Part shown: in pieces, positions 1 to 56,707 of the stretch
Position numbering within the stretch: the stretch's first letter is position 1
How the letters are laid out: each line of letters starts with the position of its first letter
Origin: Patescibacteria group bacterium
GTDB lineage: Bacteria; Patescibacteriota; Microgenomatia; Levybacterales; UBA12049
Direction of reading: 5' to 3'
DNA length: 56,707 bases
Assembly (NCBI GenBank): GCA_035510695.1
Contig: DATKGO010000062.1
Location: 1-56,707 of the forward strand
The notes under the pieces: model-generated
The model's database searches: none
What the model was told of the DNA's origin: nothing
Seen by the model: only the letters and a program-made list of their open reading frames with translations
Made by a program: the position numbers and the translations under genes

Positions 1-70
1 CGTCCTTGATCTGTCTTGCTAACGCGATCAGTTCTTTTCTTTCTTCGGGCAGTAAAGAAATTATTTTCAC
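1..70 (-). CDS. partial CDS running off the left edge (N-terminus only), function unknown
   Basis: GTG at 70-68 (minus strand) opens MKIISLLPEERKELIALARQIKD... with no stop before position 1. Too short to classify. Confidence 0.25.
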   Translation of the reverse strand, partial: MKIISLLPEERKELIALARQIKD

Positions 71-196
71 AGGATTATTAGTTTGTCCTGTTTTTTGGGA
101 AAAGTCAAATTTTAACCGAAAACTTATTTACGAAAAGTATATTACGTTATCAGCCAGACGCGAAAGACTTTTCATATTTGGTATATAATCAAATTA

Positions 197-664
197 ATGA
201 AGAAATGTGATCATAAAAGTGTGGGAATTTTGGTTTGGAAAAATGAAAAGCTGCTTTTGATTGAACGTGCCAGATTTCCCTTTGGTTTTGCTCCTCCCGC
301 AGGTCACGTGGATGCGGATACCACTTTTGAAAGTGCCGCAAAAAGAGAATTAGCTGAAGAGACAGGTTTGATAGCCACATCATTGCAAGTAGTTGCGATG
401 GGGAAGAAAGAAAATGTTTGTCGACGAACTGACGACAAATATCATGAATGGAAAATTTATTGTGTAGAAACAGAAGGTAGTTTGAAGACTGATCCGGCAG
501 AAGTTAAACAGGTAAATTGGCTTTCTTTAGCAGGGATAAGAGAATTGGCTGCTTTGACGAATCGGTATCTTAAAGGTGAGATATCCGAGACGGAATGGGA
601 GAAACGGCCGGGGATTGAACCTGTATGGTATGATTGGTTCAAAGAATTGGACATACTGAAATGA
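197..664 (+). CDS. NUDIX hydrolase
   Basis: Nudix box core RELAEETGL preceded by GHVDADTTFESAAK. Typical length of 155 aa. Confidence 0.85.
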   Translation: MKKCDHKSVGILVWKNEKLLLIERARFPFGFAPPAGHVDADTTFESAAKRELAEETGLIATSLQVVAMGKKENVCRRTDDKYHEWKIYCVETEGSLKTDPAEVKQVNWLSLAGIRELAALTNRYLKGEISETEWEKRPGIEPVWYDWFKELDILK

Positions 665-1104
665 AAAAGATAAAAATTATTACTCTTTGTGCAAGTCTCA
701 CGCATTACCGCCAGGTTTTGGACATCGAGAAACAATTAAAAAAATTGGGATATAAAGTTAAGTTGCCGCCTACGGCAAACGTCATGAAACGGACGAATAA
801 TTTTGATGTGTCAACGTATAAAACTTGGTATAAGAATAAAAATGATTATAAAAAGAAAACACAACTGATGAAGGCTCATTTTAAAAAAGTGTTGGCTGCG
901 GACGCGATTTTAGTAACCAATTTTGAGAAAAATAGTTTGCCCGGCTATATCGGTGGAAATGTTTTGATGGAGATGACAGCGGCGTTTATGAATAAGAAAA
1001 AGATTTTTATTTATAATCCCATTTCAGAAGATTTGGGAATAAAAGAAGAGGTCTACGGATTAAATCCCATTTTTATAGATGGAGATTTGGAAAAAATTAA
1101 GTAA
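661..1104 (+). CDS. nucleoside 2-deoxyribosyltransferase-like protein (tentative)
   Basis: ATG at 661 overlaps the NUDIX stop (ATGA coupling). The pattern ADAILVTNF...GYIGGNVLMEMTAAF...KKIFIY resembles the deoxyribosyltransferase-like fold; this is recalled from memory, not searched. Confidence 0.4.
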   Translation: MKKIKIITLCASLTHYRQVLDIEKQLKKLGYKVKLPPTANVMKRTNNFDVSTYKTWYKNKNDYKKKTQLMKAHFKKVLAADAILVTNFEKNSLPGYIGGNVLMEMTAAFMNKKKIFIYNPISEDLGIKEEVYGLNPIFIDGDLEKIK

Positions 1105-1111
1105 AGAGTAC

Positions 1112-1522
1112 GTCATTGCGAGGAGGGTTAAGAGCGTCAATGAGAGGAACAAAAAAGGTGTCATTCTGAGGCGTAGCCGAAGAATCTCTCGCGAATGCGA
1201 GAAAGATTTATGTCGTACTATGTTTATATTCTGACAAATAAATCTCACACACTATATGTTGGTGTTACTAATAATTTACCACGAAGACTTCAGGAGCACT
1301 CTCTTAAGTTAATGTCAAGCTTTACCAAAAGATACAAAATTGATAAGCTTATTTACTGTGAAATATTTGAAAACGTTTACGATGCAATAAGTGCTGAGAA
1401 AAAAATAAAAGGTTGGACAAGAAAGAAAAAAATAGAGTTAATAAAATCTATTAATCCGGAATTTAAGGAATTACAAATTATCTGAAACAAGTTCAGAGAT
1501 CCTTCACTGCGTTCAGGATGAC
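1112..1522 (+). mobile_element. GIY-YIG gene bracketed by inverted GTCAT-hairpin repeat units (candidate mobile or homing unit)
   Basis: The left unit is GTCATTCTGAGGCGTAGCCGAAGAATCTC (1160-1188), with a degenerate unit at 1112-1147. The right unit (1496-1522) reverse-complements to GTCATCCTGAACGCAGTGAAGGATCTC. Confidence 0.5.
1210..1485 (+). CDS. GIY-YIG nuclease family protein (UPF0213/YhbQ-like)
   Basis: MSYYVYILTNKSHTLYVGVTNNLPRRLQEH carries the GIY/YVG motifs. The size (91 aa) is typical. The start was moved to the ATG at 1210. Confidence 0.85.
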   Translation: MSYYVYILTNKSHTLYVGVTNNLPRRLQEHSLKLMSSFTKRYKIDKLIYCEIFENVYDAISAEKKIKGWTRKKKIELIKSINPEFKELQII

Positions 1523-1547
1523 ATTTTCTATTGGTTCAAGCTAGCTT

Positions 1548-2222
1548 TTAATGATTTTCAGGAGATTTCGAAGTGACGCTTGTGAGGTTTAAATACGCGG
1601 CCAGGGTGAGGTAATACAGCCAGTGCAGCATAAAAGTATAGACGACTCCATATTGGACGTTTAGAATAATTACCGGGAAAATAAAGCCGCCGAGAAAAGC
1701 CGCAGTAGTGGTTACTGCCCCAAAGAAAAAATCTCTTTTGAAAAGATATAAATGACTTAATCCGAAAATCAAAGCGAAAAGCAGCATGACTAGTTGATTT
1801 GAAAAGCCTAAGTCTTTTAGCATGGCGATGATTGAAATTGCGCCAACTTGCTGGGTTAAAATATTAAACGATTTAGTTACAATGTAGCGATAACTCATGG
1901 ATGCAAAATAGAATTTTTTTGCTTCATATTTTTGCAAAATATTTTGTTTTACGTGTTGTTTCATAAATTTGTAAAAAAGAAAAATGAAAAGGTAAAAGAA
2001 AAATAAAAATATAAACGCGATAGGGGAAAAGGTTAAAAAAAATTGCTTCAGATAAGGGGAATAGTATAAAAAGAAAATAATTGTAGAGAGAAGGAAAAGA
2101 ATCGAGGCTTTTTTATATTCACTAACATAATTTATTTTTTGACCTGAAAGTCTATTAAAGATTATGCCACCTGCGAAAAAGGCCAATATAAGATTTAATA
2201 GAGTAAGAGTAGTGTGCGGCAT
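1548..2222 (-). CDS. polytopic membrane protein, possibly a degenerate CPBP-type intramembrane protease homologue
   Basis: Multiple hydrophobic helices. FGLSHLYLF resembles CPBP motif 2, but the EExxxR motif is not seen (QQVGA in its place). Confidence 0.4.
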   Translation of the reverse strand: MPHTTLTLLNLILAFFAGGIIFNRLSGQKINYVSEYKKASILFLLSTIIFFLYYSPYLKQFFLTFSPIAFIFLFFFYLFIFLFYKFMKQHVKQNILQKYEAKKFYFASMSYRYIVTKSFNILTQQVGAISIIAMLKDLGFSNQLVMLLFALIFGLSHLYLFKRDFFFGAVTTTAAFLGGFIFPVIILNVQYGVVYTFMLHWLYYLTLAAYLNLTSVTSKSPENH

Positions 2223-2292
2223 AGCGCTAACGTTATTTTAACATAAGGAGTAAATTATTTGACAAACCTATAGACTGCTGTACTATAAGAGT

Positions 2293-2577
2293 ATGTCGCA
2301 TGTTTTTTATACTTCACGAAAGAGGCATATCTTCGATGAATTTATCTATCCGGTTTCATTGATAGCCCCAATTATGACAATTCCACAGCTTTTAAGTATT
2401 TGGTTGCAAAAATCTACGCAAGGAATTTCAATATTGACTTGGTCGGCTTATGCTTTAGTATCTTTGTTATGGATTATCTATGGGGTAATTCATAAAGAGA
2501 AGCCGATTATCGTTAGTAATTTTTTACTTTTCATTTTAGATACATCAATTGTAATCGGAGTTTTATTGTATTCTTGA
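2293..2577 (+). CDS. SemiSWEET / PQ-loop family transporter
   Basis: 94 aa with three predicted TM helices. PQ motif (IPQLLSIWLQKSTQGIS) followed by WIIYG. Confidence 0.7.
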   Translation: MSHVFYTSRKRHIFDEFIYPVSLIAPIMTIPQLLSIWLQKSTQGISILTWSAYALVSLLWIIYGVIHKEKPIIVSNFLLFILDTSIVIGVLLYS

Positions 2578-2600
2578 GATTGTTTATTTTCAGGTTAGTT

Positions 2601-2609
2601 TGTTATAAT
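2601..2609 (+). promoter_or_regulatory. extended -10 promoter (TGtTATAAT) 7 nt upstream of ATG 2617
   Basis: TGTTATAATCCTCAGT-ATG with no Shine-Dalgarno. The same TATAATCCTCAGTA string recurs at 6730. Confidence 0.55.
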
Positions 2610-2616
2610 CCTCAGT

Positions 2617-3261
2617 ATGCCAAATTTTGTTCAAGCAAAATTAATTTCATTCTTCAGTCAATACCAAAAACAGACATTTAATAAAGCAGAGATTCTTATT
2701 TATCCCCGTACTGTTCCACAGGGAGTTTTTTATTTGCGAAAAGGCGAAGTGAGAATGTACGCGATCAACAAAAACGGCAATGAATTGACCATAAATATTT
2801 TTAAACCTCATTCTTTTTTCCCCATGAATTGGGTAGTAAATGATTTCAGGGATGATTACATTTATGAAGCGACTGTTGACGCAGAAGTTTTTATCGGCCC
2901 GAAAGACAAATTTTTGGCTTTTCTTCATCAGGAACCCGACATTATCTTTGATTTACTACAAAGAATTTACAAAGGATTAGGCGGTTACTTTTTGCGCATG
3001 GAATCGTTACTTACCGGGGACGCGTATTTTAAGACGGTTGTGGCAATTTGCATTTATGCAAGAAGATTTGGTGTAAAAAATGAAGATGCAAGCGGCTTTA
3101 CAGTTGATGTCACCCAAAAACAGTTGGCAGCTCTTGCCGGTTTGACCCGGGAGACAGTGACGCGGGAAATCAAAAAAATCGCAGATAAAAAATTGGTGGC
3201 TTATCAAGGCAAAACTTTGATAGTTTTGGATATAAATAGGTTGGAGAAAGAGATACTTTGA
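2617..3261 (+). CDS. Crp/Fnr family transcriptional regulator
   Basis: N-terminal cNMP-binding-like beta-roll (GVFYLRKGEVRMY). C-terminal HTH (TQKQLAALAGLTRETVTREIKKI). Confidence 0.8.
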   Translation: MPNFVQAKLISFFSQYQKQTFNKAEILIYPRTVPQGVFYLRKGEVRMYAINKNGNELTINIFKPHSFFPMNWVVNDFRDDYIYEATVDAEVFIGPKDKFLAFLHQEPDIIFDLLQRIYKGLGGYFLRMESLLTGDAYFKTVVAICIYARRFGVKNEDASGFTVDVTQKQLAALAGLTRETVTREIKKIADKKLVAYQGKTLIVLDINRLEKEIL

Positions 3262-3296
3262 TTTAAGATTTATGATTTAAGAATAAAGATAAAAAT

Positions 3297-3363
3297 GTCA
3301 TTCCCGCGAAAGCGGGAATCCAGTTAACAAAAAATGGATCCCTGGTTTGCGTCCAGGGATGAC
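3297..3363. repeat. GTCAT-hairpin doublet (REPIN/MITE-like)
   Basis: GTCATTCCCGCGAAAGCGGGAATCC, a 14-nt spacer, then GGATCCCTGGTTTGCGTCCAGGGATGAC. Each unit is a perfect 8-bp hairpin and the two units are in inverted orientation. Confidence 0.85.
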
Positions 3364-3441
3364 AAAAACGTTTAAAAATTGTAAAATAATTTAGCATTTC
3401 CTCTTTACAACACTCCGGTAATGTACTAATCTATAACACAT

Positions 3442-4650
3442 ATGAATGTCTCCTCGATTCGTCAGGATTTCCCGCTTCTTAGAAAAGATAAACCGGTTGT
3501 GTATTTTGATTCCGCATGTCAGAGTTTGCGTCCGCAACAGGTGATTGATGCTTTGGTTGAATACTACTCAGAATATCCGGCTTGCGGCGGCAGAAGCACA
3601 CATCGTTTGGCCGATCGGGTAACTAAAGAAGTTGAGAAAGCCCGGGAAACTGTCAGGAAATTTATTAAAGCAGCGAAAAAAGAGGAGATAGTTTTTACCC
3701 GCAATACCACGGAAGGAATTAACTTAATTGCTCATTCATTAGGCCTGCAAAAAGGCGACGTAGTTATCTCATCCGACAAGGAACATAATTCCGATTTAAT
3801 TCCCTGGCAAGTTTTGGTTGAGCAAGTGGGAATTGAGCATATTATTGTTCCATCTCGGGAAAATAACACTTTTGATTTGGCGGCTTTTGAACACATTTTA
3901 CAGAAGCAAAAATCGGTGAAATTAGTCGCGATGTGTTTTACTTCCAATTTGGATAGTAACACAATTCCGGCCGCGGAAATTATTAAACTTTCACATAAAA
4001 AAGGAGCCTTGGTTTTGTTGGACGGCGCAGTAACCATTGCTCATCAGCCGATTGATGTGCGAAAGTTGGATGTCGATTTTCTGGTTTTCTCAGGACATAA
4101 AATCTGCGGGCCGTCAGGAATAGGAGTTTTGTACGGTAAACAAAAATTGCTGGAGAAATTATCACCTTTTATGGTTGGCGGAGATACGGTGGCTTGGTCG
4201 ACCTATACTACACATGAATTTTTGCCGGTTCCGGAGAAATTTGAAGCCGGGCTGCAGGATTATGCCGGAATTATCGGTTTAGGTAAAGCATTAGAATATG
4301 TTGAAAAGATCGGTCTGGATAATATTGCTAAACATGAAAAAGAATTGACTGTATATATGGCAGAGTTATTGGGGCAAATTCCCAATATGCACATTATCGG
4401 GCCGGATGCTAAAGAGCGTGGGAGCATTACTTCATTTTATATTCCGGGAATTGATTCTCATCAAATTGCCTTAATGCTGTCCGAGTCGGCAAATATTATG
4501 GTGCGTTCCGGTCAGCATTGTGTACATTCTTGGTTTGCGAAAAGAAATATAAAAGGGTCGGTACGAATTTCTCTGTCTTTTTATAATACGAAAGAAGAGA
4601 TAGAATACTTTGGCAAACAATTGAAAAAAGTTGTATCTGTTTTGGGTTGA
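3442..4650 (+). CDS. sufS: cysteine desulfurase, class V aminotransferase (SufS/CsdA-like)
   Basis: PLP-lysine context SGHKICGPSG and catalytic Cys context RSGQHCVH. Length 402 aa. Confidence 0.85.
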   Translation: MNVSSIRQDFPLLRKDKPVVYFDSACQSLRPQQVIDALVEYYSEYPACGGRSTHRLADRVTKEVEKARETVRKFIKAAKKEEIVFTRNTTEGINLIAHSLGLQKGDVVISSDKEHNSDLIPWQVLVEQVGIEHIIVPSRENNTFDLAAFEHILQKQKSVKLVAMCFTSNLDSNTIPAAEIIKLSHKKGALVLLDGAVTIAHQPIDVRKLDVDFLVFSGHKICGPSGIGVLYGKQKLLEKLSPFMVGGDTVAWSTYTTHEFLPVPEKFEAGLQDYAGIIGLGKALEYVEKIGLDNIAKHEKELTVYMAELLGQIPNMHIIGPDAKERGSITSFYIPGIDSHQIALMLSESANIMVRSGQHCVHSWFAKRNIKGSVRISLSFYNTKEEIEYFGKQLKKVVSVLG

Positions 4651-4671
4651 AAATATTGTCAATTTCGTCTT

Positions 4672-5610
4672 ATGTTTTGTTTTTTAGCACTTATTGTTTT
4701 TGCGATAATGGGAATTTTCAGCGCTTCAAATCGCGAGTTGGCGAAGGAGGCTTTAGCTTGTGTTTTTACGCGCGTAACTTTCCGTCCTTGCAGGACAAAT
4801 TTCAAGGATAAAACCAAAGCCATGCTGTTGGGTAAATTAGTAACGCGATCGGCTGTGGTAGCCAAATTTGTCAATAAAAATTTTGAATTATTATCTTGGG
4901 CATTTTTTATTTTATCGGTCGTTAGTACGATTTGGGTAGCCAAGGGAGTCTATGATTATTATCTTTATGGTAACTGCAATGGTTTGAATTCATCCGGTTT
5001 TTGCGTTTTTGATCCGAAAGGTCTAAATAGCAGTGTTTCCTCTCTGAATGAAAAATGTTATGTAAAACCGCCGACCGAAGCAAACGTTACCTTGAAAAAC
5101 AGTAATTTTTCATCTTTCCCAGTGAAAAATCCGCAAGCCAAGAAGAAAATCATTTTCATCGGCTGCTATTTATGTGATTACACCAGGGCTGCTTATCCGC
5201 AAATTAAACAATTATTAAAGCAAAATCCCGATGTTAGTTTTACCTTCGCGCATTTCCCGGTAAAAGCCGGCAGCTCATATTTGTCCAATTACGATTACTG
5301 CACCTACAAAGAAGACCCGAAGAAGTTCTGGAACTTTAACGATTTATTGTTTAGTTCAAGTAAAGCAGATTTATATGATAATCCAAGCTATGCGGATAAA
5401 GAGGCAGTGAAGGCGGGGTATAATTTGGATCAGCTGCATGCCTGTATTAATTCTGCTGCAACCAAAACAGCGGTTGAGGCGCAGCAAAATGAAATTATAA
5501 AAACCGGAATTTATGGAACCCCGACTATTTTTATTGATGGTACTCCATACATCGGTCCGAAACCGTACCGTGTCTACGAACATGGTCTTAAACCCTGGTT
5601 CTTGTTCTAA
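4672..5610 (+). CDS. membrane-anchored DsbA-like thioredoxin-fold oxidoreductase
   Basis: N-terminal TM segments with paired cysteines. C-terminal thioredoxin fold with CxxC (CYLC) and GTPTIFIDG. Confidence 0.6.
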   Translation: MFCFLALIVFAIMGIFSASNRELAKEALACVFTRVTFRPCRTNFKDKTKAMLLGKLVTRSAVVAKFVNKNFELLSWAFFILSVVSTIWVAKGVYDYYLYGNCNGLNSSGFCVFDPKGLNSSVSSLNEKCYVKPPTEANVTLKNSNFSSFPVKNPQAKKKIIFIGCYLCDYTRAAYPQIKQLLKQNPDVSFTFAHFPVKAGSSYLSNYDYCTYKEDPKKFWNFNDLLFSSSKADLYDNPSYADKEAVKAGYNLDQLHACINSAATKTAVEAQQNEIIKTGIYGTPTIFIDGTPYIGPKPYRVYEHGLKPWFLF

Positions 5611-5645
5611 ATTTACCTTCTTGTTTATGCTAGAATTAAGCGGAT

Positions 5646-6269
5646 ATGCAGTTTCCTACATTAGCTTTTTTTGATCACTTGGAAGATTTAATTGTTGCTT
5701 TTTTAGCCAATCAGATTTTCCTCGCGCCAATTTTACTACTTTTTATTGAAGAAGCCGGAATACCTTTGCCAACTTCGGATTTTGTCATTGCTTACACCGG
5801 TTATGAAGTCGCCAGAGGACGCATTTCTTTTGCAATCGCATTTTTGATTTTGTTAATCGCCGATTTGGCAGGCGCGTCAATTCTTTATTATCTTTGTTCG
5901 CATTACGGAGCGTCTGTGATCCATAAATTTGGCAAATATATTGATTTGGATGAGGAAAAATTAACCACAGTTGAAAAACAATTTCGTAAATACGGCGTAT
6001 GGGCGATTATTTTTGGCCGGCATATTACGGGTTTCAGACTTCCGATTACAATTTTTGCCGGGATATCGGAAATTACTTATCCCACATTTATCATCAGTAC
6101 GTTTATCTCGGTTGTAATCTGGATAACATTTTATTTAATAATCGGGGAAAGATTAGGTCCGAAGACAGTCCAACTCGTGCATGCAAATCTTTGGTATTTG
6201 GTATTGTTAATTCTGCCGATCATTATTTCCATAACTCCGTTTTTGCTGTTACGGAAAAAGAGAAAGTAA
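5646..6269 (+). CDS. DedA/VTT-domain membrane protein
   Basis: LLLFIEEAGIPLPTSDFV and FGRHITGFRLPITIFAGIS are typical DedA motifs. Confidence 0.75.
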   Translation: MQFPTLAFFDHLEDLIVAFLANQIFLAPILLLFIEEAGIPLPTSDFVIAYTGYEVARGRISFAIAFLILLIADLAGASILYYLCSHYGASVIHKFGKYIDLDEEKLTTVEKQFRKYGVWAIIFGRHITGFRLPITIFAGISEITYPTFIISTFISVVIWITFYLIIGERLGPKTVQLVHANLWYLVLLILPIIISITPFLLLRKKRK

Positions 6270-6345
6270 CAATTCTCGTTTCTTACTACAGATGTCTTAC
6301 ACAATTATATATTTTTTTATTACAAAACTTTTGTAAAGTAAATTT

Positions 6346-6723
6346 ATGCTAAATTTTAATTCAATCTTACTCTCTTCTGAAAATCCTAAAGACCTTGTTG
6401 AGTTTTACAAAAAAGTGTTAGAAAAAGATCCGGAATGGGATATGGGTGGTTATTCTGCTTTTCAAGCCGGAGACGCGTTATTAATCATTGGTCCTCATGA
6501 TAAAATCCATGGCAAATCTACTCAGCCCGAACGGATAATAATTAATTTTGTAACCGAAGATATAGAAAAGGATTTTGATCGGATAAAGGGACTGGGTGCG
6601 AAGGAGATAGCCGCGCCTTATCAAATGGGAGAAAATGCGGATATGCAAATTGCCACTCTTTCCGATCCGGATGGAAATTATTTCCAACTAACAACTCCGA
6701 TGGAAGAAATGGAAGCCAATTAA
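6346..6723 (+). CDS. VOC (glyoxalase/bleomycin-resistance) family protein
   Basis: 125 aa. The ending LSDPDGNYFQL is typical of the VOC fold. Confidence 0.7.
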   Translation: MLNFNSILLSSENPKDLVEFYKKVLEKDPEWDMGGYSAFQAGDALLIIGPHDKIHGKSTQPERIIINFVTEDIEKDFDRIKGLGAKEIAAPYQMGENADMQIATLSDPDGNYFQLTTPMEEMEAN

Positions 6724-6726
6724 ATC

Positions 6727-6735
6727 TGCTATAAT
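6727..6735 (+). promoter_or_regulatory. extended -10 promoter (TGcTATAAT) 8 nt upstream of ATG 6744
   Basis: TGCTATAATCCTCAGTA-ATG with no SD. Confidence 0.55.
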
Positions 6736-6743
6736 CCTCAGTA

Positions 6744-7787
6744 ATGAGTAGATTTCTCCTGATTCTTTCCATGCTTTTATCCATTGTCGTGGTGGTGGAA
6801 TCGGTTTACATTTACCATTATCCGCCGACTTTTTTGAAAAGCGTTATAAAAACACCACCAACTCCCAAACCTTTACTTGCCTATGCTTTTAGTAATCTAC
6901 AAAAGACCAAAATTCCAACATCAAATATTACACTTGGTTCTGTGGTTGATGATCAAACAAACTATCGTTCTCAAATATTTTATTATTCCACACCGGAAAA
7001 GCCAAACAGTACAAAGATGCTCAAAGTCAGCGGCTTGATGAATTTGCCGCAAACTCCGGGGAAATATCCGGTAATCGTGATGTTTCGCGGATTTGTGCCG
7101 GATAATATTTATAAACCCGGAGTCGGAACAGAACCGGTAGCGCAGGTGTTAGCGCAGCACGGTTATATTACTTTGGCTCCTGATTTTTTGGGTTACGGGC
7201 AGTCGGCAAGCGCATCGGCAGAAGCATTTGAAAACCGTTTCCAAACATATACTACTGCTTTATCAATGTTGTCTTCGTTAGCTACTTTGAATACCGGTTT
7301 GGCAACTGATTATTCCGGGACAATCAGCGCTGATATGACGAAAATCGGAATTTGGGGACACAGTAACGGCGGACACATCGCCTTATCTACTTTAGCCATC
7401 AGCGGTGTAACTTATCCTACGGTTTTGTGGGCACCGGTTTCAACGTCATTTCCTTATGATATTTTAGCTTATACCGACGAGTCCGACGATCAGGGAAAAT
7501 CTCTACGTAAAATTCTTGCCCAATTTGAAACGCTTTATAATACCGATGATTTTTCTCCTACTAATTTTTATTCCTGGATTAAAGCGCCGATGGAAATAGA
7601 TCAGGGGACAGCGGATGAGGAAGTTCCGTATTGGTGGTCGGATAATTTGGTGCAAACGTTAAAGAAAGATAAAATTGATGTTACGTATAACACGTATGCT
7701 GGAGCAGATCATAATATGCTTCCTTCCGGCTGGTCAAGCGCGGTGACAAATGATATTTCATTCTATAATAAACAATTTTCAAAATAA
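6744..7787 (+). CDS. secreted or anchored alpha/beta hydrolase (S9/dienelactone-hydrolase-like)
   Basis: N-terminal TM or signal segment. Nucleophile elbow GHSNGG. Late D and H residues (GTADEEV, ADHNM). Confidence 0.7.
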   Translation: MSRFLLILSMLLSIVVVVESVYIYHYPPTFLKSVIKTPPTPKPLLAYAFSNLQKTKIPTSNITLGSVVDDQTNYRSQIFYYSTPEKPNSTKMLKVSGLMNLPQTPGKYPVIVMFRGFVPDNIYKPGVGTEPVAQVLAQHGYITLAPDFLGYGQSASASAEAFENRFQTYTTALSMLSSLATLNTGLATDYSGTISADMTKIGIWGHSNGGHIALSTLAISGVTYPTVLWAPVSTSFPYDILAYTDESDDQGKSLRKILAQFETLYNTDDFSPTNFYSWIKAPMEIDQGTADEEVPYWWSDNLVQTLKKDKIDVTYNTYAGADHNMLPSGWSSAVTNDISFYNKQFSK

Positions 7788-7811
7788 TACTCAAGTGATA
7801 TACTTTTAAGT

Positions 7812-8138
7812 ATGAATAAAAGGCTCAAATTCTCTAATAGTTTAGTGTCGTTAGTGTTGTCTGGAGTTAAGGTGTCTACTTGGAGATTGTGGGATGATAA
7901 AAATTTGTTAACTGGGGATGTCATAGATTTTATTGAACATGGGACAAACAAACATTTTGCAACAGCGAAACTTTTAAAGGTAATAGAAAAGCCAATGGGG
8001 CAATTCACTAATGAAGATAAAGAAGGTCATGAGAAGTTTAATAATGATAATGAAATGTACGAAACATATACACGTTATTATGGGAAAAAGGTTAATTCAG
8101 AAACACCAGTAAAAATAATTTGGTTTAAGTTGGTATAG
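7812..8138 (+). CDS. ASCH domain protein
   Basis: 108 aa. LSGVKVSTWRLWDDK near the N-terminus matches the ASCH pattern as recalled. Confidence 0.55.
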   Translation: MNKRLKFSNSLVSLVLSGVKVSTWRLWDDKNLLTGDVIDFIEHGTNKHFATAKLLKVIEKPMGQFTNEDKEGHEKFNNDNEMYETYTRYYGKKVNSETPVKIIWFKLV

Positions 8139-8158
8139 GAATTTGTTTATACAGGAAC

Positions 8159-8187
8159 TTGACTTTACGTACATAATTCTGTAATAT
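8159..8187 (+). promoter_or_regulatory. sigma70-type promoter TTGACT-17-TAATAT, 6 nt upstream of ATG 8194
   Basis: -35 at 8159-8164 and -10 at 8182-8187. The spacer contains TACGTAC. Confidence 0.65.
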
Positions 8188-8193
8188 TTAATC

Positions 8194-8466
8194 ATGACAC
8201 ATACATTACCTATTACAAAAGCAAGAGAAGATTTAACTACTTTAGTTAATAATGCAAATAAAAAATTAGAGGAGTATATTATTACTGTAAACGGTACTCC
8301 TGCTGCTGTTCTTATATCGGCAGCTGAGTATGATTCCTGGAAGGAAACGAATGAGATTATGAGTAATCCGTCACTTCTTAAAGCAATTAGACAAGGTGAA
8401 AAGGAAATAGATGCCGGAAAAGGACTTCCTTGGGAAAAAGTTAAAAAAGAACTTGATTTAGACTAA
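8194..8466 (+). CDS. type II antitoxin, Phd/YefM family
   Basis: MTHTLPITKAREDLTTLVNNA...ITVNGTPAAVLISAAEYDSWKET. Lies immediately upstream of a RelE-like ORF. Confidence 0.85.
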   Translation: MTHTLPITKAREDLTTLVNNANKKLEEYIITVNGTPAAVLISAAEYDSWKETNEIMSNPSLLKAIRQGEKEIDAGKGLPWEKVKKELDLD

Positions 8467-8467
8467 A

Positions 8468-8719
8468 ATGTACCACATTGTTATTTCTCCACAAGCTAAA
8501 AAAGAACTAAAAAGTATAATAAAAATCTATAGAAAAGGTGTCTCGGAAGCAATTGAATCCTTGAAAGATGATCCGTGGCTTGGTAAACCATTAACGCGTG
8601 AACTAACCGGAAGATTTTCTTATAGAATTGGCGTGTATAGAATAATTTACAAAATAAAAGAAAAAGAAAAGATAGTATATATTTTCTCAGCAGGACACAG
8701 GGCAACAATTTACGGTTAA
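8468..8719 (+). CDS. type II toxin, RelE/ParE family
   Basis: 83 aa. LTGRFSYRIGVYRIIYKI...IVYIFSAGHR. One-nt gap after the antitoxin. Confidence 0.85.
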   Translation: MYHIVISPQAKKELKSIIKIYRKGVSEAIESLKDDPWLGKPLTRELTGRFSYRIGVYRIIYKIKEKEKIVYIFSAGHRATIYG

Positions 8720-8770
8720 TGATCCCGAATAAGTCGTGATAGATTTCATAAAATAGTGTATAATATAGTT

Positions 8771-8893
8771 ATGGCAAAAAGAAGTACGGGCGTCGGGAAT
8801 AAAAAAAGCAATCATCCACACAAAACCAAGGCAAGGCTGGAAAGAAAGCGTATAATGCTGTCGCTGAAGACCGCTAAACACCACAGAAAATAA
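8771..8893 (+). CDS. candidate 40-aa highly basic small protein
   Basis: MAKRSTGVGNKKSNHPHKTKARLERKRIMLSLKTAKHHRK. TATAAT at 8759-8764 lies exactly 6 nt upstream of the ATG, the same geometry as other genes here. Confidence 0.35.
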   Translation: MAKRSTGVGNKKSNHPHKTKARLERKRIMLSLKTAKHHRK

Positions 8894-9370
8894 TTATTTT
8901 TCCCAAGTATTGAGAGTTTGGCGCATGATGGCGAATTCGCCAATGTGATATGCATTATGGTCGCAGACCAGCAGGAATTCACGAATATAGGTTTGTCCGT
9001 CACCGAAAGGAACCTTAGTTGACAAATTAATTTTTTTATCCATCAGCAGCTTCTCCAATTCTTTTTTGTCCTGCAAATATTGTTCTATGGTTTTATCCCA
9101 TTCTTTTTGAGTTGCTTTGGCCTTCGCTTCCGGCCAATAATCTTTCGGCCATTCCAATTCCTTGTAATTTGGGTTAAGCATGAAATCCAAAATATCATGT
9201 TGGGTTCGCCGGATATGCTCTAAAAGATTCCAGGAAGAATATGTACCGTTGGGGAAGATCGTATTCATTGCTTCTTGCGGAAACTCTTTAACAGCTTCTT
9301 CAAATGACATATGTGCCTGTCCGCCTTTAAGCAGCTGCAAAATACTTTCACGGACTACATTTTCATCCAT
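8894..9370 (-). CDS. DinB family protein
   Basis: 158 aa helical-bundle protein with histidines spaced as in DinB_2 (HIRRTQHD, NAYHIGEF). Confidence 0.7.
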   Translation of the reverse strand: MDENVVRESILQLLKGGQAHMSFEEAVKEFPQEAMNTIFPNGTYSSWNLLEHIRRTQHDILDFMLNPNYKELEWPKDYWPEAKAKATQKEWDKTIEQYLQDKKELEKLLMDKKINLSTKVPFGDGQTYIREFLLVCDHNAYHIGEFAIMRQTLNTWEK

Positions 9371-9450
9371 AATTTATTTTTACTCTCTAATTGTAAGAAT
9401 TGCAACCAAAGGATTGTTAATGTATCTGTTCACACTTCTGACACGATTTT

Positions 9451-9530
9451 GTCATCCCGAACTTGTTTCGGGATCTAAAAAAGCTTGCCCTGAGCTCGTT
9501 TCAGGGATGCTGAATCAAGTTCAGCATGAC
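9451..9530. repeat. GTCAT-hairpin composite (three units)
   Basis: The forward unit is GTCATCCCGAACTTGTTTCGGGATC. On the other strand GTCATGCTGAACTTGATTCAGCATC is fused to the CCCTGAAACGAGCTCAGGG hairpin. Confidence 0.8.
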
Positions 9531-9585
9531 AATTTTATGTTAGGATTGTGAACTATTACTTGTTAATTTGTTATACTTAATATTA

Positions 9586-9960
9586 ATGAAGCGCGGTAAA
9601 AGACATATTGCGAAAAATATTGCCCTGGTAACGATTTGTATCGGGGTCTTTTTTTTGCTCGTCAGTGGGATTTATTTATTTACCGATGTGCGGACGATTC
9701 ACCATTATTATTCCATCAGACATATCAGTAATGTAGATATGATTCAGAACTGGATGACACTGCATTATATTTCTAATTCTTTTGCTGTTCCGGAACAAGT
9801 ATTATTAAACGCTACTCATACGACACTGCAGCAGTCGCATCATCAAAGTTTAAGCAATCTGGCGAAAACACATAACGAATCGGCGCAGCAGCTTATTGCG
9901 ACAATTCGTTCGGTAATTTTGCAATATAAGGCTCAAATATCTGTAACTCCAACTCCATGA
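9586..9960 (+). CDS. hypothetical membrane-anchored protein
   Basis: ATG at 9586 preceded by TATACT/TAATAT. One TM helix. Stop overlaps the next gene start (ATGA at 9957). Confidence 0.5.
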   Translation: MKRGKRHIAKNIALVTICIGVFFLLVSGIYLFTDVRTIHHYYSIRHISNVDMIQNWMTLHYISNSFAVPEQVLLNATHTTLQQSHHQSLSNLAKTHNESAQQLIATIRSVILQYKAQISVTPTP

Positions 9961-10559
9961 ATTTTATTCTCAATCAATTGCTTACATTGGTTCTTGCATA
10001 CGGTTATCCGATTGTCGGGTTGTCGGTGGTCATAAGTTCAATCGGTTTCCCATTTCCCACGCCTATAATTTTGTTGGCAGCGGGCGCTTTAGCGGCATTG
10101 GGAGAACTTAATTTTTATGTTTTATTTTTTATTGTATTATGCTGCAGTGTCTTAGGCGATATTACGGATTACTGGTTGGGAGCGAAATTAGGTTATGCTA
10201 TTTTGCGACGTTTTAATAAACATAAGTCTTCGATGAAATTGTTTGGGAAGGGAAGAAAATATTTTTTTCGTTGGTCGGGAATTACCATTTTTTTAACACG
10301 TTGGCTATTTTCTATAATTGCATCGGTAATTAGTCTACTTGCCGGTACTACGGGATATCCTTTCGGTAAGTTTTTACTTTTTGATATTCCGGGGCAAATT
10401 ATATCCGCATTTGTTTTTTTGGGTTTGGGTTATTTATTTAGTTCCGAATGGCAAAACATTTGGACATACGTGCAAAGTGTATCTTTGTTAATGTCGGGAA
10501 TTCTTGTGGGGACTATTTTAATCATATTTGGTATTAAACAGTATAATCGGAAAAAGTAG
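9957..10559 (+). CDS. DedA/VTT-domain membrane protein (second paralogue)
   Basis: GYPIVGLSVVISSIGFPFPTPIILLAAG and LGDITDYWLG. Confidence 0.65.
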   Translation: MNFILNQLLTLVLAYGYPIVGLSVVISSIGFPFPTPIILLAAGALAALGELNFYVLFFIVLCCSVLGDITDYWLGAKLGYAILRRFNKHKSSMKLFGKGRKYFFRWSGITIFLTRWLFSIIASVISLLAGTTGYPFGKFLLFDIPGQIISAFVFLGLGYLFSSEWQNIWTYVQSVSLLMSGILVGTILIIFGIKQYNRKK

Positions 10560-10607
10560 AGGCAGGAATTATTTCTTTTTTAATTAAAATAACCTATAAT
10601 ACCCTTT

Positions 10608-11474
10608 ATGCTTGAAAGGAAAATTATAGATTTTCGACCTAAATTATCTGTAGTTGAAAAATATAGTGGACCAAATGATATTAAGGATGTTCTTCGGCGG
10701 GCATGCGTGCAAAGGACACATTGGGGAAACGGAGTCCTTTTATATGACTCTTCGGTTCGGTTTGGACCATTGGTAGGGCAGGTAGTAACAGCTGATACTC
10801 CATTAGGAGCCTTACGTTATTCTTTAGGGATGTATGAACCGGATGTAAAAAAAGCCATGCTTAATTTAGCCCAAAACGGCGTTTTGAAAAATGGTAGCGT
10901 AGCCTATGACATCGGTGCCAATATCGGCATTCACACTTTGGCATTAAGCAAACTTGTAGGGAGTGAAGGGCGGGTTGTCAGTTTTGAACCATCTTCGGCT
11001 TCAGATGTATTGGATATTAATTTATCTCAAAATGGAATTACCAATGCCCAGGTAGTTAGGAAAGCGGTTTCAGATAGCGATGGAGATGTGCCATTTTTTT
11101 TGCATGAATACTCGTTTGGCAATCACATCGCGCAAGTAAGCAATGAATTAAAAAAAGCCAAGAAAGTTCCGGAAATTTCCATAGATTCTTTTGTTCAGCA
11201 AGGTTTAGCCAAGCCGCCGGATTTTATGAAAATTGATGTCGAAGGTGCAGAACTGCAGGTAATTCAAGGTGCGCAGAATACTTTGGGTAGATATCATCCC
11301 GCGGTAATTATGGAAGTCAGACCTGAGTATTTTCAGGAAATCGAAAATATTTTCAGACAACGCAGTTATACTTGGAGACTTCTTTCCGGCAGGAACAGTT
11401 TTCCCTACAAAAACGATACACCAAATTATCTTTTCATAAAGCGAGAGATGCGAAGAAATAAAGGAATAGATTGA
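10608..11474 (+). CDS. FkbM family SAM-dependent methyltransferase
   Basis: AYDIGANIGIHTL...VVSFEPS...DFMKIDVEGAELQVIQGA. TATAAT at 10595-10600 lies 7 nt from the ATG. Confidence 0.8.
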   Translation: MLERKIIDFRPKLSVVEKYSGPNDIKDVLRRACVQRTHWGNGVLLYDSSVRFGPLVGQVVTADTPLGALRYSLGMYEPDVKKAMLNLAQNGVLKNGSVAYDIGANIGIHTLALSKLVGSEGRVVSFEPSSASDVLDINLSQNGITNAQVVRKAVSDSDGDVPFFLHEYSFGNHIAQVSNELKKAKKVPEISIDSFVQQGLAKPPDFMKIDVEGAELQVIQGAQNTLGRYHPAVIMEVRPEYFQEIENIFRQRSYTWRLLSGRNSFPYKNDTPNYLFIKREMRRNKGID

Positions 11475-11541
11475 ATTCTTGGGTTGTTTCTGGCGGATTA
11501 GCTTGAATATCTTGTGGGGAAATGTATAATTTTAGCCGAAT

Positions 11542-11829
11542 ATGACTATAGAATATATTCCAGAAGGGATACCTGATTTACCACCGGATATATTAAAAAA
11601 ATTGACCGGGAGCAATGAATATTACGGCGAAGGAGAAAGACAAGTTTCCACTGAAGAAGGGAAATTGAGTGACTTAATAGAGAAGGCTAAAAAATACCAA
11701 ACGAAAAATCCGGCTTATGACGTAATAGTATTGAGTGATACACGTCCTCTTCCTTCGTACGAACCAGATGCAATTGGAGAAGGAATTATAGTTTTTGATA
11801 GGAAAAAAAGAGAACAAAATCGACTTTGA
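11542..11829 (+). CDS. hypothetical protein
   Basis: 95-aa ORF with TATAAT at 11525-11530 upstream. No recognisable motif. Confidence 0.45.
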   Translation: MTIEYIPEGIPDLPPDILKKLTGSNEYYGEGERQVSTEEGKLSDLIEKAKKYQTKNPAYDVIVLSDTRPLPSYEPDAIGEGIIVFDRKKREQNRL

Positions 11830-11831
11830 AA

Positions 11832-12623
11832 TTAGTACCAATGATGATAAGGATTAATCCAAAAAGCCCAAGCTGCTTGAGGATTGCCATAACGATCTCG
11901 TATATATCGTAATTCTTCGTTAGTTTGCTTGTATAAACTATAATTATCGTTTAGCAGAGGTTTATATGATAATAGTTGTCCGATGCCAAAGGCTCCCGAT
12001 GGATTTTCCGCACAAAGTTCCCAACTGGATTCATGCTCGTCTATGAGATCTACATATTGAGATTGATTTGGTCCAAATTTTTTCAATGTTTGCTCGTCTA
12101 CATATGCTTGAATTTGCTGCTGAGTAGGCATTTTATATTTCCCCGGATTATTACAAACATCTTCGTATATATATTCATCTGGTGAATGATAGTTTTGAAA
12201 TATATCTGGAGAGATGTGCAATGCTTGAGGGCGGTGGTGTTTTTTATGTTTTTTATTTTCAAAAATAATTTGCGGTCGTGCTTTGTCTGCTGCAGGATAA
12301 GGATGTTGCTCCGGACGTTGTAGGAGCTGCGTGGAATGAGAAGGATTGGCGGATCTTTGAACGTGCTGAACATCGTCTGTGAAGGCATGTGCTGTAGGTA
12401 CGAAAAGTGACGATAAGAGGACACCGGTTTGAGTAATTCGTTTGGTTTTATCCTTAAGTGCACTTAATAACGTTTTACCTTCGTATCTTTGGTCATTTTC
12501 TGTAGGTTGTGGTTTTGGTTTAAATTTTTCGAGCATAATCTCCCCATCCTTTTTGTAAGGAAAAGATAATCGTTTGAATAAGGCCTGATTATAGACATAT
12601 AATTTGGATAAATTTATCCTCAA
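11832..12623 (-). CDS. secreted protein with C-terminal lytic-transglycosylase (SLT)-like domain
   Basis: HESSWELCAENPSGAFGIGQL resembles the SLT catalytic E-S...GxxQ signature. Confidence 0.5.
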   Translation of the reverse strand: MRINLSKLYVYNQALFKRLSFPYKKDGEIMLEKFKPKPQPTENDQRYEGKTLLSALKDKTKRITQTGVLLSSLFVPTAHAFTDDVQHVQRSANPSHSTQLLQRPEQHPYPAADKARPQIIFENKKHKKHHRPQALHISPDIFQNYHSPDEYIYEDVCNNPGKYKMPTQQQIQAYVDEQTLKKFGPNQSQYVDLIDEHESSWELCAENPSGAFGIGQLLSYKPLLNDNYSLYKQTNEELRYIRDRYGNPQAAWAFWINPYHHWY

Positions 12624-12738
12624 AAAGCACTATAAATCTTGTGCATTATATTAGTTCTTTAATATTTGTGTCAAGCTAAAGTGTAAAGTTATTTTTTAAA
12701 AGTGGCGGCGAATGGTCATAGGGAAACGAAGATATAGT

Positions 12739-14034
12739 TTAACTTTTGGAATGTATTCTTTGTAAGGCGCTCATATACGCGGCCAGACGAAGCGGAACAT
12801 TATATTTTTCATGCAGTTGGTAAACTTCATTCGTGGCTTCTTCCATTTTCTTTTTCAGTTTTTCCAATACTTCTTCTTTAGTCCATTTTTCATCATGCAT
12901 ATTTTGGTACCATTCGAAATAACTTGTCGCAACGCCGCCCGAATTGGCGAGAATATCAGGGATAACCAGAATATTTTTTTGGTTTAAGATTTTGTCGGCC
13001 TCTCCGGTGGTTGGGCCATTGGCCATTTCCAGAATAATTTTGGCTTTAATTTTATCGACATTATCTTTATTGATCACATTCTCCAAAGCGGCCGGAACGA
13101 TGATATCTACCGGAAGAGTTAAAATTTCATTTGGTGTAATATCTTGTCCGCCGACTTTTTCTCTATTTCTGATATCGCAGACATCGCCGATGCAGTAGCA
13201 GCCTGCCAAAAAGCCTTTTTTCGCTTTGCATTTGGCAATATTATTAATATCTGGTAGATCGGTAGGGATATAAATACCGGCTTTGGAATCGGAAAGAGCT
13301 ACGACTTTAAAGCCTTCTTTTTGGAGTAATTCTGCTGCGTATTGTCCGACATTTCCAAATCCTTGTACCGCAACGCTGAAATCCGACGGCTTTTTACCTA
13401 AATGTTTTAAGATTGTTAGAAGTGTATATGTTCCGCCGTATCCGGTTGCCTCAGTGCGTCCAAGAGAGCCGCCAATCTCCAAGGGTTTTCCCGTCACCAC
13501 AGCTTTTAGTTGACTATCTTTGATTTTGGACTTTGGGTTTTGAAGTTTGAAGTTTTTACTGTATTCATCTACAATCCAAGCCATAATTTTGGGATTAGTA
13601 TTCACGTCCGGAGCGGGAACATCTATGGTTGGTCCGATATGAGGAGTCAAATGTCTGGTAAATTCGCGGGTCAATTCTTCCAGTTCCGTTTCACTTAAAG
13701 TTTTCGGATCAACCTCAATTCCGCCTTTACCGCCGCCGAAAGGGATGTTAACCACAGCGTTTTTTAAAGTCATGAGAAAAGATAAAGCTTTAACTTCGTC
13801 CAGCGAAACATTCGGATGATAGCGCAGACCCCCTTTGTACGGGCCGAGTGTGTTATCATGCTGCAGCCTGTAGCCTTTGACAGTTTCTATTTTTCCGTTA
13901 TCTCTTTTGAGTTTAAGATCAAACTGTAAAATATTATTGTGCGTTAATAATTTATCGACCAGTTTTTGGGGAAGTTTTATTTTTTGGGCTGCCAATTTTA
14001 ATTCATCTTGTGAACGTGTAAAAAAGTCATTCAT
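12739..14034 (-). CDS. gdhA: NAD(P)-dependent glutamate dehydrogenase
   Basis: GGLRYHPNVSLDEVKALSFLMTLKNAVVNIPFGGGKGGI and the dinucleotide fold VQGFGNVG. Confidence 0.9.
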   Translation of the reverse strand: MNDFFTRSQDELKLAAQKIKLPQKLVDKLLTHNNILQFDLKLKRDNGKIETVKGYRLQHDNTLGPYKGGLRYHPNVSLDEVKALSFLMTLKNAVVNIPFGGGKGGIEVDPKTLSETELEELTREFTRHLTPHIGPTIDVPAPDVNTNPKIMAWIVDEYSKNFKLQNPKSKIKDSQLKAVVTGKPLEIGGSLGRTEATGYGGTYTLLTILKHLGKKPSDFSVAVQGFGNVGQYAAELLQKEGFKVVALSDSKAGIYIPTDLPDINNIAKCKAKKGFLAGCYCIGDVCDIRNREKVGGQDITPNEILTLPVDIIVPAALENVINKDNVDKIKAKIILEMANGPTTGEADKILNQKNILVIPDILANSGGVATSYFEWYQNMHDEKWTKEEVLEKLKKKMEEATNEVYQLHEKYNVPLRLAAYMSALQRIHSKS

Positions 14035-14136
14035 AAATTATTCTTCAACAATTTAAAATTATATATCTGATGTGATTGATTTGTACAGGGGTAATCACGT
14101 TATAAAGTTTGTAAAATATTCACATAAGATTTTTCA

Positions 14137-14994
14137 ATGTTAATGCAGAGAAAAATAATTTATAATAGAGAGATGAATAGAATACTGTGGGGAGTTTTTT
14201 TTATTAACATTCTGGTCATAAGCCTCTATATATTTGCTAGTTTTCTAGGATTAAATCTTAATATAAGTAATATTCTCAAATTATTATTTTTAATTCTGCC
14301 GATTATTTTATTGTTTCTTCATTCAATGTATTCCTTAGGTAAAATTCGCGGTTTAGTCTTCATTGTTTTAGCATCTTTAACCGGTTTAGGATCCGAAATA
14401 TGGGCATTAAAAACAGGAACCATTTTTGGTGGACACTATATTTATCAACCAAGCGGCTTAATGATTTTTAATGTTCCGTTAATAGTGATTTTCTTTTGGG
14501 GAGTCTTTATTTACACAGGCTACTGTATTACCAACTCCTTTTTATATTGGTTAAATAAAACTAAACCAAACCGTAAAAAAAATAATATTTTGTTTTTACC
14601 CTTATTAGTTTTATTTGATGGACTTTTTGTAGTCGCTATAGATTTATTTATGGATCCCATTGAGGTTAAAGCCGGCGCTTGGCACTGGCTGGGAGGAGGA
14701 GCATATTTTGGTATTCCCATTGGTAATTTTATTGGTTGGTTTTTAGTCACAATTTTGGTCACGGGGATATATCGTTTATTTGAATATTATTTTTTCGGAG
14801 AGCAGCATAAGATTGATAAAAAAATATTCCTTATACCGGTAATTGGTTATACTGCAATTTGTGTATCACTTACTGTTTCGGCTCTTAATTTACAATTATT
14901 ATCACTGGCTGTAATCGGTTTATTGCTAATGCCGCCAACAATAATTGCTAATTTATTTTTATTTAATAACTGGAATAGTAAGATTAAATCATAG
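14137..14994 (+). CDS. polytopic membrane protein (possibly DUF422/carotenoid-biosynthesis-protein-like)
   Basis: About 8 hydrophobic helices. MDPIEVKAGAWHW is weakly reminiscent of DUF422. Confidence 0.35.
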   Translation: MLMQRKIIYNREMNRILWGVFFINILVISLYIFASFLGLNLNISNILKLLFLILPIILLFLHSMYSLGKIRGLVFIVLASLTGLGSEIWALKTGTIFGGHYIYQPSGLMIFNVPLIVIFFWGVFIYTGYCITNSFLYWLNKTKPNRKKNNILFLPLLVLFDGLFVVAIDLFMDPIEVKAGAWHWLGGGAYFGIPIGNFIGWFLVTILVTGIYRLFEYYFFGEQHKIDKKIFLIPVIGYTAICVSLTVSALNLQLLSLAVIGLLLMPPTIIANLFLFNNWNSKIKS

Positions 14995-15043
14995 TCTTGC
15001 AGGAGAAGGTGAGGCAGTCAGTTAAATTAAATTATTGAGGTAA

Positions 15044-16054
15044 TTACTTACTAAAAGGTTGTGCATCGCCCCAGTCGGTCTCAAATGTTGATTCCAGCGT
15101 TTGCAAGCTGTCCGGCTGAGTGAGTATAATGCCTACTTCGCGATTTTGATCCATGCTTTGAGTGGAAAAATTTATTGATCCTACATACGCTTTTGAGTCA
15201 TCTTCCAAGATCATTTTCGCATGCATATAGGGAGAAGAAATTGTTTTTACGTCTACACCGCCGGTAGCCAGTCTTTTTAGTGCTTCATTGTTTGAAGAGA
15301 CTTGTGAAAGAGTCGGAACCAGTAGCCTGACTTGAACGGTTTTGGTTTTTTGAATTAAAGAATTAATAAAGTTGTCATCATCGATATCTTCGGTTTCCGC
15401 GTCGATAGTTGTAGTGGCAGAAGTGATAAGAGTAGTTAACGCGGATCGGGAATTATCAGGACTTTCGATGATGTTTGAGTTTGCCGGCGGAGAGAATGAG
15501 GTTCGCTTCCAGTCGTCGAAAAATATCATTTGGATCTCCGCGACGTCTAATGGATTAGTGTCGAGAACATCATACTCACGGTTTTTTGTAAACGCCGAAG
15601 CAGTAAGATTTTGGCTTAAAATTAAGGCTTCCGAGGCATCAATGATAATCGTTTTTTCATGGGTTAAAGCAAATGCCGGGTCACTCCATTCGGTTTCTAC
15701 GCCCTTTGCATCAAGTTCCTGTTTCGATTTCGTATTCAAGCTTGCCGAATCAAATGGGTGCTGCTCAAGTATTACTTTAACATCCAATCCTCGTGCCCGG
15801 GCATCTTCCAAGGCAGCAATAATTTGTTTGTCTGAAAGTAAATACATTTCGACAGATATTTCTTTTTGTGCCGATTTAATTGCGTCAAGCAAAGGTTGTC
15901 GGCCACTATTTGGTTGAGTATATAAAGTGATATTGGCATCCGCCCCAAGAACGTTTAGTGTTTTTGGGTGAGAGGGTATATGCGCAATGAAAAACCATAC
16001 ATATACAATGGCGAGGGGGATCAACGTTGTAAGACATTTTTTCCAAGAAGACAC
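15044..16054 (-). CDS. phospholipase D / cardiolipin-synthase-like protein
   Basis: Two HKD motifs (HEKTIIID and HAKMILED, each followed by GS.N). N-terminal TM anchor. Confidence 0.8.
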   Translation of the reverse strand: MSSWKKCLTTLIPLAIVYVWFFIAHIPSHPKTLNVLGADANITLYTQPNSGRQPLLDAIKSAQKEISVEMYLLSDKQIIAALEDARARGLDVKVILEQHPFDSASLNTKSKQELDAKGVETEWSDPAFALTHEKTIIIDASEALILSQNLTASAFTKNREYDVLDTNPLDVAEIQMIFFDDWKRTSFSPPANSNIIESPDNSRSALTTLITSATTTIDAETEDIDDDNFINSLIQKTKTVQVRLLVPTLSQVSSNNEALKRLATGGVDVKTISSPYMHAKMILEDDSKAYVGSINFSTQSMDQNREVGIILTQPDSLQTLESTFETDWGDAQPFSK

Positions 16055-16151
16055 AGTTTCATTATAGAAAAGAAAACCAATTTTTCCAAGTTGTTCAGAT
16101 TCCTGAATTTTGCAAAATTACTGATAAGTAAGCTACAATTCCTCTATTCTC

Positions 16152-16658
16152 ATGGAAAACACGAATAATTCTGTGTTAGATCGCATGTTAGCAATGGGAG
16201 AAAGACTGCCGTTTTTTCTTCTTTTGCTAATTGCCGGATTTTTTTTGTTTAGAGAGAATTCGCAGCAGGTACTTTCGGCGAAAACAACGTCTTTAAAACC
16301 GGTAGATGAAAAAATAGTTATACCGACATACCCTCCCACGCCTACGCCGACTGAGACACCGACTCCTACCGATACGCCGACGCCAACTTGCACTCCAACA
16401 CCAACGGTTGATCCGACTAATGATGCGATTTGGGATAGTATCGCATATTGCGAAACACACGATAATTGGGGTGATGATACCGGAAACGGATATTATGGTG
16501 GTTTACAGTTTTCGCAAACTGCTTGGAATTCTGTGGGCGGCAGCGGGAATCCGGCTCAGGCATCACGAACCGAACAAATCGCGAGAGGGAAATTGCTTCA
16601 AAATCAGCGAGGCTGGGGACCCTGGAATGTCTGCGCGAAGAAGTTGGGATTGGATTAG
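16152..16658 (+). CDS. Rpf-like (resuscitation-promoting-factor type) transglycosylase with PT-rich linker
   Basis: WDSIAYCETHDNWGDDTGNGYYGGLQFSQTAWNSVGG...GWGPWNVCAKKLGL. TM anchor plus a (TPTP)n linker. Confidence 0.8.
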   Translation: MENTNNSVLDRMLAMGERLPFFLLLLIAGFFLFRENSQQVLSAKTTSLKPVDEKIVIPTYPPTPTPTETPTPTDTPTPTCTPTPTVDPTNDAIWDSIAYCETHDNWGDDTGNGYYGGLQFSQTAWNSVGGSGNPAQASRTEQIARGKLLQNQRGWGPWNVCAKKLGLD

Positions 16659-16671
16659 GTAAGTTAAGAAA

Positions 16672-18024
16672 TTAGGAACTCGGAACAGGAGTTAATGTAG
16701 GTGTATCAGACTGTGTTGGCGCGGTAGTAGGAGTATCGGTGGGGTTGGCAGTTGGCGTGGGAGTCGGTGTTGAACTTGAAGAATTTGATGAGCCGCTGAA
16801 AGTGACACTCGGATTATTATTATTCGTATCGGTAACTCCAAAATTACTCGTAGTATCCTGAACTGTAAAAGTATCTGTCCCGGCATTTTGCGAATTAATA
16901 CTAAATGTCGCTTGTCCATTTTGAGCTTGAATATTTACCGGCGAAGAAGAGCCATTGATGGTAAAGCTTGAGTCATTGGAAGTTTGAGTGATGGTAAGAT
17001 TTTCGCTGGAAGACACATTGTTTTTATTACAATCACGAATATCCACAGTAAACGTGACCGCTGAACCTGTGTTGGATGTAGCAGGAGATGCAGGATAAAC
17101 GTCTGAATAATAGGAATTGGCTGTGCCCGAACCTGTGGAGCAACTAGAATTTCCCGAGCTGCTGTTACTTGTGCCGCTAAAGGCTATACTCGGATTATTA
17201 TTATTAATATCGGTTACGGTAAATGATTTGGTTGTATCCTCCACTTTAAGTGTAACCGTTCCGCTGGCTTGGGATGTAACAGAAAAGCTGGCCTGACCGT
17301 TTGAAGTAGTAATGTTGTAGGGAAGATTATTTCCATTGATTTGTGTATTGGAATCACCCGAACTTAGAGAAATAGTTAAATTATCACTTACCGGCGCCGT
17401 ATTTTCATTACAGTCACGCAGTGTAACAGTTAAAGTTACCGAACCGTTACTCGCATTAATCGGAGGATTGGGATAAACATCGGAATACCAGGAATTGGCT
17501 ACGCCCGAGGCGGTAGTACAATTAGAGTTTCCCGAATTGTTGCTGGAAGTGTTGTCAGTATCTGTAACGGTTGTGTCAATGGTGGGTAGAGGAGCGTTTG
17601 TGGGTAAGGGAACAAGAGTCGGGACAGAGCTGGAATCGTCATATGAGTTGTTGTCGTCGGAACTTGAATTATCCGAAGTTCCCAAAACGTCAGTATCTGT
17701 AGGCGAAGGAAGTGTAATAGTTGGCTCCGAATTATCAGACGATGTGGAATTATACATGTCATCTCCGGAATTTTTAGAAGGTGATTTCATTTGAGACAGC
17801 GCATAACCTCTATACCACATGGCTAGGGTAATAAAAGCCACGAAAGAAATAAAGATTATTACTAAAATTTTATATTTAGTAACAAATGAAGTAAATTTTC
17901 TTAGCTGTTCTGAATTTAGATTGGGAATACGAGATTTTATCTGAGAAAGATGGGTTGAATCGAGGAGATTTGGAAGCTTGGGGAGTTTGGGTAATTTGAA
18001 ATTTTCCGGTAGTTTTAGTTTCAT
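16672..18024 (-). CDS. membrane-anchored surface protein with two tandem ~125-aa Ig-like repeats
   Basis: The first repeat reads C.T.SG.ANS.YSDVYP...T.T..RDCN.N...S.NLTI...F.V.D.T..F.VTD.NNNNPS..FSG.SNSS and is followed by a second copy. S/T/N-rich, with a PT-rich C-terminus. Confidence 0.7.
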   Translation of the reverse strand: MKLKLPENFKLPKLPKLPNLLDSTHLSQIKSRIPNLNSEQLRKFTSFVTKYKILVIIFISFVAFITLAMWYRGYALSQMKSPSKNSGDDMYNSTSSDNSEPTITLPSPTDTDVLGTSDNSSSDDNNSYDDSSSVPTLVPLPTNAPLPTIDTTVTDTDNTSSNNSGNSNCTTASGVANSWYSDVYPNPPINASNGSVTLTVTLRDCNENTAPVSDNLTISLSSGDSNTQINGNNLPYNITTSNGQASFSVTSQASGTVTLKVEDTTKSFTVTDINNNNPSIAFSGTSNSSSGNSSCSTGSGTANSYYSDVYPASPATSNTGSAVTFTVDIRDCNKNNVSSSENLTITQTSNDSSFTINGSSSPVNIQAQNGQATFSINSQNAGTDTFTVQDTTSNFGVTDTNNNNPSVTFSGSSNSSSSTPTPTPTANPTDTPTTAPTQSDTPTLTPVPSS

Positions 18025-18175
18025 GGTAAAATTATAGCACTAATAATTAAGAGAAAACTGAAAGGGAACAAAATTGTTATATTGTTGAATTGTTTTTTTG
18101 AGAGTTAGGAGCTGGGAGTTTTGGTTTTGAATGTGAATAATATTTTTTGCTAAAAATTATGCTACAATAATTTTA

Positions 18176-19444
18176 ATGTTAAAAAAATTACAATCATTAC
18201 CGAGAAAACTTTTCCGTTTCTGGCCATGGTTTTTGCATACCTCCTGGAAGAAAAAAATTCTCGTCATTATCGTTTTTTTTATAGTTTTGATTGTTCTGAA
18301 AAACATTTTTGTTCCGAGAAGCAAACAGCAATATACATTTGATACTGTAACAAAAGGGACAATTGATCAATTGGTTACAGAAAACGGCAGTGTCACAGCT
18401 TCCAATGAAACAGATGTCTATTCTCCTACTAATGGAGTTCTTGATCAGTTATTTGTCAAGAATGGTGATCAAGTAAATAGTGGTGCAAAGCTTTTTACTG
18501 TGAGAAGTACTGCAACTGCACAGGAACAGGCAGTCGCGTACTCGAATTATTTAGCGGCGCAAAGTTCGTTGAAAGCAGCTAATGCTACGTTATATAGTCT
18601 TCAGTCAGCGATGTACGCAAATTGGAAGACATATATGGATCTTTCGACAAATTCTACTTATCAAAATAGCGATGACAGTCCTAATACCACTAACAGAACG
18701 CTTCCGGCATTTACTACAGTGCAGGATAATTGGTTGAGTACAGAAGCACAATATCAGAATCAGCAGGCAGTCATCGCGCAATCACAGGCAGCGTTAAATA
18801 GTGCGTCTCTGGCATATCAGGCGACACAAAACGCGACAGTAACCGCACCTTCGAGTGGAGTAGTGGCAAATATTGTCGGTTTGGTAGGTTCCAAAGTGCA
18901 GGCAGAGACTTCCAGCTCTCAAGCCAATTCTACAACCGTTGTCATTACGCCGGTCATGATTATCGGAACCACCAATGGATCTTCAATACAAACTACAGTC
19001 AGCGAAGTGGATATCAATAAGGTCGCTTTGGGACAAACCTCGGATATAACATTTAGCGCAATTTCCGGAAAAACCTATAAGGGTCATATTATTCAAATGG
19101 ATAATTATGGTACGAATACTAATGGAGTAGTCGAATATAATATATATCTCCTCATTGATAATTCGGATAATCTGGTAAAACCCGGAATGTCAGCCAATTT
19201 GACGATAAATACGGCTCACAAAAGTAATGTCTTAACAGTCGCCAATGCCGCAATTATTCCATACCAAAATGGTAAGGCAGTACAAGCTGTAGGTAAGAAT
19301 GGTAAAGTCGTTTTCGTACCTGTTTTAGTGGGCTTGCGTGGATTTTCTCGAAGTGAGGTGCTGAAAGGAGTTAGCAGCGGCGAGAAAGTTATTTTAGGTA
19401 ATACACAGTTGACGAATAATCAATCCAGCGGTCCAGGAAACTAG
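18176..19444 (+). CDS. HlyD/MacA-type membrane-fusion (periplasmic adaptor) protein
   Basis: N-terminal TM, lipoyl-like GVLDQLFVKNGDQVNSGAKLF, coiled-coil Q/A-rich hairpin and C-terminal beta-barrel. Lies upstream of the MacB pair. Confidence 0.75.
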   Translation: MLKKLQSLPRKLFRFWPWFLHTSWKKKILVIIVFFIVLIVLKNIFVPRSKQQYTFDTVTKGTIDQLVTENGSVTASNETDVYSPTNGVLDQLFVKNGDQVNSGAKLFTVRSTATAQEQAVAYSNYLAAQSSLKAANATLYSLQSAMYANWKTYMDLSTNSTYQNSDDSPNTTNRTLPAFTTVQDNWLSTEAQYQNQQAVIAQSQAALNSASLAYQATQNATVTAPSSGVVANIVGLVGSKVQAETSSSQANSTTVVITPVMIIGTTNGSSIQTTVSEVDINKVALGQTSDITFSAISGKTYKGHIIQMDNYGTNTNGVVEYNIYLLIDNSDNLVKPGMSANLTINTAHKSNVLTVANAAIIPYQNGKAVQAVGKNGKVVFVPVLVGLRGFSRSEVLKGVSSGEKVILGNTQLTNNQSSGPGN

Positions 19445-19448
19445 ACGG

Positions 19449-19483
19449 GATTTACGATTTACGATTTACGAATAATGAATAAT
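19449..19483. repeat. heptamer tandem repeat (GATTTAC)x3 (GAATAAT)x2 running into the ATG at 19482
   Basis: Read directly from gatttacgatttacgatttacgaataatgaataatg. Confidence 0.8.
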
Positions 19484-20207
19484 GAAGATGATAAAGCAGC
19501 CTCTTATTGATTTCCAGAACATCCGGAAAGTATATAAAACCGGTGACAGCGAATATGAAGCACTCCACGATGTAACGGTCAGGATTGATAAAGAGGAGTT
19601 TGTGGCGATCATGGGACCATCGGGTTCGGGCAAGTCAACCACCATGCATATCATGGGTGCATTGGATACTCCCACTTCGGGGAAATATTTTCTCAATGGG
19701 ATGGATATTTCCAATTATACTGATGATCAATTGGCACATATTCGCAATCAGGAAATAGGTTTTGTTTTTCAATCTTTTAATTTACTTTCCCGAACATCGG
19801 TTATTAAAAACGTTGAACGACCGATGTCTTTCAGTAATACATTTCCACCGGAAAAGAGACGCGCTCGTGCCTTGGAAATGTTGAAATTAGTACATTTGGA
19901 AGATAAAGCGGAAAATTTATCCAATCAAATTTCCGGCGGACAAATTCAAAGGGTGGCAATTGCCAGAGCCTTAGTGATGAATCCATCATTGCTTTTGGCA
20001 GATGAACCGACAGGGAATTTGGATAGTAAAACATCACATGAAATTATGTCGTTTTTTCAAACGTTACATAAACAAGGTCATACGATAGTCGTGATTACAC
20101 ATGAACCGGATATTGCGGCTTATTCTGATAGAATTATTCAAGTTCGTGATGGAAGTATCATTTCCGATAAAAAAAATAATCAAAAAGTCAAAGGAGGAAG
20201 TGTATGA
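19482..20207 (+). CDS. ABC transporter ATP-binding protein, MacB/LolD type
   Basis: Walker A GPSGSGKST, signature ISGGQIQRVAIARAL, Walker B LLLADEPTGNLD. Confidence 0.9.
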   Translation: MKMIKQPLIDFQNIRKVYKTGDSEYEALHDVTVRIDKEEFVAIMGPSGSGKSTTMHIMGALDTPTSGKYFLNGMDISNYTDDQLAHIRNQEIGFVFQSFNLLSRTSVIKNVERPMSFSNTFPPEKRRARALEMLKLVHLEDKAENLSNQISGGQIQRVAIARALVMNPSLLLADEPTGNLDSKTSHEIMSFFQTLHKQGHTIVVITHEPDIAAYSDRIIQVRDGSIISDKKNNQKVKGGSV

Positions 20208-21388
20208 ATTATGGCGAAGTTTTCGTTACGGCTTTGCGTTCTTTGCGATCCAATATTTTACGTACGATCCTGACTATGCTCGGGATTATCATTGGGATTT
20301 TTGCAGTGACGCTGGTGTTAATTATCAGTCAAGGTGCAACTGCCGCGATTACATCTAAAATCTCAGCATTAGGGACGAATTTACTTTATATAATTTCAAC
20401 GAAAGAGATACCATTAAATCGTGATGACGCGCAGGCAATAGCACAGCAGGTTCCTGAAATAGGAGAAATAGCGGAAGAAGTAACTACGAATAAAACAATT
20501 TCCGCCAATGGACAAAGCAGCAGCGCGTCAATCGACGGAGTGACGCCTTCTTATGCGGATATGTTGTCTTTTAATACGCAATTTGGTAATTTTTTTACCG
20601 ATGACGATGTAACTTCCTACAGTACTGTGGCGGTATTGGGTCAGCAAGTTGTGACCGATCTTTATGGCACAGGAGCAAATCCCGTCGGACAATTAATCCA
20701 AATTGGAAATAGTTCATTTTATGTCGTAGGTGTATTGGCGGCGAAGGGAAGTTCAATTGCCGGTAACCCGGATAATTCGGTTTATATCCCCGTAACTACA
20801 GCGATGAATACGGTGGCCGGAACAAATACGCTTACAGATATTGAAGCTTATGTGAAAGATGATAATATGGTTGATGTGGCAGCGCTGGAAGTGAAACAAT
20901 TAATGATTGACCGGCATAGTGTGACTGATCCGAATGTGATTAAGAAATATGCGATTTTTACATCGAAAGATTTATTGGCGACAGTAGGTAGTATTACCGG
21001 TATTTTGAGTGGTGTTTTGGCCGGAATTGCGGCTATTTCTTTACTCGTAGGTGGAATTGGCATTATGAATATCATGTTAGTCACGGTGACTGAAAGAACT
21101 AGAGAAATCGGTCTATTAAAAGCGATCGGCGCGACGCAAAATAATATTTTAATTCAATTTCTTATTGAAGCAGTTGTGTTAACTGTGTCAGGTGGTTTGA
21201 TAGGGACTACTTTAGGTATCGGAGTAGGGTTTTTACTTTCCACTGTTTTGAAAGTGCCGTTTACTTTACCATATATGTCGATTTTGGCGGCTGTGATAGT
21301 GTCTATTTTTATCGGTTTGGTTTTTGGTATTTATCCGGCCCGGCGAGCGGCGAAAATGAATCCTATTGAAGCCCTAAGATACGAATAG
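20204..21388 (+). CDS. ABC transporter permease, MacB/FtsX-like
   Basis: MacB periplasmic domain plus FtsX-type 4-TM architecture (GIGIMNIMLVTVTERTREIGLLKAIGA). AGGAGG at 20192-20197. Start overlaps the upstream stop. Confidence 0.85.
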   Translation: MNYGEVFVTALRSLRSNILRTILTMLGIIIGIFAVTLVLIISQGATAAITSKISALGTNLLYIISTKEIPLNRDDAQAIAQQVPEIGEIAEEVTTNKTISANGQSSSASIDGVTPSYADMLSFNTQFGNFFTDDDVTSYSTVAVLGQQVVTDLYGTGANPVGQLIQIGNSSFYVVGVLAAKGSSIAGNPDNSVYIPVTTAMNTVAGTNTLTDIEAYVKDDNMVDVAALEVKQLMIDRHSVTDPNVIKKYAIFTSKDLLATVGSITGILSGVLAGIAAISLLVGGIGIMNIMLVTVTERTREIGLLKAIGATQNNILIQFLIEAVVLTVSGGLIGTTLGIGVGFLLSTVLKVPFTLPYMSILAAVIVSIFIGLVFGIYPARRAAKMNPIEALRYE

Positions 21389-21472
21389 ATTTGTTTAAGA
21401 CTGGTGCATCATGTTGGGGGATGGTTGTAGGAGATTACGTAAATAAACAAATAAAAGAATGAGAGAAAGATA

Positions 21473-21556
21473 GATTGCTTCGCTTCGCTCGCAATGACGT
21501 AAGACTGGATTCCCGATCAGAGCCTGTACTCGACCTGATCGGGGGTCGGGAATGAC
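21473..21556. repeat. GTCAT-hairpin composite (two units, both on the minus strand)
   Basis: Reverse complements are GTCATTGCGAGCGAAGCGAAGCAATC and GTCATTCCCGACCCCCGATCAGG...CTGATCGGGAATCC. Confidence 0.8.
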
Positions 21557-21665
21557 GGTGATTTACCATTTTCATTTTGCAATTAAACAAATTTTTGTGT
21601 TTGAAAATTAAATCATTAAAAATTGATTGAAAATTTTCCCTTACCTTCTGTGGTAAAATAATTCT

Positions 21666-22238
21666 GTGGTTATCTTTTATTCTCTCATAGGCTTAATTTG
21701 GCTTATTTATTTATTATATTGGTACGTTTTTTCACCGCGACCTAAATCAAGCGTCCACAATTACAATTGGCGAAAAGAAGCAGCTATTCGTATCGCATTT
21801 GTCATCCTAGTTATCGCATCGATTCGCATACCTGCGCTAAATCATTACTTCAGAAGTGTATATTTTCAAACCGCGTATTTTAATCCCATCATTGATAGCG
21901 TCGGTGTGCTTTTGTGCGCGGCCGGGATCACATTTGCCATTTGGGCTAGAGCGCATTTGGGCAGAAATTGGGGAATGCCGCGAACATTGCGGGAAAAGCC
22001 GGAATTGGTAACCACAGGTCCGTATGCTTATGTCCGGCATCCGATTTATAGCGGATTTATTTTGGCAGCGATCGGCACGGCATTAGTAAATGAGTTGTTT
22101 CTGCTGGTTTTTGTTTATGCTGTTATCTATTTTCTATATAGTGCTAGAATAGAGGAACACGACATGCTCCAGCTTTTTCCCAAAGAATATCCGGAATACC
22201 TTAGGCGAACCAAAGCTCTGATACCATTTATCTACTAG
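21666..22238 (+). CDS. isoprenylcysteine carboxyl methyltransferase (ICMT)/phospholipid methyltransferase family membrane protein
   Basis: TTGPYAYVRHPIYSGFILAAIG and the C-terminal EEHDMLQLFPKEYPEYLRRT. The GTG start is uncertain. Confidence 0.7.
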   Translation: MVIFYSLIGLIWLIYLLYWYVFSPRPKSSVHNYNWRKEAAIRIAFVILVIASIRIPALNHYFRSVYFQTAYFNPIIDSVGVLLCAAGITFAIWARAHLGRNWGMPRTLREKPELVTTGPYAYVRHPIYSGFILAAIGTALVNELFLLVFVYAVIYFLYSARIEEHDMLQLFPKEYPEYLRRTKALIPFIY

Positions 22239-22345
22239 AATTCTGTCGTGACTTTTACCTTTCATGTGTCAAAGACTGGTGAGAACTTCGGTAACAGCTT
22301 ATGGGTAGTTGAAGCGGTTTGGTAATTTTGTCATAATGAAACAGC

Positions 22346-22990
22346 ATGTCGTCTACTCGAGTTTCCAACTTAGCTGGTATTATTGCTCCGGTTGTTTTCA
22401 TCACACTTTTTACTATCGAAGGCTGGTTGCGGCTCGGATATAGTCCTATGAATATGTTTGTGAGCGAACTTTCACTCGGTTCATGGGGCTGGGTTCAGAT
22501 AGTAAACTTTCTTATCACCGGCAGCCTGATATTTATTTTCGGTCGTGGAGTGGCTAAGCAATTTCCAACCGGGAAGGCAGCCAAAGTCGGCTCGACATAT
22601 TTACAGATTATCGGTCTGAGCCTTATCGCATCAGGGCCATTTGTTACCGATCCTTCAGTCATGTTTAATCAAACTAGTATTCACGGAATTATTCATGGCA
22701 TCTTCGGGGCAGTAGTGTTTTTACTTATGCCTGTCACGTGTTTTGTCTTTTTTCGTAGTTTTCAGCGTGATCCATTATGGCGGGTGTTTGCATGGTGGAC
22801 ACTTGCCATTGGAGTGCTATTAGTCATCGGGATCGGTTTCTTGAAAGTAAGCCAATTTCCCCAGAGCAGTCTATTTGAGTGGAAAGGTTTAATTCAACGG
22901 ATAATTATTATATCGTATCTGGCATGGATATTCGCTTTTGCCGTACAACTAATTAAGTTGGGGCATTTAGGCAAACTCCGTGCGGTTTGA
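22346..22990 (+). CDS. DUF998 family membrane protein
   Basis: IEGWLRLGYSPMNMFVSELSLGSWGWVQIVNFLITG matches the DUF998 N-terminal pattern as recalled. Confidence 0.6.
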   Translation: MSSTRVSNLAGIIAPVVFITLFTIEGWLRLGYSPMNMFVSELSLGSWGWVQIVNFLITGSLIFIFGRGVAKQFPTGKAAKVGSTYLQIIGLSLIASGPFVTDPSVMFNQTSIHGIIHGIFGAVVFLLMPVTCFVFFRSFQRDPLWRVFAWWTLAIGVLLVIGIGFLKVSQFPQSSLFEWKGLIQRIIIISYLAWIFAFAVQLIKLGHLGKLRAV

Positions 22991-22991
22991 C

Positions 22992-23705
22992 TTATTTAGT
23001 CTTTGGCTGAATTACACCAAACCAGTCTTTAAAATCACTTAGTTCTCTCACTTTGAGCGAACCGGAAGGAGCTTGCAGGATGTGCTCGATTGTCTCGAAA
23101 TAGGCATCCATAATATCCTCAAATCGTTGAAAACTAGGCTGTTTCGGATTGGAAATTAGTAATTCGATAATAGTATCAGAGAGACTTAAAGCAATACCGG
23201 AGATAATTATCGCCACTTGCGCCGGGAATCGTGTTTTGAAAACCTTTTCTTTAATTCCTTGCCGAATAATAGATTCAAAGAAAGGGGAGACATATTTCAT
23301 TGATTCATTGTTCAATTTTTGACGGATGAATAAATTATCATCCGTATACCACATCCGCATTAAACTAATAATTAATTCCTTTTGTTGATTTTTCCAACTG
23401 GCTGAAGAGGTAATATAACTATGAAATTTCTGAATAGCAGACAAATTTTTGTCCTGTTCAATAGTAATAATATAGCGTTTTGCATTTTCTCCCATGCGAT
23501 CCACTAAAGCTTCAAGTATCTTTTCTTTGGAATAAAAATAATGATAAAGCGCGCCTTTGGAGATCTTCAGTCCATCAAGAATATCCTGAATCGTCATTTG
23601 GGTATAACCTTTGGTATAAATTAATTTTTGGGCAAAATCTAAAATTTCGTTGCGTTTGGCAGTAAATTCTTTTTGATTAACTATACGTGACATATTTTGT
23701 GGCAA
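22992..23705 (-). CDS. TetR/AcrR family transcriptional regulator
   Basis: N-terminal HTH TIQDILDGLKISKGALYHYFYSKEKIL. Confidence 0.8.
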   Translation of the reverse strand: MPQNMSRIVNQKEFTAKRNEILDFAQKLIYTKGYTQMTIQDILDGLKISKGALYHYFYSKEKILEALVDRMGENAKRYIITIEQDKNLSAIQKFHSYITSSASWKNQQKELIISLMRMWYTDDNLFIRQKLNNESMKYVSPFFESIIRQGIKEKVFKTRFPAQVAIIISGIALSLSDTIIELLISNPKQPSFQRFEDIMDAYFETIEHILQAPSGSLKVRELSDFKDWFGVIQPKTK

Positions 23706-23712
23706 ATTGATG

Positions 23713-24099
23713 TTAGAAAATTCCCGGAATCAGTCTCCAACGTACTTTCTTTTCATATTCAGCGTAGCCGGTTAAGTCATTTGCAAGCATTTTTTCCTCA
23801 TTTAATGCTCTAAGCGCGAAACCGAGAAAGAAGATTGGAACCAGAAACAAGCTCCACCATGTACCGAGCGCCAGCGGTGTACCCAAAATATAGATCAGCG
23901 CGCCGGCGTACATTGGATGTCGGATAATTGCGTAAGTACCAGTAGAAATGACTTTTTGGTTTTTTTCTACGTCTACATTCGATGCAGCGAAACTATTCTC
24001 GCGCGTAACCAGGTAGTAGATGTAAAGTCCGAGGAAAACCAATATCTCACCGAGAATGCTTATGTACCGGCACAGTAGACCAGCCGAATCTGTGATCAA
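23713..24099 (-). CDS. ICMT/phospholipid methyltransferase family protein, possibly frameshifted at its 5' end
   Basis: IIRHPMYAGALIYILG and EEKMLANDLTGYAEYEKKVRWRLIPGIF. Only a TTG start is in frame. An ATG at 24136 with a hydrophobic leader lies one frame off, across a G5 tract (24102-24106). Confidence 0.6.
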   Translation of the reverse strand: MITDSAGLLCRYISILGEILVFLGLYIYYLVTRENSFAASNVDVEKNQKVISTGTYAIIRHPMYAGALIYILGTPLALGTWWSLFLVPIFFLGFALRALNEEKMLANDLTGYAEYEKKVRWRLIPGIF

Positions 24100-24159
24100 G
24101 CGGGGGTAAAATAGTCAATGCCAGGATGAGAGGCATTCCCAATAATACAATTATTTTTT

Positions 24160-24725
24160 GCGTTCTCTCTTTTAACGGAGCAGAGAACGCCAGCCTTTTA
24201 AGGCTGGTGGTGAATGCAAACTCTATCGGAGCAAATCAAGTATTGATTTGCGGAGATAGAGATGTCATGATCTGTGCGTGACAGAGCATAAGACAGGATC
24301 AAGTACAAAACACAGATTACTTTTTCATTTAGTATTTTGTCCCAAGTACCGAAGGAGGGTACTTTTGGGGGATGTAAAGCGGAGACTGGGGGAATTATTC
24401 ACACAAGCATGTGAGATGAATGACTGGGAGATCCATGAATTAAATATCCAGAAGGATCATGTTCACATGTTGTTGCAAATAAATCCCAGAGAAAGTCTGT
24501 CTCATGTCATGCAACTACTCAAAGGAGGGATAAGCTATATCATCAGGAAAGAATATCCAGACTTGGAAGAATTTCTCTGGGGGGACTCTTTCTGGGGAGA
24601 TGGATTTTTTGCAGAATCGGTAGGGACAAAGAATGAAAAAGTAATCAGAGAGTATATAAAAAACCAAGACAAGCAGAGATCATGACGTAGGAGTAAAATC
24701 TCCGTCCTTTAGGACGGGGATTCCA
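24160..24725 (+). mobile_element. IS200-type element (Y1 HUH transposase only) with subterminal hairpins
   Basis: Left hairpins are GCGTTCTCT...AGAGAACGC (24160-24190) and CCAGCCT-TTTA-AGGCTGG (24190-24207). The right hairpin is CCGTCC-TTTA-GGACGG (24702-24717). No tnpB. Confidence 0.75.
24278..24685 (+). CDS. tnpA: IS200/IS605 family Y1 (HUH) transposase TnpA
   Basis: LLFHLVFCPKYRR, HUH motif DHVHMLL and catalytic Tyr context IREYIKNQ. 135 aa. Confidence 0.85.
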   Translation: MTEHKTGSSTKHRLLFHLVFCPKYRRRVLLGDVKRRLGELFTQACEMNDWEIHELNIQKDHVHMLLQINPRESLSHVMQLLKGGISYIIRKEYPDLEEFLWGDSFWGDGFFAESVGTKNEKVIREYIKNQDKQRS

Positions 24726-24905
24726 TTAATTATCATGCAGGGCAAATCCTAAATCTTTGCCGATAGTCTTAAGTATTATTTCTTTCTAAATACTTACTTC
24801 TTTCTAGTAGTGTTCTATTAAAAAAAATATAAGTTGAGCATAAAGGGGGTGAAATAAGGAAAAACTATTGACAATCTCTGCTATAATTGAGCATACTAAT
24901 AATGG

Positions 24906-25172
24906 ATGTCTAGAAGAATTGAAAAAACATCTACTGCCCAACCAACAAAAATTACTGTGAATGGTAATACTATAGTAGGTAGTACCTATGCCCAAGTTGT
25001 TGGTGTTTCAATTTCAGATAATGATGGAACATTGGAATTTGTATATGTTAATCCTCAGGTTAAATCAGAAGGTCATACTGTTGCTCGAATTACATTGCCG
25101 CGTAAATCCATAGAACAATTAGCAAAGATTATTCCAGATACAATTGAAAAATATGAGGAACAAAAAAAATAA
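24906..25172 (+). CDS. DUF3467-like small protein (tentative)
   Basis: TYAQVVGVSISDNDGTLEFVYVNP...VARITLPRKSIEQLAKIIPDTIEKYEE resembles the DUF3467 pattern as recalled. Confidence 0.4.
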   Translation: MSRRIEKTSTAQPTKITVNGNTIVGSTYAQVVGVSISDNDGTLEFVYVNPQVKSEGHTVARITLPRKSIEQLAKIIPDTIEKYEEQKK

Positions 25173-25176
25173 TAAT

Positions 25177-25395
25177 ATGTTCAATAAAGATTTTATTATT
25201 GTTAATAAGGAAGTCAGGAATGGAACCCCTGTATTTAAGGGAACGAGAGTTCCAGTATATTTTGTATTAGAACATATAGCTTTAGGCTGGTCTGTTAAAA
25301 AATTAAAAAAAATCTTTCCTACAGTTAAATCTGAGTATATTTCAGATTTAATTAATGATTTGGCGAAGGATTTTAAAGTACCTCATGTTGCATAG
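25177..25395 (+). CDS. DUF433 domain protein (antitoxin-like)
   Basis: VRNGTPVFKGTRVPVYFVLEHIALGWSVKKL is a typical DUF433 core. Start taken at ATG 25177. Confidence 0.6.
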   Translation: MFNKDFIIVNKEVRNGTPVFKGTRVPVYFVLEHIALGWSVKKLKKIFPTVKSEYISDLINDLAKDFKVPHVA

Positions 25396-25837
25396 ATACA
25401 AAAAGAGAGAACACTCTAAAATACCTCTTGGGAAAAAAGGGAAAATAGTTTGGGATGAAGGGGCTAATCCAGATTTAATTAAATATATTCATAAAACAGG
25501 ATGGGAAGTTAAGAGAGTACCGAAATCTTCAAGAAATATTAGTATGAAAGATCCGACTTTGGCTATGAAATATACAGACGGTAGATTGCCTCTATTCACA
25601 AATGATTATACGTCTTATTCAGAAGAACCTCTGGAAAAAGCAGCAGTTGGTTACGTTGAACAAGAGCCAATGCCAGCAGATACTAAAGAATATTCAAACT
25701 ATACGCAAAAGATTCAAAATTTTTTCTTTGATCATTACCCCAAGGATATTAGAGATAAAGTTTGGCATATACCAGTGGAATCAGAACCTTTCATAAAAGT
25801 TAAATCTCTAGATAAGGTTAGAAAAAAGAAAAAATAA
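25385..25837 (+). CDS. DUF5615/Mut7-C-like (PIN-like) protein, tentative partner of the DUF433 protein
   Basis: ATG at 25385 overlaps the DUF433 stop by 11 nt. WDEGANPDLIKYIHKTGWEVKRVP...LPLFTNDYTSY resembles the DUF5615 N-terminal layout. Confidence 0.35.
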   Translation: MLHRYKKREHSKIPLGKKGKIVWDEGANPDLIKYIHKTGWEVKRVPKSSRNISMKDPTLAMKYTDGRLPLFTNDYTSYSEEPLEKAAVGYVEQEPMPADTKEYSNYTQKIQNFFFDHYPKDIRDKVWHIPVESEPFIKVKSLDKVRKKKK

Positions 25838-25911
25838 TGCCAAATGTTAAATCCCACTTTCCATTTGGGTTATCTTCGCACCTCCTCTTTGTTTCGTTTC
25901 AGTAAGCTTCT

Positions 25912-25920
25912 TGCTATAAT
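25912..25920 (+). promoter_or_regulatory. fossil extended -10 promoter (TGcTATAAT) 6 nt upstream of a truncated duplicate ychF start
   Basis: TGCTATAATGCAGAT-ATGAATTTATCTGTAGGGAT. The reading frame stops after 14 codons. Confidence 0.5.
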
Positions 25921-25925
25921 GCAGA

Positions 25926-25946
25926 TATGAATTTATCTGTAGGGAT
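25926..25946 (+). repeat. 21-bp direct repeat, left copy (TATGAATTTATCTGTAGGGAT)
   Basis: Identical to 27989-28009, which contains the ychF start codon. Confidence 0.95.
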
Positions 25947-26124
25947 ACACAGTTCACTATCCCAACTTTAGAATTTAAGTTTTTCTTCACGCTTCCGCCT
26001 CCGAATAAAGCAAGAATCATAGCCGAGAGAGGGCAATGGGGAGAATTGCACATTCAATGCTTCCTTGAGCGTAATCACATAGCCTCAATAATATTTATTC
26101 ATAAAAGTCTATACTAAAGCGCAC

Positions 26125-26153
26125 TTGACATCCATAAAAGTATATACTATAAT
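26125..26153 (+). promoter_or_regulatory. consensus promoter TTGACA-17-TATAAT upstream of the ATPase gene
   Basis: -35 at 26125-26130 and -10 at 26148-26153. The ATG at 26164 is 10 nt downstream. Confidence 0.65.
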
Positions 26154-26163
26154 GTGTCGTATA

Positions 26164-27336
26164 ATGATAATTAGGCATCTAGACCAGGCTTTGACCAGCC
26201 ATTTTTCCAAATATAAAGAAGTTTTGATTTTACTTGGTGCAAGACAGGTAGGAAAAACAACGATTCTTAAAAGGATTTTTTCTGATGCGCAGTATTTGAC
26301 CGTTGATAACGAGCCTATAAAAAATGCGCTAGAAAGATATGATCCCGCAACTTATAAACAATTATTAAATTCAAATGGTGGCATCGTAGTAATCGATGAG
26401 ATTCAGAACTTAAAGGATCCGGGGAGAGCTGCTAAAATATTTTATGACCAACTTTCTGAATACAAACTTATCATTACTGGTTCATCAGCATTTAATATTA
26501 AAAATAAATCTTCGGAAAGCCTTGCTGGTCGCAAGATAGACTATCATCTTTATCCGTTAACACTTAGTGAATACTTGGTGCAAAACGGTCTAGAAAGTAA
26601 TCTGTCATTTCAACCAATAGAGAATTTACTTAATGGAGTAAGTGTTAAAGAAATATTTAAGCAATATGATCATAACTCACTCCTGAATAATATCTTAATA
26701 TATGGCTTGTATCCTGCCATGCAATCTCATCCAAGTGATGCAACGTATTTGACCAATTTGATTGATAGTGTGGTGTTTAAAGACTTAGTTGAATTGTCGC
26801 TTTTAGAAAATAAATCTGCAGCGTTATCATTACTAAAACTATTAGCATATCAGATTGGTTCTCTGGTTAATTATGCCGAGTTAGCTTCAAAATTAAATAT
26901 TGGAGAAAAGACAGTTAAAAGATATATAGAACTTTTTGAACAAAGTTTTATTATTTTTAAATTAAAGCCTTTTACGTCCCGAAAAAGAGACGAAATAGCG
27001 AAAATGCCCAAAATTTATTTTTACGATGTAGGACTTAGAAATGCATTAATAAATAATTTCGAACCAGTCGATAATAGAGGAGACGGCGGACAATTATTTG
27101 AAAATTTCATTATAAGTGAATTATTAAAGTATAATTATTATGGCAATTTTGGTTATAATTTGAATTTTTGGAGAACCAAAAGCGGTTCGGAAGTAGATCT
27201 GGTTTTAAATAAAACCAATAGTGATGTTATCGCTGTCGAGATAAAGAGTAAATCGCAGAGAGTCAACAAGGCATTTTTGTCTCGTTATCCAAAATCAAAA
27301 TTGGTTGTTATATCTAAGGATAACTATTGGGTATAA
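26164..27336 (+). CDS. AAA+ ATPase with C-terminal DUF4143 domain
   Basis: Walker A GARQVGKTT and Walker B VVVIDEIQ. Winged-helix-like middle region and a C-terminal RTKSGSEVDLV block typical of DUF4143 ATPases. Confidence 0.8.
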   Translation: MIIRHLDQALTSHFSKYKEVLILLGARQVGKTTILKRIFSDAQYLTVDNEPIKNALERYDPATYKQLLNSNGGIVVIDEIQNLKDPGRAAKIFYDQLSEYKLIITGSSAFNIKNKSSESLAGRKIDYHLYPLTLSEYLVQNGLESNLSFQPIENLLNGVSVKEIFKQYDHNSLLNNILIYGLYPAMQSHPSDATYLTNLIDSVVFKDLVELSLLENKSAALSLLKLLAYQIGSLVNYAELASKLNIGEKTVKRYIELFEQSFIIFKLKPFTSRKRDEIAKMPKIYFYDVGLRNALINNFEPVDNRGDGGQLFENFIISELLKYNYYGNFGYNLNFWRTKSGSEVDLVLNKTNSDVIAVEIKSKSQRVNKAFLSRYPKSKLVVISKDNYWV

Positions 27337-27355
27337 GGATGGGTGGGGTGAGTCT

Positions 27356-27820
27356 ATGCAGTTAATAAAAATGAAAGTAACTAACAAGAGAGAAAAAGCT
27401 AACTATAAAGTGCTTGAGGTCTCCGCAGACATTACTTTGTATAAATTTGCAGAGATCATTGTAAAGAGGTTTGGTTTCTACTTTGATCATTCATTTGGTT
27501 TTTATGATAATTTAGAGGATCATTTTAAATCAAAGGAAATTTATGAATTGTTTACAGATTTAGATGATGTCGAACATACTCCAGGAGCAAAAGGAGTTCG
27601 AAAATATTATTTTGTGAGTGATTTATTTAAAAATAGGAAGAAAATGTTATTTTTGTTCGATTATGGTGACACTTGGGAATTTATACTTGAAGTACTTGAT
27701 GACTCTCAGCGAGTACAGGATGTCCCCAAGAATTATTACAAGTTATATGAGTCTCACGGTGAAGACCCAGAACAATATCCCGATATTGAAGATGAAGTAG
27801 AGGAGAAGTTTATTAATTAA
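27356..27820 (+). CDS. plasmid pRiA4b ORF-3-like (PRiA4_ORF3) family protein
   Basis: VSADITLYKFAEIIVKRFGF...HSFGF and FLFDYGDTWEF follow the family pattern (ADITL...H.F...YDFGD.WEH). GGTGGGGTGAG SD-like tract upstream. Confidence 0.65.
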   Translation: MQLIKMKVTNKREKANYKVLEVSADITLYKFAEIIVKRFGFYFDHSFGFYDNLEDHFKSKEIYELFTDLDDVEHTPGAKGVRKYYFVSDLFKNRKKMLFLFDYGDTWEFILEVLDDSQRVQDVPKNYYKLYESHGEDPEQYPDIEDEVEEKFIN

Positions 27821-27940
27821 AAAATAGAGAGCACTTGTTTATGTTTCAAATAAGCTATAGAGTTTCTCAGGTATAAGAATGTTCATTTCCGGTGGTTGGA
27901 TAATGTAGATTTGAGTGGATAATTATAATCGGATTTTTTG

Positions 27941-27949
27941 TGCTAAAAT
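27941..27949 (+). promoter_or_regulatory. candidate extended -10 (TGcTAAAAT) now serving ychF with a ~40-nt SD-bearing leader
   Basis: TGCTAAAAT at 27941-27949 and GGTGGAAGG at 27973-27981, ahead of ATG 27990. Confidence 0.35.
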
Positions 27950-27988
27950 GTTGAGGTATAGCTTTGAGTACGGTGGAAGGTTTTAATG

Positions 27989-28009
27989 TATGAATTTATC
28001 TGTAGGGAT
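27989..28009 (+). repeat. 21-bp direct repeat, right copy (covers the ychF ATG)
   Basis: Identical to 25926-25946. Confidence 0.95.
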
Positions 28010-29186
28010 TGTCGGTCTACCAAACGTAGGTAAAAGTACGTTATTTAATGCCTTGTTGAAAAAGCAGCTGGCGCTGGCGGCGAATTATCCTTTCGCTACG
28101 ATTGAACCAAATGTCGGAATTGTGCCGGTACCGGATGGAAGGCTTGAGGTTTTGGCAAAGATTGTTGCAGGAGAAGAGGCGGATCCTGCCGCTCGCTCTT
28201 CCCAAGGTGCTCCTGCTAGTCTTGCTGACGCTGCGAACGCAGATGCGCGCCTTGAGAGCCCTTCGCTCGCGTCACCCGCTAACCTTCCGCCGATTAAGCC
28301 GGCGACTGTTGAATTCCTTGATATTGCCGGACTGGTAAAAGGCGCGGCAGAAGGAGCAGGTTTAGGTAATAGATTTCTCTCCCATATCCGTGAAGTGTCG
28401 GTAGTTTGTCATGTCGTCCGCGCGTTTATCGATGAAAATATCATCAGGGAAGGCAGCAGTGACCCGGAAAATGATTTTGCGACCATTGAGACGGAATTGA
28501 TGTTGGCGGATTTGCAATCGGCGATGAATATCCAATCGCGCATCAAACGTTCAGATGATCCGGTGCAAAAAATGGCAATTGATAAAGTAGTTGATAATTT
28601 AAATAGCGGAATTCCGGTTCGCGAAATGCGATTTAGCGAAGAGGAAAACGAATATTTAAAAACGCTTTTCTTCCTGACGGCCAAACAGGAATTGGTGGTT
28701 TTAAATGTCAGTGATGATGAATATACAGCGAAAAATGCTGATTCATTAGTTGAAAAATATGCCGATATGTTACAGATTTCCAGAGAAAGATTAGTGGTGA
28801 TTAGTGCAAAAATTGAAGAAGAGCTGGCGCAATTGTCAGACGAAGAACAAAGTCAATATTTAGCCGATTTGGGTTTTAAGACTTCCGGTTTGGAACGACT
28901 TATTCAAAAAGCTTACAGCAGTTTGGGATTAATTTCTTTTCTTACAGCCGGGGAGAAGGAAGTGCGTGCTTGGACCATTCGAAAAGGTTCCACAGCTGTG
29001 GAAGCTTCAGGCGAGATCCATACCGATTTTATGAAAAAGTTTATAAAAGCGGAAGTAGTTTTCTTTGCCGATTTTGTAAAATTTGGCGGCTGGAAAGGGA
29101 GCAGAGAAAAGGGAAAGGCGAGATTGGAAGGGAAAGATTATATCATGCAGGACGGCGACGTCGTCGAGTTTAAGATCGGCGCATAA
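27990..29186 (+). CDS. ychF: redox-regulated ATPase YchF (Obg-like GTPase family) carrying a ~39-aa insertion
   Basis: GIVGLPNVGKSTLFNAL, FPFATIEPNVG, EFLDIAGLVKGA and a C-terminal TGS-like domain (FIKAEV...). Length is 398 aa versus roughly 363 aa for E. coli YchF as recalled. Confidence 0.9.
   Translation: MNLSVGIVGLPNVGKSTLFNALLKKQLALAANYPFATIEPNVGIVPVPDGRLEVLAKIVAGEEADPAARSSQGAPASLADAANADARLESPSLASPANLPPIKPATVEFLDIAGLVKGAAEGAGLGNRFLSHIREVSVVCHVVRAFIDENIIREGSSDPENDFATIETELMLADLQSAMNIQSRIKRSDDPVQKMAIDKVVDNLNSGIPVREMRFSEEENEYLKTLFFLTAKQELVVLNVSDDEYTAKNADSLVEKYADMLQISRERLVVISAKIEEELAQLSDEEQSQYLADLGFKTSGLERLIQKAYSSLGLISFLTAGEKEVRAWTIRKGSTAVEASGEIHTDFMKKFIKAEVVFFADFVKFGGWKGSREKGKARLEGKDYIMQDGDVVEFKIGA
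28167..28283 (+). repeat. GC-rich in-frame insert in ychF, probably degenerate GTCAT-family units
   Basis: Encodes AGEEADPAARSSQGAPASLADAANADARLESPSLASPAN. Contains CTTCGCTCGC (also present in the units at 21473 and 47002) and the CTGCGAACGCAG hairpin. Confidence 0.5.
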
Positions 29187-29230
29187 GCGAGCTTTTACAG
29201 GTTGCGATATATTGAGTGACAGATGATGTT

Positions 29231-29854
29231 TTATCTTTTGTTTTCTAAAAGTGTTACGAGCTTTTCTCTGGGGGTTCTTCTTCCTTCTTTGAAATATTTA
29301 TTTACATCATCTAAATTGAAATAGTATTGGCCTTTAGCACCTTTTTTAGTTGGCACTTGTTTTTTATATGCTGCAATTCTAAGCGCTAATTTTTCTGCAG
29401 CAGTTAAATCGAGACTGGAAAGGGGTATAAGTTCATCATTTACTTCATTCGGGATATCAGAATACAGTTTAATTGATTTTGGAGGTGTAACTGTATCTAG
29501 CCTTAAGGCTTGATTTGTAATTTCATCATCATCTAAAATTTCAAATATTCTTTTATAAAGTATTGTAGGAGTTATTGAAGGCCCTAAAGCCTGAGCCAAT
29601 ATAAAAAGATCTTCTGCACTATGGCTCCAGATAGAGAACGTTACCATATTATCGAAATCTGTCTGTTTAAGATTAGGAGCCGTACCATCTCTTTGTAAAG
29701 CTTGGAATCTTCTAAGAGGATCTGTCAGTCTTTGAAAGATTTCAGGAGTAACGGATCCCTTTATGGAATTCAGTCTTGTATAGAAGCTCACGACAGGATC
29801 AACCTGGTGTTCGGTTGGTAGAGGGATTTTTCTTTCTATCGATTGTAGAGCCAT
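29231..29854 (-). CDS. hypothetical protein
   Basis: 207-aa ORF with no recognisable motif. Confidence 0.5.
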   Translation of the reverse strand: MALQSIERKIPLPTEHQVDPVVSFYTRLNSIKGSVTPEIFQRLTDPLRRFQALQRDGTAPNLKQTDFDNMVTFSIWSHSAEDLFILAQALGPSITPTILYKRIFEILDDDEITNQALRLDTVTPPKSIKLYSDIPNEVNDELIPLSSLDLTAAEKLALRIAAYKKQVPTKKGAKGQYYFNLDDVNKYFKEGRRTPREKLVTLLENKR

Positions 29855-29910
29855 AGTCTTGTATTATATTATATATAAGCTCATCAGTAAATCGGGAAAT
29901 CTTTTCCTAC

Positions 29911-29939
29911 TTGTCAGTATGCATGATTTTCGCTACAAT
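29911..29939 (+). promoter_or_regulatory. promoter TTGTCA-17-TACAAT for rpsF-ssb-rpsR
   Basis: -35 at 29911-29916 and -10 at 29934-29939. ATG 13 nt downstream. Confidence 0.55.
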
Positions 29940-29952
29940 ATAAGCCACAGTT

Positions 29953-30228
29953 ATGCGAATATACGAATTAGCATTAGTTTTACGTACCAAATTGTCAGAC
30001 AAAGACCGGAAAAAAGTAGTGGATACGCTTAAAGAGTGGTTAAAAGACATGAAGGTAACCAAAGAAGAAGAATTTGGCCAAAAGCCGCTTGCGTATCCGA
30101 TTAAGAAAGAAGCAGCCGGATATTATTTGACATTACATTTGGAAGGTGAGACTATACCGGTAGATGTTGAGAGACGAATTTTGCAAACAGATGAAGTCTT
30201 GAGACATTTGTTAATCAGAACGAAGTGA
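29953..30228 (+). CDS. rpsF: 30S ribosomal protein S6
   Basis: MRIYELALVLRTKLSD...GYYLTLHLEG. Conserved rpsF-ssb-rpsR order. Confidence 0.85.
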   Translation: MRIYELALVLRTKLSDKDRKKVVDTLKEWLKDMKVTKEEEFGQKPLAYPIKKEAAGYYLTLHLEGETIPVDVERRILQTDEVLRHLLIRTK

Positions 30229-30236
30229 CATGCAAT

Positions 30237-30301
30237 GTCATCCTGAACTTGATTCAGGATCCAGAAAATTAAAAAAGATTCCGGATCAAGTCCGGAATGA
30301 C
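30237..30301. repeat. GTCAT-hairpin doublet (REPIN/MITE-like) between rpsF and ssb
   Basis: GTCATCCTGAACTTGATTCAGGATCC, a spacer, then GATTCCGGATCAAGTCCGGAATGAC. Confidence 0.85.
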
Positions 30302-30309
30302 AGTAGTTT

Positions 30310-30804
30310 ATGGCGAGAAGTTTAAATCGAGTACAATTGATTGGTAATTTAACTAGAGATCCGGAATTGCGTTATACGCCAAGTGGTACGGCAGTTTGTT
30401 CCTTTAGTCTGGCTACCAATCGGTCTTGGACAACTGATACGGGGGAGAAACACGAAGAAGCGGATTTTCATCGTATCGTTGCTTGGAATAAGTTGGCAGA
30501 ACTTTGCAGCCAGTTTTTGGTAAAAGGTCGCAAGGTTTATGTAGAGGGACGTTTGTCTACCAGAAATTGGACAACGCAGGACAATCAACCACGAACTACA
30601 ACCGAAGTTGTGATTGATGACATGATTTTGCTCGACAGTAAAGGTTTTAGCGGTAATAAAGCGGAAAATGCTGAAGAGAAAACCGAAGAGCCGAAAAAAA
30701 CTAAACCGGTTGCCAAACATGAAGAACCTGCTCCGGAGGAACCGTCCTCTGATCAATCAGCGGAAGGCGAACCGCAAGTCGCGCCGGATGATATACCATT
30801 TTAA
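30310..30804 (+). CDS. ssb: single-stranded DNA-binding protein
   Basis: OB fold (NRVQLIGNLTRDPELRYTPSG...FHRIVAWNKLAE) and acidic tail ending DDIPF. Confidence 0.9.
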   Translation: MARSLNRVQLIGNLTRDPELRYTPSGTAVCSFSLATNRSWTTDTGEKHEEADFHRIVAWNKLAELCSQFLVKGRKVYVEGRLSTRNWTTQDNQPRTTTEVVIDDMILLDSKGFSGNKAENAEEKTEEPKKTKPVAKHEEPAPEEPSSDQSAEGEPQVAPDDIPF

Positions 30805-30806
30805 TT

Positions 30807-31049
30807 ATGAAAAAACCAGTACGAAGACCAATTAAAAAAATTCAAGCTCCTAAGGAGTGTTATTTCTGTAAAGAAGGGAAATTACCTGCTTATACAGATG
30901 CAGCTACCTTACAGAAATTTTTGACCGAAAGAGGGAAGATAGTCGGTCGTCTCCGCAGTGGACTTTGCGCTTTGCATCAGAGAAGATTGACAATAGCTAT
31001 TAAACACGCCCGCCATTTGGCAATTTTACCCTTCATCTCCAGAGGATAA
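30807..31049 (+). CDS. rpsR: 30S ribosomal protein S18
   Basis: CYFCKEG...YTDAATLQKFLTERGKIVGRLRSGLCALHQRRLTIAIKHARHLAILPF. Confidence 0.9.
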   Translation: MKKPVRRPIKKIQAPKECYFCKEGKLPAYTDAATLQKFLTERGKIVGRLRSGLCALHQRRLTIAIKHARHLAILPFISRG

Positions 31050-31161
31050 GGCTTAAAGCATCAAACTTTAAGTTCCAAAATTCAATAAAATTTCAAATCA
31101 TAAAACTTCAAACTTCCTAGAATTAATTCAGTAAATGTTGTACAATAATTAAACACAATCA

Positions 31162-31196
31162 AATTTTGATTTTTGAATTTTGATTTTTGAATTTTT
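31162..31196. repeat. 14-nt tandem repeat (AATTTTGATTTTTG x2 plus a partial copy)
   Basis: Read directly. Lies within an AT-rich word-repeat intergenic region. Confidence 0.8.
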
Positions 31197-31199
31197 ATT

Positions 31200-31979
31200 A
31201 TGGTTTCCTTGCCCATTTCAGTTCCACAAAACGCAAATTTATTGGTTAAAGTAGGTGATCATGTAGTTCCCGGTCAAAAACTGGCCGAAGTTGTACAGGA
31301 AGAAGAACCCATTATTAATATTCCGGAACTGTTGAAAGTGCCGCTAAAAAAAGTTCCTTCAATTTTACAATTTCAACCGGGTGATCGAGTGGAAATAGGA
31401 GATATTTTGGCTATTCGAAAAAATGCTTTTGGCATGGTCGCTGCCAAATTAAAATCCAATGTTTCGGGAACTATCCTTCGTTTTGATCCTGATAGCGGTA
31501 TGATAGCAATCGGTAATCCGAGAAAAATTGATGAAAGCAGTGTGCTTCTTTCACCACTTGCCGGTGTGATTCAATTATGCGATAATAACCAAATTGTCAT
31601 CGAAACGGATGAACATGTAATTTCCGGAATTGGTGGTATTGGGACTAAGATTCAAGGGAAAATTTATCTTTTGCCCAATATAAAACAGGAGCAAATGGAG
31701 CAGCAGCAATTATTGCTGGAATTAAACAGCTCAATTGCCGACAGAATTGTTTTGGGAAGACAATTAAATCTGGAAGTGCTGGTTAAAATCATTGGCATAG
31801 GAGCAGCCGGTGTCATAGCGACCCATATTGATCCGACCGATTTGACATATTTACAACAAAAAAAATTGGCAATTCCTCTAATAGTTGTCCATGAGGATCA
31901 ATTGCCGGTTTTGGTCAAACAGTCGGAGAAAGAAGTATTTTTGGACGGGGCAACATATACAATTTTATTACTTGCATGA
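31200..31979 (+). CDS. hypothetical protein with lipoyl/hybrid-barrel-like N-terminal segments
   Basis: LVKVGDHVVPGQKLAEV and FQPGDRVEIGDILAI. Stop overlaps the ctp start. Confidence 0.5.
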   Translation: MVSLPISVPQNANLLVKVGDHVVPGQKLAEVVQEEEPIINIPELLKVPLKKVPSILQFQPGDRVEIGDILAIRKNAFGMVAAKLKSNVSGTILRFDPDSGMIAIGNPRKIDESSVLLSPLAGVIQLCDNNQIVIETDEHVISGIGGIGTKIQGKIYLLPNIKQEQMEQQQLLLELNSSIADRIVLGRQLNLEVLVKIIGIGAAGVIATHIDPTDLTYLQQKKLAIPLIVVHEDQLPVLVKQSEKEVFLDGATYTILLLA

Positions 31980-33256
31980 AACCTGCTATTTTAAGAACAA
32001 TTTTATTCATGCTTATCGCCGGTATTGCCGGATATTTTATCGGTACCAATACCGTTAATTTTGAATGGAAAACCTTTAATCCACAGATTACTGTTACCAG
32101 TAAAGAACCTCCGCCTTCTCTTTCCAATATAGACATGACGCAATTTTGGACTGTTCTGGAAAAACTGGATCAGGATTATTACAATAAATCGGTAATTAAA
32201 CCTCAGGATATAGTTAACGGCGCGATTAGCGGAATGGTAAGTAGTTTGAATGATCCGTTTACCATGTATTTACCGCCTTCGGACAATAGTAGCTTTCAGC
32301 AGCAGATTTCCGGACAGTTTGGAGGAATAGGAGCGGAATTATTGGACGTAAATAAAGAGGTGACGATTCAGTCAACGCTTGATGATACTCCGGCGCAGAA
32401 AGCCGGATTAAAATCAGGCGATATAATTGCCAAAGTTGACGGGAAAACAGTTTCGGGTATGGATTTACAGTCTGTAGTTAATCTGATCCACGGTCCAAAA
32501 GGGACAACCGTAGATTTATCAATACTGCATAAAAATGCCAACGTTTTAGTGGATGTTCCGATTGTTCGCGATACTATAAATGTTAAAAGTGTTTCTTCTT
32601 GGGTAAAAGCAGTAAAGAATATTGACGGGATAAATACTAAAGCTGACGGATTGGCAACGCATCAAAATGATAAAGTTGTCTATATACAGTTATCACAATT
32701 CGGTGAACAGACAAATACAGAATGGAGTAAGATAGTTAATCAGATTTCAGTTCAGATGCTGAATGATAAAAGTATTAAAGGTGTCATTTTAGATTTGCGT
32801 AATAATCCCGGGGGTTTGTTAACTGACGCAGTTTATATCGGATCGGAATTTATCAGCAGCGGAACAATTGTCGAAGAAGAAGACGGGCAGGGGAATATTA
32901 CAGCTCTACCGGTTAATCGTAAAGGATTATTAACAGACGTTCCTTTAGTTGTCTTAATCAACGGTGGTTCAGCATCGGCAGCGGAAATTGTTTCCGGAGC
33001 ACTGCGTGATCATAAACGTGCCCCGTTGGTGGGAGAACAGTCATTTGGAAAAGGCACAGTCCAAGAAGCGGATGATTTGGGCGGGGGTGCGGGACTGCAT
33101 GTAACAGTTGCAAAATGGCTAACACCGAATGGAACATGGGTAGGTAACGGAAAAGACGGTACCGGACTTAAACCTGATTTTGCAGTGAATCTTGACCCTA
33201 AAGCTCCAACGCGTGACACACAACTTGAAAAAGCGGTAGAAGTATTATTAAAATAA
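31976..33256 (+). CDS. ctpA: S41 family C-terminal processing peptidase
   Basis: GGIGAEL, a PDZ segment (GLKSGDIIAKVDG), LDLRNNPGGLL, INGGSASAAEI and GEQSFGKGTVQ. Confidence 0.85.
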   Translation: MKPAILRTILFMLIAGIAGYFIGTNTVNFEWKTFNPQITVTSKEPPPSLSNIDMTQFWTVLEKLDQDYYNKSVIKPQDIVNGAISGMVSSLNDPFTMYLPPSDNSSFQQQISGQFGGIGAELLDVNKEVTIQSTLDDTPAQKAGLKSGDIIAKVDGKTVSGMDLQSVVNLIHGPKGTTVDLSILHKNANVLVDVPIVRDTINVKSVSSWVKAVKNIDGINTKADGLATHQNDKVVYIQLSQFGEQTNTEWSKIVNQISVQMLNDKSIKGVILDLRNNPGGLLTDAVYIGSEFISSGTIVEEEDGQGNITALPVNRKGLLTDVPLVVLINGGSASAAEIVSGALRDHKRAPLVGEQSFGKGTVQEADDLGGGAGLHVTVAKWLTPNGTWVGNGKDGTGLKPDFAVNLDPKAPTRDTQLEKAVEVLLK

Positions 33257-33330
33257 AGAAGAAAAAATTAAAATTTTCAGTTTCTTTTAATATTTATTCA
33301 TTAGGCTTTAGTATTAAATAATAGTTTAAC

Positions 33331-34506
33331 ATGAGAAAATTAATTGTATTAATTGTTATTCTAATTATTTTTTTAGGTTTATATAGCGCCGCACAAGAAT
33401 ATTTACCTCAGTTTAGGCAATATCTTACGCAAGGCAGCAGTATGTCTGTGCTTCCAACTGAACAGGTTAAAGTCGTGAGCGAAGAATCCGTAACAATTGA
33501 TGCTGTGAAGAAAGTCGGTCCATCTGTAGTTACTGTTACAGAAGAATCAGCTCCTTTATCGTCTGATGATCAATCATATGATATCGGTCCGTTTTCAATT
33601 TTTGGTCAACTGCCTTCTGATAATTCAGATGGGCCAACGCCAACTCCATCACCGCAAAGTATCGGTTCGGGATTTATTCTTACCAAAGACGGATTAATTG
33701 TAACCAATAAACATGTGGTAGCGGATGTGGGAGGTAATTATAAAGTGACGACCAGTGATGATAAGGTTTATGATGTGAAAAAAATTTATCGTGATCCTTT
33801 GAATGATATTGCGATTTTACAAATTGATCCCACACAAAATTCCGGCAAAACATTGCAGCCGGTACCACTGGGTGATTCTTCTCATCTTCAAGTTGGACAG
33901 TTCGTTATTGCTATCGGAACAGCGCTGGGTCAATTTCCCAATACTGTTACAACCGGTGTTCTTTCCGGTGTTGGTAGAGGTATTACCGCCGGTTCGGATT
34001 TGGAAGGTTTTGTGGAACAACTTGATAATGTTATTCAAACCAGCGCTGCAATTAATCCCGGTAATAGCGGCGGTCCTTTGTTAAATTCTTCAGGTCAGGT
34101 AATTGGAATTAATACAGCGGTTTCCGAGAGCGGACAAAATATTGGTTTTGCTTTGCCGATAAATGTGGTAAAAGATTCTTTGAGTAATTTTAATCAGACA
34201 GGACAATTTAATAGGCCATATATCGGTGTGGCATATAAAATGATTAGTCAGGATTTGGCGATTGCCAATGATTTACCCCAAGGTGCATATATCCAGGATG
34301 TGGTTTCCGGTTCACCGGCCGATAAAGCGGGATTAAAACAAGGAGACATTATTACGAAGATTGACGGGCAAAAAATGACCGGCGATAACGCTCTTTCGAA
34401 TTTTATCAGTAGGAAAAAAGTAGGGGACAGTATTGATATTACATATTGGCGTAATGGAAAATCAAATGACGTTTCGGTAACTTTAGTTGTATCTCCGGGG
34501 CAGTAA
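33331..34506 (+). CDS. htrA: HtrA/DegP-type trypsin-like serine protease with PDZ domain
   Basis: Catalytic triad contexts TNKHVV, DIAILQI and NPGNSGGPLLN. C-terminal PDZ (GLKQGDIITKIDG). Confidence 0.85.
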   Translation: MRKLIVLIVILIIFLGLYSAAQEYLPQFRQYLTQGSSMSVLPTEQVKVVSEESVTIDAVKKVGPSVVTVTEESAPLSSDDQSYDIGPFSIFGQLPSDNSDGPTPTPSPQSIGSGFILTKDGLIVTNKHVVADVGGNYKVTTSDDKVYDVKKIYRDPLNDIAILQIDPTQNSGKTLQPVPLGDSSHLQVGQFVIAIGTALGQFPNTVTTGVLSGVGRGITAGSDLEGFVEQLDNVIQTSAAINPGNSGGPLLNSSGQVIGINTAVSESGQNIGFALPINVVKDSLSNFNQTGQFNRPYIGVAYKMISQDLAIANDLPQGAYIQDVVSGSPADKAGLKQGDIITKIDGQKMTGDNALSNFISRKKVGDSIDITYWRNGKSNDVSVTLVVSPGQ

Positions 34507-34551
34507 AATTGCTATTTGCAAAATTTTTACATATCTATTACAATACATCAA

Positions 34552-35346
34552 ATGGCTACAAAAAAAACAAATTTAAAAAATAATCCTAAGACAACGAAAA
34601 CTCTGGTTGCCTCTGCAAAGGTTACTAATAATTCAGCTAAAATAAAGAAAGTTACTCCGGTTACGGCGAAAAGAAAAACGACTCCAACTTCTCGCAAAAC
34701 TTCTACAACGTCTCATGCAGTTAATGTGGCACCTGTTAATAAAACTGTAAATTATTCAGATCTTATAAAAAAGCAATTGCCGATTCGTCGTTCATATATC
34801 ATCGCAATAATTGCCGCGGTTGTAGTTTTATTTCTTCTTTATACATATAAAGGTGTGTTTGTTGCCGCAGTTGTTAACGATCAACCAATCAGTAGATTAG
34901 ATGTTATTAAATCTCTTGAACAGCAAGGTGGGAAACAAGCTTTACAAAGTATTGTTACGACAACATTAATTAAACAAGAAGCAAATAAGCGCGGTATTTC
35001 CGTTAGCCAAAATGATATTAATAACGAATTAAAGACAATTCAGGGTAATCTTTCAAAACAAGGACAAACTCTTGATTCAGCTTTAGCTGCGCAAGGAATG
35101 ACCAAACAATCTCTAATTGATCAAATCACATTACAAAAGGAAGTTGAAAAAATGGTTGGTCCGGTTACGGTTACAAATAAAGATGTTAGTGATTATATAA
35201 GTAAAAATAAAGCCAATATTCCTCCGGGAACCACTGATGCGGCAGTAAAAACGCAATTGCAGCAGCAAGAATTACAGCAAAAAGAACAATCCTTTGTTGA
35301 AGGTCTGCAAAACAAAGCGAAGATTTCCTACTGGGTTAACTACTAA
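34552..35346 (+). CDS. membrane-anchored SurA-N/PrsA-like chaperone domain protein (no obvious PPIase domain)
   Basis: TACAAT at 34539-34544 lies 7 nt before ATG 34552. Basic N-terminus, one TM, then VVNDQPISRLDVIKSLEQQGGKQALQSIVTTTLIKQEA. Confidence 0.45.
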   Translation: MATKKTNLKNNPKTTKTLVASAKVTNNSAKIKKVTPVTAKRKTTPTSRKTSTTSHAVNVAPVNKTVNYSDLIKKQLPIRRSYIIAIIAAVVVLFLLYTYKGVFVAAVVNDQPISRLDVIKSLEQQGGKQALQSIVTTTLIKQEANKRGISVSQNDINNELKTIQGNLSKQGQTLDSALAAQGMTKQSLIDQITLQKEVEKMVGPVTVTNKDVSDYISKNKANIPPGTTDAAVKTQLQQQELQQKEQSFVEGLQNKAKISYWVNY

Positions 35347-35391
35347 TTTTCCTCTTGACAAACATCTCACCATAGCGTCTAATATAGATAT

Positions 35392-35544
35392 ATGGTAAAG
35401 AAAAAATATAGCAAAAAATCAGCCCCACGATCCCACAAATCTGTTAAAACCTTTGCAGCAGTTGATTATAATTCTTTTATTTTAATTTTAGCCGGAGCAT
35501 TGGTAATTATTTTATTAATCTATTTTTTGACTTTCTTTAAATAA
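35392..35544 (+). CDS. candidate 50-aa tail-anchored small membrane protein
   Basis: MVKKKYSKKSAPRSHKSVKTF... followed by one TM. TTGACA at 35355-35360 and TCTAAT at 35378-35383 lie upstream. Confidence 0.3.
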   Translation: MVKKKYSKKSAPRSHKSVKTFAAVDYNSFILILAGALVIILLIYFLTFFK

Positions 35545-35549
35545 TTTTA

Positions 35550-36995
35550 CTAGCTTGCGGACAAGTTGGAAGTCCACAAGCTAGTATTTTTTATGGTCTT
35601 CACTTGTTTAATATTGTTCGGATTTCTAAAAAAGCCTCTCAAAATTTTGTAGATATCCAAATCAAAACTAATATCCTGACTCAATTGTTCATTAGTCGCG
35701 TCCTCAGTATATTTTATACTGCCGATATAACACCACTTATCAATAATAAAATGTTCTTTCTTTTTATTTAGAGGATTGTATTCTTCAATTATAATCGGAC
35801 CTTTAAACGGCCAGGGTTTTACTTTAATTTCGGAAAAAGCTTGAAGAAAACGCATGTTATATTTTATTGCCGGCTCTTTGCCAATACAAGCCCCTTTGCA
35901 GATGTCCAAACGATATGAGAAGCATGACGAGTTGGTCTTTTCAATTCCAAGTAATTTATCACAAAGTGAATATTCTTTCACCATGCGAGCAAGGTAATCC
36001 TTAGCCTGTCGTTTTGAACGGAAAAAGCCGACAAAATTTTCTAATTCATTGGGATCAATTGTCGTAATAGTTTGCATGAGAATAGTGGGATAATTATTTT
36101 TGTCGGTTTGACTCATTAATGCGATTAATTCATTTTGTTTTCGTAGTTGGTGATTGTATAAGGGCAATAGTTTTTTCACCAATTTGGCTTCCAGAAATAA
36201 AGCACCTAACTCTCCGGCAGTGACAATCGTTTCGATTCGTTCAATTTGCTGCGAAATTTTCATCTCTTTATTATTCCGAATATCAGCACTAAAGTGGGAA
36301 AGTACGCGTTCTTTAATGTTTTTACTTTTCCCAACGTAAAGCGGTATATCATTGGCGGAATAAAAAATATATACGCCGGGTTCTTCGGGTAAAACCTCCA
36401 GGTCTTCATGTTTAAGCTTCATTGGCAGCGAAGGTTTTTTCATCGCTGCCCCCAAGGCTTTTTCCAGTGTTTCCAAACTAAACATGGTTTGAACTTTATT
36501 ATAAAATTGGTAAAGCAGATGAGCGTCTTCATATGCACGGTGTCTATTTTTACAGACTAAATTTAATCTTTGCATAACAGCATCCAGATTGTGGTGAGAG
36601 TGAGTAGGGAAGAGATAACGAGAAAGTTTAACAGTGCAGCATTGTTTGGGAGCAAATTTTATTTCTTCACGAGCAAATTCATATTTGAGAAAACTGTAGT
36701 CAAAGCGCGCATTATGTGCGACAAATATACACTCATCCAATAGCTCAAAAATAGTATTTTTTATTTCTTGAAATGTTGGTTTGTTTTCTAAATCTTTAGC
36801 AGTGATACCGGTAAGTAATGTAATTTCAGGAGGAAGGTGACATTGGGGGTTTAGTAACTGATTATATTGTTGAACTATTTTATTATCTTCAACCCGGATA
36901 ATGCCGATTTCAATGACGCGGTCATATTGATACCGCGTACCGGTAGTTTCAATATCAACAAAAGCGAGTTTTTTCGGTAGCATAAAGTTTTTCAA
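35550..36995 (-). CDS. DEDD (DnaQ-like) 3'-5' exonuclease fused to a GIY-YIG (UvrC/Cho-like) nuclease domain
   Basis: Exo motifs FVDIETTG, VAHNARFDYSFL and HRAYEDA, then GVYIFYSANDIPLYVGKSKNIKERVLSHF. Confidence 0.8.
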   Translation of the reverse strand: MKNFMLPKKLAFVDIETTGTRYQYDRVIEIGIIRVEDNKIVQQYNQLLNPQCHLPPEITLLTGITAKDLENKPTFQEIKNTIFELLDECIFVAHNARFDYSFLKYEFAREEIKFAPKQCCTVKLSRYLFPTHSHHNLDAVMQRLNLVCKNRHRAYEDAHLLYQFYNKVQTMFSLETLEKALGAAMKKPSLPMKLKHEDLEVLPEEPGVYIFYSANDIPLYVGKSKNIKERVLSHFSADIRNNKEMKISQQIERIETIVTAGELGALFLEAKLVKKLLPLYNHQLRKQNELIALMSQTDKNNYPTILMQTITTIDPNELENFVGFFRSKRQAKDYLARMVKEYSLCDKLLGIEKTNSSCFSYRLDICKGACIGKEPAIKYNMRFLQAFSEIKVKPWPFKGPIIIEEYNPLNKKKEHFIIDKWCYIGSIKYTEDATNEQLSQDISFDLDIYKILRGFFRNPNNIKQVKTIKNTSLWTSNLSAS

Positions 36996-37134
36996 TCCTA
37001 ACAGAAAAATTTTCTCATTACAATCTCTATTTTTAGCATTTTCTCAGTGTCCTCTTACAAAATTTTTACTTAAGACACACTGTGCTGTGATTTCAAGCAT
37101 ATATAGTAAATTCTCTTTCTGGGAAACTTATCTT

Positions 37135-37875
37135 ATGAAAAAGTTTTTATTCTCTTTCTATGCATTTTTTTTGCTTTTTTTAAATTTACCTATGACAAGT
37201 CGCGCCCAAGCCGACAGTCCCACAGATTCGCCTTCGCAATCTCCAACTAATACCCAGTCCAGTCCAACCACCTCGGTCTCTAATAGTCCATCTGCAGCTC
37301 CATCATTAACTGCAAGTTTAATCCCGGAAGAATCTCCTTCATCCACACCCAGTGTTTCGTCAGACCCTTCAGGTTCGCCGACGCCTTCTGTCAGTACGAC
37401 CCTTACTCCCACTTCATCAGTGACTCCATCTCAAACCTTAACATCTACGCTTAGTGGTACGCCCAGTGTTACTCCTACAGATACTTCAAGTACAACTCCG
37501 ACCCCAACAAGTTCTACAGATACGTCGACTCCGACGAGTCAACAGGCTCAGACAAATTCCGGGAATACTCCCACACCTACGCCGACCAATACCCCAACTC
37601 CGACACCTACGCCAAAACCTTTACTAATTCTTAGATCAATACCACCTCAAATCTCTGCCTTATTACCGTTAAATTTGTTGGATATGTCATATTATTCATC
37701 GCATAGATTGTCTCCCCAGGTTACACGTAATGCCATTTTTGTGGCGGCCATGTTCTTCATTTTCGGTTTAGTTTTTATTCAACCACAGCCGGTACGATTA
37801 TTAACTATGAAACTACGTAATAAATTAGCAATGTTGTCTTCGCCTTTTTCCAAGAGGATTTCTTTTGAAGGTTAA
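37135..37875 (+). CDS. secreted S/T/P-rich protein with C-terminal TM anchor
   Basis: Signal peptide ending SRAQA. About 150 aa of S/T/P low-complexity sequence including TPTPTPTNTPTPTPTP. C-terminal hydrophobic helix. Confidence 0.55.
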   Translation: MKKFLFSFYAFFLLFLNLPMTSRAQADSPTDSPSQSPTNTQSSPTTSVSNSPSAAPSLTASLIPEESPSSTPSVSSDPSGSPTPSVSTTLTPTSSVTPSQTLTSTLSGTPSVTPTDTSSTTPTPTSSTDTSTPTSQQAQTNSGNTPTPTPTNTPTPTPTPKPLLILRSIPPQISALLPLNLLDMSYYSSHRLSPQVTRNAIFVAAMFFIFGLVFIQPQPVRLLTMKLRNKLAMLSSPFSKRISFEG

Positions 37876-37880
37876 TATTT

Positions 37881-39059
37881 ATGGTAAGAAAATATATCGG
37901 TTATTTACTTATTTTTATAGCAGCATTCATTGTTATTGTGGTCGCTTATTTAAACTCAAACGTTAGCAATCAAACGCCGACGTTTTCATCATATACCTTA
38001 CTTACTTCTTCATTTGAAGCTTATAAAAAACAATTTCTCAATTCTGACGGCAGAATCATTGATACGTCACAAAACAATATTACGACATCGGAAGCGCAAA
38101 GTTACGCATTACTGAGAGCTGTATGGACTGACGATAAAACCACATTTGATCAAGTTTGGCGTTGGACTCTAGATGATATGAAAAGGCCAAACGATAATCT
38201 TTTTGCCTGGCAGTGGGGTAAATTGCCTAACGGTAAATATGGAGCCTTGCCAAACGGAGGAATAAACAGCGCGACCGATGCGGATACGGATATTGCTTTG
38301 GCTTTAGTGCTGGCTGCGCATCGTTGGAATAACTCGAGTTATTTGACAGCCGCAGAAAAAATCATTCCGGATATATGGCGTTTGGAAAGTACAACTGCCA
38401 ATGGTAAACGCTATATTACTGCAGGTAACTGGGCGGTAAATGGTAACGAAGTTGTTTTGGATCCATCATATTTTGCGCCGTATGCCTATAGAATTTTTGC
38501 CGGTATTGATAAAAAAGATAATTGGCTATCATTGATTAATCCAGGATATCAAATGTTAACCGATGTGGGAAATGCGCCTTTGGATACGGGTAATCCGGTC
38601 GGCTTGCCGCCCGATTGGGTAACCATTCAAAAGGATAACGGTGCGCTAAAAGTCACCTCGCTTCCCAATACAACCACGGATTATTCCTTTGACGCGATGC
38701 GGGTTCCGTTTCGAATTGCGTTGGATTATTACTGGAATAAAGATGCTCAGGCGAAAACTTATCTTTTAAATTCATACTCTTTTTTATTGAACCAATATCA
38801 AACAAACCATATGTTGGCGGGAAGTTATAAACATGATGGGAAACCTTCATTGACACAGGAAAATCCGATTATGTATTCTTCCAGCATAGGTTATTTTATG
38901 TTAGCCAATCCGGCAGTTGCTAAAGATATTTATAATAATAAAATTTTGAAATTATATTCAAATGACAGAAATAGTTTTAATAATAATCTAGGTTATTATG
39001 AACAAAATTGGTTGTGGTTTGGAGCAGCTATGTTTAACGGATACCTACATAATTATTAA
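37881..39059 (+). CDS. glycoside hydrolase family 8 (endoglucanase, BcsZ-like)
   Basis: ITTSEAQSYALLRAVW (GH8 catalytic Glu context) and ATDADTDIALALVLAAHRW. Confidence 0.75.
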   Translation: MVRKYIGYLLIFIAAFIVIVVAYLNSNVSNQTPTFSSYTLLTSSFEAYKKQFLNSDGRIIDTSQNNITTSEAQSYALLRAVWTDDKTTFDQVWRWTLDDMKRPNDNLFAWQWGKLPNGKYGALPNGGINSATDADTDIALALVLAAHRWNNSSYLTAAEKIIPDIWRLESTTANGKRYITAGNWAVNGNEVVLDPSYFAPYAYRIFAGIDKKDNWLSLINPGYQMLTDVGNAPLDTGNPVGLPPDWVTIQKDNGALKVTSLPNTTTDYSFDAMRVPFRIALDYYWNKDAQAKTYLLNSYSFLLNQYQTNHMLAGSYKHDGKPSLTQENPIMYSSSIGYFMLANPAVAKDIYNNKILKLYSNDRNSFNNNLGYYEQNWLWFGAAMFNGYLHNY

Positions 39060-39143
39060 TTTCTAATTTTTAATTTAAAATGAAATTTAAAACATTAAAA
39101 ATTCAATAAAAATTTAAAATTAAGAATTGAAAATTATAAACTT

Positions 39144-40649
39144 ATGGAACAGGAAGTAATTCAATATTCATTTGTACAAAAGTTTTTTTTGAGTCTCACT
39201 ATTTTGATGGGTTTGGTCTATTTCAGTTGGTGGTTTGATTTTTCTCATGCAGGCAATTGGTTGTTGTATGGTTTGTTATTTATCGGTGAGATTTATCATA
39301 TTACAATGGCTCTTACTTTTTGGTTGACTATTTGGCCGTATAAACAAAAAGTTTATCCGTCGTTGAATGCGGCCAAAGTAAATTTATCAGTTGCGGTTTT
39401 TATTCCTGTTGTTTCCGAACCTTTGTCGATTATTCGTCAAACTATTCTTGCCGCGAAAGGCATGGTTTATGAGAATAAAAAAATTTATGTATTGAGTGAT
39501 GCTTATGTCGCAGGTCGAAACAACTGGCAGGACATAGAAGAATTGTGTAAGGTTCTAAATGTGGAATGTATCACCAGAAAAAAAGCAGGTGGAGCAAAAG
39601 CCGGGAATATTAATCACGCGTTGTCGGTGATTAATGAAGAAGTAGTGGTAATTTTTGATGCGGACATGAAGCCGAAAAGCGGCTTTTTGCAAAAGGTGAT
39701 GCCGTACTTTTCCGATCCCGCTATGGCTTTCGTTCAGACTCCTCAATACTATAGTAATCAAGAGGCTAACTCGGTAACTCAGGGTTCGTGGGAGCAGCAG
39801 AATTTCTTTTTTGGTCCGATTATGATTGGCAAAAACAATTATAATGCCGCCTTTATTTGTGGCACCAATGTCGCCATTCGAAAGGTTGCTTTAATGCAAG
39901 TAGGGGGAATGTGTGAAACAAATATTGCCGAGGATTTTTTAACTTCTCTGATGATTCATCAGAATGAATGGAAGTCCGTTTATCTGCCGGAAGTTCTGGC
40001 TACCGGACTCGCGCCGTTGGATTTATTATCTTATTACAAGCAGCAATTGCGCTGGACAAGAGGATCACTGGAAGTACTTTTTGTTTTTAATCCGCTGTTT
40101 AAAAAAGGACTAACCTTCATGCAGAAAATTCAATATTTGTCTTCGGGACTTTATTACCTTAATGGTTTAATTGTTTTATTGGACATGATGATTCCGATTA
40201 TCTTTTTACTTTATGGCGTACAACCGGTTAGCTCGAGTACTACGTCATTTGCTCTTTTCTTCGTTCCCTATATGTTTTTAAGTCTATACACTATCTATAT
40301 CGCTTCCAATAATTCAATTAGTTTTAAAGCTTTTTCATTTTCTCAAGCGAGTTTTTATTTACAACTTGTTGCTTTTTGGTCACTTATTACCAGACAAAAA
40401 ATGAAGTTTGCTGTCACTTCAAAAAATAAAATAGAAGGGAATTTTCTTTATCTTTGTTATCCGCATCTTGTTTATATTTTATTAGCTTGTTTTTCTATTG
40501 GAATGGGAATAGAACGTGAAGGATTACATCCGGCAGTGCTTGCAAATGTGGCGTGGGTTATTTTTAATATGACTATGTTTTTGCCGTTTATTGCAGCATC
40601 GATTTCTTGGAATAGAGAACTATCGGTACAGATACAACCGGCGATTTAA
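39144..40649 (+). CDS. family 2 glycosyltransferase, cellulose-synthase-like (no PilZ domain seen)
   Basis: D,D,D,QxxRW signature: VLSDAY, IFDADM, CGTNVAIRK and QQLRWTRGS. Multiple flanking TM helices. Confidence 0.8.
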   Translation: MEQEVIQYSFVQKFFLSLTILMGLVYFSWWFDFSHAGNWLLYGLLFIGEIYHITMALTFWLTIWPYKQKVYPSLNAAKVNLSVAVFIPVVSEPLSIIRQTILAAKGMVYENKKIYVLSDAYVAGRNNWQDIEELCKVLNVECITRKKAGGAKAGNINHALSVINEEVVVIFDADMKPKSGFLQKVMPYFSDPAMAFVQTPQYYSNQEANSVTQGSWEQQNFFFGPIMIGKNNYNAAFICGTNVAIRKVALMQVGGMCETNIAEDFLTSLMIHQNEWKSVYLPEVLATGLAPLDLLSYYKQQLRWTRGSLEVLFVFNPLFKKGLTFMQKIQYLSSGLYYLNGLIVLLDMMIPIIFLLYGVQPVSSSTTSFALFFVPYMFLSLYTIYIASNNSISFKAFSFSQASFYLQLVAFWSLITRQKMKFAVTSKNKIEGNFLYLCYPHLVYILLACFSIGMGIEREGLHPAVLANVAWVIFNMTMFLPFIAASISWNRELSVQIQPAI

Positions 40650-40652
40650 AGT

Positions 40653-42194
40653 ATGGAACAATCACCAATTATTCAGAAACATCATAAGCATATTTTATTT
40701 ACGATCAGTATGTTTTGTCTGATCGGTTTGGCAATTATTATTAATTATATTACCGTATCCAGTCAATCCATTCGTTTGGACGAATCCCAATCATTATGGG
40801 CGGCCACCAAATCAATTCCGGCACTTTTGACTTGGACATCTCAAGATGTGCATGTGCCTTTGTATAATTTAATGTTACATTTTTGGATACAGATATTCGG
40901 TACGAATATTGCCGTTGTCCGAAGATTATCTTTTATGTTTTTTCTTTTGACTTTACCGGTTTTATATAAAGCCTTTAGACAAGTCAGCAACTACAGAGTA
41001 AGTCTTTTAGCGGTTACGATTTTTGCTTTATCACCGTTTATTCTTTGGTATAGCGATGAAGCGCGTATGTATACTTTATTTGCTTTTGCTACGGGCCTAA
41101 ATCATTTATATTTTATTAAATTTTATAATTCCAATGGCGAGAAGTGGAAGTTTGGTTATTTTTTATCGACAATGCTTGGACTTTTTTCGCATTACTTTTT
41201 TTTCTTTTTACTTGTTACTCAGTTTATTTATATGTTAGGAATTATTTATTTTACCAAACCCAGACAACTTCCATTGCTACAAAAAATTCAGATAAGGAAG
41301 GGATTAATTATTCGTTATGTTCAAATTATGTTGTTGTGTGCGGTTTTGTTTCTTCCTTGGGTAATGTTTGTCCTTTCTTCCGGAGCAGCTGCAAATACAC
41401 AACCTCTGATTCCCGCGCCTACGACGTATAATATTTTCCAAGCGTTTATAAATTTTTTATTAGGTTTTCCAAGTACGCAAGTTCAAACACTGGTTATTTC
41501 TCTTTGGCCGTTAATTGTTTTATTATTCTTCTTTATTTTTACCAGACGGAGATCAATGCATATTAAAAACAGCGGCTATTTTTTATTAACGGCATTTCTG
41601 CCGATTGTTATAGTATTTGCGATTTCATTTATTCGTCCTATTTTTCTTTCGAGATATTTAATATTCGTCACACCGTCATTGTTTTTTGTATGCGCCTGGA
41701 TGCTGCTTAGTTATTCTAAGAGAATCTCAAGTGTGTTGGTTACGGCATTTTTAGTGATGATGGTATCTTTACTCTTGTACCAAAATATTTCTAATTCCAC
41801 TCCGGTTAAGGAAGATTATGTCGGAGTTTCAGATTATTTGGATCAGAATGCAACCGAGTCAGATGTTATAGCGATTAGTGCTCCTTTTACTATTTATCCG
41901 ATTGCGTATAGTTATACAGGGCAGGCAGGTATTGTCACGATTCCACAATGGGATTTGTATAATTCCGGTCCGATTCCGCCTTTTTCTTTAAGTAGTTTTC
42001 AGCAAAATTTGGCAACTTATACGACTGAATATAATCGGATATATGTTGTTTTGTCTTATGATCAGGGATATGAGTCAAAAATTAAGAATTACATGGATAC
42101 GCATTATAAAAGAGTTATCCAAAAAACGTTTTCTCCTGGATTGGAAGTTGATGCTTATCAGTTGAGATATGACGCGGTGTTGACGGAGAAGTAG
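40653..42194 (+). CDS. GT-C fold glycosyltransferase (ArnT/PMT, GT39/83-like)
   Basis: About 11 TM helices with an early DE motif (IRLDESQSLWAA) and a soluble C-terminal domain. Confidence 0.7.
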   Translation: MEQSPIIQKHHKHILFTISMFCLIGLAIIINYITVSSQSIRLDESQSLWAATKSIPALLTWTSQDVHVPLYNLMLHFWIQIFGTNIAVVRRLSFMFFLLTLPVLYKAFRQVSNYRVSLLAVTIFALSPFILWYSDEARMYTLFAFATGLNHLYFIKFYNSNGEKWKFGYFLSTMLGLFSHYFFFFLLVTQFIYMLGIIYFTKPRQLPLLQKIQIRKGLIIRYVQIMLLCAVLFLPWVMFVLSSGAAANTQPLIPAPTTYNIFQAFINFLLGFPSTQVQTLVISLWPLIVLLFFFIFTRRRSMHIKNSGYFLLTAFLPIVIVFAISFIRPIFLSRYLIFVTPSLFFVCAWMLLSYSKRISSVLVTAFLVMMVSLLLYQNISNSTPVKEDYVGVSDYLDQNATESDVIAISAPFTIYPIAYSYTGQAGIVTIPQWDLYNSGPIPPFSLSSFQQNLATYTTEYNRIYVVLSYDQGYESKIKNYMDTHYKRVIQKTFSPGLEVDAYQLRYDAVLTEK

Positions 42195-42197
42195 AGG

Positions 42198-43076
42198 TTA
42201 GGGAGTTGGGCTGTCGATTGCCGAATAATCAATTTCCGGAATGTTGCCTTCCATTATGGACGGTAAATTACTCCATGATTGTTTAAGCCGGTGATCGGTG
42301 AGACGATCTTGCGGGAAATTGTAAGTTTTAATTTTTTCCGATCGCATACCGCGGCCAACTTGTGTGGATCTGAGTGAAGAGATTTCTTTTTGTTGTTTTT
42401 CTACTTCCAGCTCCCATAATTTGGCACGCAGCATAGTCATAGCTATTTCTCGATTTTGACCTTGGAAGCGTTCTGTACGGCAAACTACCACTATGCCGGT
42501 TGGTATATGTACTAAACGAACAGCAGTGGAAACTTTATTCACGTTTTGTCCGCCATGTCCACCGGCTCTGAAGGCTGCAAATTCAACATCATCGGGATTT
42601 ATATGTAAATCAATGTCTTCCAACTCCGGTAGAATTGATACAGTTGCAGTTGAGGTATGAATCCGTCCGCGTTTTTCGGTTTCCGGTACTCTTTGTACAC
42701 GATGCACGCCGGCTTCATATTTAAAAGTATTAAAGGCACCGTGACCTGAAATTTTAATGACATTTTCGTCTAGGGATTCCACTTTAAAGCCTTTAATCTG
42801 CGCGTAGCGGGAATACATTCGCAATAATTCTTCTGACCAAAGTTTTGCTTCATCGCCTCCAGCAGCACCTTTAACCTCCAAAATTACGTTTCGTTCGTCC
42901 AGAGAATCATCGTTTGTATCTTCTTCATGAATTGTAGATTGGATGGCTTGTTTTTGGGCTTCCAAATCGGCGATTTCTACTTTTGCCATTTCAGCCATAA
43001 CGGGATCGGCCAAAAGCGGTTTGGCATCTTGGATTTTTTGTTCAAGTTCTTGAATTTGTGTTAAACGGTAATCCAT
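42198..43076 (-). CDS. prfA: peptide chain release factor 1, N-terminally short form
   Basis: GGQ motif ([13 protein letters not shown]). RF1-type tripeptide region [17 protein letters not shown] with no SPF motif. 292 aa. Confidence 0.85.
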
Positions 43077-43087
43077 AAATTGAGTTA

Positions 43088-43120
43088 TAACATTATAACT
43101 TGATGAACTTTACGAACTTA
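43088..43120. repeat. left copy of a 32-nt near-perfect inverted repeat
   Basis: The reverse complement of 43089-43120 is TAAGTTCGTAAAGTTCATCAAGTTATAATGTT, matching 51083-51114 at 31 of 32 positions. Confidence 0.9.
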
Positions 43121-43131
43121 AAGTAGCTTTG

Positions 43132-43431
43132 CTACTTTAAGGATTGTAGCATTTCCCGAAGCGTCTGGGGGCCTTCCTGCGCTTTGCGTTTGTCTTCTTT
43201 CTTTTTGGTTACAGTTGCTTTATAGGTTTGAGCAGCACTGCGTTTATCTTCAAAGCGTTTAATAGCGGATTTAGAGTCCAGGAAACGCTGCTCGCCGGTA
43301 TAAAACGGGTGGCACTTATAGCACAATTCAACGTGAAGCGTGTCTTTAGTTGATCCGACAGTAAAACGGTTACCGCAAACGCAGATAACCTGAGCTTGAT
43401 CGGTATAATGTGGGTGGATGGTTGCTTTCAT
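43132..43431 (-). CDS. rpmE: 50S ribosomal protein L31
   Basis: MKATIHPHY...CVCGN...CYKCHPFYTG, with a basic C-terminal extension. Confidence 0.9.
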   Translation of the reverse strand: MKATIHPHYTDQAQVICVCGNRFTVGSTKDTLHVELCYKCHPFYTGEQRFLDSKSAIKRFEDKRSAAQTYKATVTKKKEDKRKAQEGPQTLREMLQSLK

Positions 43432-43551
43432 ACGTTCATATTATATCGTAGTTAGGCCAAGTTGGCAAGCTCGTATACAGAAAATGTTTTCTTACAATCT
43501 TGTTACCAAAGCTGGCTTGCTTTACATACAATCTTAAACTATGTTTGTGAC

Positions 43552-44244
43552 ATGCCGCAGTCAGGGGATATTTTCATTCGCTCCCCATCTTTACCCACCT
43601 CACAGCCTCAGAATTGGGTAAAAAAACAACAAATTGTCTACAATGATATGCCTACTCAACAGGGGATAAAACACGGAATGAGTATCTTACGACGTGCTCC
43701 GCCTTTACTTAATAGTATTCTAAATAATAAGTTTTTCCCTCGAATTTTACTTAATGAGAGTAAGGACAAAAGTTATCCTGAAATTTTAACCGAATTATAT
43801 AAAGAAGAATTTAAACAAAAAGAAAGTATAAAAAAGAGAATATTAGGAGCGGTAACCAAGTCGCAACGAATTATGCTTTCTCTATCTTCAATTTTTCCCC
43901 TGGATTTATTTCCAAGTAGTTTAATTATTGATGAAACCAAATTGACTATAATTTATCGAGACTTTTTTGCTTCGGCCAGAATTCATCAGGTAGATATAAA
44001 AGATGTCTCCAATGTTTTTGTAGAATATGCATTGTGTTTTGCCACTTTGAAAATTGTTTCGCGTACCTTTGTGGATAATGTCATGGATATTACAAATCTA
44101 TATAAGAAAGATGCTATGCGGGCGAAAAGTATGATCGAAGGTTTAAGGATGTTTATAAATGAAAACATTGATACATCCATGTATGAAACTGAAGAATTGT
44201 GTGAAAAAATATCTGCCTGTTATGATATAGGAGATAAAAATTAG
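43552..44244 (+). CDS. hypothetical protein
   Basis: The ORF is open from 43462 (TTG). The first in-frame ATG is at 43552. No recognisable motif. Confidence 0.4.
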   Translation: MPQSGDIFIRSPSLPTSQPQNWVKKQQIVYNDMPTQQGIKHGMSILRRAPPLLNSILNNKFFPRILLNESKDKSYPEILTELYKEEFKQKESIKKRILGAVTKSQRIMLSLSSIFPLDLFPSSLIIDETKLTIIYRDFFASARIHQVDIKDVSNVFVEYALCFATLKIVSRTFVDNVMDITNLYKKDAMRAKSMIEGLRMFINENIDTSMYETEELCEKISACYDIGDKN

Positions 44245-45512
44245 TTGTCTTTGAGTTGAGCAATTACTTCTTCCAGATTGAGAGTTTTTTGTTCACGGGT
44301 TTTAAGATTTTTTAATACAACAACGTTTTTTTCTACTTCATCGGGACCTTGGATTATTACAAAAGGTATTTGCTTTTGATCGGCGTATTTTAATTGTTTT
44401 TCCATTTTGGCATTGCTGTCGGAATAGAGTTCACAATTAATATTGTTCGAGCGAAGTCGAGAACTTATTTCCACAGCTTTATCTTCAAAATCCATATTGA
44501 AGATACTGACTAACACCTTTGTAGTTTGTAGGGAGGTTGGGAAAAGATTTTTTTCTTCCATAGCATCAAGTAAACGGTCAAATCCCAAAGCAAATCCGAC
44601 TGCCGGAACCTGCCTGCCGGCAAGTAGCCCAATTAAATTATTGTAACGTCCGCCGCCTGCTACAGAACCGGCAGTATACCCATCAATTTCTATTTCAAAA
44701 ATAAGACCGGTATAATAATCGAGCCCTCGGGCAAGGGTAGGTAAGAATATAAATTGCTCAGCAGATATTCCCATTCTTTTGATGAGGTGAAAAATAGTTT
44801 TCAAACGCATAGTCGGCTGTTGGTTTTGCAAACTTTGCAGAATAAAAGCGGCTTTTTCTTTAGCCAAACCGTTTTGTACCATTTCCTCAATTACTTTTTC
44901 TTCACCGATTTTTTTAAGTTTATCGATTGAACGAATAATCATCGGCAGTTCATCATCTTGGATATTAAATTGTGAGTTTTTAGTTAATTCGTTAAAAATA
45001 TTTCTGTCATTGATAAGAATTTTGAAATTAGGGAAGCCTAAAGCCTCAATCGTTTTTCCGGCGGCAACAATTGTTTCCGCGTCGGATAGGGGAGTGTCAA
45101 CCCCGACTATATCCACGTCACATTGCAGAAATTCTCGGTATCTGCCTTTTTGCGTGTTTTCCGCCCGCCAGACAGGTTGAATTTGATAGCGTTTAAAAGG
45201 CATAGGTAAGAGAGGTTGACCTTGTGGTGAGTTTGCCGAACCATATTCGGAAATTACACGGGCCAATGGAACGGTTTGATCATAGCGCATAGCCACGCGG
45301 CGGCCTCCGTTGTCCTCGAAACGGTACATGAGTTTATCCCCTTCGCTTCCATACTTACCCATGAGCAGTTCTTCGTATTCCAAAGCCGGCGTTTCCAATG
45401 GCTCAAAGCCAAAGGAAGCGAATGCAGATTTGATTTTCTCAATCATGTATTGCCGCTTTCTGGCTTCAATGGGTAGAAAGTCTCGAAATCCTTTTAATGT
45501 TTGAATATTCAT
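44241..45512 (-). CDS. hisS: histidine--tRNA ligase
   Basis: Start trimmed to MNIQTLKGFRDFLP. Class II motifs (YRFEDNGGRRVAMRYDQTVPLAR, FKRYQIQPVWRAE, GGGRYNNL). Confidence 0.9.
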   Translation of the reverse strand: MNIQTLKGFRDFLPIEARKRQYMIEKIKSAFASFGFEPLETPALEYEELLMGKYGSEGDKLMYRFEDNGGRRVAMRYDQTVPLARVISEYGSANSPQGQPLLPMPFKRYQIQPVWRAENTQKGRYREFLQCDVDIVGVDTPLSDAETIVAAGKTIEALGFPNFKILINDRNIFNELTKNSQFNIQDDELPMIIRSIDKLKKIGEEKVIEEMVQNGLAKEKAAFILQSLQNQQPTMRLKTIFHLIKRMGISAEQFIFLPTLARGLDYYTGLIFEIEIDGYTAGSVAGGGRYNNLIGLLAGRQVPAVGFALGFDRLLDAMEEKNLFPTSLQTTKVLVSIFNMDFEDKAVEISSRLRSNNINCELYSDSNAKMEKQLKYADQKQIPFVIIQGPDEVEKNVVVLKNLKTREQKTLNLEEVIAQLKDN

Positions 45513-45551
45513 AACCATATCATAGCATATACTGAGCTTATTCATAATAGG

Positions 45552-45560
45552 TGTTATAAT
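45552..45560 (+). promoter_or_regulatory. extended -10 promoter (TGtTATAAT) 6 nt upstream of ATG 45567
   Basis: TGTTATAATCAAGCT-ATG with no SD. Confidence 0.55.
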
Positions 45561-45566
45561 CAAGCT

Positions 45567-46565
45567 ATGAAACCTGAAGAATTATTATTGAAACAGCTCA
45601 TGTCGATTCCTTCAGTCAGTGGTAATGAGACTGAAATTGGAGAGTTTATTTTTACATTATTAAAAAAAGAAGGGTTTAATGTAACCAGACAAACAGTGGA
45701 TAAAAAGCGATTTAATGTAATTGCCAAGTTAGGTAATCCCCAAATTTATTTACAGGCGCATATGGATACAGTACCGCCATTTATTCCTTACAGTGCTGAC
45801 GAAACATATATTTATGGAAGAGGTGCCTGCGATACAAAAGCCTCAATTGCTACTATGATCACTGCGGCAATTCAGTGTAAACAAAAAGGTTATAGCAATT
45901 TCGGATTGTTATTTACAACAGCCGAAGAAACTGATTTTGATGGAGCCAAAAAAGTTATTGAAAATAAATTACAGGTGCCTTTTATTATAGTAGGGGAACC
46001 GACATCTTTAGATATAGTAAATGGACATTTTGGTTTAAATATTTTTAATATAACTGCGAAAGGTAAATCAGCCCATAGCAGTAGGCCAGAGCAAGGTATA
46101 AATGCCATTGATATACTGAGTCAGATTATTGCAGAGGTAAAGAAAATAAAAGTTCATCCGGAAACATTAATAAGTTTGGTACAAATTAATGGCGGTGTGG
46201 CTGATAATATTATTCCGGAATTTGCTGAGGCAACATTTAGTATGCGGATTTCTCCCAATGATAAACAAGATTATAATTCTATGGTAAAAAAATTTTTACC
46301 CAAGAATTCTCAAATAGAAGTGAAACAGAATATTGGCAGCGTCTATTGTGATATTCCCGATGAGCTGTCATTTATACAGACCCGTAGAAGTGTAAAGTAT
46401 TTTACCGAATTGTCGTTTTTCAAAAAGGGAGTTGTTATAGGTCCGGGAGATATTCTTTATGCGCATGGAGCCAATGAAAAGATAATACGGAGCGAATTAC
46501 CTAAAGCAGTAAAAATCTATTCGCAAATTATAAAGAATTATTGTTTAGATTCTAAAACTAAGTGA
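45567..46565 (+). CDS. M20 family metallopeptidase (ArgE/DapE/succinyl-diaminopimelate desuccinylase-like)
   Basis: HMDTVPP, GRGACDTKASIA and TTAEETDFDGA metal-ligand contexts. Confidence 0.75.
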   Translation: MKPEELLLKQLMSIPSVSGNETEIGEFIFTLLKKEGFNVTRQTVDKKRFNVIAKLGNPQIYLQAHMDTVPPFIPYSADETYIYGRGACDTKASIATMITAAIQCKQKGYSNFGLLFTTAEETDFDGAKKVIENKLQVPFIIVGEPTSLDIVNGHFGLNIFNITAKGKSAHSSRPEQGINAIDILSQIIAEVKKIKVHPETLISLVQINGGVADNIIPEFAEATFSMRISPNDKQDYNSMVKKFLPKNSQIEVKQNIGSVYCDIPDELSFIQTRRSVKYFTELSFFKKGVVIGPGDILYAHGANEKIIRSELPKAVKIYSQIIKNYCLDSKTK

Positions 46566-46584
46566 TTCAAATTAAATAAGCGCT

Positions 46585-47799
46585 TTAGATAGTGATAAAG
46601 TTTTTTGAAGAATTGGTTAGCTGAATGAGTTTACCGTTTTGAATTGTATATAAGTCTTCAATTCGGATCCCGTATTTGCCATTTAAACCCTGCCTGCCGG
46701 CAGGCAAGTATATTCCCGGTTCAAGAGAAAAGACCATACCTTCTTTTAGTTCGTCTATGGAGTTTGGTGAGAGAGAAGGAGCTTCATGGACTTCCAGACC
46801 GATTCCGTGACCGAGAGAATGGGGAATAGAGGGATAACCTTGAGAAATAATATGTTGTCGTGCAATGTGATCGAGATCTGCAGCGTTAACAATGTTGTCA
46901 TTCCGGACTCGATCCGGAATCCAGTCTTTATCTCTCTGGATTCCAGCTTTTGCTGGAATAACAGAAGATGCTGAACTAAATTCAGCATGACGTTTAAATT
47001 TGGATTGCTTCGCTTCGCTCGCAATGACGTTAGTAATGAACGCCACTGCTTTTTGTTGTGCGGTTAAAACTGTTTCATAGACTTTAATTTCCTCAGCCTT
47101 TGGTTTACCGAAAAATAAAGTTCTGGACATATCGGAACAATAATTTTCAAATTTTACGCCAAAATCAAAAAGGACAAATTGATTGGGTTTTAATTTATTA
47201 TCACCGGTCAAATGATGGGGGATAGCTGCGTTTGCTCCGAATGCAACAATTGTCGAAAAAGATAGTTCAGCCCCCTGCTCGCGTATAAAATTTTCCAATT
47301 GATAAGCCAATTCTTTTTCAGTTATTGACTCATGAATTTGTTTAAGAATAAAAGTAAACGCGGCATCGCCAATAGCACAGGCTTTTTGAATAATTTGAAT
47401 TTCATCTCTAGTTTTTTGTTCTCTAAGTGTTCTTAAATTTACAGTTTTAAGTTCCGGCAATACTTTTTTAAATGTTACATATTCGGCAACGGTCAAATTG
47501 TCTCCCTCAAACCCGATGCTTTCTATTTTTTCCTCTGTTATAATTTTTTGCAGTAATTTAGAAGAGGAATTTTTTTGATTTCTTTCCAGAATTTGAAAAG
47601 TTGGAACTGCATCTTTAACCTGCTCGGTATATCTGGCATCAGTAATTAAATATTTGTTTGTCTTTGTGATAAACAGGTATGCTTCCCGTTCATCTTTAGA
47701 GAATCCGGAATAGCCTGTTAAATAAATAATGTTGGGAACGGAAGAAATTAGAAGAGCATCAAGGTGACTGGTATTGAGTAAATTGTGTAAGTAATCCAT
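46585..47799 (-). CDS. pepP: M24B Xaa-Pro aminopeptidase carrying a 44-aa repeat-derived insertion
   Basis: Pita-bread motifs FDFGVKFENYCSDMSRT, HSLGHGIGLEVHE, FSLEPGIY and IRIEDL. The insertion VIASEAKQS...WIPDRVRND is encoded by 46897-47028. Confidence 0.85.
   Translation of the reverse strand: MDYLHNLLNTSHLDALLISSVPNIIYLTGYSGFSKDEREAYLFITKTNKYLITDARYTEQVKDAVPTFQILERNQKNSSSKLLQKIITEEKIESIGFEGDNLTVAEYVTFKKVLPELKTVNLRTLREQKTRDEIQIIQKACAIGDAAFTFILKQIHESITEKELAYQLENFIREQGAELSFSTIVAFGANAAIPHHLTGDNKLKPNQFVLFDFGVKFENYCSDMSRTLFFGKPKAEEIKVYETVLTAQQKAVAFITNVIASEAKQSKFKRHAEFSSASSVIPAKAGIQRDKDWIPDRVRNDNIVNAADLDHIARQHIISQGYPSIPHSLGHGIGLEVHEAPSLSPNSIDELKEGMVFSLEPGIYLPAGRQGLNGKYGIRIEDLYTIQNGKLIQLTNSSKNFITI
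46897..47028. repeat. 132-bp block of four GTCAT-family hairpin units inside the pepP reading frame
   Basis: Four 27-nt units (46897-46923, 46936-46962, 46963-46989, 47002-47028) with two 12-nt spacers. Total is 44 codons. Confidence 0.85.
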
Positions 47800-47898
47800 T
47801 TATAAAATTTACAATTTTCAATTTTCAATAAGTATTCAATGTAACAATGTTTCAATGAAAATTCAATGTAAATTGTAAATTAGAAATTGAAAATTATT

Positions 47899-48705
47899 TT
47901 ATTTTGCTCCGACGGTTGGAGTTGTGGTAGTTGCGTTTGTTGGCTGAGCTGTCGGAGAAACTGCAACATTGATTGCCGGATCGGCGGCAACTTCGGGAAA
48001 ATCAATAATTCGATTAGCCACAATCATACTGGGAGTATTTTTATCGGGATAACCCATGATGAAAACACGATCACCGACAGCTAATTTGGAAAAACCGGAT
48101 TTAGTCAAATCGTCTACTTTGGTAAAAGTATAAGATTTAGTAATTGTTTCAACATCAATTAAGGTTTGCTTCTGGTCTTCCTTTAAAATATAAAATTGTC
48201 CGTTTGCCCGATCAATAGAACTGACAACGCCGGTTAGATAGGTGGGAGTGGTGATTACATCGATAAACCTTGCCAAAAGGTGTTGAGTATCCTTGTTATA
48301 TAAACCTAAAACGCTAACCAGGGTGCCTTTATTTAAATCGGAAATACCCATTGAAGCATTATTTGGAGATGAGAATTTAGTTATTTCGTCAACATCTACA
48401 ATCCGTATATTGTTTTGTACATCGTTTAAGGTAATTTGTGTACTACTTACATCGGTTATAGTTCCAACAATTCCACGTTTTTCAACCAATTTTAGCTTGG
48501 CAGTTTCTGAAACAACTTTTTCTCGTATTTGATTAATTTGATTTAATAAATTTTGGTCTGTGGGTTTAATTGTCGGCGACGGATTTTGACTGGGAGTCGG
48601 GGTGACGGCAAAAGATTGGGTATTGGTTGTTAACAATAATATTGCCAAGCATATTACTGTTATTAAGATTTTTTTTATGGATTTGAAATTGTTAAATTTT
48701 TTCAT
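47899..48705 (-). CDS. hypothetical secreted protein
   Basis: N-terminal signal or TM segment (ILITVICLAILLLTT...SFA). No recognisable domain. Confidence 0.55.
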   Translation of the reverse strand: MKKFNNFKSIKKILITVICLAILLLTTNTQSFAVTPTPSQNPSPTIKPTDQNLLNQINQIREKVVSETAKLKLVEKRGIVGTITDVSSTQITLNDVQNNIRIVDVDEITKFSSPNNASMGISDLNKGTLVSVLGLYNKDTQHLLARFIDVITTPTYLTGVVSSIDRANGQFYILKEDQKQTLIDVETITKSYTFTKVDDLTKSGFSKLAVGDRVFIMGYPDKNTPSMIVANRIIDFPEVAADPAINVAVSPTAQPTNATTTTPTVGAK

Positions 48706-48726
48706 TGTTAAATTGTTAACCTGTTT

Positions 48727-49164
48727 TTAGAAATCTTCTGTCGAATAAGTAACTGTTTTTAATGTTTTTTGTTCCGATCCGTCAGGGAAGATTGCCGTAA
48801 TTTGTAATATATTTGTATCATCATCCAAAGTCGTGGTTAAAGAAAAACTGCCGTCCGCAGACGCGATTGCTACTTGATCGGTACTGGGAGTTGAAACAAT
48901 GATGGTTGAATCTTTGGTTGCCTTTCCGTTTACTTGTAGACTTCGACTGTCTGTCACCATTTCATCGCTGGGATTTTGAATAATTAAATAATCATTGGAA
49001 TTTCTTGGAGTTTGGGTCGGAGTTATTTGCTTGACTGCTGCGTTTAGAACTGAAGATTTGTTTGAGCTTTTTACATAATGTTGATAGATAAAATAGGTTC
49101 CTCCGGCGGCCATTAATCCAACCAACACAGCGATAAATGATAGAATAATTCGTTCAGATTTCAT
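48727..49164 (-). CDS. hypothetical membrane-anchored protein
   Basis: Start trimmed to MKSERIILSFIAVLVGLMAAGG. Beta-rich ectodomain. Confidence 0.5.
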   Translation of the reverse strand: MKSERIILSFIAVLVGLMAAGGTYFIYQHYVKSSNKSSVLNAAVKQITPTQTPRNSNDYLIIQNPSDEMVTDSRSLQVNGKATKDSTIIVSTPSTDQVAIASADGSFSLTTTLDDDTNILQITAIFPDGSEQKTLKTVTYSTEDF

Positions 49165-49236
49165 AGGAAAGGGGTAGGCACGACAAATCATAGCGTTTAG
49201 ACTAACTCTTGTCAAGGAACACTTGTATATGCTAGG

Positions 49237-49758
49237 ATGGGTCAGATGGAAATTGCATTACTTTCCGCCAATTCACTTCGTTTAAAAGGAAAAAACACGA
49301 CTTTTGTCGTCAATCCTCAAGATAAAAATACCAGTTATGCTGCAGCAGTTGTATTTTATTCAACGAAAGAAAACTTAAAGATTAATCCCGATGCTGTAGT
49401 AATTGACGGAGCGGGTGATTATGAAATCGGCGGTATAAAATTGATGGCGAGTCGGTTTGAAAATGATATTATTTATAGTTTTATTATCGACGACGTTTCG
49501 GTTTTGTTAGCGGATTTAAAAGTTGTAAGTAAAAATCATCAGAAGTTAAAAGACTATGATATTGTGGCGGCTTACATTACAAGTGATGAAGATCCGTCTT
49601 CGGCGATAAATCTTGCCTCAAGTGCTGTACTTTTTTTCGGCGAGAAAGCCGCGGAGTCAGTTAAAAAAACCGTAAAAGAAGGACTACAGGAAATGAATAA
49701 ATACAGTGTTACTAAAGATAAGTTGACAACTGAAGTAGCTCAGATACTACTAAAATAA
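49237..49758 (+). CDS. hypothetical protein upstream of dnaB
   Basis: 173-aa ORF. It is not ribosomal protein L9, which often occupies this position. Confidence 0.5.
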   Translation: MGQMEIALLSANSLRLKGKNTTFVVNPQDKNTSYAAAVVFYSTKENLKINPDAVVIDGAGDYEIGGIKLMASRFENDIIYSFIIDDVSVLLADLKVVSKNHQKLKDYDIVAAYITSDEDPSSAINLASSAVLFFGEKAAESVKKTVKEGLQEMNKYSVTKDKLTTEVAQILLK

Positions 49759-49767
49759 GGGTGGGAT

Positions 49768-51093
49768 ATGGCAAAGATAAAAACTCCTCCGCATAACGAC
49801 GAAGCAGAGCAAAGTGTACTTGGAGCAATACTAATTGATAAAGAAGCTATGACCCTTGCTTCCGGTATTTTGCGGCCCGAACATTTTTATAACGAACTTT
49901 ACGGTCTAATTTTTTCCGCGATGATTAGGATTCATGAAGACAGACGGCCGATCGATATTCTGACCATTACCAATGAGTTAAAAAAACACAATACAGATAA
50001 TAAAATAAAATCCTCGGTTTTAACCGATCTGGTTAACGCGGTACCTACAGCCGCCAATATTGAAGAGTACGCTCAAATCGTCAAAGAAAACGCAGTCAAA
50101 CGTGCTTTAATTCATGCAGCCACGGAAGTTGCAGAATTAGGTTTTCAGGAAGATAAAGATGTGAAAGAATTATTGGATAAAGCGGAATCCAGCATCTTTT
50201 CAATCTCACAAGCGCATATTAAACGGAATTTTATTCCGATTAGGGAAACACTGACCGAAAGTTTTGATCGTTTGGAGGAATTACATCGTTTGGGCGAGGG
50301 ATTACGCGGTGTTCCGACAGGCTTTACGGATTTGGACAAAATGCTTTCGGGAATGCAAAAATCAAATTTGCTTATTCTGGCAGCCCGTCCCGGACAAGGT
50401 AAAACCGCTTTAGTGGTAAACATTGCTCAATATGTAAGTTTAATTCAAAAAAAGGCCGTCGGTATTTTCTCTTTGGAAATGAGTAAAGAAGAATTGGTTG
50501 ATCGTCTCATGGTTTCTCAGGCAGATGTGGACGCTTGGCGGCATAAAACCGGCAGGTTAAACGAGGACGATTGGGGTAGATTATCCGATGCCATGGGACA
50601 GTTGGCGGAAGCGCCTTTATTTATTGATGATACTCCCGGTTTATCAATTGCCGAAATGCGTAGTAAAGCCCGCCGTTTGCAGCTTGAACAAAATTTGGGT
50701 CTGATTATTGTTGATTATTTGCAGTTGGTTGATGCGGGTCAAAAATTTGAGAATCGTGTGCTTGAAGTTTCACACGTTTCCAAATCGCTGAAGAATTTGG
50801 CTCGTGAATTGAATGTTCCGGTTCTAGCCGCATCTCAGCTTTCACGCGCGGTTGAGCATAGGGGAGAACGCAGGCCGCAGTTGGCAGATCTACGTGAATC
50901 AGGCGCAATTGAACAAGACGCCGACGTAGTTATGTTTATTTATCGTCCGGATGCAGAAGTTACCTCCACTAATATTCCGACTAAACTATTAATCGCCAAA
51001 CATCGTAACGGCGCCACAGGGGAAATTGACTTGCTGTTCCGCGGTGATCGCGTCCGATTTTACTCGGTTGAAAAACAACAAGTAAGTTCATAA
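49768..51093 (+). CDS. dnaB: replicative DNA helicase DnaB
   Basis: PPHNDEAEQSVLGAIL, Walker A AARPGQGKTA, IVDYLQL, SQLSRAVE and ESGAIEQDADV. Confidence 0.95.
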   Translation: MAKIKTPPHNDEAEQSVLGAILIDKEAMTLASGILRPEHFYNELYGLIFSAMIRIHEDRRPIDILTITNELKKHNTDNKIKSSVLTDLVNAVPTAANIEEYAQIVKENAVKRALIHAATEVAELGFQEDKDVKELLDKAESSIFSISQAHIKRNFIPIRETLTESFDRLEELHRLGEGLRGVPTGFTDLDKMLSGMQKSNLLILAARPGQGKTALVVNIAQYVSLIQKKAVGIFSLEMSKEELVDRLMVSQADVDAWRHKTGRLNEDDWGRLSDAMGQLAEAPLFIDDTPGLSIAEMRSKARRLQLEQNLGLIIVDYLQLVDAGQKFENRVLEVSHVSKSLKNLARELNVPVLAASQLSRAVEHRGERRPQLADLRESGAIEQDADVVMFIYRPDAEVTSTNIPTKLLIAKHRNGATGEIDLLFRGDRVRFYSVEKQQVSS

Positions 51094-51114
51094 AGTTCAT
51101 CAAGTTATAATGTT
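51083..51114. repeat. right copy of the 32-nt inverted repeat (overlaps the dnaB stop codon)
   Basis: TAAGTTCATAAAGTTCATCAAGTTATAATGTT. Confidence 0.9.
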
Positions 51115-51262
51115 TATAAAGTATTTCAACAATTTGACAATGAAACAATTTTCTCGTAACTTTATAACTTTCAACATTAAAACTTTATAACTACGGTATT
51201 TTGCCTCTTCACTTTTATTATAAAAAGTTGTTACACTAAATTAGGAGAGGGGGTGAATTAGT

Positions 51263-52135
51263 ATGCAAAGATTTTTCCGTTTATTAAGTTTTTTAGCTAT
51301 TTTGCTGGCTCCGGTTTTTGTTCCGGTATTAGCGCATGCGCAAAGTGTTACTACGGCAGTTCCGGTTGTCAGTCAAACAACTGTACTATCGCGTAATGCA
51401 GCGAATTTGAATAAAACTGGAACTACAGCTTTGTCTGTATTGCACACTCGTTGTGACACGGAAATTACAAATCGGATTAGCAGTTTAAATAATTCGACTG
51501 CGAAAATTAACGCCATTAATAAGTTGACCGAAAGTCAGAAACAACAATATTTGACCTCGATTCAAACTAATGTTTCCGGTTTGACAACTTTAAAGGCGAA
51601 ATGCGATGCTGATACGGATGCTAGTACTTTGACAGCGGATACGAAATCTGTTTTTTCCACTTTTAGAGTTTATGCCGTATTTATGCCGCAAACGTCATTG
51701 TTAGTAGCAGCTGACAAATTAAGTACGACAGCCGGACAGCTTTCGGATTTAGCGACGAAATTCCAAACACGTTTATCCGAAGCCCAAAGTGCTAATGTAA
51801 CTACTCTGCAAAGTTTGTTAACCGATATGCAGACACAAATTACTACTGCGCAAACGCAGGCGAATAGTGTTATCTCACAGGTTAGTCCAGTGCAGCCGAC
51901 TACTTATAATGCAAATCCGGCGGTAACCGGTGGAGTATTTACGTCGTCCAGGACTAATTTGAAGACAGGTACGCAAGCTGTACAAAAAGCAGTACAAGAC
52001 GCTATGCAGATTGTTGCATCATTAAGGCTGTTAGGCATTGGAGTAAAAACAGGAACAAATAGCGCTACAACCGGTATGGTTCCAAGTGTGATTATTCCGT
52101 CAGTAGTCCAAACGTCATCGCAATCGGCGAAATAA
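51263..52135 (+). CDS. hypothetical secreted S/T/Q-rich helical protein
   Basis: Signal peptide ending AHAQS. GGAGAGGGGG SD-like tract upstream. Confidence 0.55.
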   Translation: MQRFFRLLSFLAILLAPVFVPVLAHAQSVTTAVPVVSQTTVLSRNAANLNKTGTTALSVLHTRCDTEITNRISSLNNSTAKINAINKLTESQKQQYLTSIQTNVSGLTTLKAKCDADTDASTLTADTKSVFSTFRVYAVFMPQTSLLVAADKLSTTAGQLSDLATKFQTRLSEAQSANVTTLQSLLTDMQTQITTAQTQANSVISQVSPVQPTTYNANPAVTGGVFTSSRTNLKTGTQAVQKAVQDAMQIVASLRLLGIGVKTGTNSATTGMVPSVIIPSVVQTSSQSAK

Positions 52136-52221
52136 GTTTATTTGCGATTTTGAGAGAATGTTACGACAAGCCGTCCTATCTTAATTCAGGCGAAGAAGGA
52201 CGGCTAAGGTGGTGATTGCTA

Positions 52222-52250
52222 TTGACAAGATGTACGTTCGATGCTAATAT
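52222..52250 (+). promoter_or_regulatory. consensus promoter TTGACA-17-(TGc)TAATAT, 6 nt upstream of ATG 52257
   Basis: -35 at 52222-52227 and -10 at 52245-52250. The spacer contains TGTACGT. Confidence 0.7.
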
Positions 52251-52256
52251 TTTGGT

Positions 52257-52541
52257 ATGAATACGATTAGATTGTCAGCAACTTCTGCTAGAAATAATTT
52301 TTTTAATGTACTTAATCAAGTTGCAGCAGGTACGCAAGTCATTATTGAAAAAGACAATAAAGAAATTGCCATGCTCATTCCCAAAACAACCAAAACCGAT
52401 TGGAAAGGTTTGCGAAAAGCATTAAATGCCACTAGAGGCATTCTGAAAGATTATGATCCGGAAGATAATCCTTTGAGGAGAAAAGGCGCGTCTGAATATT
52501 TAGGAAAATGGGATAAAGGTTTACTTTTGAATGATAAATGA
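52257..52541 (+). CDS. type II antitoxin, Phd/YefM-like
   Basis: LSATSARNNFFNVLNQVAAGTQVIIEKDNKEIAMLIP. Stop overlaps the VapC start. Confidence 0.75.
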   Translation: MNTIRLSATSARNNFFNVLNQVAAGTQVIIEKDNKEIAMLIPKTTKTDWKGLRKALNATRGILKDYDPEDNPLRRKGASEYLGKWDKGLLLNDK

Positions 52542-52921
52542 AACTCATTGTTGACACCAGTATTCTCATTGATAATTTGCGAGGAGGAAAAATTTTCGCT
52601 ACAATTCTCGATGATTTAGAGCGCGAAAATGCGGAATTGATAGTACCCACAATTGTTTTTTTTGAACTATTCTCGGGGAGAAGTACGAGAGCACCGGAAA
52701 TTATTAAAGAAATCAACATGCTAATGAAAAATTTTCAAAGGGTTGATCTCACCGAGAGGATCGCGAAACGTGCTGGAGAATTATATAGGGATATAAATAA
52801 AGATCTTGGAGCTGCAGATTATGTGATTTCCGCTTCGGCTTTAGAACTAAATGCCACGGTAGTTACACTTAATAAAAAGCACTTTGAACAAATTACGAAC
52901 CTTAATGTATATCCGTTGTAG
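52538..52921 (+). CDS. vapC: type II toxin, PIN-domain VapC
   Basis: MKLIVDTSILID...AADYVISASALELNATVVTLNKKHF. Confidence 0.85.
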   Translation: MKLIVDTSILIDNLRGGKIFATILDDLERENAELIVPTIVFFELFSGRSTRAPEIIKEINMLMKNFQRVDLTERIAKRAGELYRDINKDLGAADYVISASALELNATVVTLNKKHFEQITNLNVYPL

Positions 52922-52931
52922 ATTAGATCAT

Positions 52932-53132
52932 ATGAAGTTTGCCAGAAGAGTTGCGCCTACTATTTTATACAACAGAGAGAAAAAGATTCTGCTTCAATTA
53001 CGTACCAAAGACGCTTCATATTATCCGGGTTTTTGGGGATTTTTCAGCGAAGAAGAAATAAAATCTTTAAAAATGAATCCCTACATCGCGGTAGTTATCA
53101 AGGGTGTTTTTCAATATCTGCAAGATCTTTAA
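52932..53132 (+). pseudogene. truncated NUDIX hydrolase fragment
   Basis: ILYNREKKILLQLRTKDASYYPGFWGFF matches the strand preceding a Nudix box, but the GX5EX7REUXEEXGU box itself is absent. Confidence 0.35.
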
Positions 53133-53167
53133 TTATTTTGAGAGGGCTTTGTACCAAAATTTTAATT

Positions 53168-53590
53168 TTACTGTTGAAGGATTTTAAAAAATTCGCTTGG
53201 AGTAACTATATTAACTCTTCGGAAAAGACTGCCTAGTTTTTTACGTAGTGGACCGTCGCCTGTTACTAAATAATCTGATTTAGCGCTAACAGCTGTTGCG
53301 ATAATATAATCATCCTCTGTATGCGTAGCTACTCCCTGTAAATTCACTGTTATTTGTGTCAATGTAGCTTCATTTTGTAATAAGTCTATAAAAGCTTCTA
53401 TTTGTGACAAAGAAAGATGTTTTTGAAAATATGGTTTCTGAAGCGTTCTATATAATTCATCGATAATATATTGCGAGGTTATTAGTTTGAATTTTCCTTC
53501 CCGCCACTGGTTAATTATTTGACCAGGAGGAGTAAAAGAATTCACCGTTCCCGAAGCTAGCGTATTCGTATCCAAAACTGCAGAAATCAT
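53168..53590 (-). CDS. PIN-domain toxin (TIGR00305-like)
   Basis: MISAVLDTNTLASG...DDYIIATAVSAKSDYLVTGD. Confidence 0.75.
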   Translation of the reverse strand: MISAVLDTNTLASGTVNSFTPPGQIINQWREGKFKLITSQYIIDELYRTLQKPYFQKHLSLSQIEAFIDLLQNEATLTQITVNLQGVATHTEDDYIIATAVSAKSDYLVTGDGPLRKKLGSLFRRVNIVTPSEFFKILQQ

Positions 53591-53593
53591 TTC

Positions 53594-53896
53594 TTATTTG
53601 TCACTATTTTCTGATCGCATTTCTGTTCTTACTTCGTTAAGAGCTTTCTTTATTTCCTGTTCTACTTCTTCATCGGGTACATCTTTAAATGCTTCTCGTA
53701 TACTATCCAAGGTTTTAAATCGTTCTTTTCTCTGTTCATCTAATTGAGTGAAACGTTTTAAATCCTCAACCGAGATGACAGCCGCAACAGGAATACCACT
53801 TTTTTCAATAATAACTTTACTATTTTCTTTGTATATAGTATTAAGAATATTGCTCCAATTTTGTCTCACTTGAGATGCTTGCATAACCTTTGTCAT
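53594..53896 (-). CDS. type II antitoxin, Phd/YefM-like
   Basis: ASQVRQNWSNILNTIYKENSKVIIEKSGIPVAAVISVEDLKRF. Confidence 0.7.
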   Translation of the reverse strand: MTKVMQASQVRQNWSNILNTIYKENSKVIIEKSGIPVAAVISVEDLKRFTQLDEQRKERFKTLDSIREAFKDVPDEEVEQEIKKALNEVRTEMRSENSDK

Positions 53897-53905
53897 ATTA
53901 CGTAC

Positions 53906-53934
53906 AATATAGTACGTTTTTGGACAAAAGTCAA
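53906..53934 (-). promoter_or_regulatory. promoter TTGACT-17-TATATT, with an ACGTAC/GTACGT inverted repeat bracketing the -10
   Basis: Minus-strand -35 at 53929-53934 and -10 at 53906-53911. Inverted-repeat arms at 53900-53905 and 53912-53917. Confidence 0.65.
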
Positions 53935-53944
53935 GGGCAACAAA

Positions 53945-54093
53945 AAATAAGCCCCCTGTATCAAGCTATTCTTGATGTTCAAACAAGGAGCGGCGCACTT
54001 AGTGCCCCCGATGAAGCTCTATTTGAACTAACAGTAAAGACTTTCGGGGAACTCTATGCATATTATGCCTTAAATTCAGAGAAAGTTGAATAG
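53945..54093 (+). repeat. TA-island spacer repeat, copy 1 (remnant of a small ORF, no ATG)
   Basis: Shares GCCCCCGATGAAGCTCTATTTGAACTA (54004-54030) with copy 2, and roughly 75% identity by eye downstream. Confidence 0.75.
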
Positions 54094-54130
54094 CCTTGCA
54101 GTTATATTTCTAGGTGGAGAATAAATAAAT

Positions 54131-54421
54131 TTACGATTCCGTAAAAGTAGCAGGCCATTTTCGCGAAGTATGTACGACTGCTAAAATTTGAATTTCTTTT
54201 GCGATTCTATAAACGATAATATAAGGAAGATGAGTAATAACAAGTTCTCTTGTTTGCTCAACACGACCTTCTCGTCCGGCAGCTGGATATAACTCGAGTT
54301 TTTTAATGGATTTTCGAATAGTAGTAAAAATTTGTAAAGCGGTTCGAGGATTATCTTCAGCTATATAGTCAACAAGGGAATCTAAATCACGCTCCGCAGC
54401 TGCTAACCAAAGTATACTCAT
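54131..54421 (-). CDS. parE: type II toxin, ParE/RelE family
   Basis: AERDLDSLVDYIAEDNPRTA...YIIVYRIAKEIQILAVVHTSRKWP. Confidence 0.8.
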   Translation of the reverse strand: MSILWLAAAERDLDSLVDYIAEDNPRTALQIFTTIRKSIKKLELYPAAGREGRVEQTRELVITHLPYIIVYRIAKEIQILAVVHTSRKWPATFTES

Positions 54422-54702
54422 ATATCAAGTTTTTTCTTTAGTCGCTTCTCCTGGCGATCCATAACTTTATCGTGAAGAATAAACTTTGCAGTTGGCTCTT
54501 CTACTTGACTCAGACGTTCTTTAATAAGAGCAAGTTGCCATTGTTGCACATCAAGATATTGCTTAAGGGCTTCGTTAAACACCCAATTGCGTGATCTACC
54601 AACGCTATTTGCGATATTATCGAGTTCTTCAAGAATTCCTTGTGGTATTCGAGCATGTAAGCTCTCTGTTTGAGGTAACGACTTGTTGATTAGTGTAGTC
54701 AT
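54418..54702 (-). CDS. ribbon-helix-helix (CopG/ParD-like) antitoxin
   Basis: LHARIPQGILEELDNIANSVGRSRNWVFNEALKQYL. Overlaps the toxin start. Confidence 0.75.
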   Translation of the reverse strand: MTTLINKSLPQTESLHARIPQGILEELDNIANSVGRSRNWVFNEALKQYLDVQQWQLALIKERLSQVEEPTAKFILHDKVMDRQEKRLKKKLDI

Positions 54703-54839
54703 ATGTAGTCATACTATCATACGGTTGTTTATAATGCAATAGACATAAATAAAAATTGAGTTTTAACCGGAGCTCAAGTCTCTTCGATACCATCATAATT
54801 TTATGACTAATATGAAAAGGTAAGTACAAAATCACTAAA

Positions 54840-54992
54840 TTCTACAATTAGCTTGTTATATCAACGTATTCGATCATTTGATGATACGAGCGTCGCATCG
54901 GGCGCCCCCGATGAAGCTCTATTTGAACTAGCGATTAAAACCTTCGGGAATTTACTTGCATAGTATACCTTAAATTCGCGTAAAACTGAATA
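54840..54992 (+). repeat. TA-island spacer repeat, copy 2 (degraded, contains in-frame stops)
   Basis: 54904-54930 is identical to 54004-54030. 54846-54864 matches 55824-55842 at 18 of 19 positions. Confidence 0.75.
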
Positions 54993-55034
54993 AGCACATA
55001 GAAGATACAATTAGCAGTTTATTTAGCAAGTATG

Positions 55035-55415
55035 TTAATTTGATGGATTTAACACATCAATATCCTTCATTGGGAAATGCTTAGTGTTTAAAGAGACCAA
55101 AGTGAGATTATTCACATTTGCTGTTGCTGCAATTAGGCAATCGGTTAAACTGAGATTTTTTAATTTTTTTGTATATTGCTGCCAATAAAGTCCAGCAATC
55201 TTTGCTACTTTAGCCTCCACATCAAAAATAATATGTTGCTGAAGATAATCTTCAGTCACTACTAATTCTGCTGGGAAGATATTTTTATATATTTCAGCAA
55301 TGGATATAACTGATATACTGAGTGGTGCTTCTTCTTTTAGAGAGAGGACTTTATCTATTATTTCTCTTTTTCCTCGCAATACCCAAATCAATACATCCGT
55401 ATCTAAAAGATACAT
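55035..55415 (-). CDS. vapC: type II toxin, PIN-domain VapC
   Basis: MYLLDTDVLIWVLRG...LTDCLIAATANVNNLTLVSLNTKHF. Confidence 0.85.
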   Translation of the reverse strand: MYLLDTDVLIWVLRGKREIIDKVLSLKEEAPLSISVISIAEIYKNIFPAELVVTEDYLQQHIIFDVEAKVAKIAGLYWQQYTKKLKNLSLTDCLIAATANVNNLTLVSLNTKHFPMKDIDVLNPSN

Positions 55416-55417
55416 AG

Positions 55418-55696
55418 TTAAAATGACCTTTCATCGGACAAGCGATTTTTGGTAACCCAGTTAACGACATCATTTTTTGTACTCCATTCAGGATGATTCT
55501 GAACAGTAATGACACCTGCAGCCTTTCTTAATACTTTTTCATACATATCTTTATCAAATATAGAGGTGCGAGTTATTTGCGCAATAGAGATATCTCTTTT
55601 TTCATCACGAATAAGTACACGAGTTCCTTTCATTACGCGCTCTAAATACTGGGATATATTACTTCTTAAATCACTTACAGATACTGTTACTGTCAT
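55418..55696 (-). CDS. type II antitoxin, Phd/YefM-like
   Basis: VSDLRSNISQYLERVMKGTRVLIRDEKRDISIAQI. Confidence 0.75.
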   Translation of the reverse strand: MTVTVSVSDLRSNISQYLERVMKGTRVLIRDEKRDISIAQITRTSIFDKDMYEKVLRKAAGVITVQNHPEWSTKNDVVNWVTKNRLSDERSF

Positions 55697-55702
55697 AAAA
55701 TT

Positions 55703-55731
55703 ATATTAGTACGTTATGTACATATTGTCAA
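55703..55731 (-). promoter_or_regulatory. consensus promoter TTGACA-17-TAATAT, 6 nt upstream of ATG 55696
   Basis: Minus-strand -35 at 55726-55731 and -10 at 55703-55708. The spacer contains ATGTACAT and ACGTAC. Confidence 0.7.
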
Positions 55732-55794
55732 GTATCTATAGCGATATGAGTTCTAATCTCTTCGCTATCTTGATAATTTTGTGTGTATTTATAG

Positions 55795-56028
55795 ATGAAA
55801 GAAGGAGAAGCCCTAAATTATATAATTAGCCTGTTATATCAATCTCGATCGTTTGGCAATATCATTGCCTCATCGGGTGCCCCTGATGCACATTCTTTTG
55901 AACACTTTCTGCCTTGGGTAGACAAGATTATGCTTGCATACCAAGGAGAAAACGATACTAATAGCGATCAGCTATTGCCTCAGGGTTCTTCGTTCTCTAG
56001 GGGATATTATACGAAAAAAGTGAACTAA
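55795..56028 (+). CDS. small hypothetical protein; the intact member of the TA-island spacer repeat family (copy 3)
   Basis: ATG-initiated 77-aa ORF. LLYQ...SSGAPDAHSFEHF parallels PLYQ...LSAPDEALFEL of copy 1. Confidence 0.3.
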   Translation: MKEGEALNYIISLLYQSRSFGNIIASSGAPDAHSFEHFLPWVDKIMLAYQGENDTNSDQLLPQGSSFSRGYYTKKVN

Positions 56029-56050
56029 AGGAAAGACGAGGAAAATATTG

Positions 56051-56257
56051 TTATTCTCCTAGAGGAAGTTTTATCTTTATTTCCAGCGCTCGAGCGATCT
56101 TGTTTAAGATTTCGCCTCTCGCTTTTGGGTCACCACGCTCAACACGGGCATAATAATTTGCGTTAATTCCTGCTTTTTTTGCTACTTCGGCTTGTGTTAA
56201 GCCAGCCTTTTCACGAGCTTCCTTAAAAATTTTTGCTATCTCTTCTTTGAATCCCAT
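56051..56257 (-). CDS. XRE family helix-turn-helix transcriptional regulator
   Basis: AREKAGLTQAEVAKKAGINANYYARVERG. Confidence 0.8.
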   Translation of the reverse strand: MGFKEEIAKIFKEAREKAGLTQAEVAKKAGINANYYARVERGDPKARGEILNKIARALEIKIKLPLGE

Positions 56258-56307
56258 AACAACTTAGCCTCATGAGCATTATACATCTTTCCGAGACAGT
56301 TTGCTTT

Positions 56308-56336
56308 TTGTGAAAATTTACAGTATTTGCTAGAAT
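56308..56336 (+). promoter_or_regulatory. promoter TTGTGA-17-(TGc)TAGAAT, 6 nt upstream of ATG 56343
   Basis: -35 at 56308-56313 and -10 at 56331-56336. Confidence 0.5.
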
Positions 56337-56342
56337 TAAGGC

Positions 56343-56618
56343 ATGAACAATGATAATGTACTTCCGGAGGATATAACCTGGGAAGAAATACAGAAATATC
56401 TAGACAATGATCCTTACCAAGAATTTCTGAAACAAATACCACTTTTAGTTTATAAAATGGCGACTGATAAAAACAATCGGCCAAAAGTAATTGAGGCTGT
56501 AATGCAAGCCTTACAAGAAAGAGATCCACAAAACGCCACAGAAGCATACGCATCAAAAATGGCCGATAGAATGGAGGAGATGGCGAGAATGGTTTTAGCA
56601 ACAAGACAGAAGAAATAA
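56343..56618 (+). CDS. hypothetical protein divergent from the XRE regulator
   Basis: 91-aa ORF with leaderless-type promoter geometry. No recognisable motif. Confidence 0.45.
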   Translation: MNNDNVLPEDITWEEIQKYLDNDPYQEFLKQIPLLVYKMATDKNNRPKVIEAVMQALQERDPQNATEAYASKMADRMEEMARMVLATRQKK

Positions 56619-56707
56619 AGGCTTAAAATCTAAAAAGGTTTTAATATTTACAAAATACGTTTTTTATTAGATTTATAAAGAAGAAAAATATCACTCGGAT
56701 TGCTTAA

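Follow-up and report, generated by a model that had tools for sequence, protein, structure and literature searches.

The gene for a 91-aa GIY-YIG nuclease that lies close to the left end of the window (the whole analysed stretch, 56,707 nt of a Patescibacteria contig) very probably belongs to an Ssn cassette, i.e. a minimal nuclease gene between two inverted hairpin motifs of the Ssn type (positions 1159-1523); we put the probability of this reading at roughly 0.8. The association of gene and hairpins is real and non-random, and the general phenomenon has already been published as the Ssn system of nuclease and hairpin repeats (Chenal et al. 2025, Nat Commun 16:2388; PMC11893778). There, SsnA is a 94-aa GIY-YIG enzyme which binds such hairpins as single-stranded DNA only and cuts just upstream of them; it does not cleave dsDNA and does not bind RNA. 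A repeat-gene-repeat layout is typical of the ssnA gene.

Results

Anatomy of the cassette

The following elements make up the cassette and its immediate upstream neighbourhood.

1112-1147, plus strand: decayed hairpin unit of the TGC class (fold −4.1 kcal/mol, z −2.2)
1159-1188, plus strand: left-end Ssn-related hairpin motif, TGTC-ATTCT-GA-GGC-GTA-GCC-GA-AGAAT-CTC (1160-1188 being GTCATTCTGAGGCGTAGCCGAAGAATCTC)
1187-1202, plus strand: small hairpin TCTCGC-GAAT-GCGAGA between the left unit and the start codon (−6.2 kcal/mol, z −3.2, DNA fold)
1210-1485, plus strand: ssnA-like gene for a 91-aa single-domain GIY-YIG nuclease (Pfam PF01541, E 1.7e-16)
1481-1497, plus strand: hairpin TCTGAA-ACAAG-TTCAGA over the TGA stop codon at 1483-1485 (−3.9 kcal/mol, z −3.3)
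1496-1523, minus strand: right-end Ssn-related hairpin motif, on the minus strand TGTC-ATCCT-GA-AC-GCA-GT-GA-AGGAT-CTC, inverted relative to the left end (the reverse complement of 1496-1522 being GTCATCCTGAACGCAGTGAAGGATCTC)

The end of the upstream (T)GTCAT-hairpin-ATC unit is 23 nt away from the gene start, and 12 nt separate the stop codon from the inverted unit. When the window cassette is compared with related cassettes, DNA similarity begins exactly at TGTCAT and ends at ATGAC(A). The left unit consists of a GTC tag, an AT-initiated 5-bp outer stem, a tandem GA/GA internal loop and a 3-bp inner stem, with a C after the stem. There is no promoter-like site between this unit and the start codon, which places the unit in the 5′ UTR of the gene. 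The small hairpin that follows overlaps a weak ribosome-binding region with its 3′ arm. It is kept in the closest relative (L001, 77% amino acid identity) with both stem positions changed (TCTCAG...CTGAGA), and the hairpin over the stop codon is identical there; comparison of cassette DNA found neither of the two in more distant cassettes.

A check of the window sequence recovered every element listed in the first-pass annotation, each in its place. The call of a degenerate unit at 1112-1147 is borne out by the first 14 nt (GTCATTGCGAGGAG), which are intact and identical to a unit class common elsewhere (intact counterparts, GTCATTGCGAGGAG...CGAAGCAATCTC, are present in L018, L053 and L057), but not by the decayed 3′ half, which has one stem mismatch and a G in place of the post-stem C.

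The nuclease

PF01541 spans residues 3-74 of the 91-aa protein; the only other domain match is a weak overlapping one to T5orf172, and Pfam gave no match to Y1_Tnp. The search for homologues retrieved 761 proteins, and across a set of 24 homologues Y6, Y16 and E63 are invariant. Y16 and E63 are 47 residues apart, the same spacing as between the catalytic Y17 and E64 of N. meningitidis SsnA, and going by numbering the three residues would be equivalent to Y6, Y17 and E64 of that enzyme. The one-residue offset relative to SsnA is the gap that appears in the alignment with the homologue of A. lipoferum 4B, in which 87 residues align at 41% identity (E 4e-26); the flanks of that homologue's gene match the published SRM expression four times. 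Homologues from L074, L075 and L077 are 53-57% identical to the window protein, and their genes are flanked by NTS-like GTCATTCCCGCGAAAGCGGGAATC units. These similarities serve as a proxy for how the Ssn paper defines the family, namely by cd10448 as the top CDD match and by a BLASTP alignment to N. meningitidis SsnA (CAX49033.1) at E < 1e-10 that covers ≥75% (PMC11893778).

The AlphaFold2 model (pLDDT 90.3) is one compact GIY-YIG domain with the order beta-beta-alpha-alpha-beta-alpha-alpha. Its nearest solved folds are the UPF0213 structures 1zg2/1ywl and Slx1 (Foldseek probability 1.0, TM about 0.6), with sequence matches at E 1e-9 and 2e-8 and an identity of only 28-31%. A phage or plasmid origin of the gene was considered and rejected: 50,697 phage records contained 0 matches, 2.9 million viral contigs contained 9, all of them distant, and the 13 'plasmid' matches are mostly to non-mobilizable replicons, several of them megabase-sized.

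Structure of the hairpin units

Both gene-flanking units are built from a 5-bp outer stem, a GA/GA internal loop, an inner stem of variable length (2-3 bp) and a CTC tail. With standard DNA energy parameters they fold no better than shuffled sequences (z −1.0 and −0.1), so that the structural claim rests on covariation: the inner pair of the right unit covaries from G-C to A-T across the family. Tandem sheared G•A pairs and mini-hairpins of the d(GCGAAGC) type are known for their stability and may likewise be invoked for the structure of these units. All of 53 distinct units retain the GTC, a stem that begins with AT and the 3′ C, and the interior varies freely.

The published SRM expression is HGTCWYN(0-2)YYVSBRHN(0-5)WNVSBRGN(0-2)RNCYNB, used with the criterion of at least one match within 500 bp on each side of the gene. 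Neither gene-flanking unit matches it. The sole match in the window (3296-3323) is 1.8 kb away, and in the retrieved loci only 2 of 117 flank units are matched. The flanking units thus make up a variant motif class, but the protein is not thereby excluded from the family; only 42% of the accepted Ssn homologues have matches on both sides, and the criterion is therefore not a necessary one (PMC11893778). Since the GA-bulged variant escapes the published pattern, the published repeat counts are probably underestimates. Protein similarity is slightly higher within a stem class than between classes (57.1% vs 55.1%; 2 of 2000 permutations), and the nearest protein neighbour shares the stem class in 51 of 62 cases, both figures being confounded by host phylogeny.

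A hammerhead-like reading of GUC...CUGA...GAA was discarded on inspection, which left no room for stem I and found only one of the two GA elements.

Other units in the window

A strict detector (GTCAT, a 5-nt stem starting at the AT, a loop of 3-26 nt, the reverse complement, then C) found 13 units in the window, compared with 0.8 ± 0.85 (maximum 4) in 200 shuffles, and a relaxed scan adds the unit 46939-46962. This corresponds to the high density of about one unit per 4-5 kb in the contig. One of the 13 detector matches (36921) looks spurious. Outside the cassette, the units are arranged as follows.

3296-3364: gene-less head-to-head doublet of 3296-3323 (plus) and 3335-3364 (minus); folds −9.0 and −7.4 kcal/mol, z −4.6 and −3.8
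9450-9531: gene-less head-to-head doublet of 9450-9477 (plus) and 9504-9531 (minus), in the intergenic region that separates a DinB-family gene from a 130-aa ORF
21471-21499, minus strand: solo unit of the TGC class, CGTCATTGCGAGCGAAGCGAAGCAATCTA, intergenic, after an FtsX/MacB permease gene
30236-30302: gene-less head-to-head doublet of 30236-30263 (plus) and 30275-30302 (minus), taking up the space from rpsF (S6) to ssb
46896-47029: cluster of four units, 46896-46923 (plus), 46937-46963, 46965-46992 and 47001-47029 (all minus), in frame within a gene for an Xaa-Pro peptidase (M24)

The gene-bearing pair had been said to share its outward termini with gene-less doublets, and four doublets (3296-3364, 9450-9531, 30236-30302 and 46896-46963) indeed read TGTCAT...ATGACA. 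They have 8-bp stems and loops of 4-5 nt, with one loop of 7. The plus-strand unit at 3296-3323, TGTCATTCCCGCGAAAGCGGGAATCCAG, is the Neisseria NTS consensus save for its first base, and this type of doublet is also present in L001.

The bracket at homologous loci

In 80 loci drawn from many phyla, units occur at 3.86/kb in the stretches up to 150 nt from the nuclease gene and at 0.134/kb elsewhere, a 29-fold enrichment; the retrieved loci contain 343 units in total vs about 20 in shuffles. Of 83 genes scored with the strict detector, 71 are accompanied by a unit in the correct orientation no more than 150 nt away on one side or both, 46 of them on both, and most of the 12 genes that lack a strict unit show longer or variant ones on inspection. 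The bracket is found in most of the 80 loci and recurs in Patescibacteria, Chloroflexota, Clostridia, Planctomycetota, Nitrospinota, Zixibacteria and others. The first-pass annotation had suggested looking for flanking units at related genes and for the gene in repeat-rich genomes. Paralogues and orthologues elsewhere are flanked by units, which favours the association, and 81% of the genomes with >200 such repeats carry an ssn gene (PMC11893778).

Discussion

A model for the probable Ssn cassette

By homology to the characterised SsnA of Neisseria and Wolbachia, the window protein is probably an Ssn-type nuclease with site-specific ssDNA cleavage, here on variant hairpins. A unit would become exposed in single-stranded DNA, supplied by incoming transforming DNA or possibly by replication or repair intermediates, and one strand of each unit would fold into the hairpin. 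The protein would bind this hairpin, for which it would depend on the stem that opens with AT and on the C immediately 3′ of it, and would hydrolyze that strand at a point a few nucleotides 5′ to the GTC tag. Extrapolation from the N. meningitidis cut site predicts cuts at ~1155/1156 on the plus strand and 1526/1527 on the minus strand. Double-stranded DNA and RNA would be left uncut. The other ~11 units of the window would be further substrates, and as most units occur in head-to-head pairs either strand should be cuttable. Repeat-bearing ssDNA would thereby be fragmented and recombination modulated around the marked loci. An effect on transformation has been shown for homologues (PMC11893778). 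With the Neisseria enzyme, altering the stem sequence while keeping the hairpin abolishes activity (PMC11893778), so that specificity cannot be transferred from Neisseria to the window enzyme.

Placing the Ssn/hairpin system in Patescibacteria is an incremental addition to what has been published. These bacteria are ultra-small, presumably DNA-scavenging organisms with very small genomes, and an ssDNA 'restriction' of incoming DNA could matter to them. The GA-bulged variant clade spans many phyla and may provide candidate enzyme/site pairs for ssDNA tools.

Mobility and other explanations

The Ssn cassette could in addition be an active mobile element, a reading that extends the Ssn explanation and does not exclude it. 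The autonomous cassette would then be a still-active selfish element mobilised by its hydrolytic ssDNA nuclease with the help of host repair or replication, its ends would proliferate as MITE- or REPIN-like gene-less doublets that are themselves still mobilised, even giving in-frame insertions, and the GA-bulged hairpins would represent new specificities. We regard this as possible but doubtful. The cassette layout together with gene-less doublets derived from cassette ends does point to a selfish, IS-like origin. This hypothesis gains from the sharp TGTCAT/ATGACA boundaries and from five loci (L062, L044, L057, L073, L053) in which the left and right units of the resident cassette also make up the gene-less doublets; in L062 nothing intervenes between left end and right end, ...GGATCTCAT running straight into GAGATTC.... 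It also gains from cassettes situated within otherwise conserved operons, as in A. lipoferum (sufB-[ssn]-sufC) and downstream of rpsG in a Daviesbacteria, and from the in-frame cluster in the M24 peptidase, which is absent from solved homologues and adds ~45 residues compared with PDB 2zsg (read as ...VIASEAKQS...VIPAKAGIQ...WIPDRVRND...). Moreover, an Ignavibacteria gene and two Zixibacteria genes share 83% nucleotide identity with no similarity in their flanks, and the closest relative of the window gene (L001) lies in an unrelated gene context with 0 flanking genes in common.

On the other hand, relatives, neighbour proteins and a metagenome scan yielded no pair of filled and empty sites: the exact neighbour proteins of the window gene occur on only one other contig, from the same organism, the metagenome scan with the upstream neighbour gave 12 homologous loci of which 0 were syntenic, and protein P0009 has an identical context in all retrieved contigs. 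Synteny across species is seen for several cassettes whose divergence is about as fast as that of their flanks, which looks like vertical inheritance. The units within one genome are diverse and not near-identical copies, and no target-site duplication was seen by eye around the window doublets. Hydrolytic GIY-YIG nucleases form no covalent intermediate, as is established for the superfamily, and such an enzyme alone can therefore not rejoin DNA; to our knowledge, no strand-transfer chemistry has been described for a GIY-YIG hydrolase. The proposal that the nuclease is an analogue of a RAYT, made from the window sequence and already raised in the 2025 Ssn paper (PMC11893778), is upheld as far as the partnership is concerned, by the bracket statistics and by the hairpin binding and cutting of SsnA (PMC11893778), but mobilisation is an unproven hypothesis.

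A homing-type selfish gene is very unlikely. Here the doublets would pre-exist, the nuclease would cut the empty ones and repair would copy the gene into the spacer. It is true that the gene with its ribosome-binding site fills exactly the spacer of a doublet, that GIY-YIG is the classic homing-endonuclease fold, and that the protein has weak similarity to a group I intron endonuclease model (TIGR01453). However, this similarity is limited to residues 5-37 and scores 19.7 bits against a cut-off of 56.05, a DNA-binding domain is absent, and the homology arms would be only ~27 nt long and variable. Usually one or two nuclease genes per 20-kb locus stand alongside many empty doublets, and the phage and viral collections described above hold no close relative. 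Homing also needs a double-strand break in duplex DNA, yet the characterised homologues do not cleave dsDNA. What survives of the earlier idea of a homing endonuclease that targets the hairpins is the targeting, in the form of ssDNA; the homing falls with the missing domain and the low model score, and no homing event was found.

We also think it very unlikely that the units work mainly at the RNA level, as terminators, stabilisers of mRNA or regulators of translation, with the link to the nuclease being secondary. The window units are almost all intergenic, often at the 3′ ends of genes, the left unit must be part of the 5′ UTR of the nuclease gene, and Di Nocera et al. have made the case for many REPs being transcribed and functioning as RNA (PMC3733652). 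Nevertheless, a scan of the whole window against Rfam at gathering thresholds gave no match, and no T tract of the terminator type follows the units. The orientation of the units to neighbouring genes is not fixed because they come as inverted pairs. SsnA does not bind RNA, and the conserved unpaired GTC tag and 3′ C are the very positions that matter for ssDNA cutting and binding in SsnA mutagenesis (PMC11893778).

The notion of an ordinary GIY-YIG gene that happens to lie in a repeat cluster, or of passive cargo between repeats as the first-pass annotation had also offered, could appeal to the single example in the window and its dense units (13 in 57 kb), but is refuted, with next to no probability left, by the same bracket and 29-fold local enrichment at homologous loci, by all 37 inverted pairs spaced 250-500 nt in 81 sequences enclosing a GIY-YIG gene and never another, and by the agreement of the published Ssn statistics with an association (PMC11893778).

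Comparison with known systems

The Ssn cassette can be set against several known systems. GIY-YIG homing endonucleases such as I-TevI and phage Seg proteins share the catalytic domain family and a compact, selfish-gene-like cassette, but the window protein has no DNA-binding domain and no intron or phage context. The UPF0213/YhbQ-like proteins and the nuclease domain of Slx1 have the minimal fold and size in common with the window protein. Slx1 cuts branched duplex DNA and needs Slx4 and a RING domain, and we know of no reported association of stand-alone UPF0213/YhbQ-like proteins with hairpin repeats.

With REP/REPIN-RAYT systems the cassette shares one small gene between inverted hairpin repeats with a short unpaired tag, scattered inverted doublets without a gene, hairpins in single-stranded form as the target, and a largely vertical inheritance of a mostly single-copy gene. 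The resemblance is architectural only: a GIY-YIG hydrolase and an HUH Y1 tyrosine transposase (IS200/IS605-related) are unrelated in fold and chemistry, and the tag is GTC in the window and GTAG in RAYT systems.

The closest likeness in published work is to the Ssn system itself. Both have a single-domain GIY-YIG protein of ~90-95 aa (under 150 aa) and, on either side of its gene, inverted hairpin repeats of 20-50 nt in which an unpaired (C/T)GTC tag precedes an AT-initiated stem with a variable interior and a C behind the stem. In both, numerous additional copies are present, for the most part between genes and as head-to-head pairs. The invariance of the GTC, the AT stem and the 3′ C around a free interior mirrors the results of SsnA mutagenesis and loop replacement. 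The window differs in its host, a Patescibacteria MAG from a group absent from Chenal et al. 2025 (PMC11893778), and in its GA-bulged gene-flanking units, which fall outside the published SRM expression; the nuclease activity is predicted by homology.

The CGTC-tagged REPs classified by Di Nocera et al. (2013, BMC Genomics 14:522; PMC3733652), among them Neisseria dRS3 and Rickettsia RPE-4 and RPE-6, were described as elements that 'apparently lack a dedicated transposase'. The gene-less doublets of the window share with them the CGTC/TGTC tag, an 8-bp stem begun by AT and a loop of 4-5 nt, a CCA tail in most units, and an arrangement as head-to-head dimers, often heterodimers; in-frame intragenic copies occur as in the RPEs. 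Here, as in the Ssn paper, there is a dedicated nuclease partner, in contrast to the description of 2013. The gene-flanking units depart from the 8-9 bp stem and loop of 4-5 nt of the four CGTC families but keep the tag and the AT start, and they constitute a structural variant of the CGTC-tagged REP superfamily. The Ssn paper (PMC11893778) does not cite the CGTC-tagged REP classification. The 'orphan' REPs with a CGTC tag from 2013, dRS3 and the Rickettsia RPEs among them, are the Ssn-related motifs of 2025, a link between two papers neither of which cites the other (PMC3733652; PMC11893778).

Organisation of the nuclease cassette

Judged by its sequence, the cassette at 1159-1523 is an Ssn system, a kind of system known since 2025. 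It consists of a GIY-YIG nuclease gene between two inverted hairpin units, and the sequence elements listed for this locus in the first-pass annotation could each be located, including the right-hand hairpin that overlaps the stop codon:

1210-1485, plus strand: nuclease ORF, 91 residues
Left unit, GTCATTCTGAGGCGTAGCCGAAGAATCTC: ends 23 nt 5′ of the start codon
Right unit, GTCATCCTGAACGCAGTGAAGGATCTC in minus-strand reading: starts 12 nt 3′ of the stop codon
1187-1202: small hairpin, folding better than shuffles (z about −3.3)
1481-1497: small hairpin across the stop codon, folding better than shuffles (z about −3.3)

In the cassette alignment the two small hairpins are common to the window and its closest relative only, and in one of them both stem positions are changed in that relative. 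The element at 1112-1147, previously called a degenerate unit, deserves this name for its decayed 3′ half; the 5′ half is intact and belongs to a unit class frequent elsewhere. The Pfam GIY-YIG catalytic domain covers residues 3-74 of the protein (E 1.7e-16), the only other match being a weak, overlapping one to T5orf172. An AlphaFold2 model is confident (pLDDT 90.3); among solved structures, two uncharacterised UPF0213 proteins (1zg2 and 1ywl) are nearest to it and Slx1 comes next, and no Ssn structure was found in the PDB set searched.

Conservation of the bracket

By its source record the window belongs to a MAG of the Patescibacteria group. Its nuclease has 761 close homologues at E ≤ 1e-5. 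Scanning one genome per species yielded 80 loci with 49-77% protein identity, from lineages that include Patescibacteria lineages, Chloroflexota, Clostridia, Planctomycetota, Zixibacteria, Nitrospinota and Deinococcota. These loci contain 343 units compared to about 20 in shuffles, and their density is 3.86 per kb up to 150 nt from the gene versus 0.134 per kb elsewhere. The nearest upstream unit is in plus orientation in 51/82 genes and the nearest downstream unit in minus orientation in 47/82. With the window gene included, a correctly oriented unit lies within 150 nt on at least one side of 71 of the 83 genes and on both sides of 46; most of the 12 genes apparently lacking a flanking unit show longer or variant units when inspected. 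All inverted pairs spaced 250-500 nt apart (37/37) enclose the nuclease gene, and in an alignment of six cassettes nucleotide similarity starts exactly at TGTCAT and stops at ATGAC(A). The bracket noticed at first pass is thus real and highly non-random: because of this density, orientation, exclusive spacing and shared boundaries, the gene and its two hairpins belong together as a single conserved module, about 365 bp long.

In a Daviesbacteria lineage (contigs L081-L090, protein P0009) the cassette lies directly 3′ of rpsG in the rpoC-rpsL-rpsG cluster, in convergent orientation, and this context is identical in every retrieved contig from many samples. Left and right units alternate in tandem arrays that adjoin the gene downstream in loci L063, L065 and L070 and on both sides in L053 and L057. 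Such arrays expand or contract; in related Deinococcota genomes there are five units in L063 (10311-10726) and seven in L065 (10311-10940). A distant GIY-YIG homologue with 34% identity to the window protein is present on a related metagenome contig (L093, 2570-2755, minus strand), just upstream of a gene homologous to the 147-aa neighbour in the window; no detectable units were found near it.

Other units in the window

A unit, in our definition, consists of GTC, a stem beginning with AT, an interior of 3-26 nt and a complementary arm ending in AT, followed by C. This detector gave 13 matches in the window versus 0.8 ± 0.85 in 200 shuffles; 12 look real, and a relaxed scan added one more. The base 5′ of GTC is T or C in almost all of them. 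Outside the cassette, all groups but the last are intergenic:

3296-3364: head-to-head doublet
9450-9531: head-to-head doublet
21471-21499: solo unit
30236-30302: head-to-head doublet that occupies all 81 nt separating rpsF (ribosomal protein S6) from ssb
46896-47029: four-unit cluster

The unit at 3296-3323, TGTCATTCCCGCGAAAGCGGGAATCCAG, equals the consensus of the Neisseria hairpin motif NTS save for the first base, here in a Patescibacteria genome of 37% G+C, and this doublet type also occurs in the closest relative (L001, positions 3-72). The four-unit cluster exactly encodes an in-frame insertion of ~45 residues relative to PDB 2zsg (window 46879-47037; ...VIASEAKQS...VIPAKAGIQ...WIPDRVRND...) in a Xaa-Pro peptidase gene (46588-47799, minus strand) whose Pfam M24 domain is found in two stretches. 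It resembles in-frame copies of the Rickettsia palindromic elements, members of the CGTC-tagged repeat superfamily according to Di Nocera et al. (PMC3733652).

Many nuclease homologues are located on very short contigs, and Logan contig SRR8676592_229237 (L091/L092, 3213 nt), assembled independently from the same organism and matching about 112-3324 of the window, breaks within the doublet at 3296-3364, which suggests that the hairpin repeats fragment short-read assemblies.

The window holds two further kinds of repeat. A 32-nt inverted repeat (43089-43120 and 51083-51114, 97% complementary, arms 7.96 kb apart) could either mark, as terminal inverted repeats, the ends of an unrelated mobile element or represent duplication of a regulatory site. 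Related repeats of 18-nt period at 16333-16414 and 37568-37613, rich in ACNCCN codons, are probably Thr/Pro-rich linkers of two different large proteins.

Structure of the hairpins

The units fall into two structural classes. The gene-less doublets of the window are perfect hairpins: their stems have 8 bp, their loops measure 4-7 and most of their tails read CCA, and their predicted folding is strong (z −3.8 to −4.6). The gene-flanking pair, like most flanking units elsewhere, is built differently: the outer stem has 5 bp, GA stands invariantly on either side and could pair as tandem G.A, the inner hairpin varies between 2 and about 10 bp and the tail is CTC. Standard DNA energy parameters give the two gene-flanking units no folding advantage over shuffles (z −1.0 and −0.1). 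Comparison of 53 distinct 27-nt units lends support to their proposed structure. Pairing of the outer stem is no evidence by itself, because the detector imposes complementarity there; the inner pair is not forced, and changes from G-C to A-T in 13/53 units without ever being unpaired, while the next pair still forms in 48/53. Among these units no variation occurs at G1-T2-C3, at the AT that opens the stem, at the GA pairs or at the C that follows the stem. A frequent inner sequence is GCGAAGC, the well-known DNA mini-hairpin of extraordinary stability. Tandem 5′-GA/3′-AG mismatches are also stable in DNA, and both features fit a single-stranded DNA structure.

Variant units lacking the GTCAT tag occur as arrays of CCCCTGAGCGTAGCGAAGGATCTG-like elements in locus L048 (around 9870-10430) and as CTCAT-tagged hairpins such as CTCATTCCTGTGCCTGTCACAGGAATCC on Sinorhizobium meliloti pSymB (L114). 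Our detector and the published SRM expression, a degenerate search pattern for Ssn motifs, both miss them.

Role of the nuclease

The partnership between nuclease and repeats, the leading idea of the first-pass annotation, is sound and can be regarded as established. The most interesting extension, already voiced in the 2025 paper, is the less certain hypothesis that the nuclease mobilises the repeats as an analogue of a RAYT. In its favour, gene-less doublets in five loci (L062, L044, L057, L073 and L053) are composed of the left and right units of the resident cassette, whose ends are directly joined in L062, but rejoining of DNA goes beyond a hydrolytic nuclease, and a search for a filled/empty site pair found none. 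Cassettes within conserved operons (e.g. sufB-ssn-sufC), the in-frame cluster inside the peptidase gene and an Ignavibacteria gene sharing 83% DNA identity with Zixibacteria genes whose flanks are unrelated all add support to mobilisation, while several cassettes are syntenic across species and units within one genome are diverse.

A homing endonuclease targeting the hairpins is unlikely. Homologues do bind the hairpin, but only as single-stranded DNA, and do not cut duplex DNA; moreover the window protein has no DNA-binding domain and scores far under the threshold of the intron-endonuclease model, and phages essentially lack the gene. That the gene is mere cargo of a repeat doublet can be rejected, since inverted pairs at 250-500 nt bracket no other gene among the loci scanned.

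Relation to published systems

The CGTC-tagged REP superfamily defined by Di Nocera et al. 2013 (PMC3733652) has the tag CGTC, often TGTC, a stem of 8-9 bp 'almost invariably' starting with AT, a loop of 4-5 and a CCA tail, mostly in head-to-head dimers. It includes Neisseria dRS3 and Rickettsia RPE-4/-6, is carried among others by A. lipoferum, and 'apparently lack[s] a dedicated transposase' (PMC3733652). Chenal et al. 2025 (PMC11893778) described NTS, the oriented form of dRS3 (CGTCATTCCCGCGMAVGCGGGAATCYRG), and ssnA, a 94-aa single-domain GIY-YIG gene flanked by NTS/'SRM' motifs in many phyla, with at least one motif near 71% of homologues. The purified SsnA enzymes of N. meningitidis, N. 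elongata, N. wadsworthii and Wolbachia bind the hairpin in ssDNA alone and cleave a few nucleotides 5′ of the motif; cutting is mainly determined by the three bases before the stem and binding by the C after it, and replacement or extension of the loop is tolerated (PMC11893778). SsnA lowers transformation by NTS-bearing DNA, and the authors likened NTS-ssnA-NTS to an insertion sequence, offering the REP/RAYT analogy as a hypothesis (PMC11893778).

The window protein has the size and single domain of this family (91 aa, one GIY-YIG domain) and the catalytic Tyr/Tyr/Glu (Y6, Y16, E63), with a Tyr-Glu spacing of 47 residues equal to that of Y17 and E64 in N. meningitidis SsnA (CAX49033.1); in its inverted hairpin flanks the GTC tag and the 3′ C are retained. 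It shares 53-57% identity with homologues that have NTS-like units in their flanks. The A. lipoferum 4B homologue (41% identity, E 4e-26) has four matches to the SRM expression in its flanks; it lies between sufB and sufC on plasmid AZO_p3 (L115, record 255506-255799) and is accompanied on either flank by a canonical head-to-head doublet. The SRM expression matches neither gene-flanking unit of the window and only 2/117 flanking units across loci. We read this as a variant motif class and not as exclusion from the Ssn family, because the paper has no such requirement, only 42% of accepted homologues being flanked on both sides (PMC11893778).

The gene-less doublets of the window match the description of the CGTC-tagged REPs. 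As for Ssn, the invariant positions of the units are those critical in the published mutagenesis, and their hypervariable interior matches the published loop tolerance. The cassette is a further Ssn member, with a Patescibacteria host and a hairpin variant outside the published motif, and not a new kind of system.

Follow-up and report, generated by a model that had tools for sequence, protein, structure and literature searches.

GTC-tagged hairpin repeats and a putative Ssn-family GIY-YIG nuclease gene in a Patescibacteria contig

The question raised by this locus is what its dispersed GTC-tagged hairpins are and which enzyme is their partner. The window, i.e., the whole stretch of DNA analysed, was a 56.7-kb contig of a Patescibacteria genome with 37% GC. 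Thirteen clear and three atypical units, i.e., 16 in total, were found at seven loci (Table 1). The initial annotation had counted at least 16 clear units at eight loci; the total of 16 was confirmed, with three of them atypical, and the number of loci fell to seven. The units shared one layout: the tag (C/T)GTC, then a stem of 8-9 bp which opens with AT and encloses a short loop, then the tail C(CA/TC). The unpaired 5' tag was TGTC in nine of the 13 clear units, CGTC in three and TGTT in one, and AT stood at the stem start in all 13. Nine classic units had perfect 8-bp stems of seven different sequences, and 72 of 72 stem positions were paired. Six positions were variable, with one to four pair types each, and none of 5000 arm permutations (0/5000) reached the observed pairing level. 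The seven stem pairs listed earlier were all present at their places, and the claim that the stems vary while pairing is kept was confirmed on these nine units. Four further units (those starting at 1159, 1496, 21470 and 47000) were imperfect hairpins with a 5-bp outer stem, tandem G.A mismatches and a small inner stem. The units were compared in their own register and in equal-length subsets; MAFFT on all 13 misaligned the 3' arms.

Copies were in excess over composition. A strict scan (GTC-AT-N5-8-loop-complement-AT-C, at most one mismatch) gave nine matches in the window, eight of them real units, against a mean of 0.40 (sd 0.61, maximum 3) in 200 dinucleotide shuffles. Bare GTCAT was not over-represented in the window (103 observed vs. 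93 expected), so only the tag and the hairpin together are informative. As a control, each of the 64 three-base tags was combined with hairpins starting in AT; the result was swamped by A/T-rich low-complexity hairpins and was uninformative. Covariance model R1, trained on seven window units, picked up four more window units at E ≤0.16. The units are oriented, because reverse strands scored far lower with R1. Covariance model R2, built solely from units flanking GIY-YIG genes in other genomes, detected 12 window units at E ≤0.35 (best E=7e-10). The earlier description, i.e., oriented REP-like hairpins with a fixed unpaired 5' tag, was borne out. Inverted doublets with outward tags were also frequent as described; head-to-head pairs were found at 3296/3364, 9450/9531, 30236/30302, 46896/46963 and around ssn, and the doublet DNA folded with z-scores of -4.3 to -5.5. 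An unusual lack of stop codons might account for units being tolerated within genes, but no such effect was seen, i.e., 4.0 of six frames were open in the units vs. 3.75 +/- 0.29 in shuffled units. The family, the orientation and the pairing of the repeats are seen directly in the window.

Table 1. Positions of hairpin units and related features in the window. R1 and R2 are the covariance models described in the text.
Position	Strand	Feature	Details
1111-1125	+	Atypical unit, left half-unit without right arm	CGTCATTGCGAGGAG; read directly; equals left half of full units CGTCATTGCGAGGAGCGAAGCGACGAAGCAATC flanking GIY-YIG genes elsewhere (locus L076)
1159-1188	+	Clear unit flanking ssn	TGTCATTCTGAGGCGTAGCCGAAGAATCTC; upstream of ssn; DNA fold with 5-bp outer stem, tandem G.A mismatches, 3-bp inner stem; R2 E=1.5e-6, R1 E=0.003
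1186-1201	+	Second hairpin, between unit 1159-1188 and ssn start codon	TCTCGC-GAAT-GCGAGA; fold; 3' arm overlaps likely ribosome-binding site of ssn
1210-1485	+	ssn, 91-aa single-domain GIY-YIG nuclease	probable Ssn family, by homology
1481-1497	+	Hairpin overlapping ssn stop codon	TCTGAA-ACAAG-TTCAGA; read and folded
1496-1523	-	Clear unit flanking ssn	TGTCATCCTGAACGCAGTGAAGGATCTC; downstream of ssn, in opposite orientation to unit 1159; R2 E=7e-10
3296-3364		Inverted doublet, tags outward	Fold z=-5.5
3296-3323	+	Clear unit of doublet	
3334-3364	-	Clear unit of doublet	
9450-9531		Three-unit locus	Fold z=-4.7
9450-9478	+	Clear unit	
9487-9508	-	Atypical unit, tagless	Abuts unit 9503-9531
9503-9531	-	Clear unit	
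21470-21558	-	Two-unit locus	R2 E=0.002 for 21471-21499
21470-21499	-	Clear unit	CGTCATTGCGAGCGAAGCGAAGCAATC
about 21506-21558	-	Atypical unit	ATTCCCGA arms with long inner hairpin
24278-24685		Y1 transposase gene	IS200 type by model score
28176-28292	+	YchF insert	39 codons, in frame, GC-rich; residues 63-101 relative to PDB 1jal
30236-30302		Inverted doublet in 81-nt spacer between rpsF (29953-30228) and ssb (30310-30804)	Fold z=-4.3; R1 E about 1e-9, both being training units
30236-30264	+	Clear unit of doublet	
30274-30302	-	Clear unit of doublet	
46896-47029		Four-unit array within pepP ORF 46585-47799 (-)	R1 and R2; fold z=-5.0
46896-46924	+	Clear unit in pepP	
46936-46963	-	Clear unit in pepP	Tag GTT, not GTC
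46964-46992	-	Clear unit in pepP	
47000-47029	-	Clear unit in pepP	

The inverted doublets look like REPINs, and a Y1 transposase gene lies within the window. The initial annotation had linked the two, i.e., the hairpins were read as REPs mobilised by this Y1 (HUH) enzyme through cleavage and rejoining at single-stranded hairpins. As a RAYT, the Y1 protein was rejected, with 31 bits against the model cut-off of 80. The IS200 equivalog model gave 138 bits (cut-off 55), and by this score the gene is an ordinary IS200 transposase gene. It has its own, unrelated flanking hairpins, i.e., CCAGCC-TTTTAA-GGCTGG and TCCGTCC-TTTA-GGACGG, and no GTC-tagged unit was found within about 2.7 kb of it. The unit tag is (C/T)GTC followed by AT, vs. 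GTAG of RAYT-associated REPs, and CGTC REPs were reported without tyrosine transposase association (PMC3733652). The window does share oriented tagged hairpins, an inverted doublet as the apparent unit and a single-copy enzyme gene flanked by repeats with the REPIN-RAYT systems. However, the enzyme flanked here is predicted to be a hydrolytic GIY-YIG nuclease, unlike the HUH/Y1 enzyme which forms a covalent intermediate. The present evidence largely refutes mobilisation by a RAYT, and we give it hardly any credence.

The single ssn gene visible in the 56.7-kb contig encodes the GIY-YIG protein. The Pfam GIY-YIG domain covered residues 8-79 (E=2e-16), and no further domain was found. The protein was aligned end to end with a 94-aa ORF of Neisseria gonorrhoeae (L083 1501-1785), with 36% identity over 89 residues (E=6e-20) and an hhalign probability of 99.4%. 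The grounds for taking this ORF as SsnA were its size, the presence of Y6/Y17/E64 and the NTS on either flank. Residues Y6, Y16 and E63 of the window protein align with the catalytic Y6, Y17 and E64 of SsnA, and on this alignment the protein is a homolog of the ORF taken as SsnA. The Ssn family is defined by CDD family cd10448 (PMC11893778). In PDB, the nearest sequences were UPF0213 proteins, with E=2e-6 only. NCBIfam has no specific model for the 91-aa protein, and PADLOC defence models on Ssn and two neighbours gave no match. The exact 91-aa sequence was not on record in the database look-up. A 96-aa version starting at an upstream ATG is on record, in a 3.2-kb contig which is identical to window 112-3324 and ends inside unit 3296-3323. 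The initial annotation had named the GIY-YIG protein merely as a candidate for binding and cleavage tests; the evidence supports it as the partner.

The ssn gene is bracketed by inverted units with the tags outward. The same bracket layout was found in a related genome (L082), where the ssn homolog is 77% identical and the gene neighbourhood is different. The hairpin at the ssn stop codon has the same sequence 3' of the homolog in L082. The hairpin before the start codon has counterparts of different sequence in L082, L001 and L002, and is missing from more distant loci. Cores identical to that of unit 1496-1523 flank GIY-YIG genes in two other loci (L007, L051). The doublet 3296-3364, spacer included, recurs at L082 1-75, again in a different gene neighbourhood, and this recurrence as a whole fits a REPIN-like composite element.

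The survey was extended to 80 homologous loci, which represent over 15 phyla. A tagged hairpin was present within 300 bp of the gene in 66 of the 80 loci and on both gene sides in 51, against a background of 0.25 tagged hairpins per kb; the search imposed outer 5-bp pairing, so that covariation can be judged freely at the inner pairs only. The orientation with the plus unit upstream and the minus unit downstream was found in 43 of 80. Phyla with the conserved cassette include Acidobacteria, Chloroflexi, Cyanobacteria, Planctomycetes and Saccharibacteria. The cassette architecture was thus observed here and in 51/80 related loci, and in related genomes the ssn cassette stands at non-syntenic positions.

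The units could also be RNA or DNA structures selected by the host, such as terminators, mRNA stabilisers or protein-binding sites, with no tie to a nuclease. REPs play such roles in enterobacteria (PMC3733652). Most copies in the window lie directly downstream of genes or between co-directional genes, and two arms of the 3296-3364 doublet were called terminator-like on the minus strand. However, the neighbouring genes are encoded on the other strand than these calls, and most units have no T tract. Copies also stand within coding sequence and in the rpsF-ssb operon, and neither Rfam at gathering thresholds nor the tRNA scan gave a match anywhere in the window. The strong oriented association with ssn across phyla would be left unexplained, and we regard host-selected structures as an improbable origin of the family.

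Repeats paired with a GIY-YIG single-strand DNA nuclease are known as the NTS/SRM repeats with Ssn (SsnA) (Chenal et al., Nat Commun 2025, PMC11893778). The window shares with them a nuclease which consists of one GIY-YIG domain, measures about 91-94 aa and retains the catalytic Tyr/Tyr/Glu, a gene bracketed by oriented hairpins, dispersed copies, and GTC before and C after the palindrome. Unit 3296-3323 has one mismatch to the Neisseria NTS consensus, CGTCATTCCCGCGMAVGCGGGAATCYRG (PMC11893778). The published SRM pattern, HGTCWYN(0-2)YYVSBRHN(0-5)WNVSBRGN(0-2)RNCYNB, was derived from 29 genomes of four phyla (PMC11893778). In the window this pattern matches 3296-3323 alone (1/13 units; expected 0.055), and it matches 2 of the 80 homologous loci. 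The other 12 units miss it because of A/T-richer stems or G.A mismatches. The gene-proximal units, with their 5-bp outer stem, tandem G.A mismatches and inner stem, are a distinct subtype which escapes the SRM pattern, and published counts of SRM elements are therefore probably underestimates. The system also differs from the published NTS/SRM-Ssn one in its Patescibacteria (CPR) host of 37% GC, in a protein only 36% identical to the Neisseria ORF, and in the in-frame copies inside pepP.

The same repeats fit the CGTC-tagged REP superfamily (Di Nocera et al., BMC Genomics 2013, PMC3733652), to which dRS3 of Neisseria and RPE-4 and RPE-6 of Rickettsia belong. By definition, its members have an unpaired CGTC (or TGTC/CCTC) tag, stems of 8-9 bp whose first two positions are complementary A and T, loops of 4-5 nt and a CCA-like tail of 3 nt, and head-to-head dimers predominate (PMC3733652). 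The window units share the tag (unpaired CGTC or TGTC) and the AT-starting stems of 8-9 bp, and also mostly head-to-head dimers, some intragenic units and no associated tyrosine transposase. Loop and tail agree in part, i.e., the loops are short but span 4-7 nt, and the tail is CCA in only six units of 13, the remaining seven having CTN or CCC. CGTC repeats were listed for Proteobacteria, Chlorobi, Bacteroidetes, Spirochaetes and Thermotogae, and CPR is not in the list (PMC3733652). The 2013 study found no dedicated enzyme for CGTC REPs (PMC3733652); the question of the partner, open then, was answered in 2025 for Proteobacteria with Ssn.

The initial annotation knew of no such system in this kind of AT-rich, CPR-like genome. 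The kind of system is already known, as CGTC REPs since 2013 and as NTS/SRM-Ssn since 2025, and the main text of the Ssn paper makes no mention of Patescibacteria or CPR (PMC11893778). What is new is an Ssn/CGTC-REP system in a Patescibacteria genome with in-frame copies inside a housekeeping gene. We consider it very probable that the repeats are SRM/NTS elements, i.e., CGTC-tagged REPs, that their partner is the GIY-YIG Ssn of the window, and that the other copies spread from cassettes.

The in-frame copies were found in pepP, the gene of an M24 Xaa-Pro peptidase. The insert (46897-47028) has 132 nt, i.e., 44 codons, is in frame and stop-free, and consists of four units. It interrupts the Pfam and PDB alignments of PepP and is missing from the closest homolog in protein alignment. 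In the closest syntenic relative (L121), the pepP site is empty and no unit was found across 21 kb, and in Levybacteria (L120) the same pepP loop is occupied by a different doublet. Presence and absence at orthologous pepP sites is thus observed; the initial annotation had proposed to look for it in orthologous intergenic regions of sister genomes. The empty sites were judged between orthologous genes, not at the DNA level in a sister genome, because the closest homolog is only 58% identical. A protein search with the 47-aa peptide of the insert gave no usable candidates.

By description, the pepP insert is like Rickettsia palindromic elements (RPEs), i.e., palindromic repeats that lie in frame within protein genes and add loop segments to the translated product. 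An RPE is a single, longer element of about 100-150 bp, whereas in pepP four units of about 28 nt form an array. RPE-4 and RPE-6 have been equated with CGTC families (PMC3733652).

A second in-frame insert lies in YchF. The initial annotation had listed a degenerate set of units at 28167-28283; the insert proved real, and its origin from units found no backing, with no unit detected by R1 or R2 at E up to 10. Its GC content is 58-62% vs. 37% for the window. Among the best 150 YchF representatives, most resume matching at about query residue 100, skipping the insert. It is missing in nine of ten aligned homologs, and only P0250 has a comparable insert. A derivation of the YchF insert from SRM units is possible.

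For the preferred reading, i.e., SRM/NTS repeats with Ssn as the partner, a mechanism can be proposed. The units would be oriented hairpin modules of about 28 nt. Neisseria and Wolbachia Ssn homologs cleave single-stranded DNA specifically and depend on the GTC tag, and their binding needs the C after the palindrome. On these cleavage data, Ssn would bind the single-stranded unit and nick just upstream of the tag, and the 91-aa Ssn of the window would cut the window's units. Single units or inverted doublets would spread out of NTS-ssn-NTS cassettes, and nicking by Ssn may drive this spread. To our knowledge, GIY-YIG enzymes form no covalent intermediate, so any copying must use host repair or replication. 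Copies would persist where they do little harm, i.e., in intergenic spacers, that of the rpsF-ssb operon among them, and within a pepP loop that tolerates in-frame copies.

Recognition of a hairpin structure plus a fixed tag, as first suggested, needs qualification. In Neisseria, published SsnA activity was abolished when the palindrome sequence was altered with the hairpin preserved. Because SsnA reads sequence and structure, one Ssn may not serve all nine stem variants here.

The present-day role may be of another kind, with immobile units and a domesticated Ssn that cuts incoming or exposed single-stranded DNA and modulates natural transformation or recombination, as in Neisseria meningitidis. 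In that species, deletion of ssnA raised transformation about 5-fold for NTS-bearing DNA, and NTS mutation removed the effect (PMC11893778). Both mapped determinants, i.e., GTC before and C after the palindrome, are retained in 12 of the 13 window units. Nothing on competence was found within the window. Against immobile units, the non-syntenic cassette and the pepP loop occupied by different units in different lineages argue for continuing or recent movement. We hold this role with immobile units to be possible, on the unlikely side. A transformation role and mobility are not mutually exclusive.

Another reading is that site-specific recombinases or IS110-family elements use the units as integration targets, which has been reported for dRS3 of Neisseria; dRS3, the NTS core, is a known phage-recombinase target in Neisseria (PMC11893778). 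However, no unit in the window is interrupted or abutted by an inserted element, and the sole IS, i.e., the IS200, does not adjoin any unit. The probability of an integration-target role is minimal.

A stronger form of the preferred reading can be offered tentatively, with odds that we put well below even. The Patescibacteria Ssn-SRM pair would be active within genomes and form a specificity class of its own, marked by gene-proximal hairpins (5-bp stem, tandem G.A mismatches, inner stem) which the published motif misses. More than 15 phyla would exchange the cassette, and it would place in-frame modules again and again into surface loops of essential proteins, i.e., PepP here and in Levybacteria, and possibly YchF. 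If true, this would recurrently generate variation in protein length in very small genomes.

The pairing of Ssn with its repeats is now extended to a genome of the candidate phyla radiation. The presence and absence in pepP gives a concrete case for element movement and its tolerance in reduced genomes. For biotechnology, each new Ssn-motif pair also offers a candidate single-strand DNA nuclease with sequence specificity.

The doublet type of 3296-3364 was also searched in metagenomes. A pattern including its conserved spacer gave zero matches. A relaxed pattern of the tail-to-tail core matched 36 contigs, and the left unit carried the outward GTCATTCCCGC tag in 22 of them.

The GTCAT units in the window, which is a contig of a Patescibacteria MAG (56.7 kb, GC 37%), were shown to be an oriented hairpin family. 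Each unit was built of an unpaired (C/T)GTC tag, a stem always starting with AT, a short loop, a complementary arm ending with AT, a C, and a 2-nt tail. The units of the initial annotation were seen at their loci, and all seven named stem pairs were found in the sequence. The bare pentamer GTCAT was not enriched in the window (103 observed vs 93 expected). Full-pattern scan, i.e., GTC, AT, 5-8 nt, loop, complement, AT, and C with at most one mismatch, gave nine matches, eight of which were true units. The mean in 200 dinucleotide shuffles was 0.40 +/- 0.61 (maximum 3). The stems differed and were still paired, as had been claimed: all 72 stem positions of the nine classic units were Watson-Crick, the six variable positions showed one to four pair types each, and none of 5000 3'-arm permutations matched this pairing. 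The covariance model R1, trained on seven equal-length window units, recovered four units outside its training set (E <=0.16). The units were considered oriented because the reverse strand of each palindrome scored far lower with R1. Single-stranded DNA folds of the doublets, i.e., two inverted units, and of the four-unit array had z-scores of -4.3 to -5.5. Units 1159, 1496, 21470, and 47000 were not simple hairpins and combined tandem G.A mismatches with an outer stem of 5 bp and an inner stem of 2-3 bp.

Positions of the hairpin units and of the IS200 hairpins; clear units were checked through exact string match
Feature	Position	Strand	Remark
Clear unit	1159	+	
Clear unit	1496	-	
Clear unit	3296	+	
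Clear unit	3334	-	
Clear unit	9450	+	
Clear unit	9503	-	
Clear unit	21470	-	
Clear unit	30236	+	
Clear unit	30274	-	
Clear unit	46896	+	
Clear unit	46936	-	
Clear unit	46964	-	
Clear unit	47000	-	
Atypical unit	9487-9508	-	Tagless, abuts adjoining unit
Atypical unit	~21506-21558	-	Long inner hairpin
Atypical unit	1111-1125	+	Left half only
Levybacteria pepP doublet unit	L120 7680-7707		E=9e-9
Levybacteria pepP doublet unit	L120 7730-7761		
IS200 subterminal hairpin	~24191-24208		CCAGCCTTTTAAGGCTGG
IS200 subterminal hairpin	~24701-24717		TCCGTCCTTTAGGACGG

The CGTC-tagged REP superfamily was defined by Di Nocera et al. 2013 (PMC3733652). Its units have an unpaired CGTC tag, often TGTC, loops of 4-5 nt, and a CCA tail. 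They mostly form head-to-head dimers, are in some cases intragenic, and have no associated transposase; Neisseria dRS3 and Rickettsia RPE-4 and RPE-6 are members (PMC3733652). NTS is a longer form of dRS3, CGTCATTCCCGCGMAVGCGGGAATCYRG (Chenal et al. 2025, PMC11893778), and unit 3296-3323 (TGTCATTCCCGCGAAAGCGGGAATCCAG) differed from the NTS consensus by one base. The small GIY-YIG gene ssnA is flanked by, and co-occurs with, NTS and related SRM motifs, and the NTS-ssnA-NTS layout is insertion-sequence-like (PMC11893778). SsnA binds the hairpin in single-stranded DNA only and cuts a few nucleotides upstream. The cleavage depends on the three bases preceding the palindrome, binding depends most strongly on the C directly following it, and activity is abolished by altered hairpin sequence despite a retained hairpin (PMC11893778).

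ORF 1210-1485 (ssn) encodes a 91-aa protein with a GIY-YIG domain only. By tblastn against PLSDB, a match was found in a Neisseria gonorrhoeae chromosome (NZ_CP119140.1; 2.17 Mb, nearly unannotated), which is listed as a plasmid. The listing is a database artefact, and the SsnA comparison was possible because of it. The matched locus has an unannotated 94-aa ORF with Y6, Y17, and E64, i.e., the SsnA residues mutated in PMC11893778, and NTS copies on its flanks, and it was taken to be SsnA because of these features. The window protein aligned with this putative SsnA over 89 residues (36% identity, E=6e-20), the profile of its relatives gave an alignment probability of 99.4%, and its Y6, Y16, and E63 aligned with the catalytic residues. 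Two units with outward tags, 1159-1188(+) and 1496-1523(-), enclose the ssn gene, so that an inverted unit pair surrounds a nuclease gene of cognate type.

Past the upstream unit and ahead of the ssn start codon, a small hairpin was observed (1186-1201), its 3' arm covering the likely ribosome-binding site. It was present in the closest relatives only (L082 ~3306-3325, L001, and L002). The stems varied by locus with pairing kept (TCTCGC/GCGAGA vs CTCTCAG/CTGAGAG), and the hairpin may be a translational control element.

One genome per species was scanned with the profile of the ssn protein's relatives, and 80 loci were found with 52-66% identity. The hosts were Gamma- and Deltaproteobacteria, Saccharibacteria and other CPR, Acidobacteria, Chloroflexi, Cyanobacteria, Planctomycetes, Ignavibacteria, Zixibacteria, Latescibacteria, Clostridia, Elusimicrobia, and others. 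Counting out to 300 bp from the gene, 66/80 loci had one or more GTC-tagged hairpins, 51/80 had them on both sides, and 43/80 showed the '+ upstream, - downstream' arrangement; the background farther from the gene was 0.25 per kb. The same unit-ssn-unit cassette is present across phyla. The gene-proximal units were nearly always TGTCAT(T/C)CTGA(G/A)-inner hairpin-(C/T)GAAG(A/G)ATCTC, the same type as both ssn-adjoining window units. The outer 5-bp pairing was imposed by the search, and the inner pair, which was free, covaried (27 G-C, 13 A-U). The covariance model R2, built solely from 43 foreign flanking units, found window units 1496-1523 (E=7e-10), 1159-1188 (E=1.5e-6), and 21471-21499 (E=0.002), and the classic units with E of 0.003-0.35. 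The published SRM pattern matched in only 2/80 loci, and this ssn-proximal hairpin subtype is outside the published SRM search definition.

Dispersed copies were found in various neighborhoods. The rpsF-ssb spacer was filled by doublet 30236-30302, and doublet 3296-3364 was neighbored by a Crp-family gene and a class-V aminotransferase gene. The latter heterodimer, spacer included, recurred beside sugar epimerase genes in the genome of a relative whose ssn is 77% identical, where the neighborhood of the ssn cassette also differed from the window's. Its tail-to-tail core pattern was matched by 36 metagenome contigs with GC of 33% to 65%, 22 of which had the outward GTCATTCCCGC tag on the left unit. 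A 3.2-kb contig, assembled independently from the organism of the window, ended inside unit 3296-3323, as expected for a multi-copy repeat. At 3359-3387, the outward unit end ATGACA, 17 nt, and TAAAAT gave a 10/12 match to the sigma-70 promoter consensus, with the aminotransferase gene (3442) lying 55 nt downstream. From this consensus match only, unit ends might be a source of -35-like boxes.

In pepP, i.e., the M24 Xaa-Pro peptidase ORF 46585-47799(-), four units were placed in frame, and the initially annotated span 46897-47028 is 132 nt, i.e., 44 codons. The units were translated as ...VIASEAKQS...VIPAKAGIQ...WIPDRVRND..., and the alignments to Pfam and PDB were interrupted by the insert. 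In the closest homolog (58% identity, 751-kb contig, conserved gene order), the insert was absent, and no unit with E <0.4 was detected there in 21 kb. The DNA sequence of a Levybacteria ortholog has a head-to-head doublet in the corresponding loop too, but a different one. Inserts in this loop of several other orthologs (CHSERSEES, SFPRKRES, and LRPQDDG) look repeat-encoded by back-translation from peptide. The presence or absence of units at orthologous loci is observed at the pepP site, at deep divergence only.

A second palindrome type, TGCCTGCCGGCAGGCA, was located in pepP at 46688-46703, within a short in-frame insert read LPAGRQGL. This PAGRQG/PAGRHG insert was in 4/19 aligned pepP sequences (window, P0014, P0029, and P0015). 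A partial copy was found at 44611-44626 inside the histidyl-tRNA synthetase (HisRS) ORF 44241-45563; the 12-mer core occurred twice vs 0.05 expected.

A degenerate unit set had also been proposed at 28167-28283, in what is the YchF GTPase gene. The in-frame insert is real (28176-28292, 39 codons, residues 63-101, GC 58-62%, Ala/Ser/Pro-rich), but no unit was found in it with R1 or R2. Matches to the 150 best representatives mostly skipped this stretch, resuming at approximately query residue 100. The insert was missing from 9/10 aligned homologs, and only P0250 had a comparable one.

The REP-like and REPIN-like reading of the initial annotation was retained, but not its link to RAYT transposases, as the Y1 protein is of IS200 type. 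With the IS200 equivalog model, whose cut-off is 55, ORF 24278-24685 scored 138 bits; with the RAYT model (cut-off 80), it scored 31 bits. It was flanked by its own hairpins (CCAGCC-TTTTAA-GGCTGG and TCCGTCC-TTTA-GGACGG), and the closest unit was ~2.7 kb off. The Y1 protein was largely ruled out as partner of the units, and the ORF is, judged by sequence, an ordinary IS200 copy. This copy (24140-24720) looks complete, and its subterminal hairpins are unrelated to the GTCAT units.

Ssn would cleave single-stranded DNA specifically, upstream of the tag, as in the published homologs. Outward tags would lead to two nicks on opposite strands, at both outer edges of the doublet or cassette, a geometry like that of REPINs and less like that of IS200. 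Because GIY-YIG nucleases are hydrolytic, the joining of copies would fall to host repair or replication. The units are most likely Ssn-dependent selfish or semi-domesticated elements. In N. meningitidis, the ssnA/NTS pair modulates natural transformation (PMC11893778). By analogy, control of incoming single-stranded DNA by the Ssn/unit pair is a live alternative, and it would be compatible with the selfish-element reading. The repeat system belongs to an already known kind; modestly new are the CPR host, the G.A-mismatch hairpin subtype missed by the published motif, and the in-frame pepP array with its site empty in the syntenic relative.

Other repeats were found in the window. A 32-nt inverted repeat (AACATTATAACTTGATGAACTTTACGAACTTA; 97% complementary) has one arm in each of two intergenic regions (43089-43120 and 51083-51114), at a distance of 8 kb, and further CTTTATAACT-like motifs were found at 51150-51200. 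The inverted repeat is a possible shared operator or promoter element. Two stretches on the + strand, 16333-16414 and 37568-37613, carry related 18-nt periodic repeats of the type CTCCCACGCCTACGCCGAC, which could encode low-complexity linkers.

Follow-up and report, generated by a model that had tools for sequence, protein, structure and literature searches.

Single-strand transposition has its model system in the IS200/IS605 family, which is also where TnpB/Cas12 has its evolutionary origin. Its known cis-acting parts are two subterminal hairpins together with guide and cleavage tetranucleotides, to which Salmonella IS200 adds a 5′UTR stem-loop with an antisense RNA. In the fold-back inhibition of IS10 and IS50, the translation start is paired, in read-through transcripts only, with sequence that the native transcript does not contain. 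The mechanism of the family is modelled on IS608 (Helicobacter pylori) and ISDra2 (Deinococcus radiodurans), which move their top strand as single-stranded DNA (PMC5027513), and excision of the top strand in this form is common to the family (PMC5027513, PMC6006769). [quoted passage not shown] Y1 enzymes act on hairpins and have the RAYTs as relatives, among which the TIRYTs (RAYT subclass 2.1) are class 2 proteins with HTH domains and GGGG[AT][CG]A[CG]-type terminal repeats (PMC6006769).

The locus described here lies in a window of 56,707 nt (56.7 kb), by which we mean the whole stretch of DNA analysed, a Patescibacteria chromosome fragment. It belongs to the IS200 group (IS200/IS605 family) and is a compact insertion sequence of ~560 bp with tnpA as its single gene and no tnpB; DUF3467 and DUF433 genes lie downstream. 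Its features, all on the forward strand, are as follows.

24171..24730, +, IS200-group insertion sequence, ~560 bp, boundaries good to about ±6 nt
24188..24209, +, left-end (LE) imperfect palindrome CGCCAGCC-TTTTAA-GGCTGGTG with one G.T pair, core at 24190-24207
24221..24261, +, second left-end hairpin CTCTATC-GGA-GCAAATCAA-gta-TTGATTTGC-GGA-GATAGAG, its 3′ arm carrying the putative -35
24243..24271, +, putative sigma-70-type promoter: -35 TTGATT at 24243-24248, 17-nt spacer, TGt and -10 CATGAT at 24266-24271
24262..24277, +, left arm of the closing helix, the initially annotated arm (24264-24276) extended by A-T and T.G
24278..24685, +, tnpA, encoding a 135-aa Y1 HUH transposase, GTG start, TGA stop at 24683-24685
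24315..24329, +, 5′ arm GATTACTTTTTCATT of an internal 15-bp helix, codons RLLFH, a perfect 15/15 match with 24632-24646
24632..24646, +, 3′ arm AATGAAAAAGTAATC of the internal helix, codons NEKVI, pairing with 24315-24329
24673..24688, +, right arm of the closing helix (initially annotated as 24674-24686), overlapping the TGA stop
24697..24722, +, right-end (RE) imperfect palindrome AATCTCCGTCC-TTTA-GGACGGGGATT with an 11-bp stem, core at 24702-24717

The ends of the element were inferred by aligning the window with three copies with identical TnpA from different contexts (L027-L029). Conservation starts on the left between CTTCA and RTAAAC and stops on the right directly after GATTCTATTAGT; the CTTCA at the left junction is common to all three copies, and no direct repeat flanking the element was seen in the window. 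Insertion in the IS200 group takes place 3′ of a specific tetra- or pentanucleotide, with no duplication of the target. Terminal inverted repeats are absent, and subterminal imperfect palindromes stand at both ends, the LE hairpin ~17 nt and the RE hairpin ~8 nt from the inferred element end. The placement of the LE hairpin resembles the layout of IS608, and the ends as a whole share with IS608 and ISDra2 their subterminal palindromes, with ~17-19 nt (LE) and ~8-10 nt (RE) beyond the hairpin feet; on the other hand, those two elements also carry tnpB. Salmonella/E. coli IS200 and Yersinia IS1541 are alike in size (~0.6-0.7 kb), in their single Y1 gene and low-expression design, and in their structured ends, which lack terminal inverted repeats and include two hairpins on the left (PMC4513863).

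An initial annotation of this DNA had proposed an element of the IS200 type whose ends carry subterminal hairpins, and this description holds: CCAGCCT-TTTA-AGGCTGG (24190-24207) and CCGTCC-TTTA-GGACGG (24702-24717) are both present, and both hairpins are conserved in relatives. Compensatory changes run from GTCC/GGAC through GCTC/GAGC to ATGC/GCGT in the RE hairpin and from GCC/GGC to GTC/GAC in the LE hairpin, which also alternates between G.T and C-G. The two share ATCYCC...GGRGAT feet and TTTA/TTTTAA loops. The second left-end hairpin appears in the minimum free energy (MFE) and centroid folds of both DNA and RNA, and relatives have a hairpin of other sequence at its position. Neither a search of the 56.7 kb that allowed up to 3 mismatches nor blastn-short found further copies of the LE or RE hairpin, such as MITE/PATE-like derivatives would provide, and an Rfam search of the whole window at gathering thresholds gave no match.

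Only a single copy of the element was found in the window by blastn-short. A relative of 87% identity is present as three identical copies in different contexts within one sample, and one Patescibacteria MAG has three contig-end fragments. Samples with close relatives contain several copies of them, mostly on ~1-kb contigs, as would be expected of a repeat that interrupts assembly. As in the family at large, the top strand would be predicted to move by single-strand “peel and paste” transposition.

By its sequence, the TnpA protein is a canonical IS200 transposase and not a RAYT. The Pfam Y1_Tnp model (PF01797) matches its ORF with 136 bits and is the only domain found; the NCBIfam IS200 equivalog NF033573 scores 138 bits (cut-off 55), whereas the RAYT model NF047646 reaches 31.4 bits, under its cut-off of 80. 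All eight matches in a search of solved structures (E <= 1e-3) bear transposase names and none a REP-associated name; the best (E ~1e-20) are, by their entry codes, the TnpA proteins of ISDra2 and IS608. Identity to any plasmid-borne copy is below 40%. In the translation, the HUH motif reads H61-V-H63 and the catalytic tyrosine lies in Y126-IKN-Q130, HUH and tyrosine motifs like those of IS608 and ISDra2. The latter motif is the Y---Q signature of class 1.1 (PMC6006769).

What sets the element apart is a long-range inverted repeat around tnpA, whose arms form what we call the closing helix. The left arm, GTCATGATCTGTG at 24264-24276, ends 1 nt before the GTG start (24278), and the right arm, CAGAGATCATGAC at 24674-24686, overlaps the TGA stop (24683-24685), with a 12/13 match between them, all as initially annotated. 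The repeat is significant in the window itself (p <= 0.005, 200 shuffles of the stop-codon region) and, at the same position, in 40 of 53 distinct related loci (p <= 0.01 versus shuffles), elements whose TnpA identities span 47-92%. In the helix, a stretch of 14-16 nt immediately ahead of the start codon is paired with one that lies ~15 nt before the RE hairpin. Arm variants such as GTCATGATCTCTGC, GTCATGATTTGT, GACATGATCTGGC, TGGCATAATCTGGC and TCTGGCATACTTGAGGC are compensatory, each pairing with its own partner, and the mean pairing score is 10.96 for cognate arms versus 6.51 for non-cognate ones.

The alignment statistics agree with this. RNAalifold recovers the closing helix from a sequence-only MAFFT alignment, in which 94.6% of the helix cells are paired versus 82.1% in shuffles, with a covariation score of 0.377 versus 0.164; neither value is reached in any of 500 shuffles, and slid controls are 18-45% paired. 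Twelve consecutive helix columns are at least 80% Watson-Crick, and 8 of these 12 contain 2-4 pair types. Furthermore, the helix is present in whole-element MFE and centroid folds as DNA (z = -7.9) and as RNA (z = -7.2). The inverted repeat is a real co-evolving base-paired stem common to a clade, in which pairing is kept and sequence is free. The framing repeat of the initial annotation is therefore genuine, and far stronger than could have been known from the window, because it is conserved and covarying. Wobble asymmetry was considered as a means of telling the folding strand, or RNA from DNA, and proved uninformative: the 37 mismatches in the 12 core columns comprise 6 G.T, 2 A.C and 29 others, and an apparent 13:1 excess of G.T is mainly due to a single column at the edge of the helix.

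The closing helix is specific to this clade, whose IS200 elements come from uncultivated bacteria. It was found in only one of 24 relatives at 33-42% identity, and IS1541A, ISEfa4 and the copies on a Salmonella and a Microscilla plasmid lack it, so that a long-range helix between start region and right end distinguishes the window element from IS1541A and the other characterised copies tested. A limited literature search gave no account of a conserved long-range helix that belongs integrally to the single-stranded substrate of IS200 transposition, of an end-to-end panhandle in IS608 or ISDra2, or of a leaderless tnpA or a repeat framing the start and stop codons in IS200. The covarying helix would be a new cis element for IS200/IS605, conserved across a large clade of uncultivated bacteria, which ties the start region, probably the -10 of the promoter, to a fixed position beside the right end. 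TIRYTs likewise have a Y1 gene bracketed by an inverted repeat, but the repeat in the window is internal to IS200-type ends, and the protein is of class 1.1, has 135 aa and contains the Y1_Tnp domain only.

The framing of the ORF had been called exact, and this part of the description turns out to be an accident of the subclade. Across relatives, the right arm keeps a steady distance of 15.6 ± 1.9 nt to the RE hairpin, whereas its distance to the stop codon ranges from -15 to +17 nt; it follows the hairpin and not the stop codon, and in several subclades it is non-coding, downstream of the stop. In the degenerate copies L081 and L082 the arms are still intact. No TnpB-like ORF was found downstream of tnpA among clade members, and hence no tnpB-bearing member, which would have parted the end of tnpA from the right end more cleanly. 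A further helix lies inside the ORF: the internal 15-bp pairing is conserved in the subclade of at least 82% identity, with compensatory changes in L033 and L004, and is within the mRNA whichever start site is used.

The left arm coincides with a second conserved pattern, a -35 element, 17 nt, an extended -10, 6 nt and the start codon. Position-specific conservation across 45 relatives gives the layout T[TG]G, 17 nt, TGn, CATnnT, 6 nt, RTG, and the putative -10 of the window, CATGAT, has the start codon 6 nt downstream. In the clade and in distant IS200 relatives alike, -10-like hexamers show a sharp maximum at position -12 relative to the start codon, with near-consensus TATAAT/TACAAT in distant members, and the promoter-like motif is kept in relatives that have no inverted repeat. 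The hexamers of the window itself, TTGATT and CATGAT, are weak (8/12) and its start codon is GTG; a generic promoter scan did not flag the proposed promoter because the match is 8/12 and the threshold 9. This motif geometry suggests a leaderless tnpA: with a -10-like hexamer 6 nt before the start, the native mRNA would begin at the start codon and lack the left arm, in contrast to the 5′UTR of Salmonella IS200. The apparent leaderless design, shared with distant IS200 relatives, offers a simple general prediction.

What, then, might the helix do? The best reading, in our inference, is a panhandle that brings the two transposon ends together. The left arm would double as extended -10 and discriminator, with transcription from the start codon yielding a leaderless tnpA mRNA without it. 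The closing helix would then form in the single-stranded top strand, the family's transposition substrate, looping out the ~400-nt ORF with the second, 15-bp helix within it, setting the LE and RE hairpins side by side for the TnpA dimer and placing a duplex segment beside the right end. Cleavage by IS608 TnpA in vitro is faster with double-stranded DNA beside the single-stranded IS ends (PMC5027513). A role at the DNA level is inferred from the fixed distance between right arm and RE hairpin and from the intact arms of the two degenerate copies. We give about an even chance to this account as a whole, in which the locus is an IS200-group element whose conserved intra-strand panhandle closes the single-stranded transposon and joins its ends, and which is unrelated to the GTCAT repeats of its host. 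It leads to a testable question, namely whether intra-strand pairing raises excision by joining the ends or gates expression.

The second of these outcomes is what a possible, if rather doubtful, alternative would predict. Here, the helix would act in transcripts that include the left arm, arising from an upstream promoter or from host read-through, and would repress tnpA translation by closing the ORF and burying the last 14 nt ahead of the start codon and, in some relatives, that codon as well. This would resemble the fold-back inhibition of IS10 or to Shine-Dalgarno sequestration in Salmonella IS200; in IS10 and IS50, however, the pairing is local, near the 5′ end, whereas the partner in the window lies ~400 nt away, beside the right end. 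A role in leadered or read-through transcripts accounts for the same covariation. The helix abuts or takes in the start codon in L053, L061, L069, L072 and L074, is contained in the whole-element RNA folds already described, and is accompanied by the internal helix, which, as part of the ORF, is contained in every transcript. Repression of IS200 transposase translation by mRNA structure is established (PMC4513863). Many members also have a GGAGG ~20 nt upstream of the start, but it is missing in one subclade (L049, L054, L059, L060, L078) and, where it occurs, lies at too great a distance from the start to serve as a normal ribosome-binding site. Against such control, moreover, the family-wide -10-like hexamer implies a native mRNA without the left arm, and the right arm tracks the RE hairpin rather than the stop codon.

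An improbable further reading treats the folded strand as a single-strand promoter or priming site, in which the left arm (non-template) and the right arm (template) would rebuild a duplex extended -10, the adjacent hairpin would supply the -35, and RNA polymerase would start on the excised circle or on an exposed lagging-strand template to make an antisense or primer RNA. Folded single-strand promoters are used by HUH-based replicons. The helix covers approximately -16 to +3 of the putative promoter, the portion required by an extended -10 promoter. The stem of the neighbouring hairpin contains the -35, and in the window this hairpin meets the helix without a gap. This abutment of hairpin 2 and helix is, however, not kept in relatives, and to our knowledge no complementary-strand synthesis has been described for IS200/IS605 circles. 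If true, this reading would place an Frpo/sso-like promoter inside a transposon. Inspection by eye of the right arm revealed no -35-like hexamer for an antisense promoter.

The initial annotation had also proposed that a GTCAT...ATGAC tag is common to the IS, to REPIN-like doublets and to the flanks of a GIY-YIG gene, and that TnpA mobilises GTCAT hairpins in trans in the manner of a RAYT. The arms in the window do start with GTCAT and end with ATGAC, there are 8 GTCAT-tagged hairpin units in 4 doublets within the window, and hairpins are the substrates of Y1 enzymes, of which RAYTs are relatives (PMC6006769). The likeness to RAYT/TnpA-REP systems extends to the Y1 HUH fold, a gene flanked by hairpins and, for REP/REPIN, the notion that short hairpin repeats are served in trans by an enzyme. 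In contrast to RAYTs, the TnpA of the window fails the RAYT model, shows the class 1.1 Y---Q signature and has a close multi-copy relative, where a RAYT would be a single-copy, vertically inherited gene, and the window contains no dispersed copies of its flanking hairpins; the host doublets, for their part, are tagged GTCAT and not with the GTAG or CGTC tags described for REP super-families (PMC3733652).

The shared tag does not survive comparison with relatives, in which the outer bases of the arms read GGCAT, GACAT, AGCAT or GCAT, with matching partners; since pairing is conserved and GTCAT is not, its occurrence here is a five-base coincidence with the host repeats. Arms that read GTCATGAT recur in close relatives within other genomes, a Saccharibacteria MAG among them, and the arm sequence is therefore carried along by the element. 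The pentamer is not enriched in the window (GTCAT 58 observed versus 61.5 expected, ATGAC 45 versus 59), and 190 kb around IS relatives contain just 2 GTCAT units, one of them adjoining an IS with GGCAT arms. The AT-stem-loop-stem-AT-TCC frame that had been seen at the right end is the element's own foot, ATCYCC...GGRGAT, unchanged in relatives from other hosts, and the feet and loops of the IS hairpins are unlike the repeats' 8-bp AT-closed stems with CTTGA-type loops. With TnpA scoring as an ordinary IS200 transposase and a close relative being multi-copy, the kind of outcome that had been named beforehand as speaking against mobilisation in trans, and with no additional LE or RE hairpins in the window, this proposal is largely refuted and very improbable. 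The element has no special relationship to the host GTCAT hairpin doublets. A tempting but false link between transposase and repeats is thereby removed, and the GIY-YIG gene (1195-1485), which GTCAT-tagged hairpins directly flank, is their more economical partner and the one to examine.

Least credible of all, and refuted by the covariation statistics, is chance or separate conservation of the two arms (as promoter/start region and as C-terminal codons), both with the self-complementary TCATGA: this palindrome does give 6 of 13 positions free, and the closest seven sequences show no clean compensatory change (L027 has C.A, L030 T.T), yet wider sampling yields many compensatory changes and wholly different arm sequences that still pair, non-cognate arms fail to pair, and in several subclades the right arm does not code.

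Two minor observations concern the left arm and its surroundings. Matches of 6-8 nt in which the arm is complementary to the 5′ flank of the LE hairpin are recurrent (TCTGGC/GCCAGA, TCTCTGC/GCAGAGA); as a third pairing partner this flank was rejected, being significant in only one of 51 loci. In the window's subclade a two-codon mini-ORF, ATG-TCA-TGA, stands behind GGAG, with NTG-TCA-TGA or NTG-GCA-TAA in some others; the simplest explanation is that it comes as a side effect of the TGnCAT(G/A)A motif.

Reading of positions 23900-25000 bore out all the coordinates which the initial annotation had given for a Y1 transposase gene between subterminal hairpins. The features are as follows.

Features of the insertion sequence (window coordinates)
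24190-24207, extending to 24188-24209 with one G.T pair: left-end hairpin, CCAGCCT-TTTA-AGGCTGG
24243-24248 and 24266-24271: putative promoter, TTGATT, 17 nt, TGt-CATGAT, then CTGTGC and GTG
24264-24276: left arm, GTCATGATCTGTG
24278-24685: tnpA (135 aa), GTG start at 24278, TGA stop with its last base at 24685
24674-24686: right arm, CAGAGATCATGAC, matching the left arm GTCATGATCTGTG at 12/13 positions
24702-24717, extending to 24697-24722: right-end hairpin, CCGTCC-TTTA-GGACGG

Alignment of relative copies with the window places the ends at ~24171 and ~24730, giving an element of ~560 bp whose subterminal hairpins are both kept through compensatory substitutions. The window holds a single copy, and no further copy or fragment of its ends was found there. 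TnpA homologues with 80-92% identity lie almost all on ~1-kb contigs, which is typical for an assembly-breaking repeat; for one of them, P0007 (87% identical), three contigs from a single sample encode the identical protein among unrelated neighbours, and three contig-end fragments occur in one Patescibacteria MAG.

The ORF encodes a Y1 transposase (Pfam PF01797, 136 bits). The choice between IS200 and REP-associated tyrosine transposases (RAYTs), raised by the initial annotation, falls to IS200: TnpA scores 138 bits against the NCBIfam IS200/IS605 equivalog (cut-off 55), but only 31 bits against the RAYT model (cut-off 80). Its closest solved structures are presumably the ISDra2 and IS608 transposases. 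TnpA carries HVH at residues 61-63 and Y126...Q130, the latter being the Y---Q signature of class 1.1, which comprises the typical IS200 transposases (Quentin et al., PMC6006769). Protein, motifs, end structure and gene content all agree with the IS200 group, and the element is a canonical, ordinary member of it. None of three defining features of RAYTs was found, so TnpA is not a RAYT; a TIRYT (a Y1 gene flanked by terminal inverted repeats) is likewise ruled out, TIRYTs being class 2 proteins that carry an HTH domain and whose genes lie between terminal repeats (PMC6006769).

The seven closest sequences merely conserve both arms; in L025, a related element among these seven, 13/13 of the originally annotated arm positions pair, and 14/14 as extended. 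More distant relatives were therefore fetched, giving a wider sample of 23 genome loci and 80 metagenome loci. For each locus, the best ungapped complementarity was scored between the start-codon region (46 nt) and the stop-codon region (66 nt). An inverted repeat was detected with p ≤ 0.01 against shuffles in 40 of 53 distinct loci (47-92% TnpA identity), and cognate arm pairs scored 10.96 on average versus 6.51 for non-cognate pairs. The arm sequences vary widely across loci, while each still matches its own partner.

Arm pairs at related loci
Left arm GTCATGATCTCTGC, right arm GCAGAGATCATGAC
Left arm GTCATGATTTGT, right arm ACAAATCATGAC
Left arm GACATGATCTGGC, right arm GCCAGATCATGTC
Left arm GCATGATTTAGG, right arm CCTAAATCATGC
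Left arm GGCATAATCTGGCTATG, right arm CATAGCCAGATTATGCC
Left arm TCTGGCATACTTGAGGC, right arm GCCTCAAGTATGCCAGA
Left arm TGCTTGGTGC, right arm GCACCAAGCA

The closing helix formed by the paired arms was also predicted by RNAalifold on a sequence-only MAFFT alignment, where nine pairs had 94.6% paired cells (82.1% in shuffles) and a covariation score of 0.377 (0.164 in shuffles), values reached by 0/500 shuffles in either case; with the partner slid by 1-3 columns, only 18-45% were paired. When sequences were anchored on an invariant CAT, the helix spanned -14 to -1 relative to the start codon, with 12 consecutive columns at least 80% Watson-Crick and several pair types at 8 of these 12. In whole-element folds (MFE and centroid), with DNA as with RNA parameters (z = -7.9 and -7.2), the closing helix is present together with the right-end hairpin, the left-end hairpin and a second hairpin at the left end (24221-24261). 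The helix is clade-specific: something comparable appeared in only 1 of 24 relatives at 33-42% identity, and it was not found in IS1541A, ISEfa4, or one Salmonella and one Microscilla plasmid copy. We are highly confident, jointly, of the element's identity and of a real, covarying, long-range helix; the inverted repeat noticed at the outset is thus genuine. Its exact framing of the ORF, on the other hand, is an accident of the subclade. Across relatives, the right arm lies anywhere from -15 to +17 nt from the stop codon (sd 8.5) and 15.6 ± 1.9 nt from the right-end hairpin; its spacing is fixed to that hairpin, and the left arm keeps a fixed distance from the start codon.

A fixed layout precedes tnpA in 45 distinct relatives: a -35 position T[TG]G (T in 38/45), a 17-nt spacer, an extended -10 consisting of TG (G in 41/45), one base and CAT[GA][AC]T (C in 44, A in 45, T in 41 and final T in 45 of 45), then six variable bases and an ATG or GTG start. 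TATAAT-like hexamers have a sharp maximum at position -12 relative to the start codon (30/52 in the clade); distant IS200 relatives have a -12 hexamer in 7/21, near-consensus TATAAT or TACAAT, and the -10-like motif persists in relatives without the inverted repeat. Judged from its conservation, this layout matches a sigma-70 promoter of the extended -10 type in its geometry, and the transcript would begin at the start codon, as a leaderless mRNA. A generic promoter scan did not flag TTGATT/CATGAT, because it matches at only 8/12 positions. Many, not all, relatives have GGAGG ~20 nt before the start, a distance too long for a normal ribosome-binding site. Six nt after GGAG lies a two-codon mini-ORF, ATG-TCA-TGA (24262-24270), with NTG-TCA-TGA or NTG-GCA-TAA at the same position in several relatives; it probably arises from the TGnCAT(G/A)A motif as a by-product, or alternatively it may be a start-stop element.

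If the tnpA mRNA is leaderless, the left arm is absent from the native transcript, and the helix would then act either at the level of single-stranded DNA or in read-through transcripts. In the IS200/IS605 family the top strand is both excised and integrated in single-stranded form, and a TnpA dimer has to bind the two folded end hairpins, left and right, at once (PMC5027513; PMC6006769). Duplex DNA beside single-stranded ends speeded IS608 cleavage in vitro (PMC5027513). In the single strand, the helix would loop out the ~400-nt ORF, leaving the end hairpins separated only by the second hairpin and ~20 unpaired nt. Ton-Hoang et al. (in Cell, 2010) reportedly saw IS608 excision drop with growing distance between the ends. 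Such a panhandle is the best explanation, and taken as a whole we consider it about evenly balanced between right and wrong. The main rival, possible though doubtful, is a fold-back in RNA that hides the start region of leadered or read-through tnpA transcripts and would resemble IS10 fold-back inhibition and IS200 Shine-Dalgarno sequestration. Mismatches in the core columns (6 G.T, 2 A.C and 29 other) do not choose between the two, and no clade member with tnpB was found that would separate the end of tnpA from the right end. A more speculative and improbable reading has RNA polymerase using a duplex extended -10 promoter that is restored in the folded strand, after the model of Frpo and the single-strand origins of rolling-circle plasmids. 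In a limited literature search, neither start-region/right-end pairing nor leaderless tnpA was found described for IS200; to the cis features of a widespread IS200 clade the conserved panhandle adds a new one that can be tested.

A perfect 15-bp helix inside tnpA, pairing GATTACTTTTTCATT (24315-24329; codons for RLLFH) with AATGAAAAAGTAATC (24632-24646; NEKVI), emerged from the folds as well. It is kept in the subclade of at least 82% identity, with compensatory changes at the related loci L033 and L004, and other subclades have analogous coding-region helices in similar places. The 5' flank of the left-end hairpin, AGCAGAGA (24179-24186), repeats the 5' part of the right arm (24672-24679) and is thus also complementary to the left arm. 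This repeat recurs in relatives L025, L030, L046, L050, L056, L061, L073 and L074, and the flank is TGCCAGA in the GGCAT subclade. Two alternative partners are thus possible for the left arm, the match being recurrent but too short for per-locus significance.

TnpA had further been proposed as a trans-acting mobiliser of the host's GTCAT hairpin repeats, with GTCAT as a shared terminal tag. This finds no support: what is conserved is complementarity, not the pentamer. The arm's G is followed by T in 19 sequences, by G in another 19 and by A in one, with the partner always matching, and the window shows no excess of GTCAT (58 counted against an expectation of 61.5). Arms with GTCATGAT also occur in other genomes, such as a Saccharibacteria MAG (L003), most other such copies being on unassigned metagenome contigs; the arm sequence was therefore inherited with the element. 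Host repeat units have 8-bp AT-closed stems, 4-7-nt loops, and TGTC and CC flanks, and their stems and loops differ from the IS hairpins, which have ATCYCC...GGRGAT feet and TTTA/TTTTAA loops whatever the host. In 190 kb around IS relatives only two GTCAT-tagged units were seen, one beside an element with GGCAT arms. A GIY-YIG gene, on the other hand, is directly flanked by tagged hairpins, a layout similar to that of a RAYT between REPs except for the nuclease, and it is therefore the more economical partner for the repeat family.

Host repeats and the GIY-YIG locus
1112-1523: GTCAT/ATGAC-tagged hairpins around the GIY-YIG gene
1112 (GTCATTGCGAGG...) and 1160-1188 (GTCATTCTGAGGCGTAGCCGAAGAATCTC): upstream hairpins
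1195-1485: GIY-YIG gene (96 aa; Pfam 60 bits)
ending at 1522 (...ATCTGAAACAAGTTCAGAGATCCTTCACTGCGTTCAGGATGAC): downstream hairpin
3297-3363, 9451-9530, 30237-30301 and 46897-46991: four intergenic inverted doublets of GTCAT-tagged hairpins, TGTC-AT[6 bp]-loop-[6 bp]AT-CC ... GG-AT[..]AT-GACA

Each doublet has two different stems, and some stem types are seen more than once (ATGCTGAA and ATTCCGGA twice each). ORF 29953-30228, whose translation reads as a putative ribosomal protein S6 (rpsF), is followed directly downstream by one of the doublets. A different tagged palindrome, GATTGCTTCGCTTCGCTCGCAATGACG, has two copies (89% identical) at 21466-21503 and 46996-47033, the latter adjoining the doublet at 46897-46991.

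The window's YchF is most similar, at up to 73% identity, to proteins named Patescibacteria, Levybacteria and Saccharimonadales, which together with chromosomal genes such as DnaB, the putative ribosomal protein S6 and glutamate dehydrogenase identifies the host as a Patescibacteria (CPR) bacterium. Beside the IS left end, a PEMT/ICMT-like ORF (23713-24099 within 23713-24165, minus strand) survives as a C-terminal remnant, the sequence further upstream being interrupted by stop codons; of an intact paralogue (21666-22238) only residues 107-190 align with it, and its N-terminal part is missing. Runs of ACN/CCN-type codon repeats (CTCCCACGCCTACGCCGACT...) at 16333-16414, within an ORF, and at 37568-37613 may encode Thr/Pro-rich linkers. 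A 481-aa protein (35550-36995, minus strand) combining an RNase T/DnaQ-like exonuclease domain with GIY-YIG is the window's second GIY-YIG protein.

Follow-up and report, generated by a model that had tools for sequence, protein, structure and literature searches.

Some elements and prophages that depend on large serine recombinases insert inside genes, as Listeria phage A118 does in comK and SPbeta in spsM. The SXT/R391 ICE, conjugative and about 100 kb in length, uses a tyrosine integrase to integrate in the 5' end of prfC. In the SSV1-type archaeal viruses, whose tyrosine recombinases target tRNA genes, the integrase gene itself contains attP and is divided when the virus integrates; an alteration of the integrase C-terminus by integration has been described mainly for such SSV-type tyrosine integrases. 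The IS200 family makes no target duplication, and the 'TnpR' of IS1096 is a transposon passenger of the PRiA4_ORF3 type. PRiA4_ORF3 passenger genes are also found in transposons of the ISAzba1 group of p-MULT elements (PMC3942029). PDC-S01, an AAA_14 ATPase fused to a DUF4143 PD-(D/E)XK nuclease, is reported to rank fourth in frequency among the predicted defence genes of prokaryotes (PMC12988326), and DUF4143 has itself been classed as PD-(D/E)XK (PMC3424549).

The locus described here shares features with several of these systems. It lies in a stretch of 56,707 bp of CPR (Patescibacteria) DNA, which was analysed as a whole and is referred to as the window, and it consists of a 2-kb insertion at the start of ychF. 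Its features are the following.

25912 to 25929, + strand: displaced native leaderless ychF promoter and start codon, TGCTATAAT-6 nt-ATG, in the geometry of intact relatives' ychF
25926 to 25946, + strand: left 21-bp direct repeat (candidate attL core), ychF codons 1–7 ending in GGGAT; 2 matches, 0 expected
25927 to 25971, + strand: dead ychF reading frame, translated as MNLSVGIHSSLSQL and then a stop
25930 to 26055, + strand: LE, degenerate copy of the region coding for the C-terminal tail of a putative serine recombinase (nhmmer, E=7e-25)
26100 to 26163, + strand: ATPase promoter module, TTGACA (26125–26130), 17 nt, TATAAT (26148–26153); 12/12 consensus match
26164 to 27336, + strand: AAA+ ATPase (AAA_14) with a DUF4143 PD-(D/E)XK nuclease domain, PADLOC candidate PDC-S01 (Pfam, PADLOC)
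27356 to 27820, + strand: PRiA4_ORF3 (MM3350-like) protein; Pfam 5.2e-9, 36.5 bits against a cut-off of 26.6, residues 17–122
27821 to 27988, + strand: right arm of the insert, replacement ychF upstream region with TGCTAAAAT (27941–27949) and SD-like GGTGGAAGG (27972–27980)
27989 to 28009, + strand: right 21-bp direct repeat (candidate attR core), holding the working ychF start codon in its sequence
27990 to 29186, + strand: intact ychF, 398 aa; TIGR00092 3e-117, 391.9 bits against a cut-off of 279.2

The repeat sequence TATGAATTTATCTGTAGGGAT occurs exactly twice in the window, both times on the + strand. No further match with up to three mismatches was found in the whole 56,707 bp, and 100 dinucleotide shuffles gave a chance expectation of zero matches. 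The edges of the repeat are sharp, with an a/g mismatch just before it and an a/t mismatch just after it. Between them the two copies enclose 2,042 bp (25947–27988) with a GC content of 0.327; that of ychF is 0.449 and that of the entire window 0.374. The insert showed no terminal inverted repeats, and no recombinase or transposase gene lies between the repeats; the TnpA gene of an IS200 element is located outside them. Since the contig is metagenome-assembled, a chimeric join at a short repeat might be suspected. There is practically no chance of this, because the repeat, at only 21 bp, is shorter than assembly k-mers; moreover, a second assembler (Logan, SRR8676592) produced a sequence, possibly from the same reads, that is 100% identical over 12,275 bp and runs across both repeats (window 17990–30264), and the same architecture recurs in many unrelated assemblies.

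The upstream copy of the ychF start is preceded by TGCTATAAT at 25912–25920, followed after 6 nt by the ATG at 25927, and its frame ends after 14 codons (stop codon 25969–25971). Intact ychF genes of CPR relatives (L003–L011, L014 and L040; L numbers denote fetched loci) start with the uninterrupted arrangement TGnTAnAAT-N6-ATG, which in the window is present at the upstream and not at the downstream start copy. In addition, the 5' flank of the upstream copy is orthologous to the ychF promoter flank of L015, another Levyibacteriota genome. Because of this geometry and this flank, the upstream copy is identified as the displaced native ychF promoter and start. The ychF start of L004 has the same 22-mer, TATGAATTTATCTGTAGGGATA, as the left-repeat region. 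In the nearest species representatives, L002 and L003 (YchF 66% and 59% identical), the cassette is absent at ychF, and the rpsF-ssb-rpsR synteny 3' of the gene is the same in the window as in relatives. Wherever the site is filled (window, L015, L193), only the left copy keeps TGnTAnAAT-N6-ATG, and the right copy gains a new leader, such as the AAAGGAG SD in L013. The right arm that provides it in the window has no homologue in any fetched locus by blastn and contains no remnant of a recombinase tail.

An earlier note, made from the letters of this DNA, had described the perfect repeat pair, the lack of an integrase between its copies, the promoter-N6-ATG and the 14-codon frame of the upstream copy, and the new upstream region of ychF, and all of these are borne out. 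Its proposal that an insertion displaced the ancestral ychF promoter and 5' end is supported by the empty sites in relatives and by the promoter geometry. By contrast, its statement that many genes in the window use this leaderless geometry finds no statistical support at exact N6 spacing (9 sites, with 6.0 +/- 2.2 expected).

Directly 3' of the left repeat lies a conserved sequence of about 110–170 nt, here called LE, which was not part of the earlier note and is the best clue to the mechanism. By nhmmer it is present once in the window, where the frame of the pseudo-ORF continues to a stop at about 26115–26117, and its closest relative is the LE that precedes the ATPase gene in L082 (62%). 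Ten independent LE loci were compiled from Microgenomates (the window, the L082 group, L095/098, L086, L104, L013, L014, L015, L189 and L193); in eight of them ychF follows 0.7–5 kb downstream on the same strand. LE occurs in the orientation of ychF only, and every copy is preceded by a ychF-start relic ending in GGGAY. Some loci contain arrays of up to six cassettes, and in the L082 group 5–6 copies of LE mark the cassette boundaries. The LEs inside one array are mostly nearest to LEs from other genomes. Sister genomes with identical ATPase diverge upstream of the LE 3' end, and L084 and L082, which are such a pair, differ at the ychF start itself. From the nearest-neighbour pattern and the differences between sister genomes we conclude that the cassettes were acquired independently. 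The substitution pattern of LE indicates that it is coding-like, with a column entropy of 1.30 bits at third codon positions and 1.0 at the first two, and the corresponding protein family comprises 265 clusters of small proteins. Comparing assemblies, the difference between L084 and L082 is the sole polymorphism seen.

Arrays of this kind invite comparison with integrons, which likewise have tandem, mostly co-oriented single-gene cassettes of varied function with one conserved boundary sequence each, all placed behind a fixed promoter at a single chromosomal location. In an integron-like capture the cassettes would never have had a recombinase; LE together with the ychF-start mimic would act as an attC-like site, and a chromosomal recombinase would in trans insert circular cassettes at the attI-like ychF start, placing the cargo under the strong ychF promoter. 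We consider this unlikely. It would account well for the co-oriented cassettes, each bounded by relic and LE, for their varied cargo (CorA, HAD, EEP nuclease, S51 peptidase and unknowns), for the shuffling of LEs between sister genomes and for the active-looking promoter that the left copy retains before the cargo. That no recombinase lies within 10 kb of any array is also as this reading would have it, yet no integrase adjoins the platform, and the 10-kb flanks of the arrays contain no Phage_integrase family match that could represent intI. Unlike an integron, the platform is a housekeeping gene start and the boundary lacks hairpin potential (single-stranded DNA folds of five LE copies against shuffles, z −0.5 to +1.4). 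In five clusters as well as in L094, the coding-like LE is continuous on its upstream side with a recombinase-like ORF, which points to an element-borne gene and not to a bare site.

In these five clusters the ORFs are longer and have LE as their C-terminus. Before LE they share a region that has no Pfam match; in the PDB, its best match is to the far C-terminal end of the A118 serine integrase (E=0.013), a weak hit in a coiled-coil-rich region. One of the clusters matches the last 90 residues (375–464 of 465) of the XisF serine recombinase model, again weakly and in coiled-coil-rich sequence (E=0.085). In L094 a recombinase tail is joined to the body of ychF (37 residues, E=2.5e-7), the tail homology stopping exactly at the GGGAAT of the ychF start, as in a junction of the attR type. 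The window and other loci have the attL-type junction, ychF start joined to LE, and the long ORFs have tail joined to LE, as in an attP-type or tandem junction. The window and the ~200 fetched loci contain neither a recombinase gene nor a serine-recombinase catalytic motif, and no full-length recombinase with an LE tail was recovered. Judged from these matches, the lost gene behind LE would most likely have encoded a large serine recombinase. The 21-bp identical core, longer than the cores of well-studied serine integrases, counts against that class.

The junction after GGGAY (the Gly-Ile codons of the ychF start) recurs in at least ten independent loci, whereas the duplicated stretch shifts between genomes, running from the ATG to GGGAT in the window and L015 and from the promoter to the ATG in L082 and L189. 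Such shifting counts against a single fixed crossover, unless attP and attB share about 45 bp. The recurrent junction, the shifting duplication and the lack of inverted termini favour site-specific integration over target duplication by a transposase, as the earlier note had claimed. An IS or transposon with target-site duplication was rejected as a candidate: terminal inverted repeats and a transposase inside the repeats are missing, and the position and length of the duplication vary between loci.

With moderate confidence, and on the basis of sequence comparison, we therefore interpret 25947–27988 as foreign DNA that entered site-specifically at a recurrent ychF site and that would represent a decayed serine-integrase element whose recombinase has been lost. 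The original leaderless ychF promoter and start would constitute the left repeat (attL), now running into LE, and LE would be the relic of the last ~55 codons of the recombinase gene. The reading frame of that gene would span the attachment site of the element and overlap a mimic of the ychF start. The working ychF start would constitute the right repeat (attR), served by the element-borne TGCTAAAAT and SD-like GGTGGAAGG. The body of the recombinase gene would be expected at the element's right end, pointing to ychF, and its loss would have fixed the cassette in place.

The first cargo gene encodes the ATPase, with Pfam matches to AAA_14 (1.4e-29) and DUF4143 (1.1e-42) and a full-length match of residues 1–389 to PDLC04789, the model of PADLOC PDC-S01 (COG1373; 1.4e-110), whose architecture is the same (PMC12988326). 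It contains the motifs GARQVGKTT, VVIDEIQ and EVD...VEIK; G25–T33 (Walker A), D78–E79 (Walker B), D345, E359 and K361 are invariant in 30 homologues. The PD-(D/E)XK motif is also retained in the 32%-identical ATPase of L181, and an AF2 model, at low confidence, gives the C-terminal order alpha-beta-beta-beta-alpha-beta. The promoter module, which the earlier note had correctly seen as a consensus promoter of the ATPase's own, forms the left edge of the homology common to all ATPase loci; the homology unit is promoter and CDS only, about 1.27 kb. This subfamily is unusually conserved, at 80–87% identity where YchF is 48–62% identical.

Between lineages, codon-position identity of the ATPase is ~85/92/50%; its synonymous sites are near saturation and the lineages hence old. 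An old vertical rearrangement could be read from this: one early insertion or duplication event at ychF, in a forerunner of the Microgenomates, followed by local LE duplication, gene turnover and gene conversion keeping the 21-mers identical, with no dedicated machinery. ATPase identity does loosely follow YchF identity in the closest pairs, and the ychF start is conserved enough for L004 to share its 22-mer. Such a history is distinctly unlikely, given that most CPR ychF loci, like L002 and L003, are empty and that an LE in an array has its nearer relatives in other genomes and not in the same array. With a promoter flank in common, the window and L015 differ in LE type and cargo, the ATPase keeps a GC of 0.32–0.37 in hosts with flanks of 0.31–0.49, and drift would not easily preserve a perfect 21/21 repeat beside a decayed LE.

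In at least eight lineages (L082, L086, L094, L095/098, L101, L104, L106 and L144) the distance between the ATPase stop codon and a ychF start or relic is 2–90 nt. Often there is no LE on either side (L094, L106, L090, L144), and the ATPase may have its own reason for adjoining ychF. It might even be the mobility agent: a selfish gene, resembling a homing gene or a transposase, whose product cleaves the conserved 5' end of ychF or DNA close by and which is then copied into the site, LE being incidental. This proximity, the compact homology unit, the intact PD-(D/E)XK motif and the occurrence of a different ATPase subfamily as a 1.45-kb indel directly before a PRiA4 start codon (L181 against L195) are compatible with such a role, to which we nevertheless give very little credence. 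In L189 and L193 there are LE cassettes at ychF and the vicinity lacks an ATPase, a good number of close ATPase copies (L095–L102, L110–L116) are away from ychF, and neither terminal repeats nor a constant target duplication surround the module. The family, a listed defence candidate, is highly abundant, and we know of no precedent for AAA_14/DUF4143 proteins in transposition.

The PRiA4_ORF3 gene starts 19 nt after the ATPase stop codon and is probably in one operon with it; its product has no PADLOC or PHROG match. In at least four further CPR contexts (L180, L181–185, L186–188, L102) a homologue with 69–80% identity directly follows the gene of an AAA_14/DUF4143 ATPase; these ATPases form two subfamilies mutually only 32% identical. 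Between L181 and L186 the two genes, at 80% nucleotide identity, have moved as a unit. The pair suggested by the earlier note is thus recurrent, though not obligatory: most close ATPase homologues are without PRiA4, and one widespread PRiA4 lineage follows AbiEii without the ATPase. The same note knew of no named defence or mobility system with this pairing. PADLOC does have the ATPase by itself as its candidate PDC-S01, whose definition covers one gene. As with the transposon passengers of ISAzba1 and IS1096, a PRiA4_ORF3 protein is here again on mobile DNA, and plasmid homologues adjoin an IS66 transposase; in CPR, by contrast, it is coupled to the DUF4143 ATPase or AbiEii and not to a transposase. 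Most plausibly, ATPase and PRiA4_ORF3 form a defence or genetic-conflict module, in which sensing of nucleic acid, or loading on it, would fall to the ATPase and cleavage to the nuclease, with PRiA4 in an accessory role. Of the variable-island neighbours named earlier, IS200 (Y1_Tnp, 8e-40) and DUF433 (7.6e-13) were recovered, while the 'PIN-like' label was not, the 160-aa ORF having no Pfam, NCBIfam, PADLOC or PHROG match.

Compared with serine-recombinase elements, the locus likewise shows site-specific insertion in a conserved CDS, and a short core common to hybrid attL and attR, and it likewise lacks inverted termini and a transposase. It differs in that no recombinase gene is left and the attachment site apparently lay inside the recombinase 3' end, that the 5' end is targeted and the gene kept functional instead of being split, that the core is unusually long, and that arrays of decayed cassettes pile up. 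The outcome at ychF resembles that of SXT/R391 at prfC: in both, the 5' end of an essential gene of a translation-related GTPase family is the target, a new promoter and 5' region is supplied, and the old 5' end remains as a relic of a still functional gene. Here, however, the insert is of 2 kb and has no mobility genes, the host belongs to the CPR and the recombinase was apparently of the serine type. As in SSV1, the recombinase ORF would span the attachment site and have its parts on the two element ends, the ~55-codon tail (LE) at attL and the body at attR; unlike in SSV1, only a short C-terminal tail would be separated, in a bacterium and at a protein-coding target, the split being deduced from relics and not from an intact element.

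Tentatively, and with more doubt than belief, we propose a new family of integrative elements in Microgenomates. Its serine recombinase gene would span an attachment site that mimics the leaderless promoter and first codons of ychF, each integration would displace the old start together with LE and provide a new one, and repeated integration with decay would build integron-like arrays under the ychF promoter. The strongly conserved ATPase and its PRiA4 partner would then constitute a novel module of two genes for defence or conflict or perhaps, since the ATPase so often abuts the ychF start, a recombination helper.

The instance in the window is a decayed, immobile example whose value is as an entry point to the pattern. 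If a serine integrase gene spans attP, the ~50-bp site at the ychF 5' end and the tail-spanning site would be a testable pair, and integration would alter the enzyme's own C-terminus. The PRiA4_ORF3 partner and the unusually conserved PDC-S01 subfamily are a defined pair for cloning. CPR bacteria have tiny genomes, and how they acquire genes is little understood. A fixed hot spot where a universal gene begins, recognisable by a signature of about 120 nt (265 protein clusters) and collecting cassettes of varied function, would be a concrete route of gene flow in these organisms.

The 21-mer TATGAATTTATCTGTAGGGAT was found in exactly two copies in the window, both on the + strand (25926-25946 and 27989-28009), and had zero matches in shuffled sequences. 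The downstream copy is the start of an intact ychF (TIGR00092, 392 bits). The upstream copy is preceded by TGCTATAAT at 25912-25920 and a 6-nt spacer, and opens a frame that meets a stop after 14 codons. The sequence, the 21-mer search and the TIGR00092 match confirm the repeat-bracketed two-gene segment at the ychF start described in the earlier note. Its genes, and those of a low-GC tract reaching further left, are:

24906-25172, DUF3467 gene, in the low-GC tract
25144-25395, DUF433 gene, in the low-GC tract
25355-25837, 160-aa ORF without a family match, in the low-GC tract
26164-27336, AAA_14/DUF4143 ATPase gene, between the repeats
27356-27820, PRiA4_ORF3 gene, 19 nt downstream of the ATPase gene

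The insert is AT-richer (GC 0.327) than ychF (0.449) and the whole window (0.374). Since a second assembly of the locus is identical across 12.3 kb, a mis-join is unlikely. No inverted termini or IS ends were found at the cassette, and no recombinase gene lies between the repeats.

In a search of one-per-species genomes the closest YchF proteins were from Candidatus Levyibacteriota (66% and 59% identity), which places the window in a CPR (Microgenomates) bacterium. The cassette is absent from both of these genomes. Comparison of 18 CPR ychF loci showed the usual arrangement to be an extended -10 box (TGATACAAT, TGATATAAT, TGCTATAAT or TGGTAAAAT), six bases and the ATG, which is the uninterrupted form that had been predicted for relatives. 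In the window this geometry occurs at the upstream copy only, and the ≈60 nt on the left side of that copy have their orthologue in the flank of the ychF promoter in L015, a further Levyibacteriota contig. By both observations the upstream copy is the native ychF promoter and start, displaced by inserted DNA, as the earlier note proposed. The empty site would join 25925 directly to 27989..28010, giving TGCTATAATGCAGA-TATGAATTTATCTGTAGGGAT-TGTCGG.

Directly after the left repeat lies a conserved left-end sequence (LE) of ≈110-170 nt, first recognised as five repeats in L082, a contig with a close ATPase homologue 4.6 kb upstream of ychF. A profile built from the L082 copies detected one LE in the window and others in nine further independent locus groups, always on the ychF strand. 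Immediately before every copy stands a ychF-start relic ending in GGGAY, the Gly-Ile codons opening the P-loop strand. In 8/10 groups ychF follows 0.7-5 kb downstream, and in the remaining two it lies beyond the fetched sequence. The cargo between LE and ychF is diverse (ATPase, CorA, HAD hydrolase, EEP nuclease, S51 peptidase and unknowns), and some loci carry arrays in which every cassette boundary consists of relic plus LE. The LEs within one array are usually nearer to those of other genomes than to one another, and sister genomes sharing the same ATPase protein have different LEs before it. In one sister genome the ychF start joined to LE, with >8 kb of other genes, stands where its sisters have an intact ychF, for which an assembly join is also possible. 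The window LE is most similar to the LE preceding the ATPase in L082 (62%), so that an LE-ATPase unit must have been shared between lineages. Neither LE nor the long ORFs containing it (see below) had a match in viral contigs, phages or plasmids.

In two LEs (L095, 7192-7354; L098, 5396-5558) the ‘PTF’ and ‘DFYFK’ codons are separated by a palindromic insert of 31 nt, CTGCAGAGCTGGATCTGGCTCTGCCAG, and the small ORFs P0316, P0330 and P0356 have a different insert of ≈9 codons at the same spot, which may be a secondary insertion hot spot within LE. At a further locus (L101) imperfect direct repeats of ≈45 nt, ATGAGTTTATCTGTTGGGATAGTTCGTATCAGACTCAAC and ATGGGCTTAACTGTAGGGATAGTTCGTACCAGACTCAAT, lie on both sides of the ATPase (1400-1570 and 2745-2830). 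Each is a dead ychF start whose break falls one codon beyond that of the LE junctions, and the sequence following it gave no LE profile match; together they may constitute a second type of element end.

LE resembles coding sequence, its third codon positions varying by 1.30 bits as against 1.0 for the first two. The profile of its translation matched 77 clusters by word search and 265 by a full HMMER scan, nearly all of them 40-90-aa proteins and, where named, from Patescibacteria. These small ORFs begin in the -10 box (ATG-TTA-AAA-TAC, i.e. TGnTAAAAT read as codons), traverse the ychF-start relic in frame +2 and continue through LE. An AF2 model of LE (pLDDT 71) contains a single confident beta-hairpin, and its Foldseek matches were meaningless. 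In five clusters, LE forms the C-terminus of 126-196-aa ORFs with a common upstream region (...IKDIIDKVII.ER..VEV.GHLPL....KLGY). The best match of this region in the whole PDB, a weak one (E=0.013), is the extreme C-terminus of the large serine integrase of Listeria phage A118, EKQLYLKSLINKIYIDGEQV, and one long-ORF member weakly matches the XisF serine recombinase model over its final 90 positions (E=0.085). Weak as both matches are, they come from two libraries and converge on one region of a single enzyme class.

In L094 the stretch between the ATPase stop codon and ychF holds a 37-residue remnant of this tail (E=2.5e-7); the homology stops at precisely the GGGAAT of the ychF start, and ychF continues from there. 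With the loci joining start to LE and the long ORFs joining tail to LE, all three junction types are thus represented: start|LE (attL-like), tail|ychF (attR-like) and tail|LE (either attP-like or the point where tandem elements meet).

Several other identities for these sequences were rejected. An attC-like hairpin was considered from RYYYAAC/GTTRRRY-like words seen by eye, yet LE folds no better than its shuffles. As to a structured RNA target, the sole Rfam match in 25000-28500 is the snoRNA family DdR8 (E=0.47; 23 bits versus a gathering threshold of 80), and a tRNA target was dismissed as there is no tRNA anywhere in the window. LE as a free-standing small gene of a known family found no match in Pfam, NCBIfam, PHROG or the PDB. 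An ‘HLPL’ upstream of ychF in L189, taken for a recombinase tail, is actually the SDHxP C-terminal motif of an EEP nuclease gene, and a dif/Xer-like interpretation of ATGTTAAAAT was dropped because a second matching arm could not be detected.

According to the model we propose, ychF-targeting elements would carry, at the right end and oriented towards ychF, the gene of a recombinase that is most likely of the large serine type. The last ≈70 codons of this gene would span the attachment site, which would mimic ≈45 bp of ychF promoter plus start. Upon integration the host promoter and start would be fused to the orphaned recombinase tail (LE) on the left, and the element's own copy of the start would land before the ychF body on the right, leaving ychF intact. 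SXT follows the same logic in prfC, where the element restores the start of its target gene. A search of the window and all fetched loci revealed no serine-recombinase catalytic motif, and the right arm (27821-27988, 168 nt) has no homologue at the other loci; the recombinase body has thus probably been lost and the cassette is presumably a fixed relic. The identity of the recombinase is tentative given the weak matches, and no intact or active element, nor a conspecific empty site, was seen among the fetched loci. The model also does not explain that the identical stretch differs by locus (in the window and L015 it is ATG..GGGAT; in L082 and L189, promoter..ATG), or that 21 bp is a long core by serine-integrase standards. 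Possible alternatives are an integron-like arrangement whose enzyme acts in trans and plain vertical descent with gene conversion.

The ATPase gene is preceded by a perfect TTGACA-17-TATAAT promoter, and its product belongs over its full length to the PADLOC candidate PDC-S01 (1.4e-110). The Walker motifs are intact, and a nuclease motif of the D...ExK form is present. DUF4143 has been classed as PD-(D/E)XK (PMC3424549), and PDC-S01 is reported to be the fourth most common predicted defence gene, as an untested candidate (PMC12988326). No PDB homologue was found by sequence, and the AF2 model (pLDDT 52.8) was too poor for a structure search. The subfamily is unusually conserved, at 80-87% identity between lineages whose YchF proteins are 48-62% identical, and its GC stays at ≈0.35 whatever the host. 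Codon identity is 92% at second positions and ≈50%, near saturation, at third positions. A recent horizontal transfer, considered from 80% ATPase versus 50-60% YchF identity, was withdrawn because of this third-position value; what remains is strong purifying selection and a GC decoupled from the host. Together these data point to old lineages under strong constraint that have also been moved around. In at least eight lineages 2-90 nt separate the stop codon of the ATPase gene from a start of ychF or its relic. This closeness is incompletely explained and underlies a minor alternative in which the ATPase helps its own placement. Elsewhere, on CPR and other contigs (L086 and L103 of Woesebacteria, L135, L136, L162), three to four divergent AAA_14/DUF4143 genes with 24-36% mutual identity stand in tandem.

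The suggestion that the ATPase and PRiA4_ORF3 form a linked pair held in part. DUF4143 ATPases from two subfamilies have a PRiA4 homologue (69-80% identity) behind them in at least four further contexts (L180, L181-185, L186-188 and, as a truncated copy, L102), and the two genes moved as one unit between L181 and L186, but most close ATPases have no such linkage. One common PRiA4 lineage follows AbiEii without an ATPase. The pair is therefore a recurrent but facultative module, with no function assigned. PRiA4 homologues on proteobacterial plasmids adjoin transposases (PMC3942029). Since the neighbours are AbiE, TA-like genes and IS elements, a putative role in defence or conflict is suggested. 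A comparison of L181 (4549-5993) with L195 (4967-4993) showed a 420-aa DUF4143 ATPase, 32% identical to that of the window, as an indel of ≈1.45 kb falling exactly between AbiEii and the PRiA4 start codon; thus a second ATPase subfamily lies directly before a start codon.

The low-GC tract (24750-28000; 0.29-0.35, the window average being 0.374) reaches beyond the cassette on its left side, so the variable island is larger than the repeat-bounded segment. The ‘PIN-like’ label formerly given to its 160-aa ORF was not borne out by any family match, whereas the neighbouring IS200 element was: a solitary IS200/IS605 TnpA gene (24278-24685), 1.2 kb left of the cassette, matches Y1_Tnp (8e-40) and NF033573 (1.8e-40). 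YchF itself (398 aa) contains an Ala/Pro/Ser-rich insert of ≈35 aa (AGEEADPAARSSQGAPASLADAANADARLESPSLASPANLPP; 28165-28290) in a GC-rich stretch (0.51). Relatives lack the insert (YchF of L002 has 367 aa), and Pfam MMR_HSR1 covers residues 5-153 with only 85 model positions. Between ychF and rpsF lies a 207-aa ORF (29231-29854, - strand) without a Pfam, NCBIfam or PHROG match. L002 has only a gap of ≈0.5 kb and L082 a 64-aa ORF at this position, and the ORF may be another small insertion 3' of ychF. Towards the right end of the window, short ORFs at 52538-52921 (+), 53168-53590 (-) and 55035-55415 (-) have PIN/VapC-like N-termini as judged by eye (MKLIVDTSILID, MISAVLDTNTL and MYLLDTDVLIW), suggesting a toxin-antitoxin cluster.

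In its main lines the interpretation of the cassette as a site-specific insertion is supported by the uninterrupted ychF of relatives and the displaced native start. Nothing on cassette accumulation at the ychF start of Microgenomates was found in the searchable literature, on which basis the pattern is previously undescribed; the broader kind, integrative elements with a specific site whose insertion restores the targeted gene, is already known. Judged from these sequence comparisons, the window cassette would be one decayed member of a recurrent accumulation of cassettes at the ychF start in Microgenomates.
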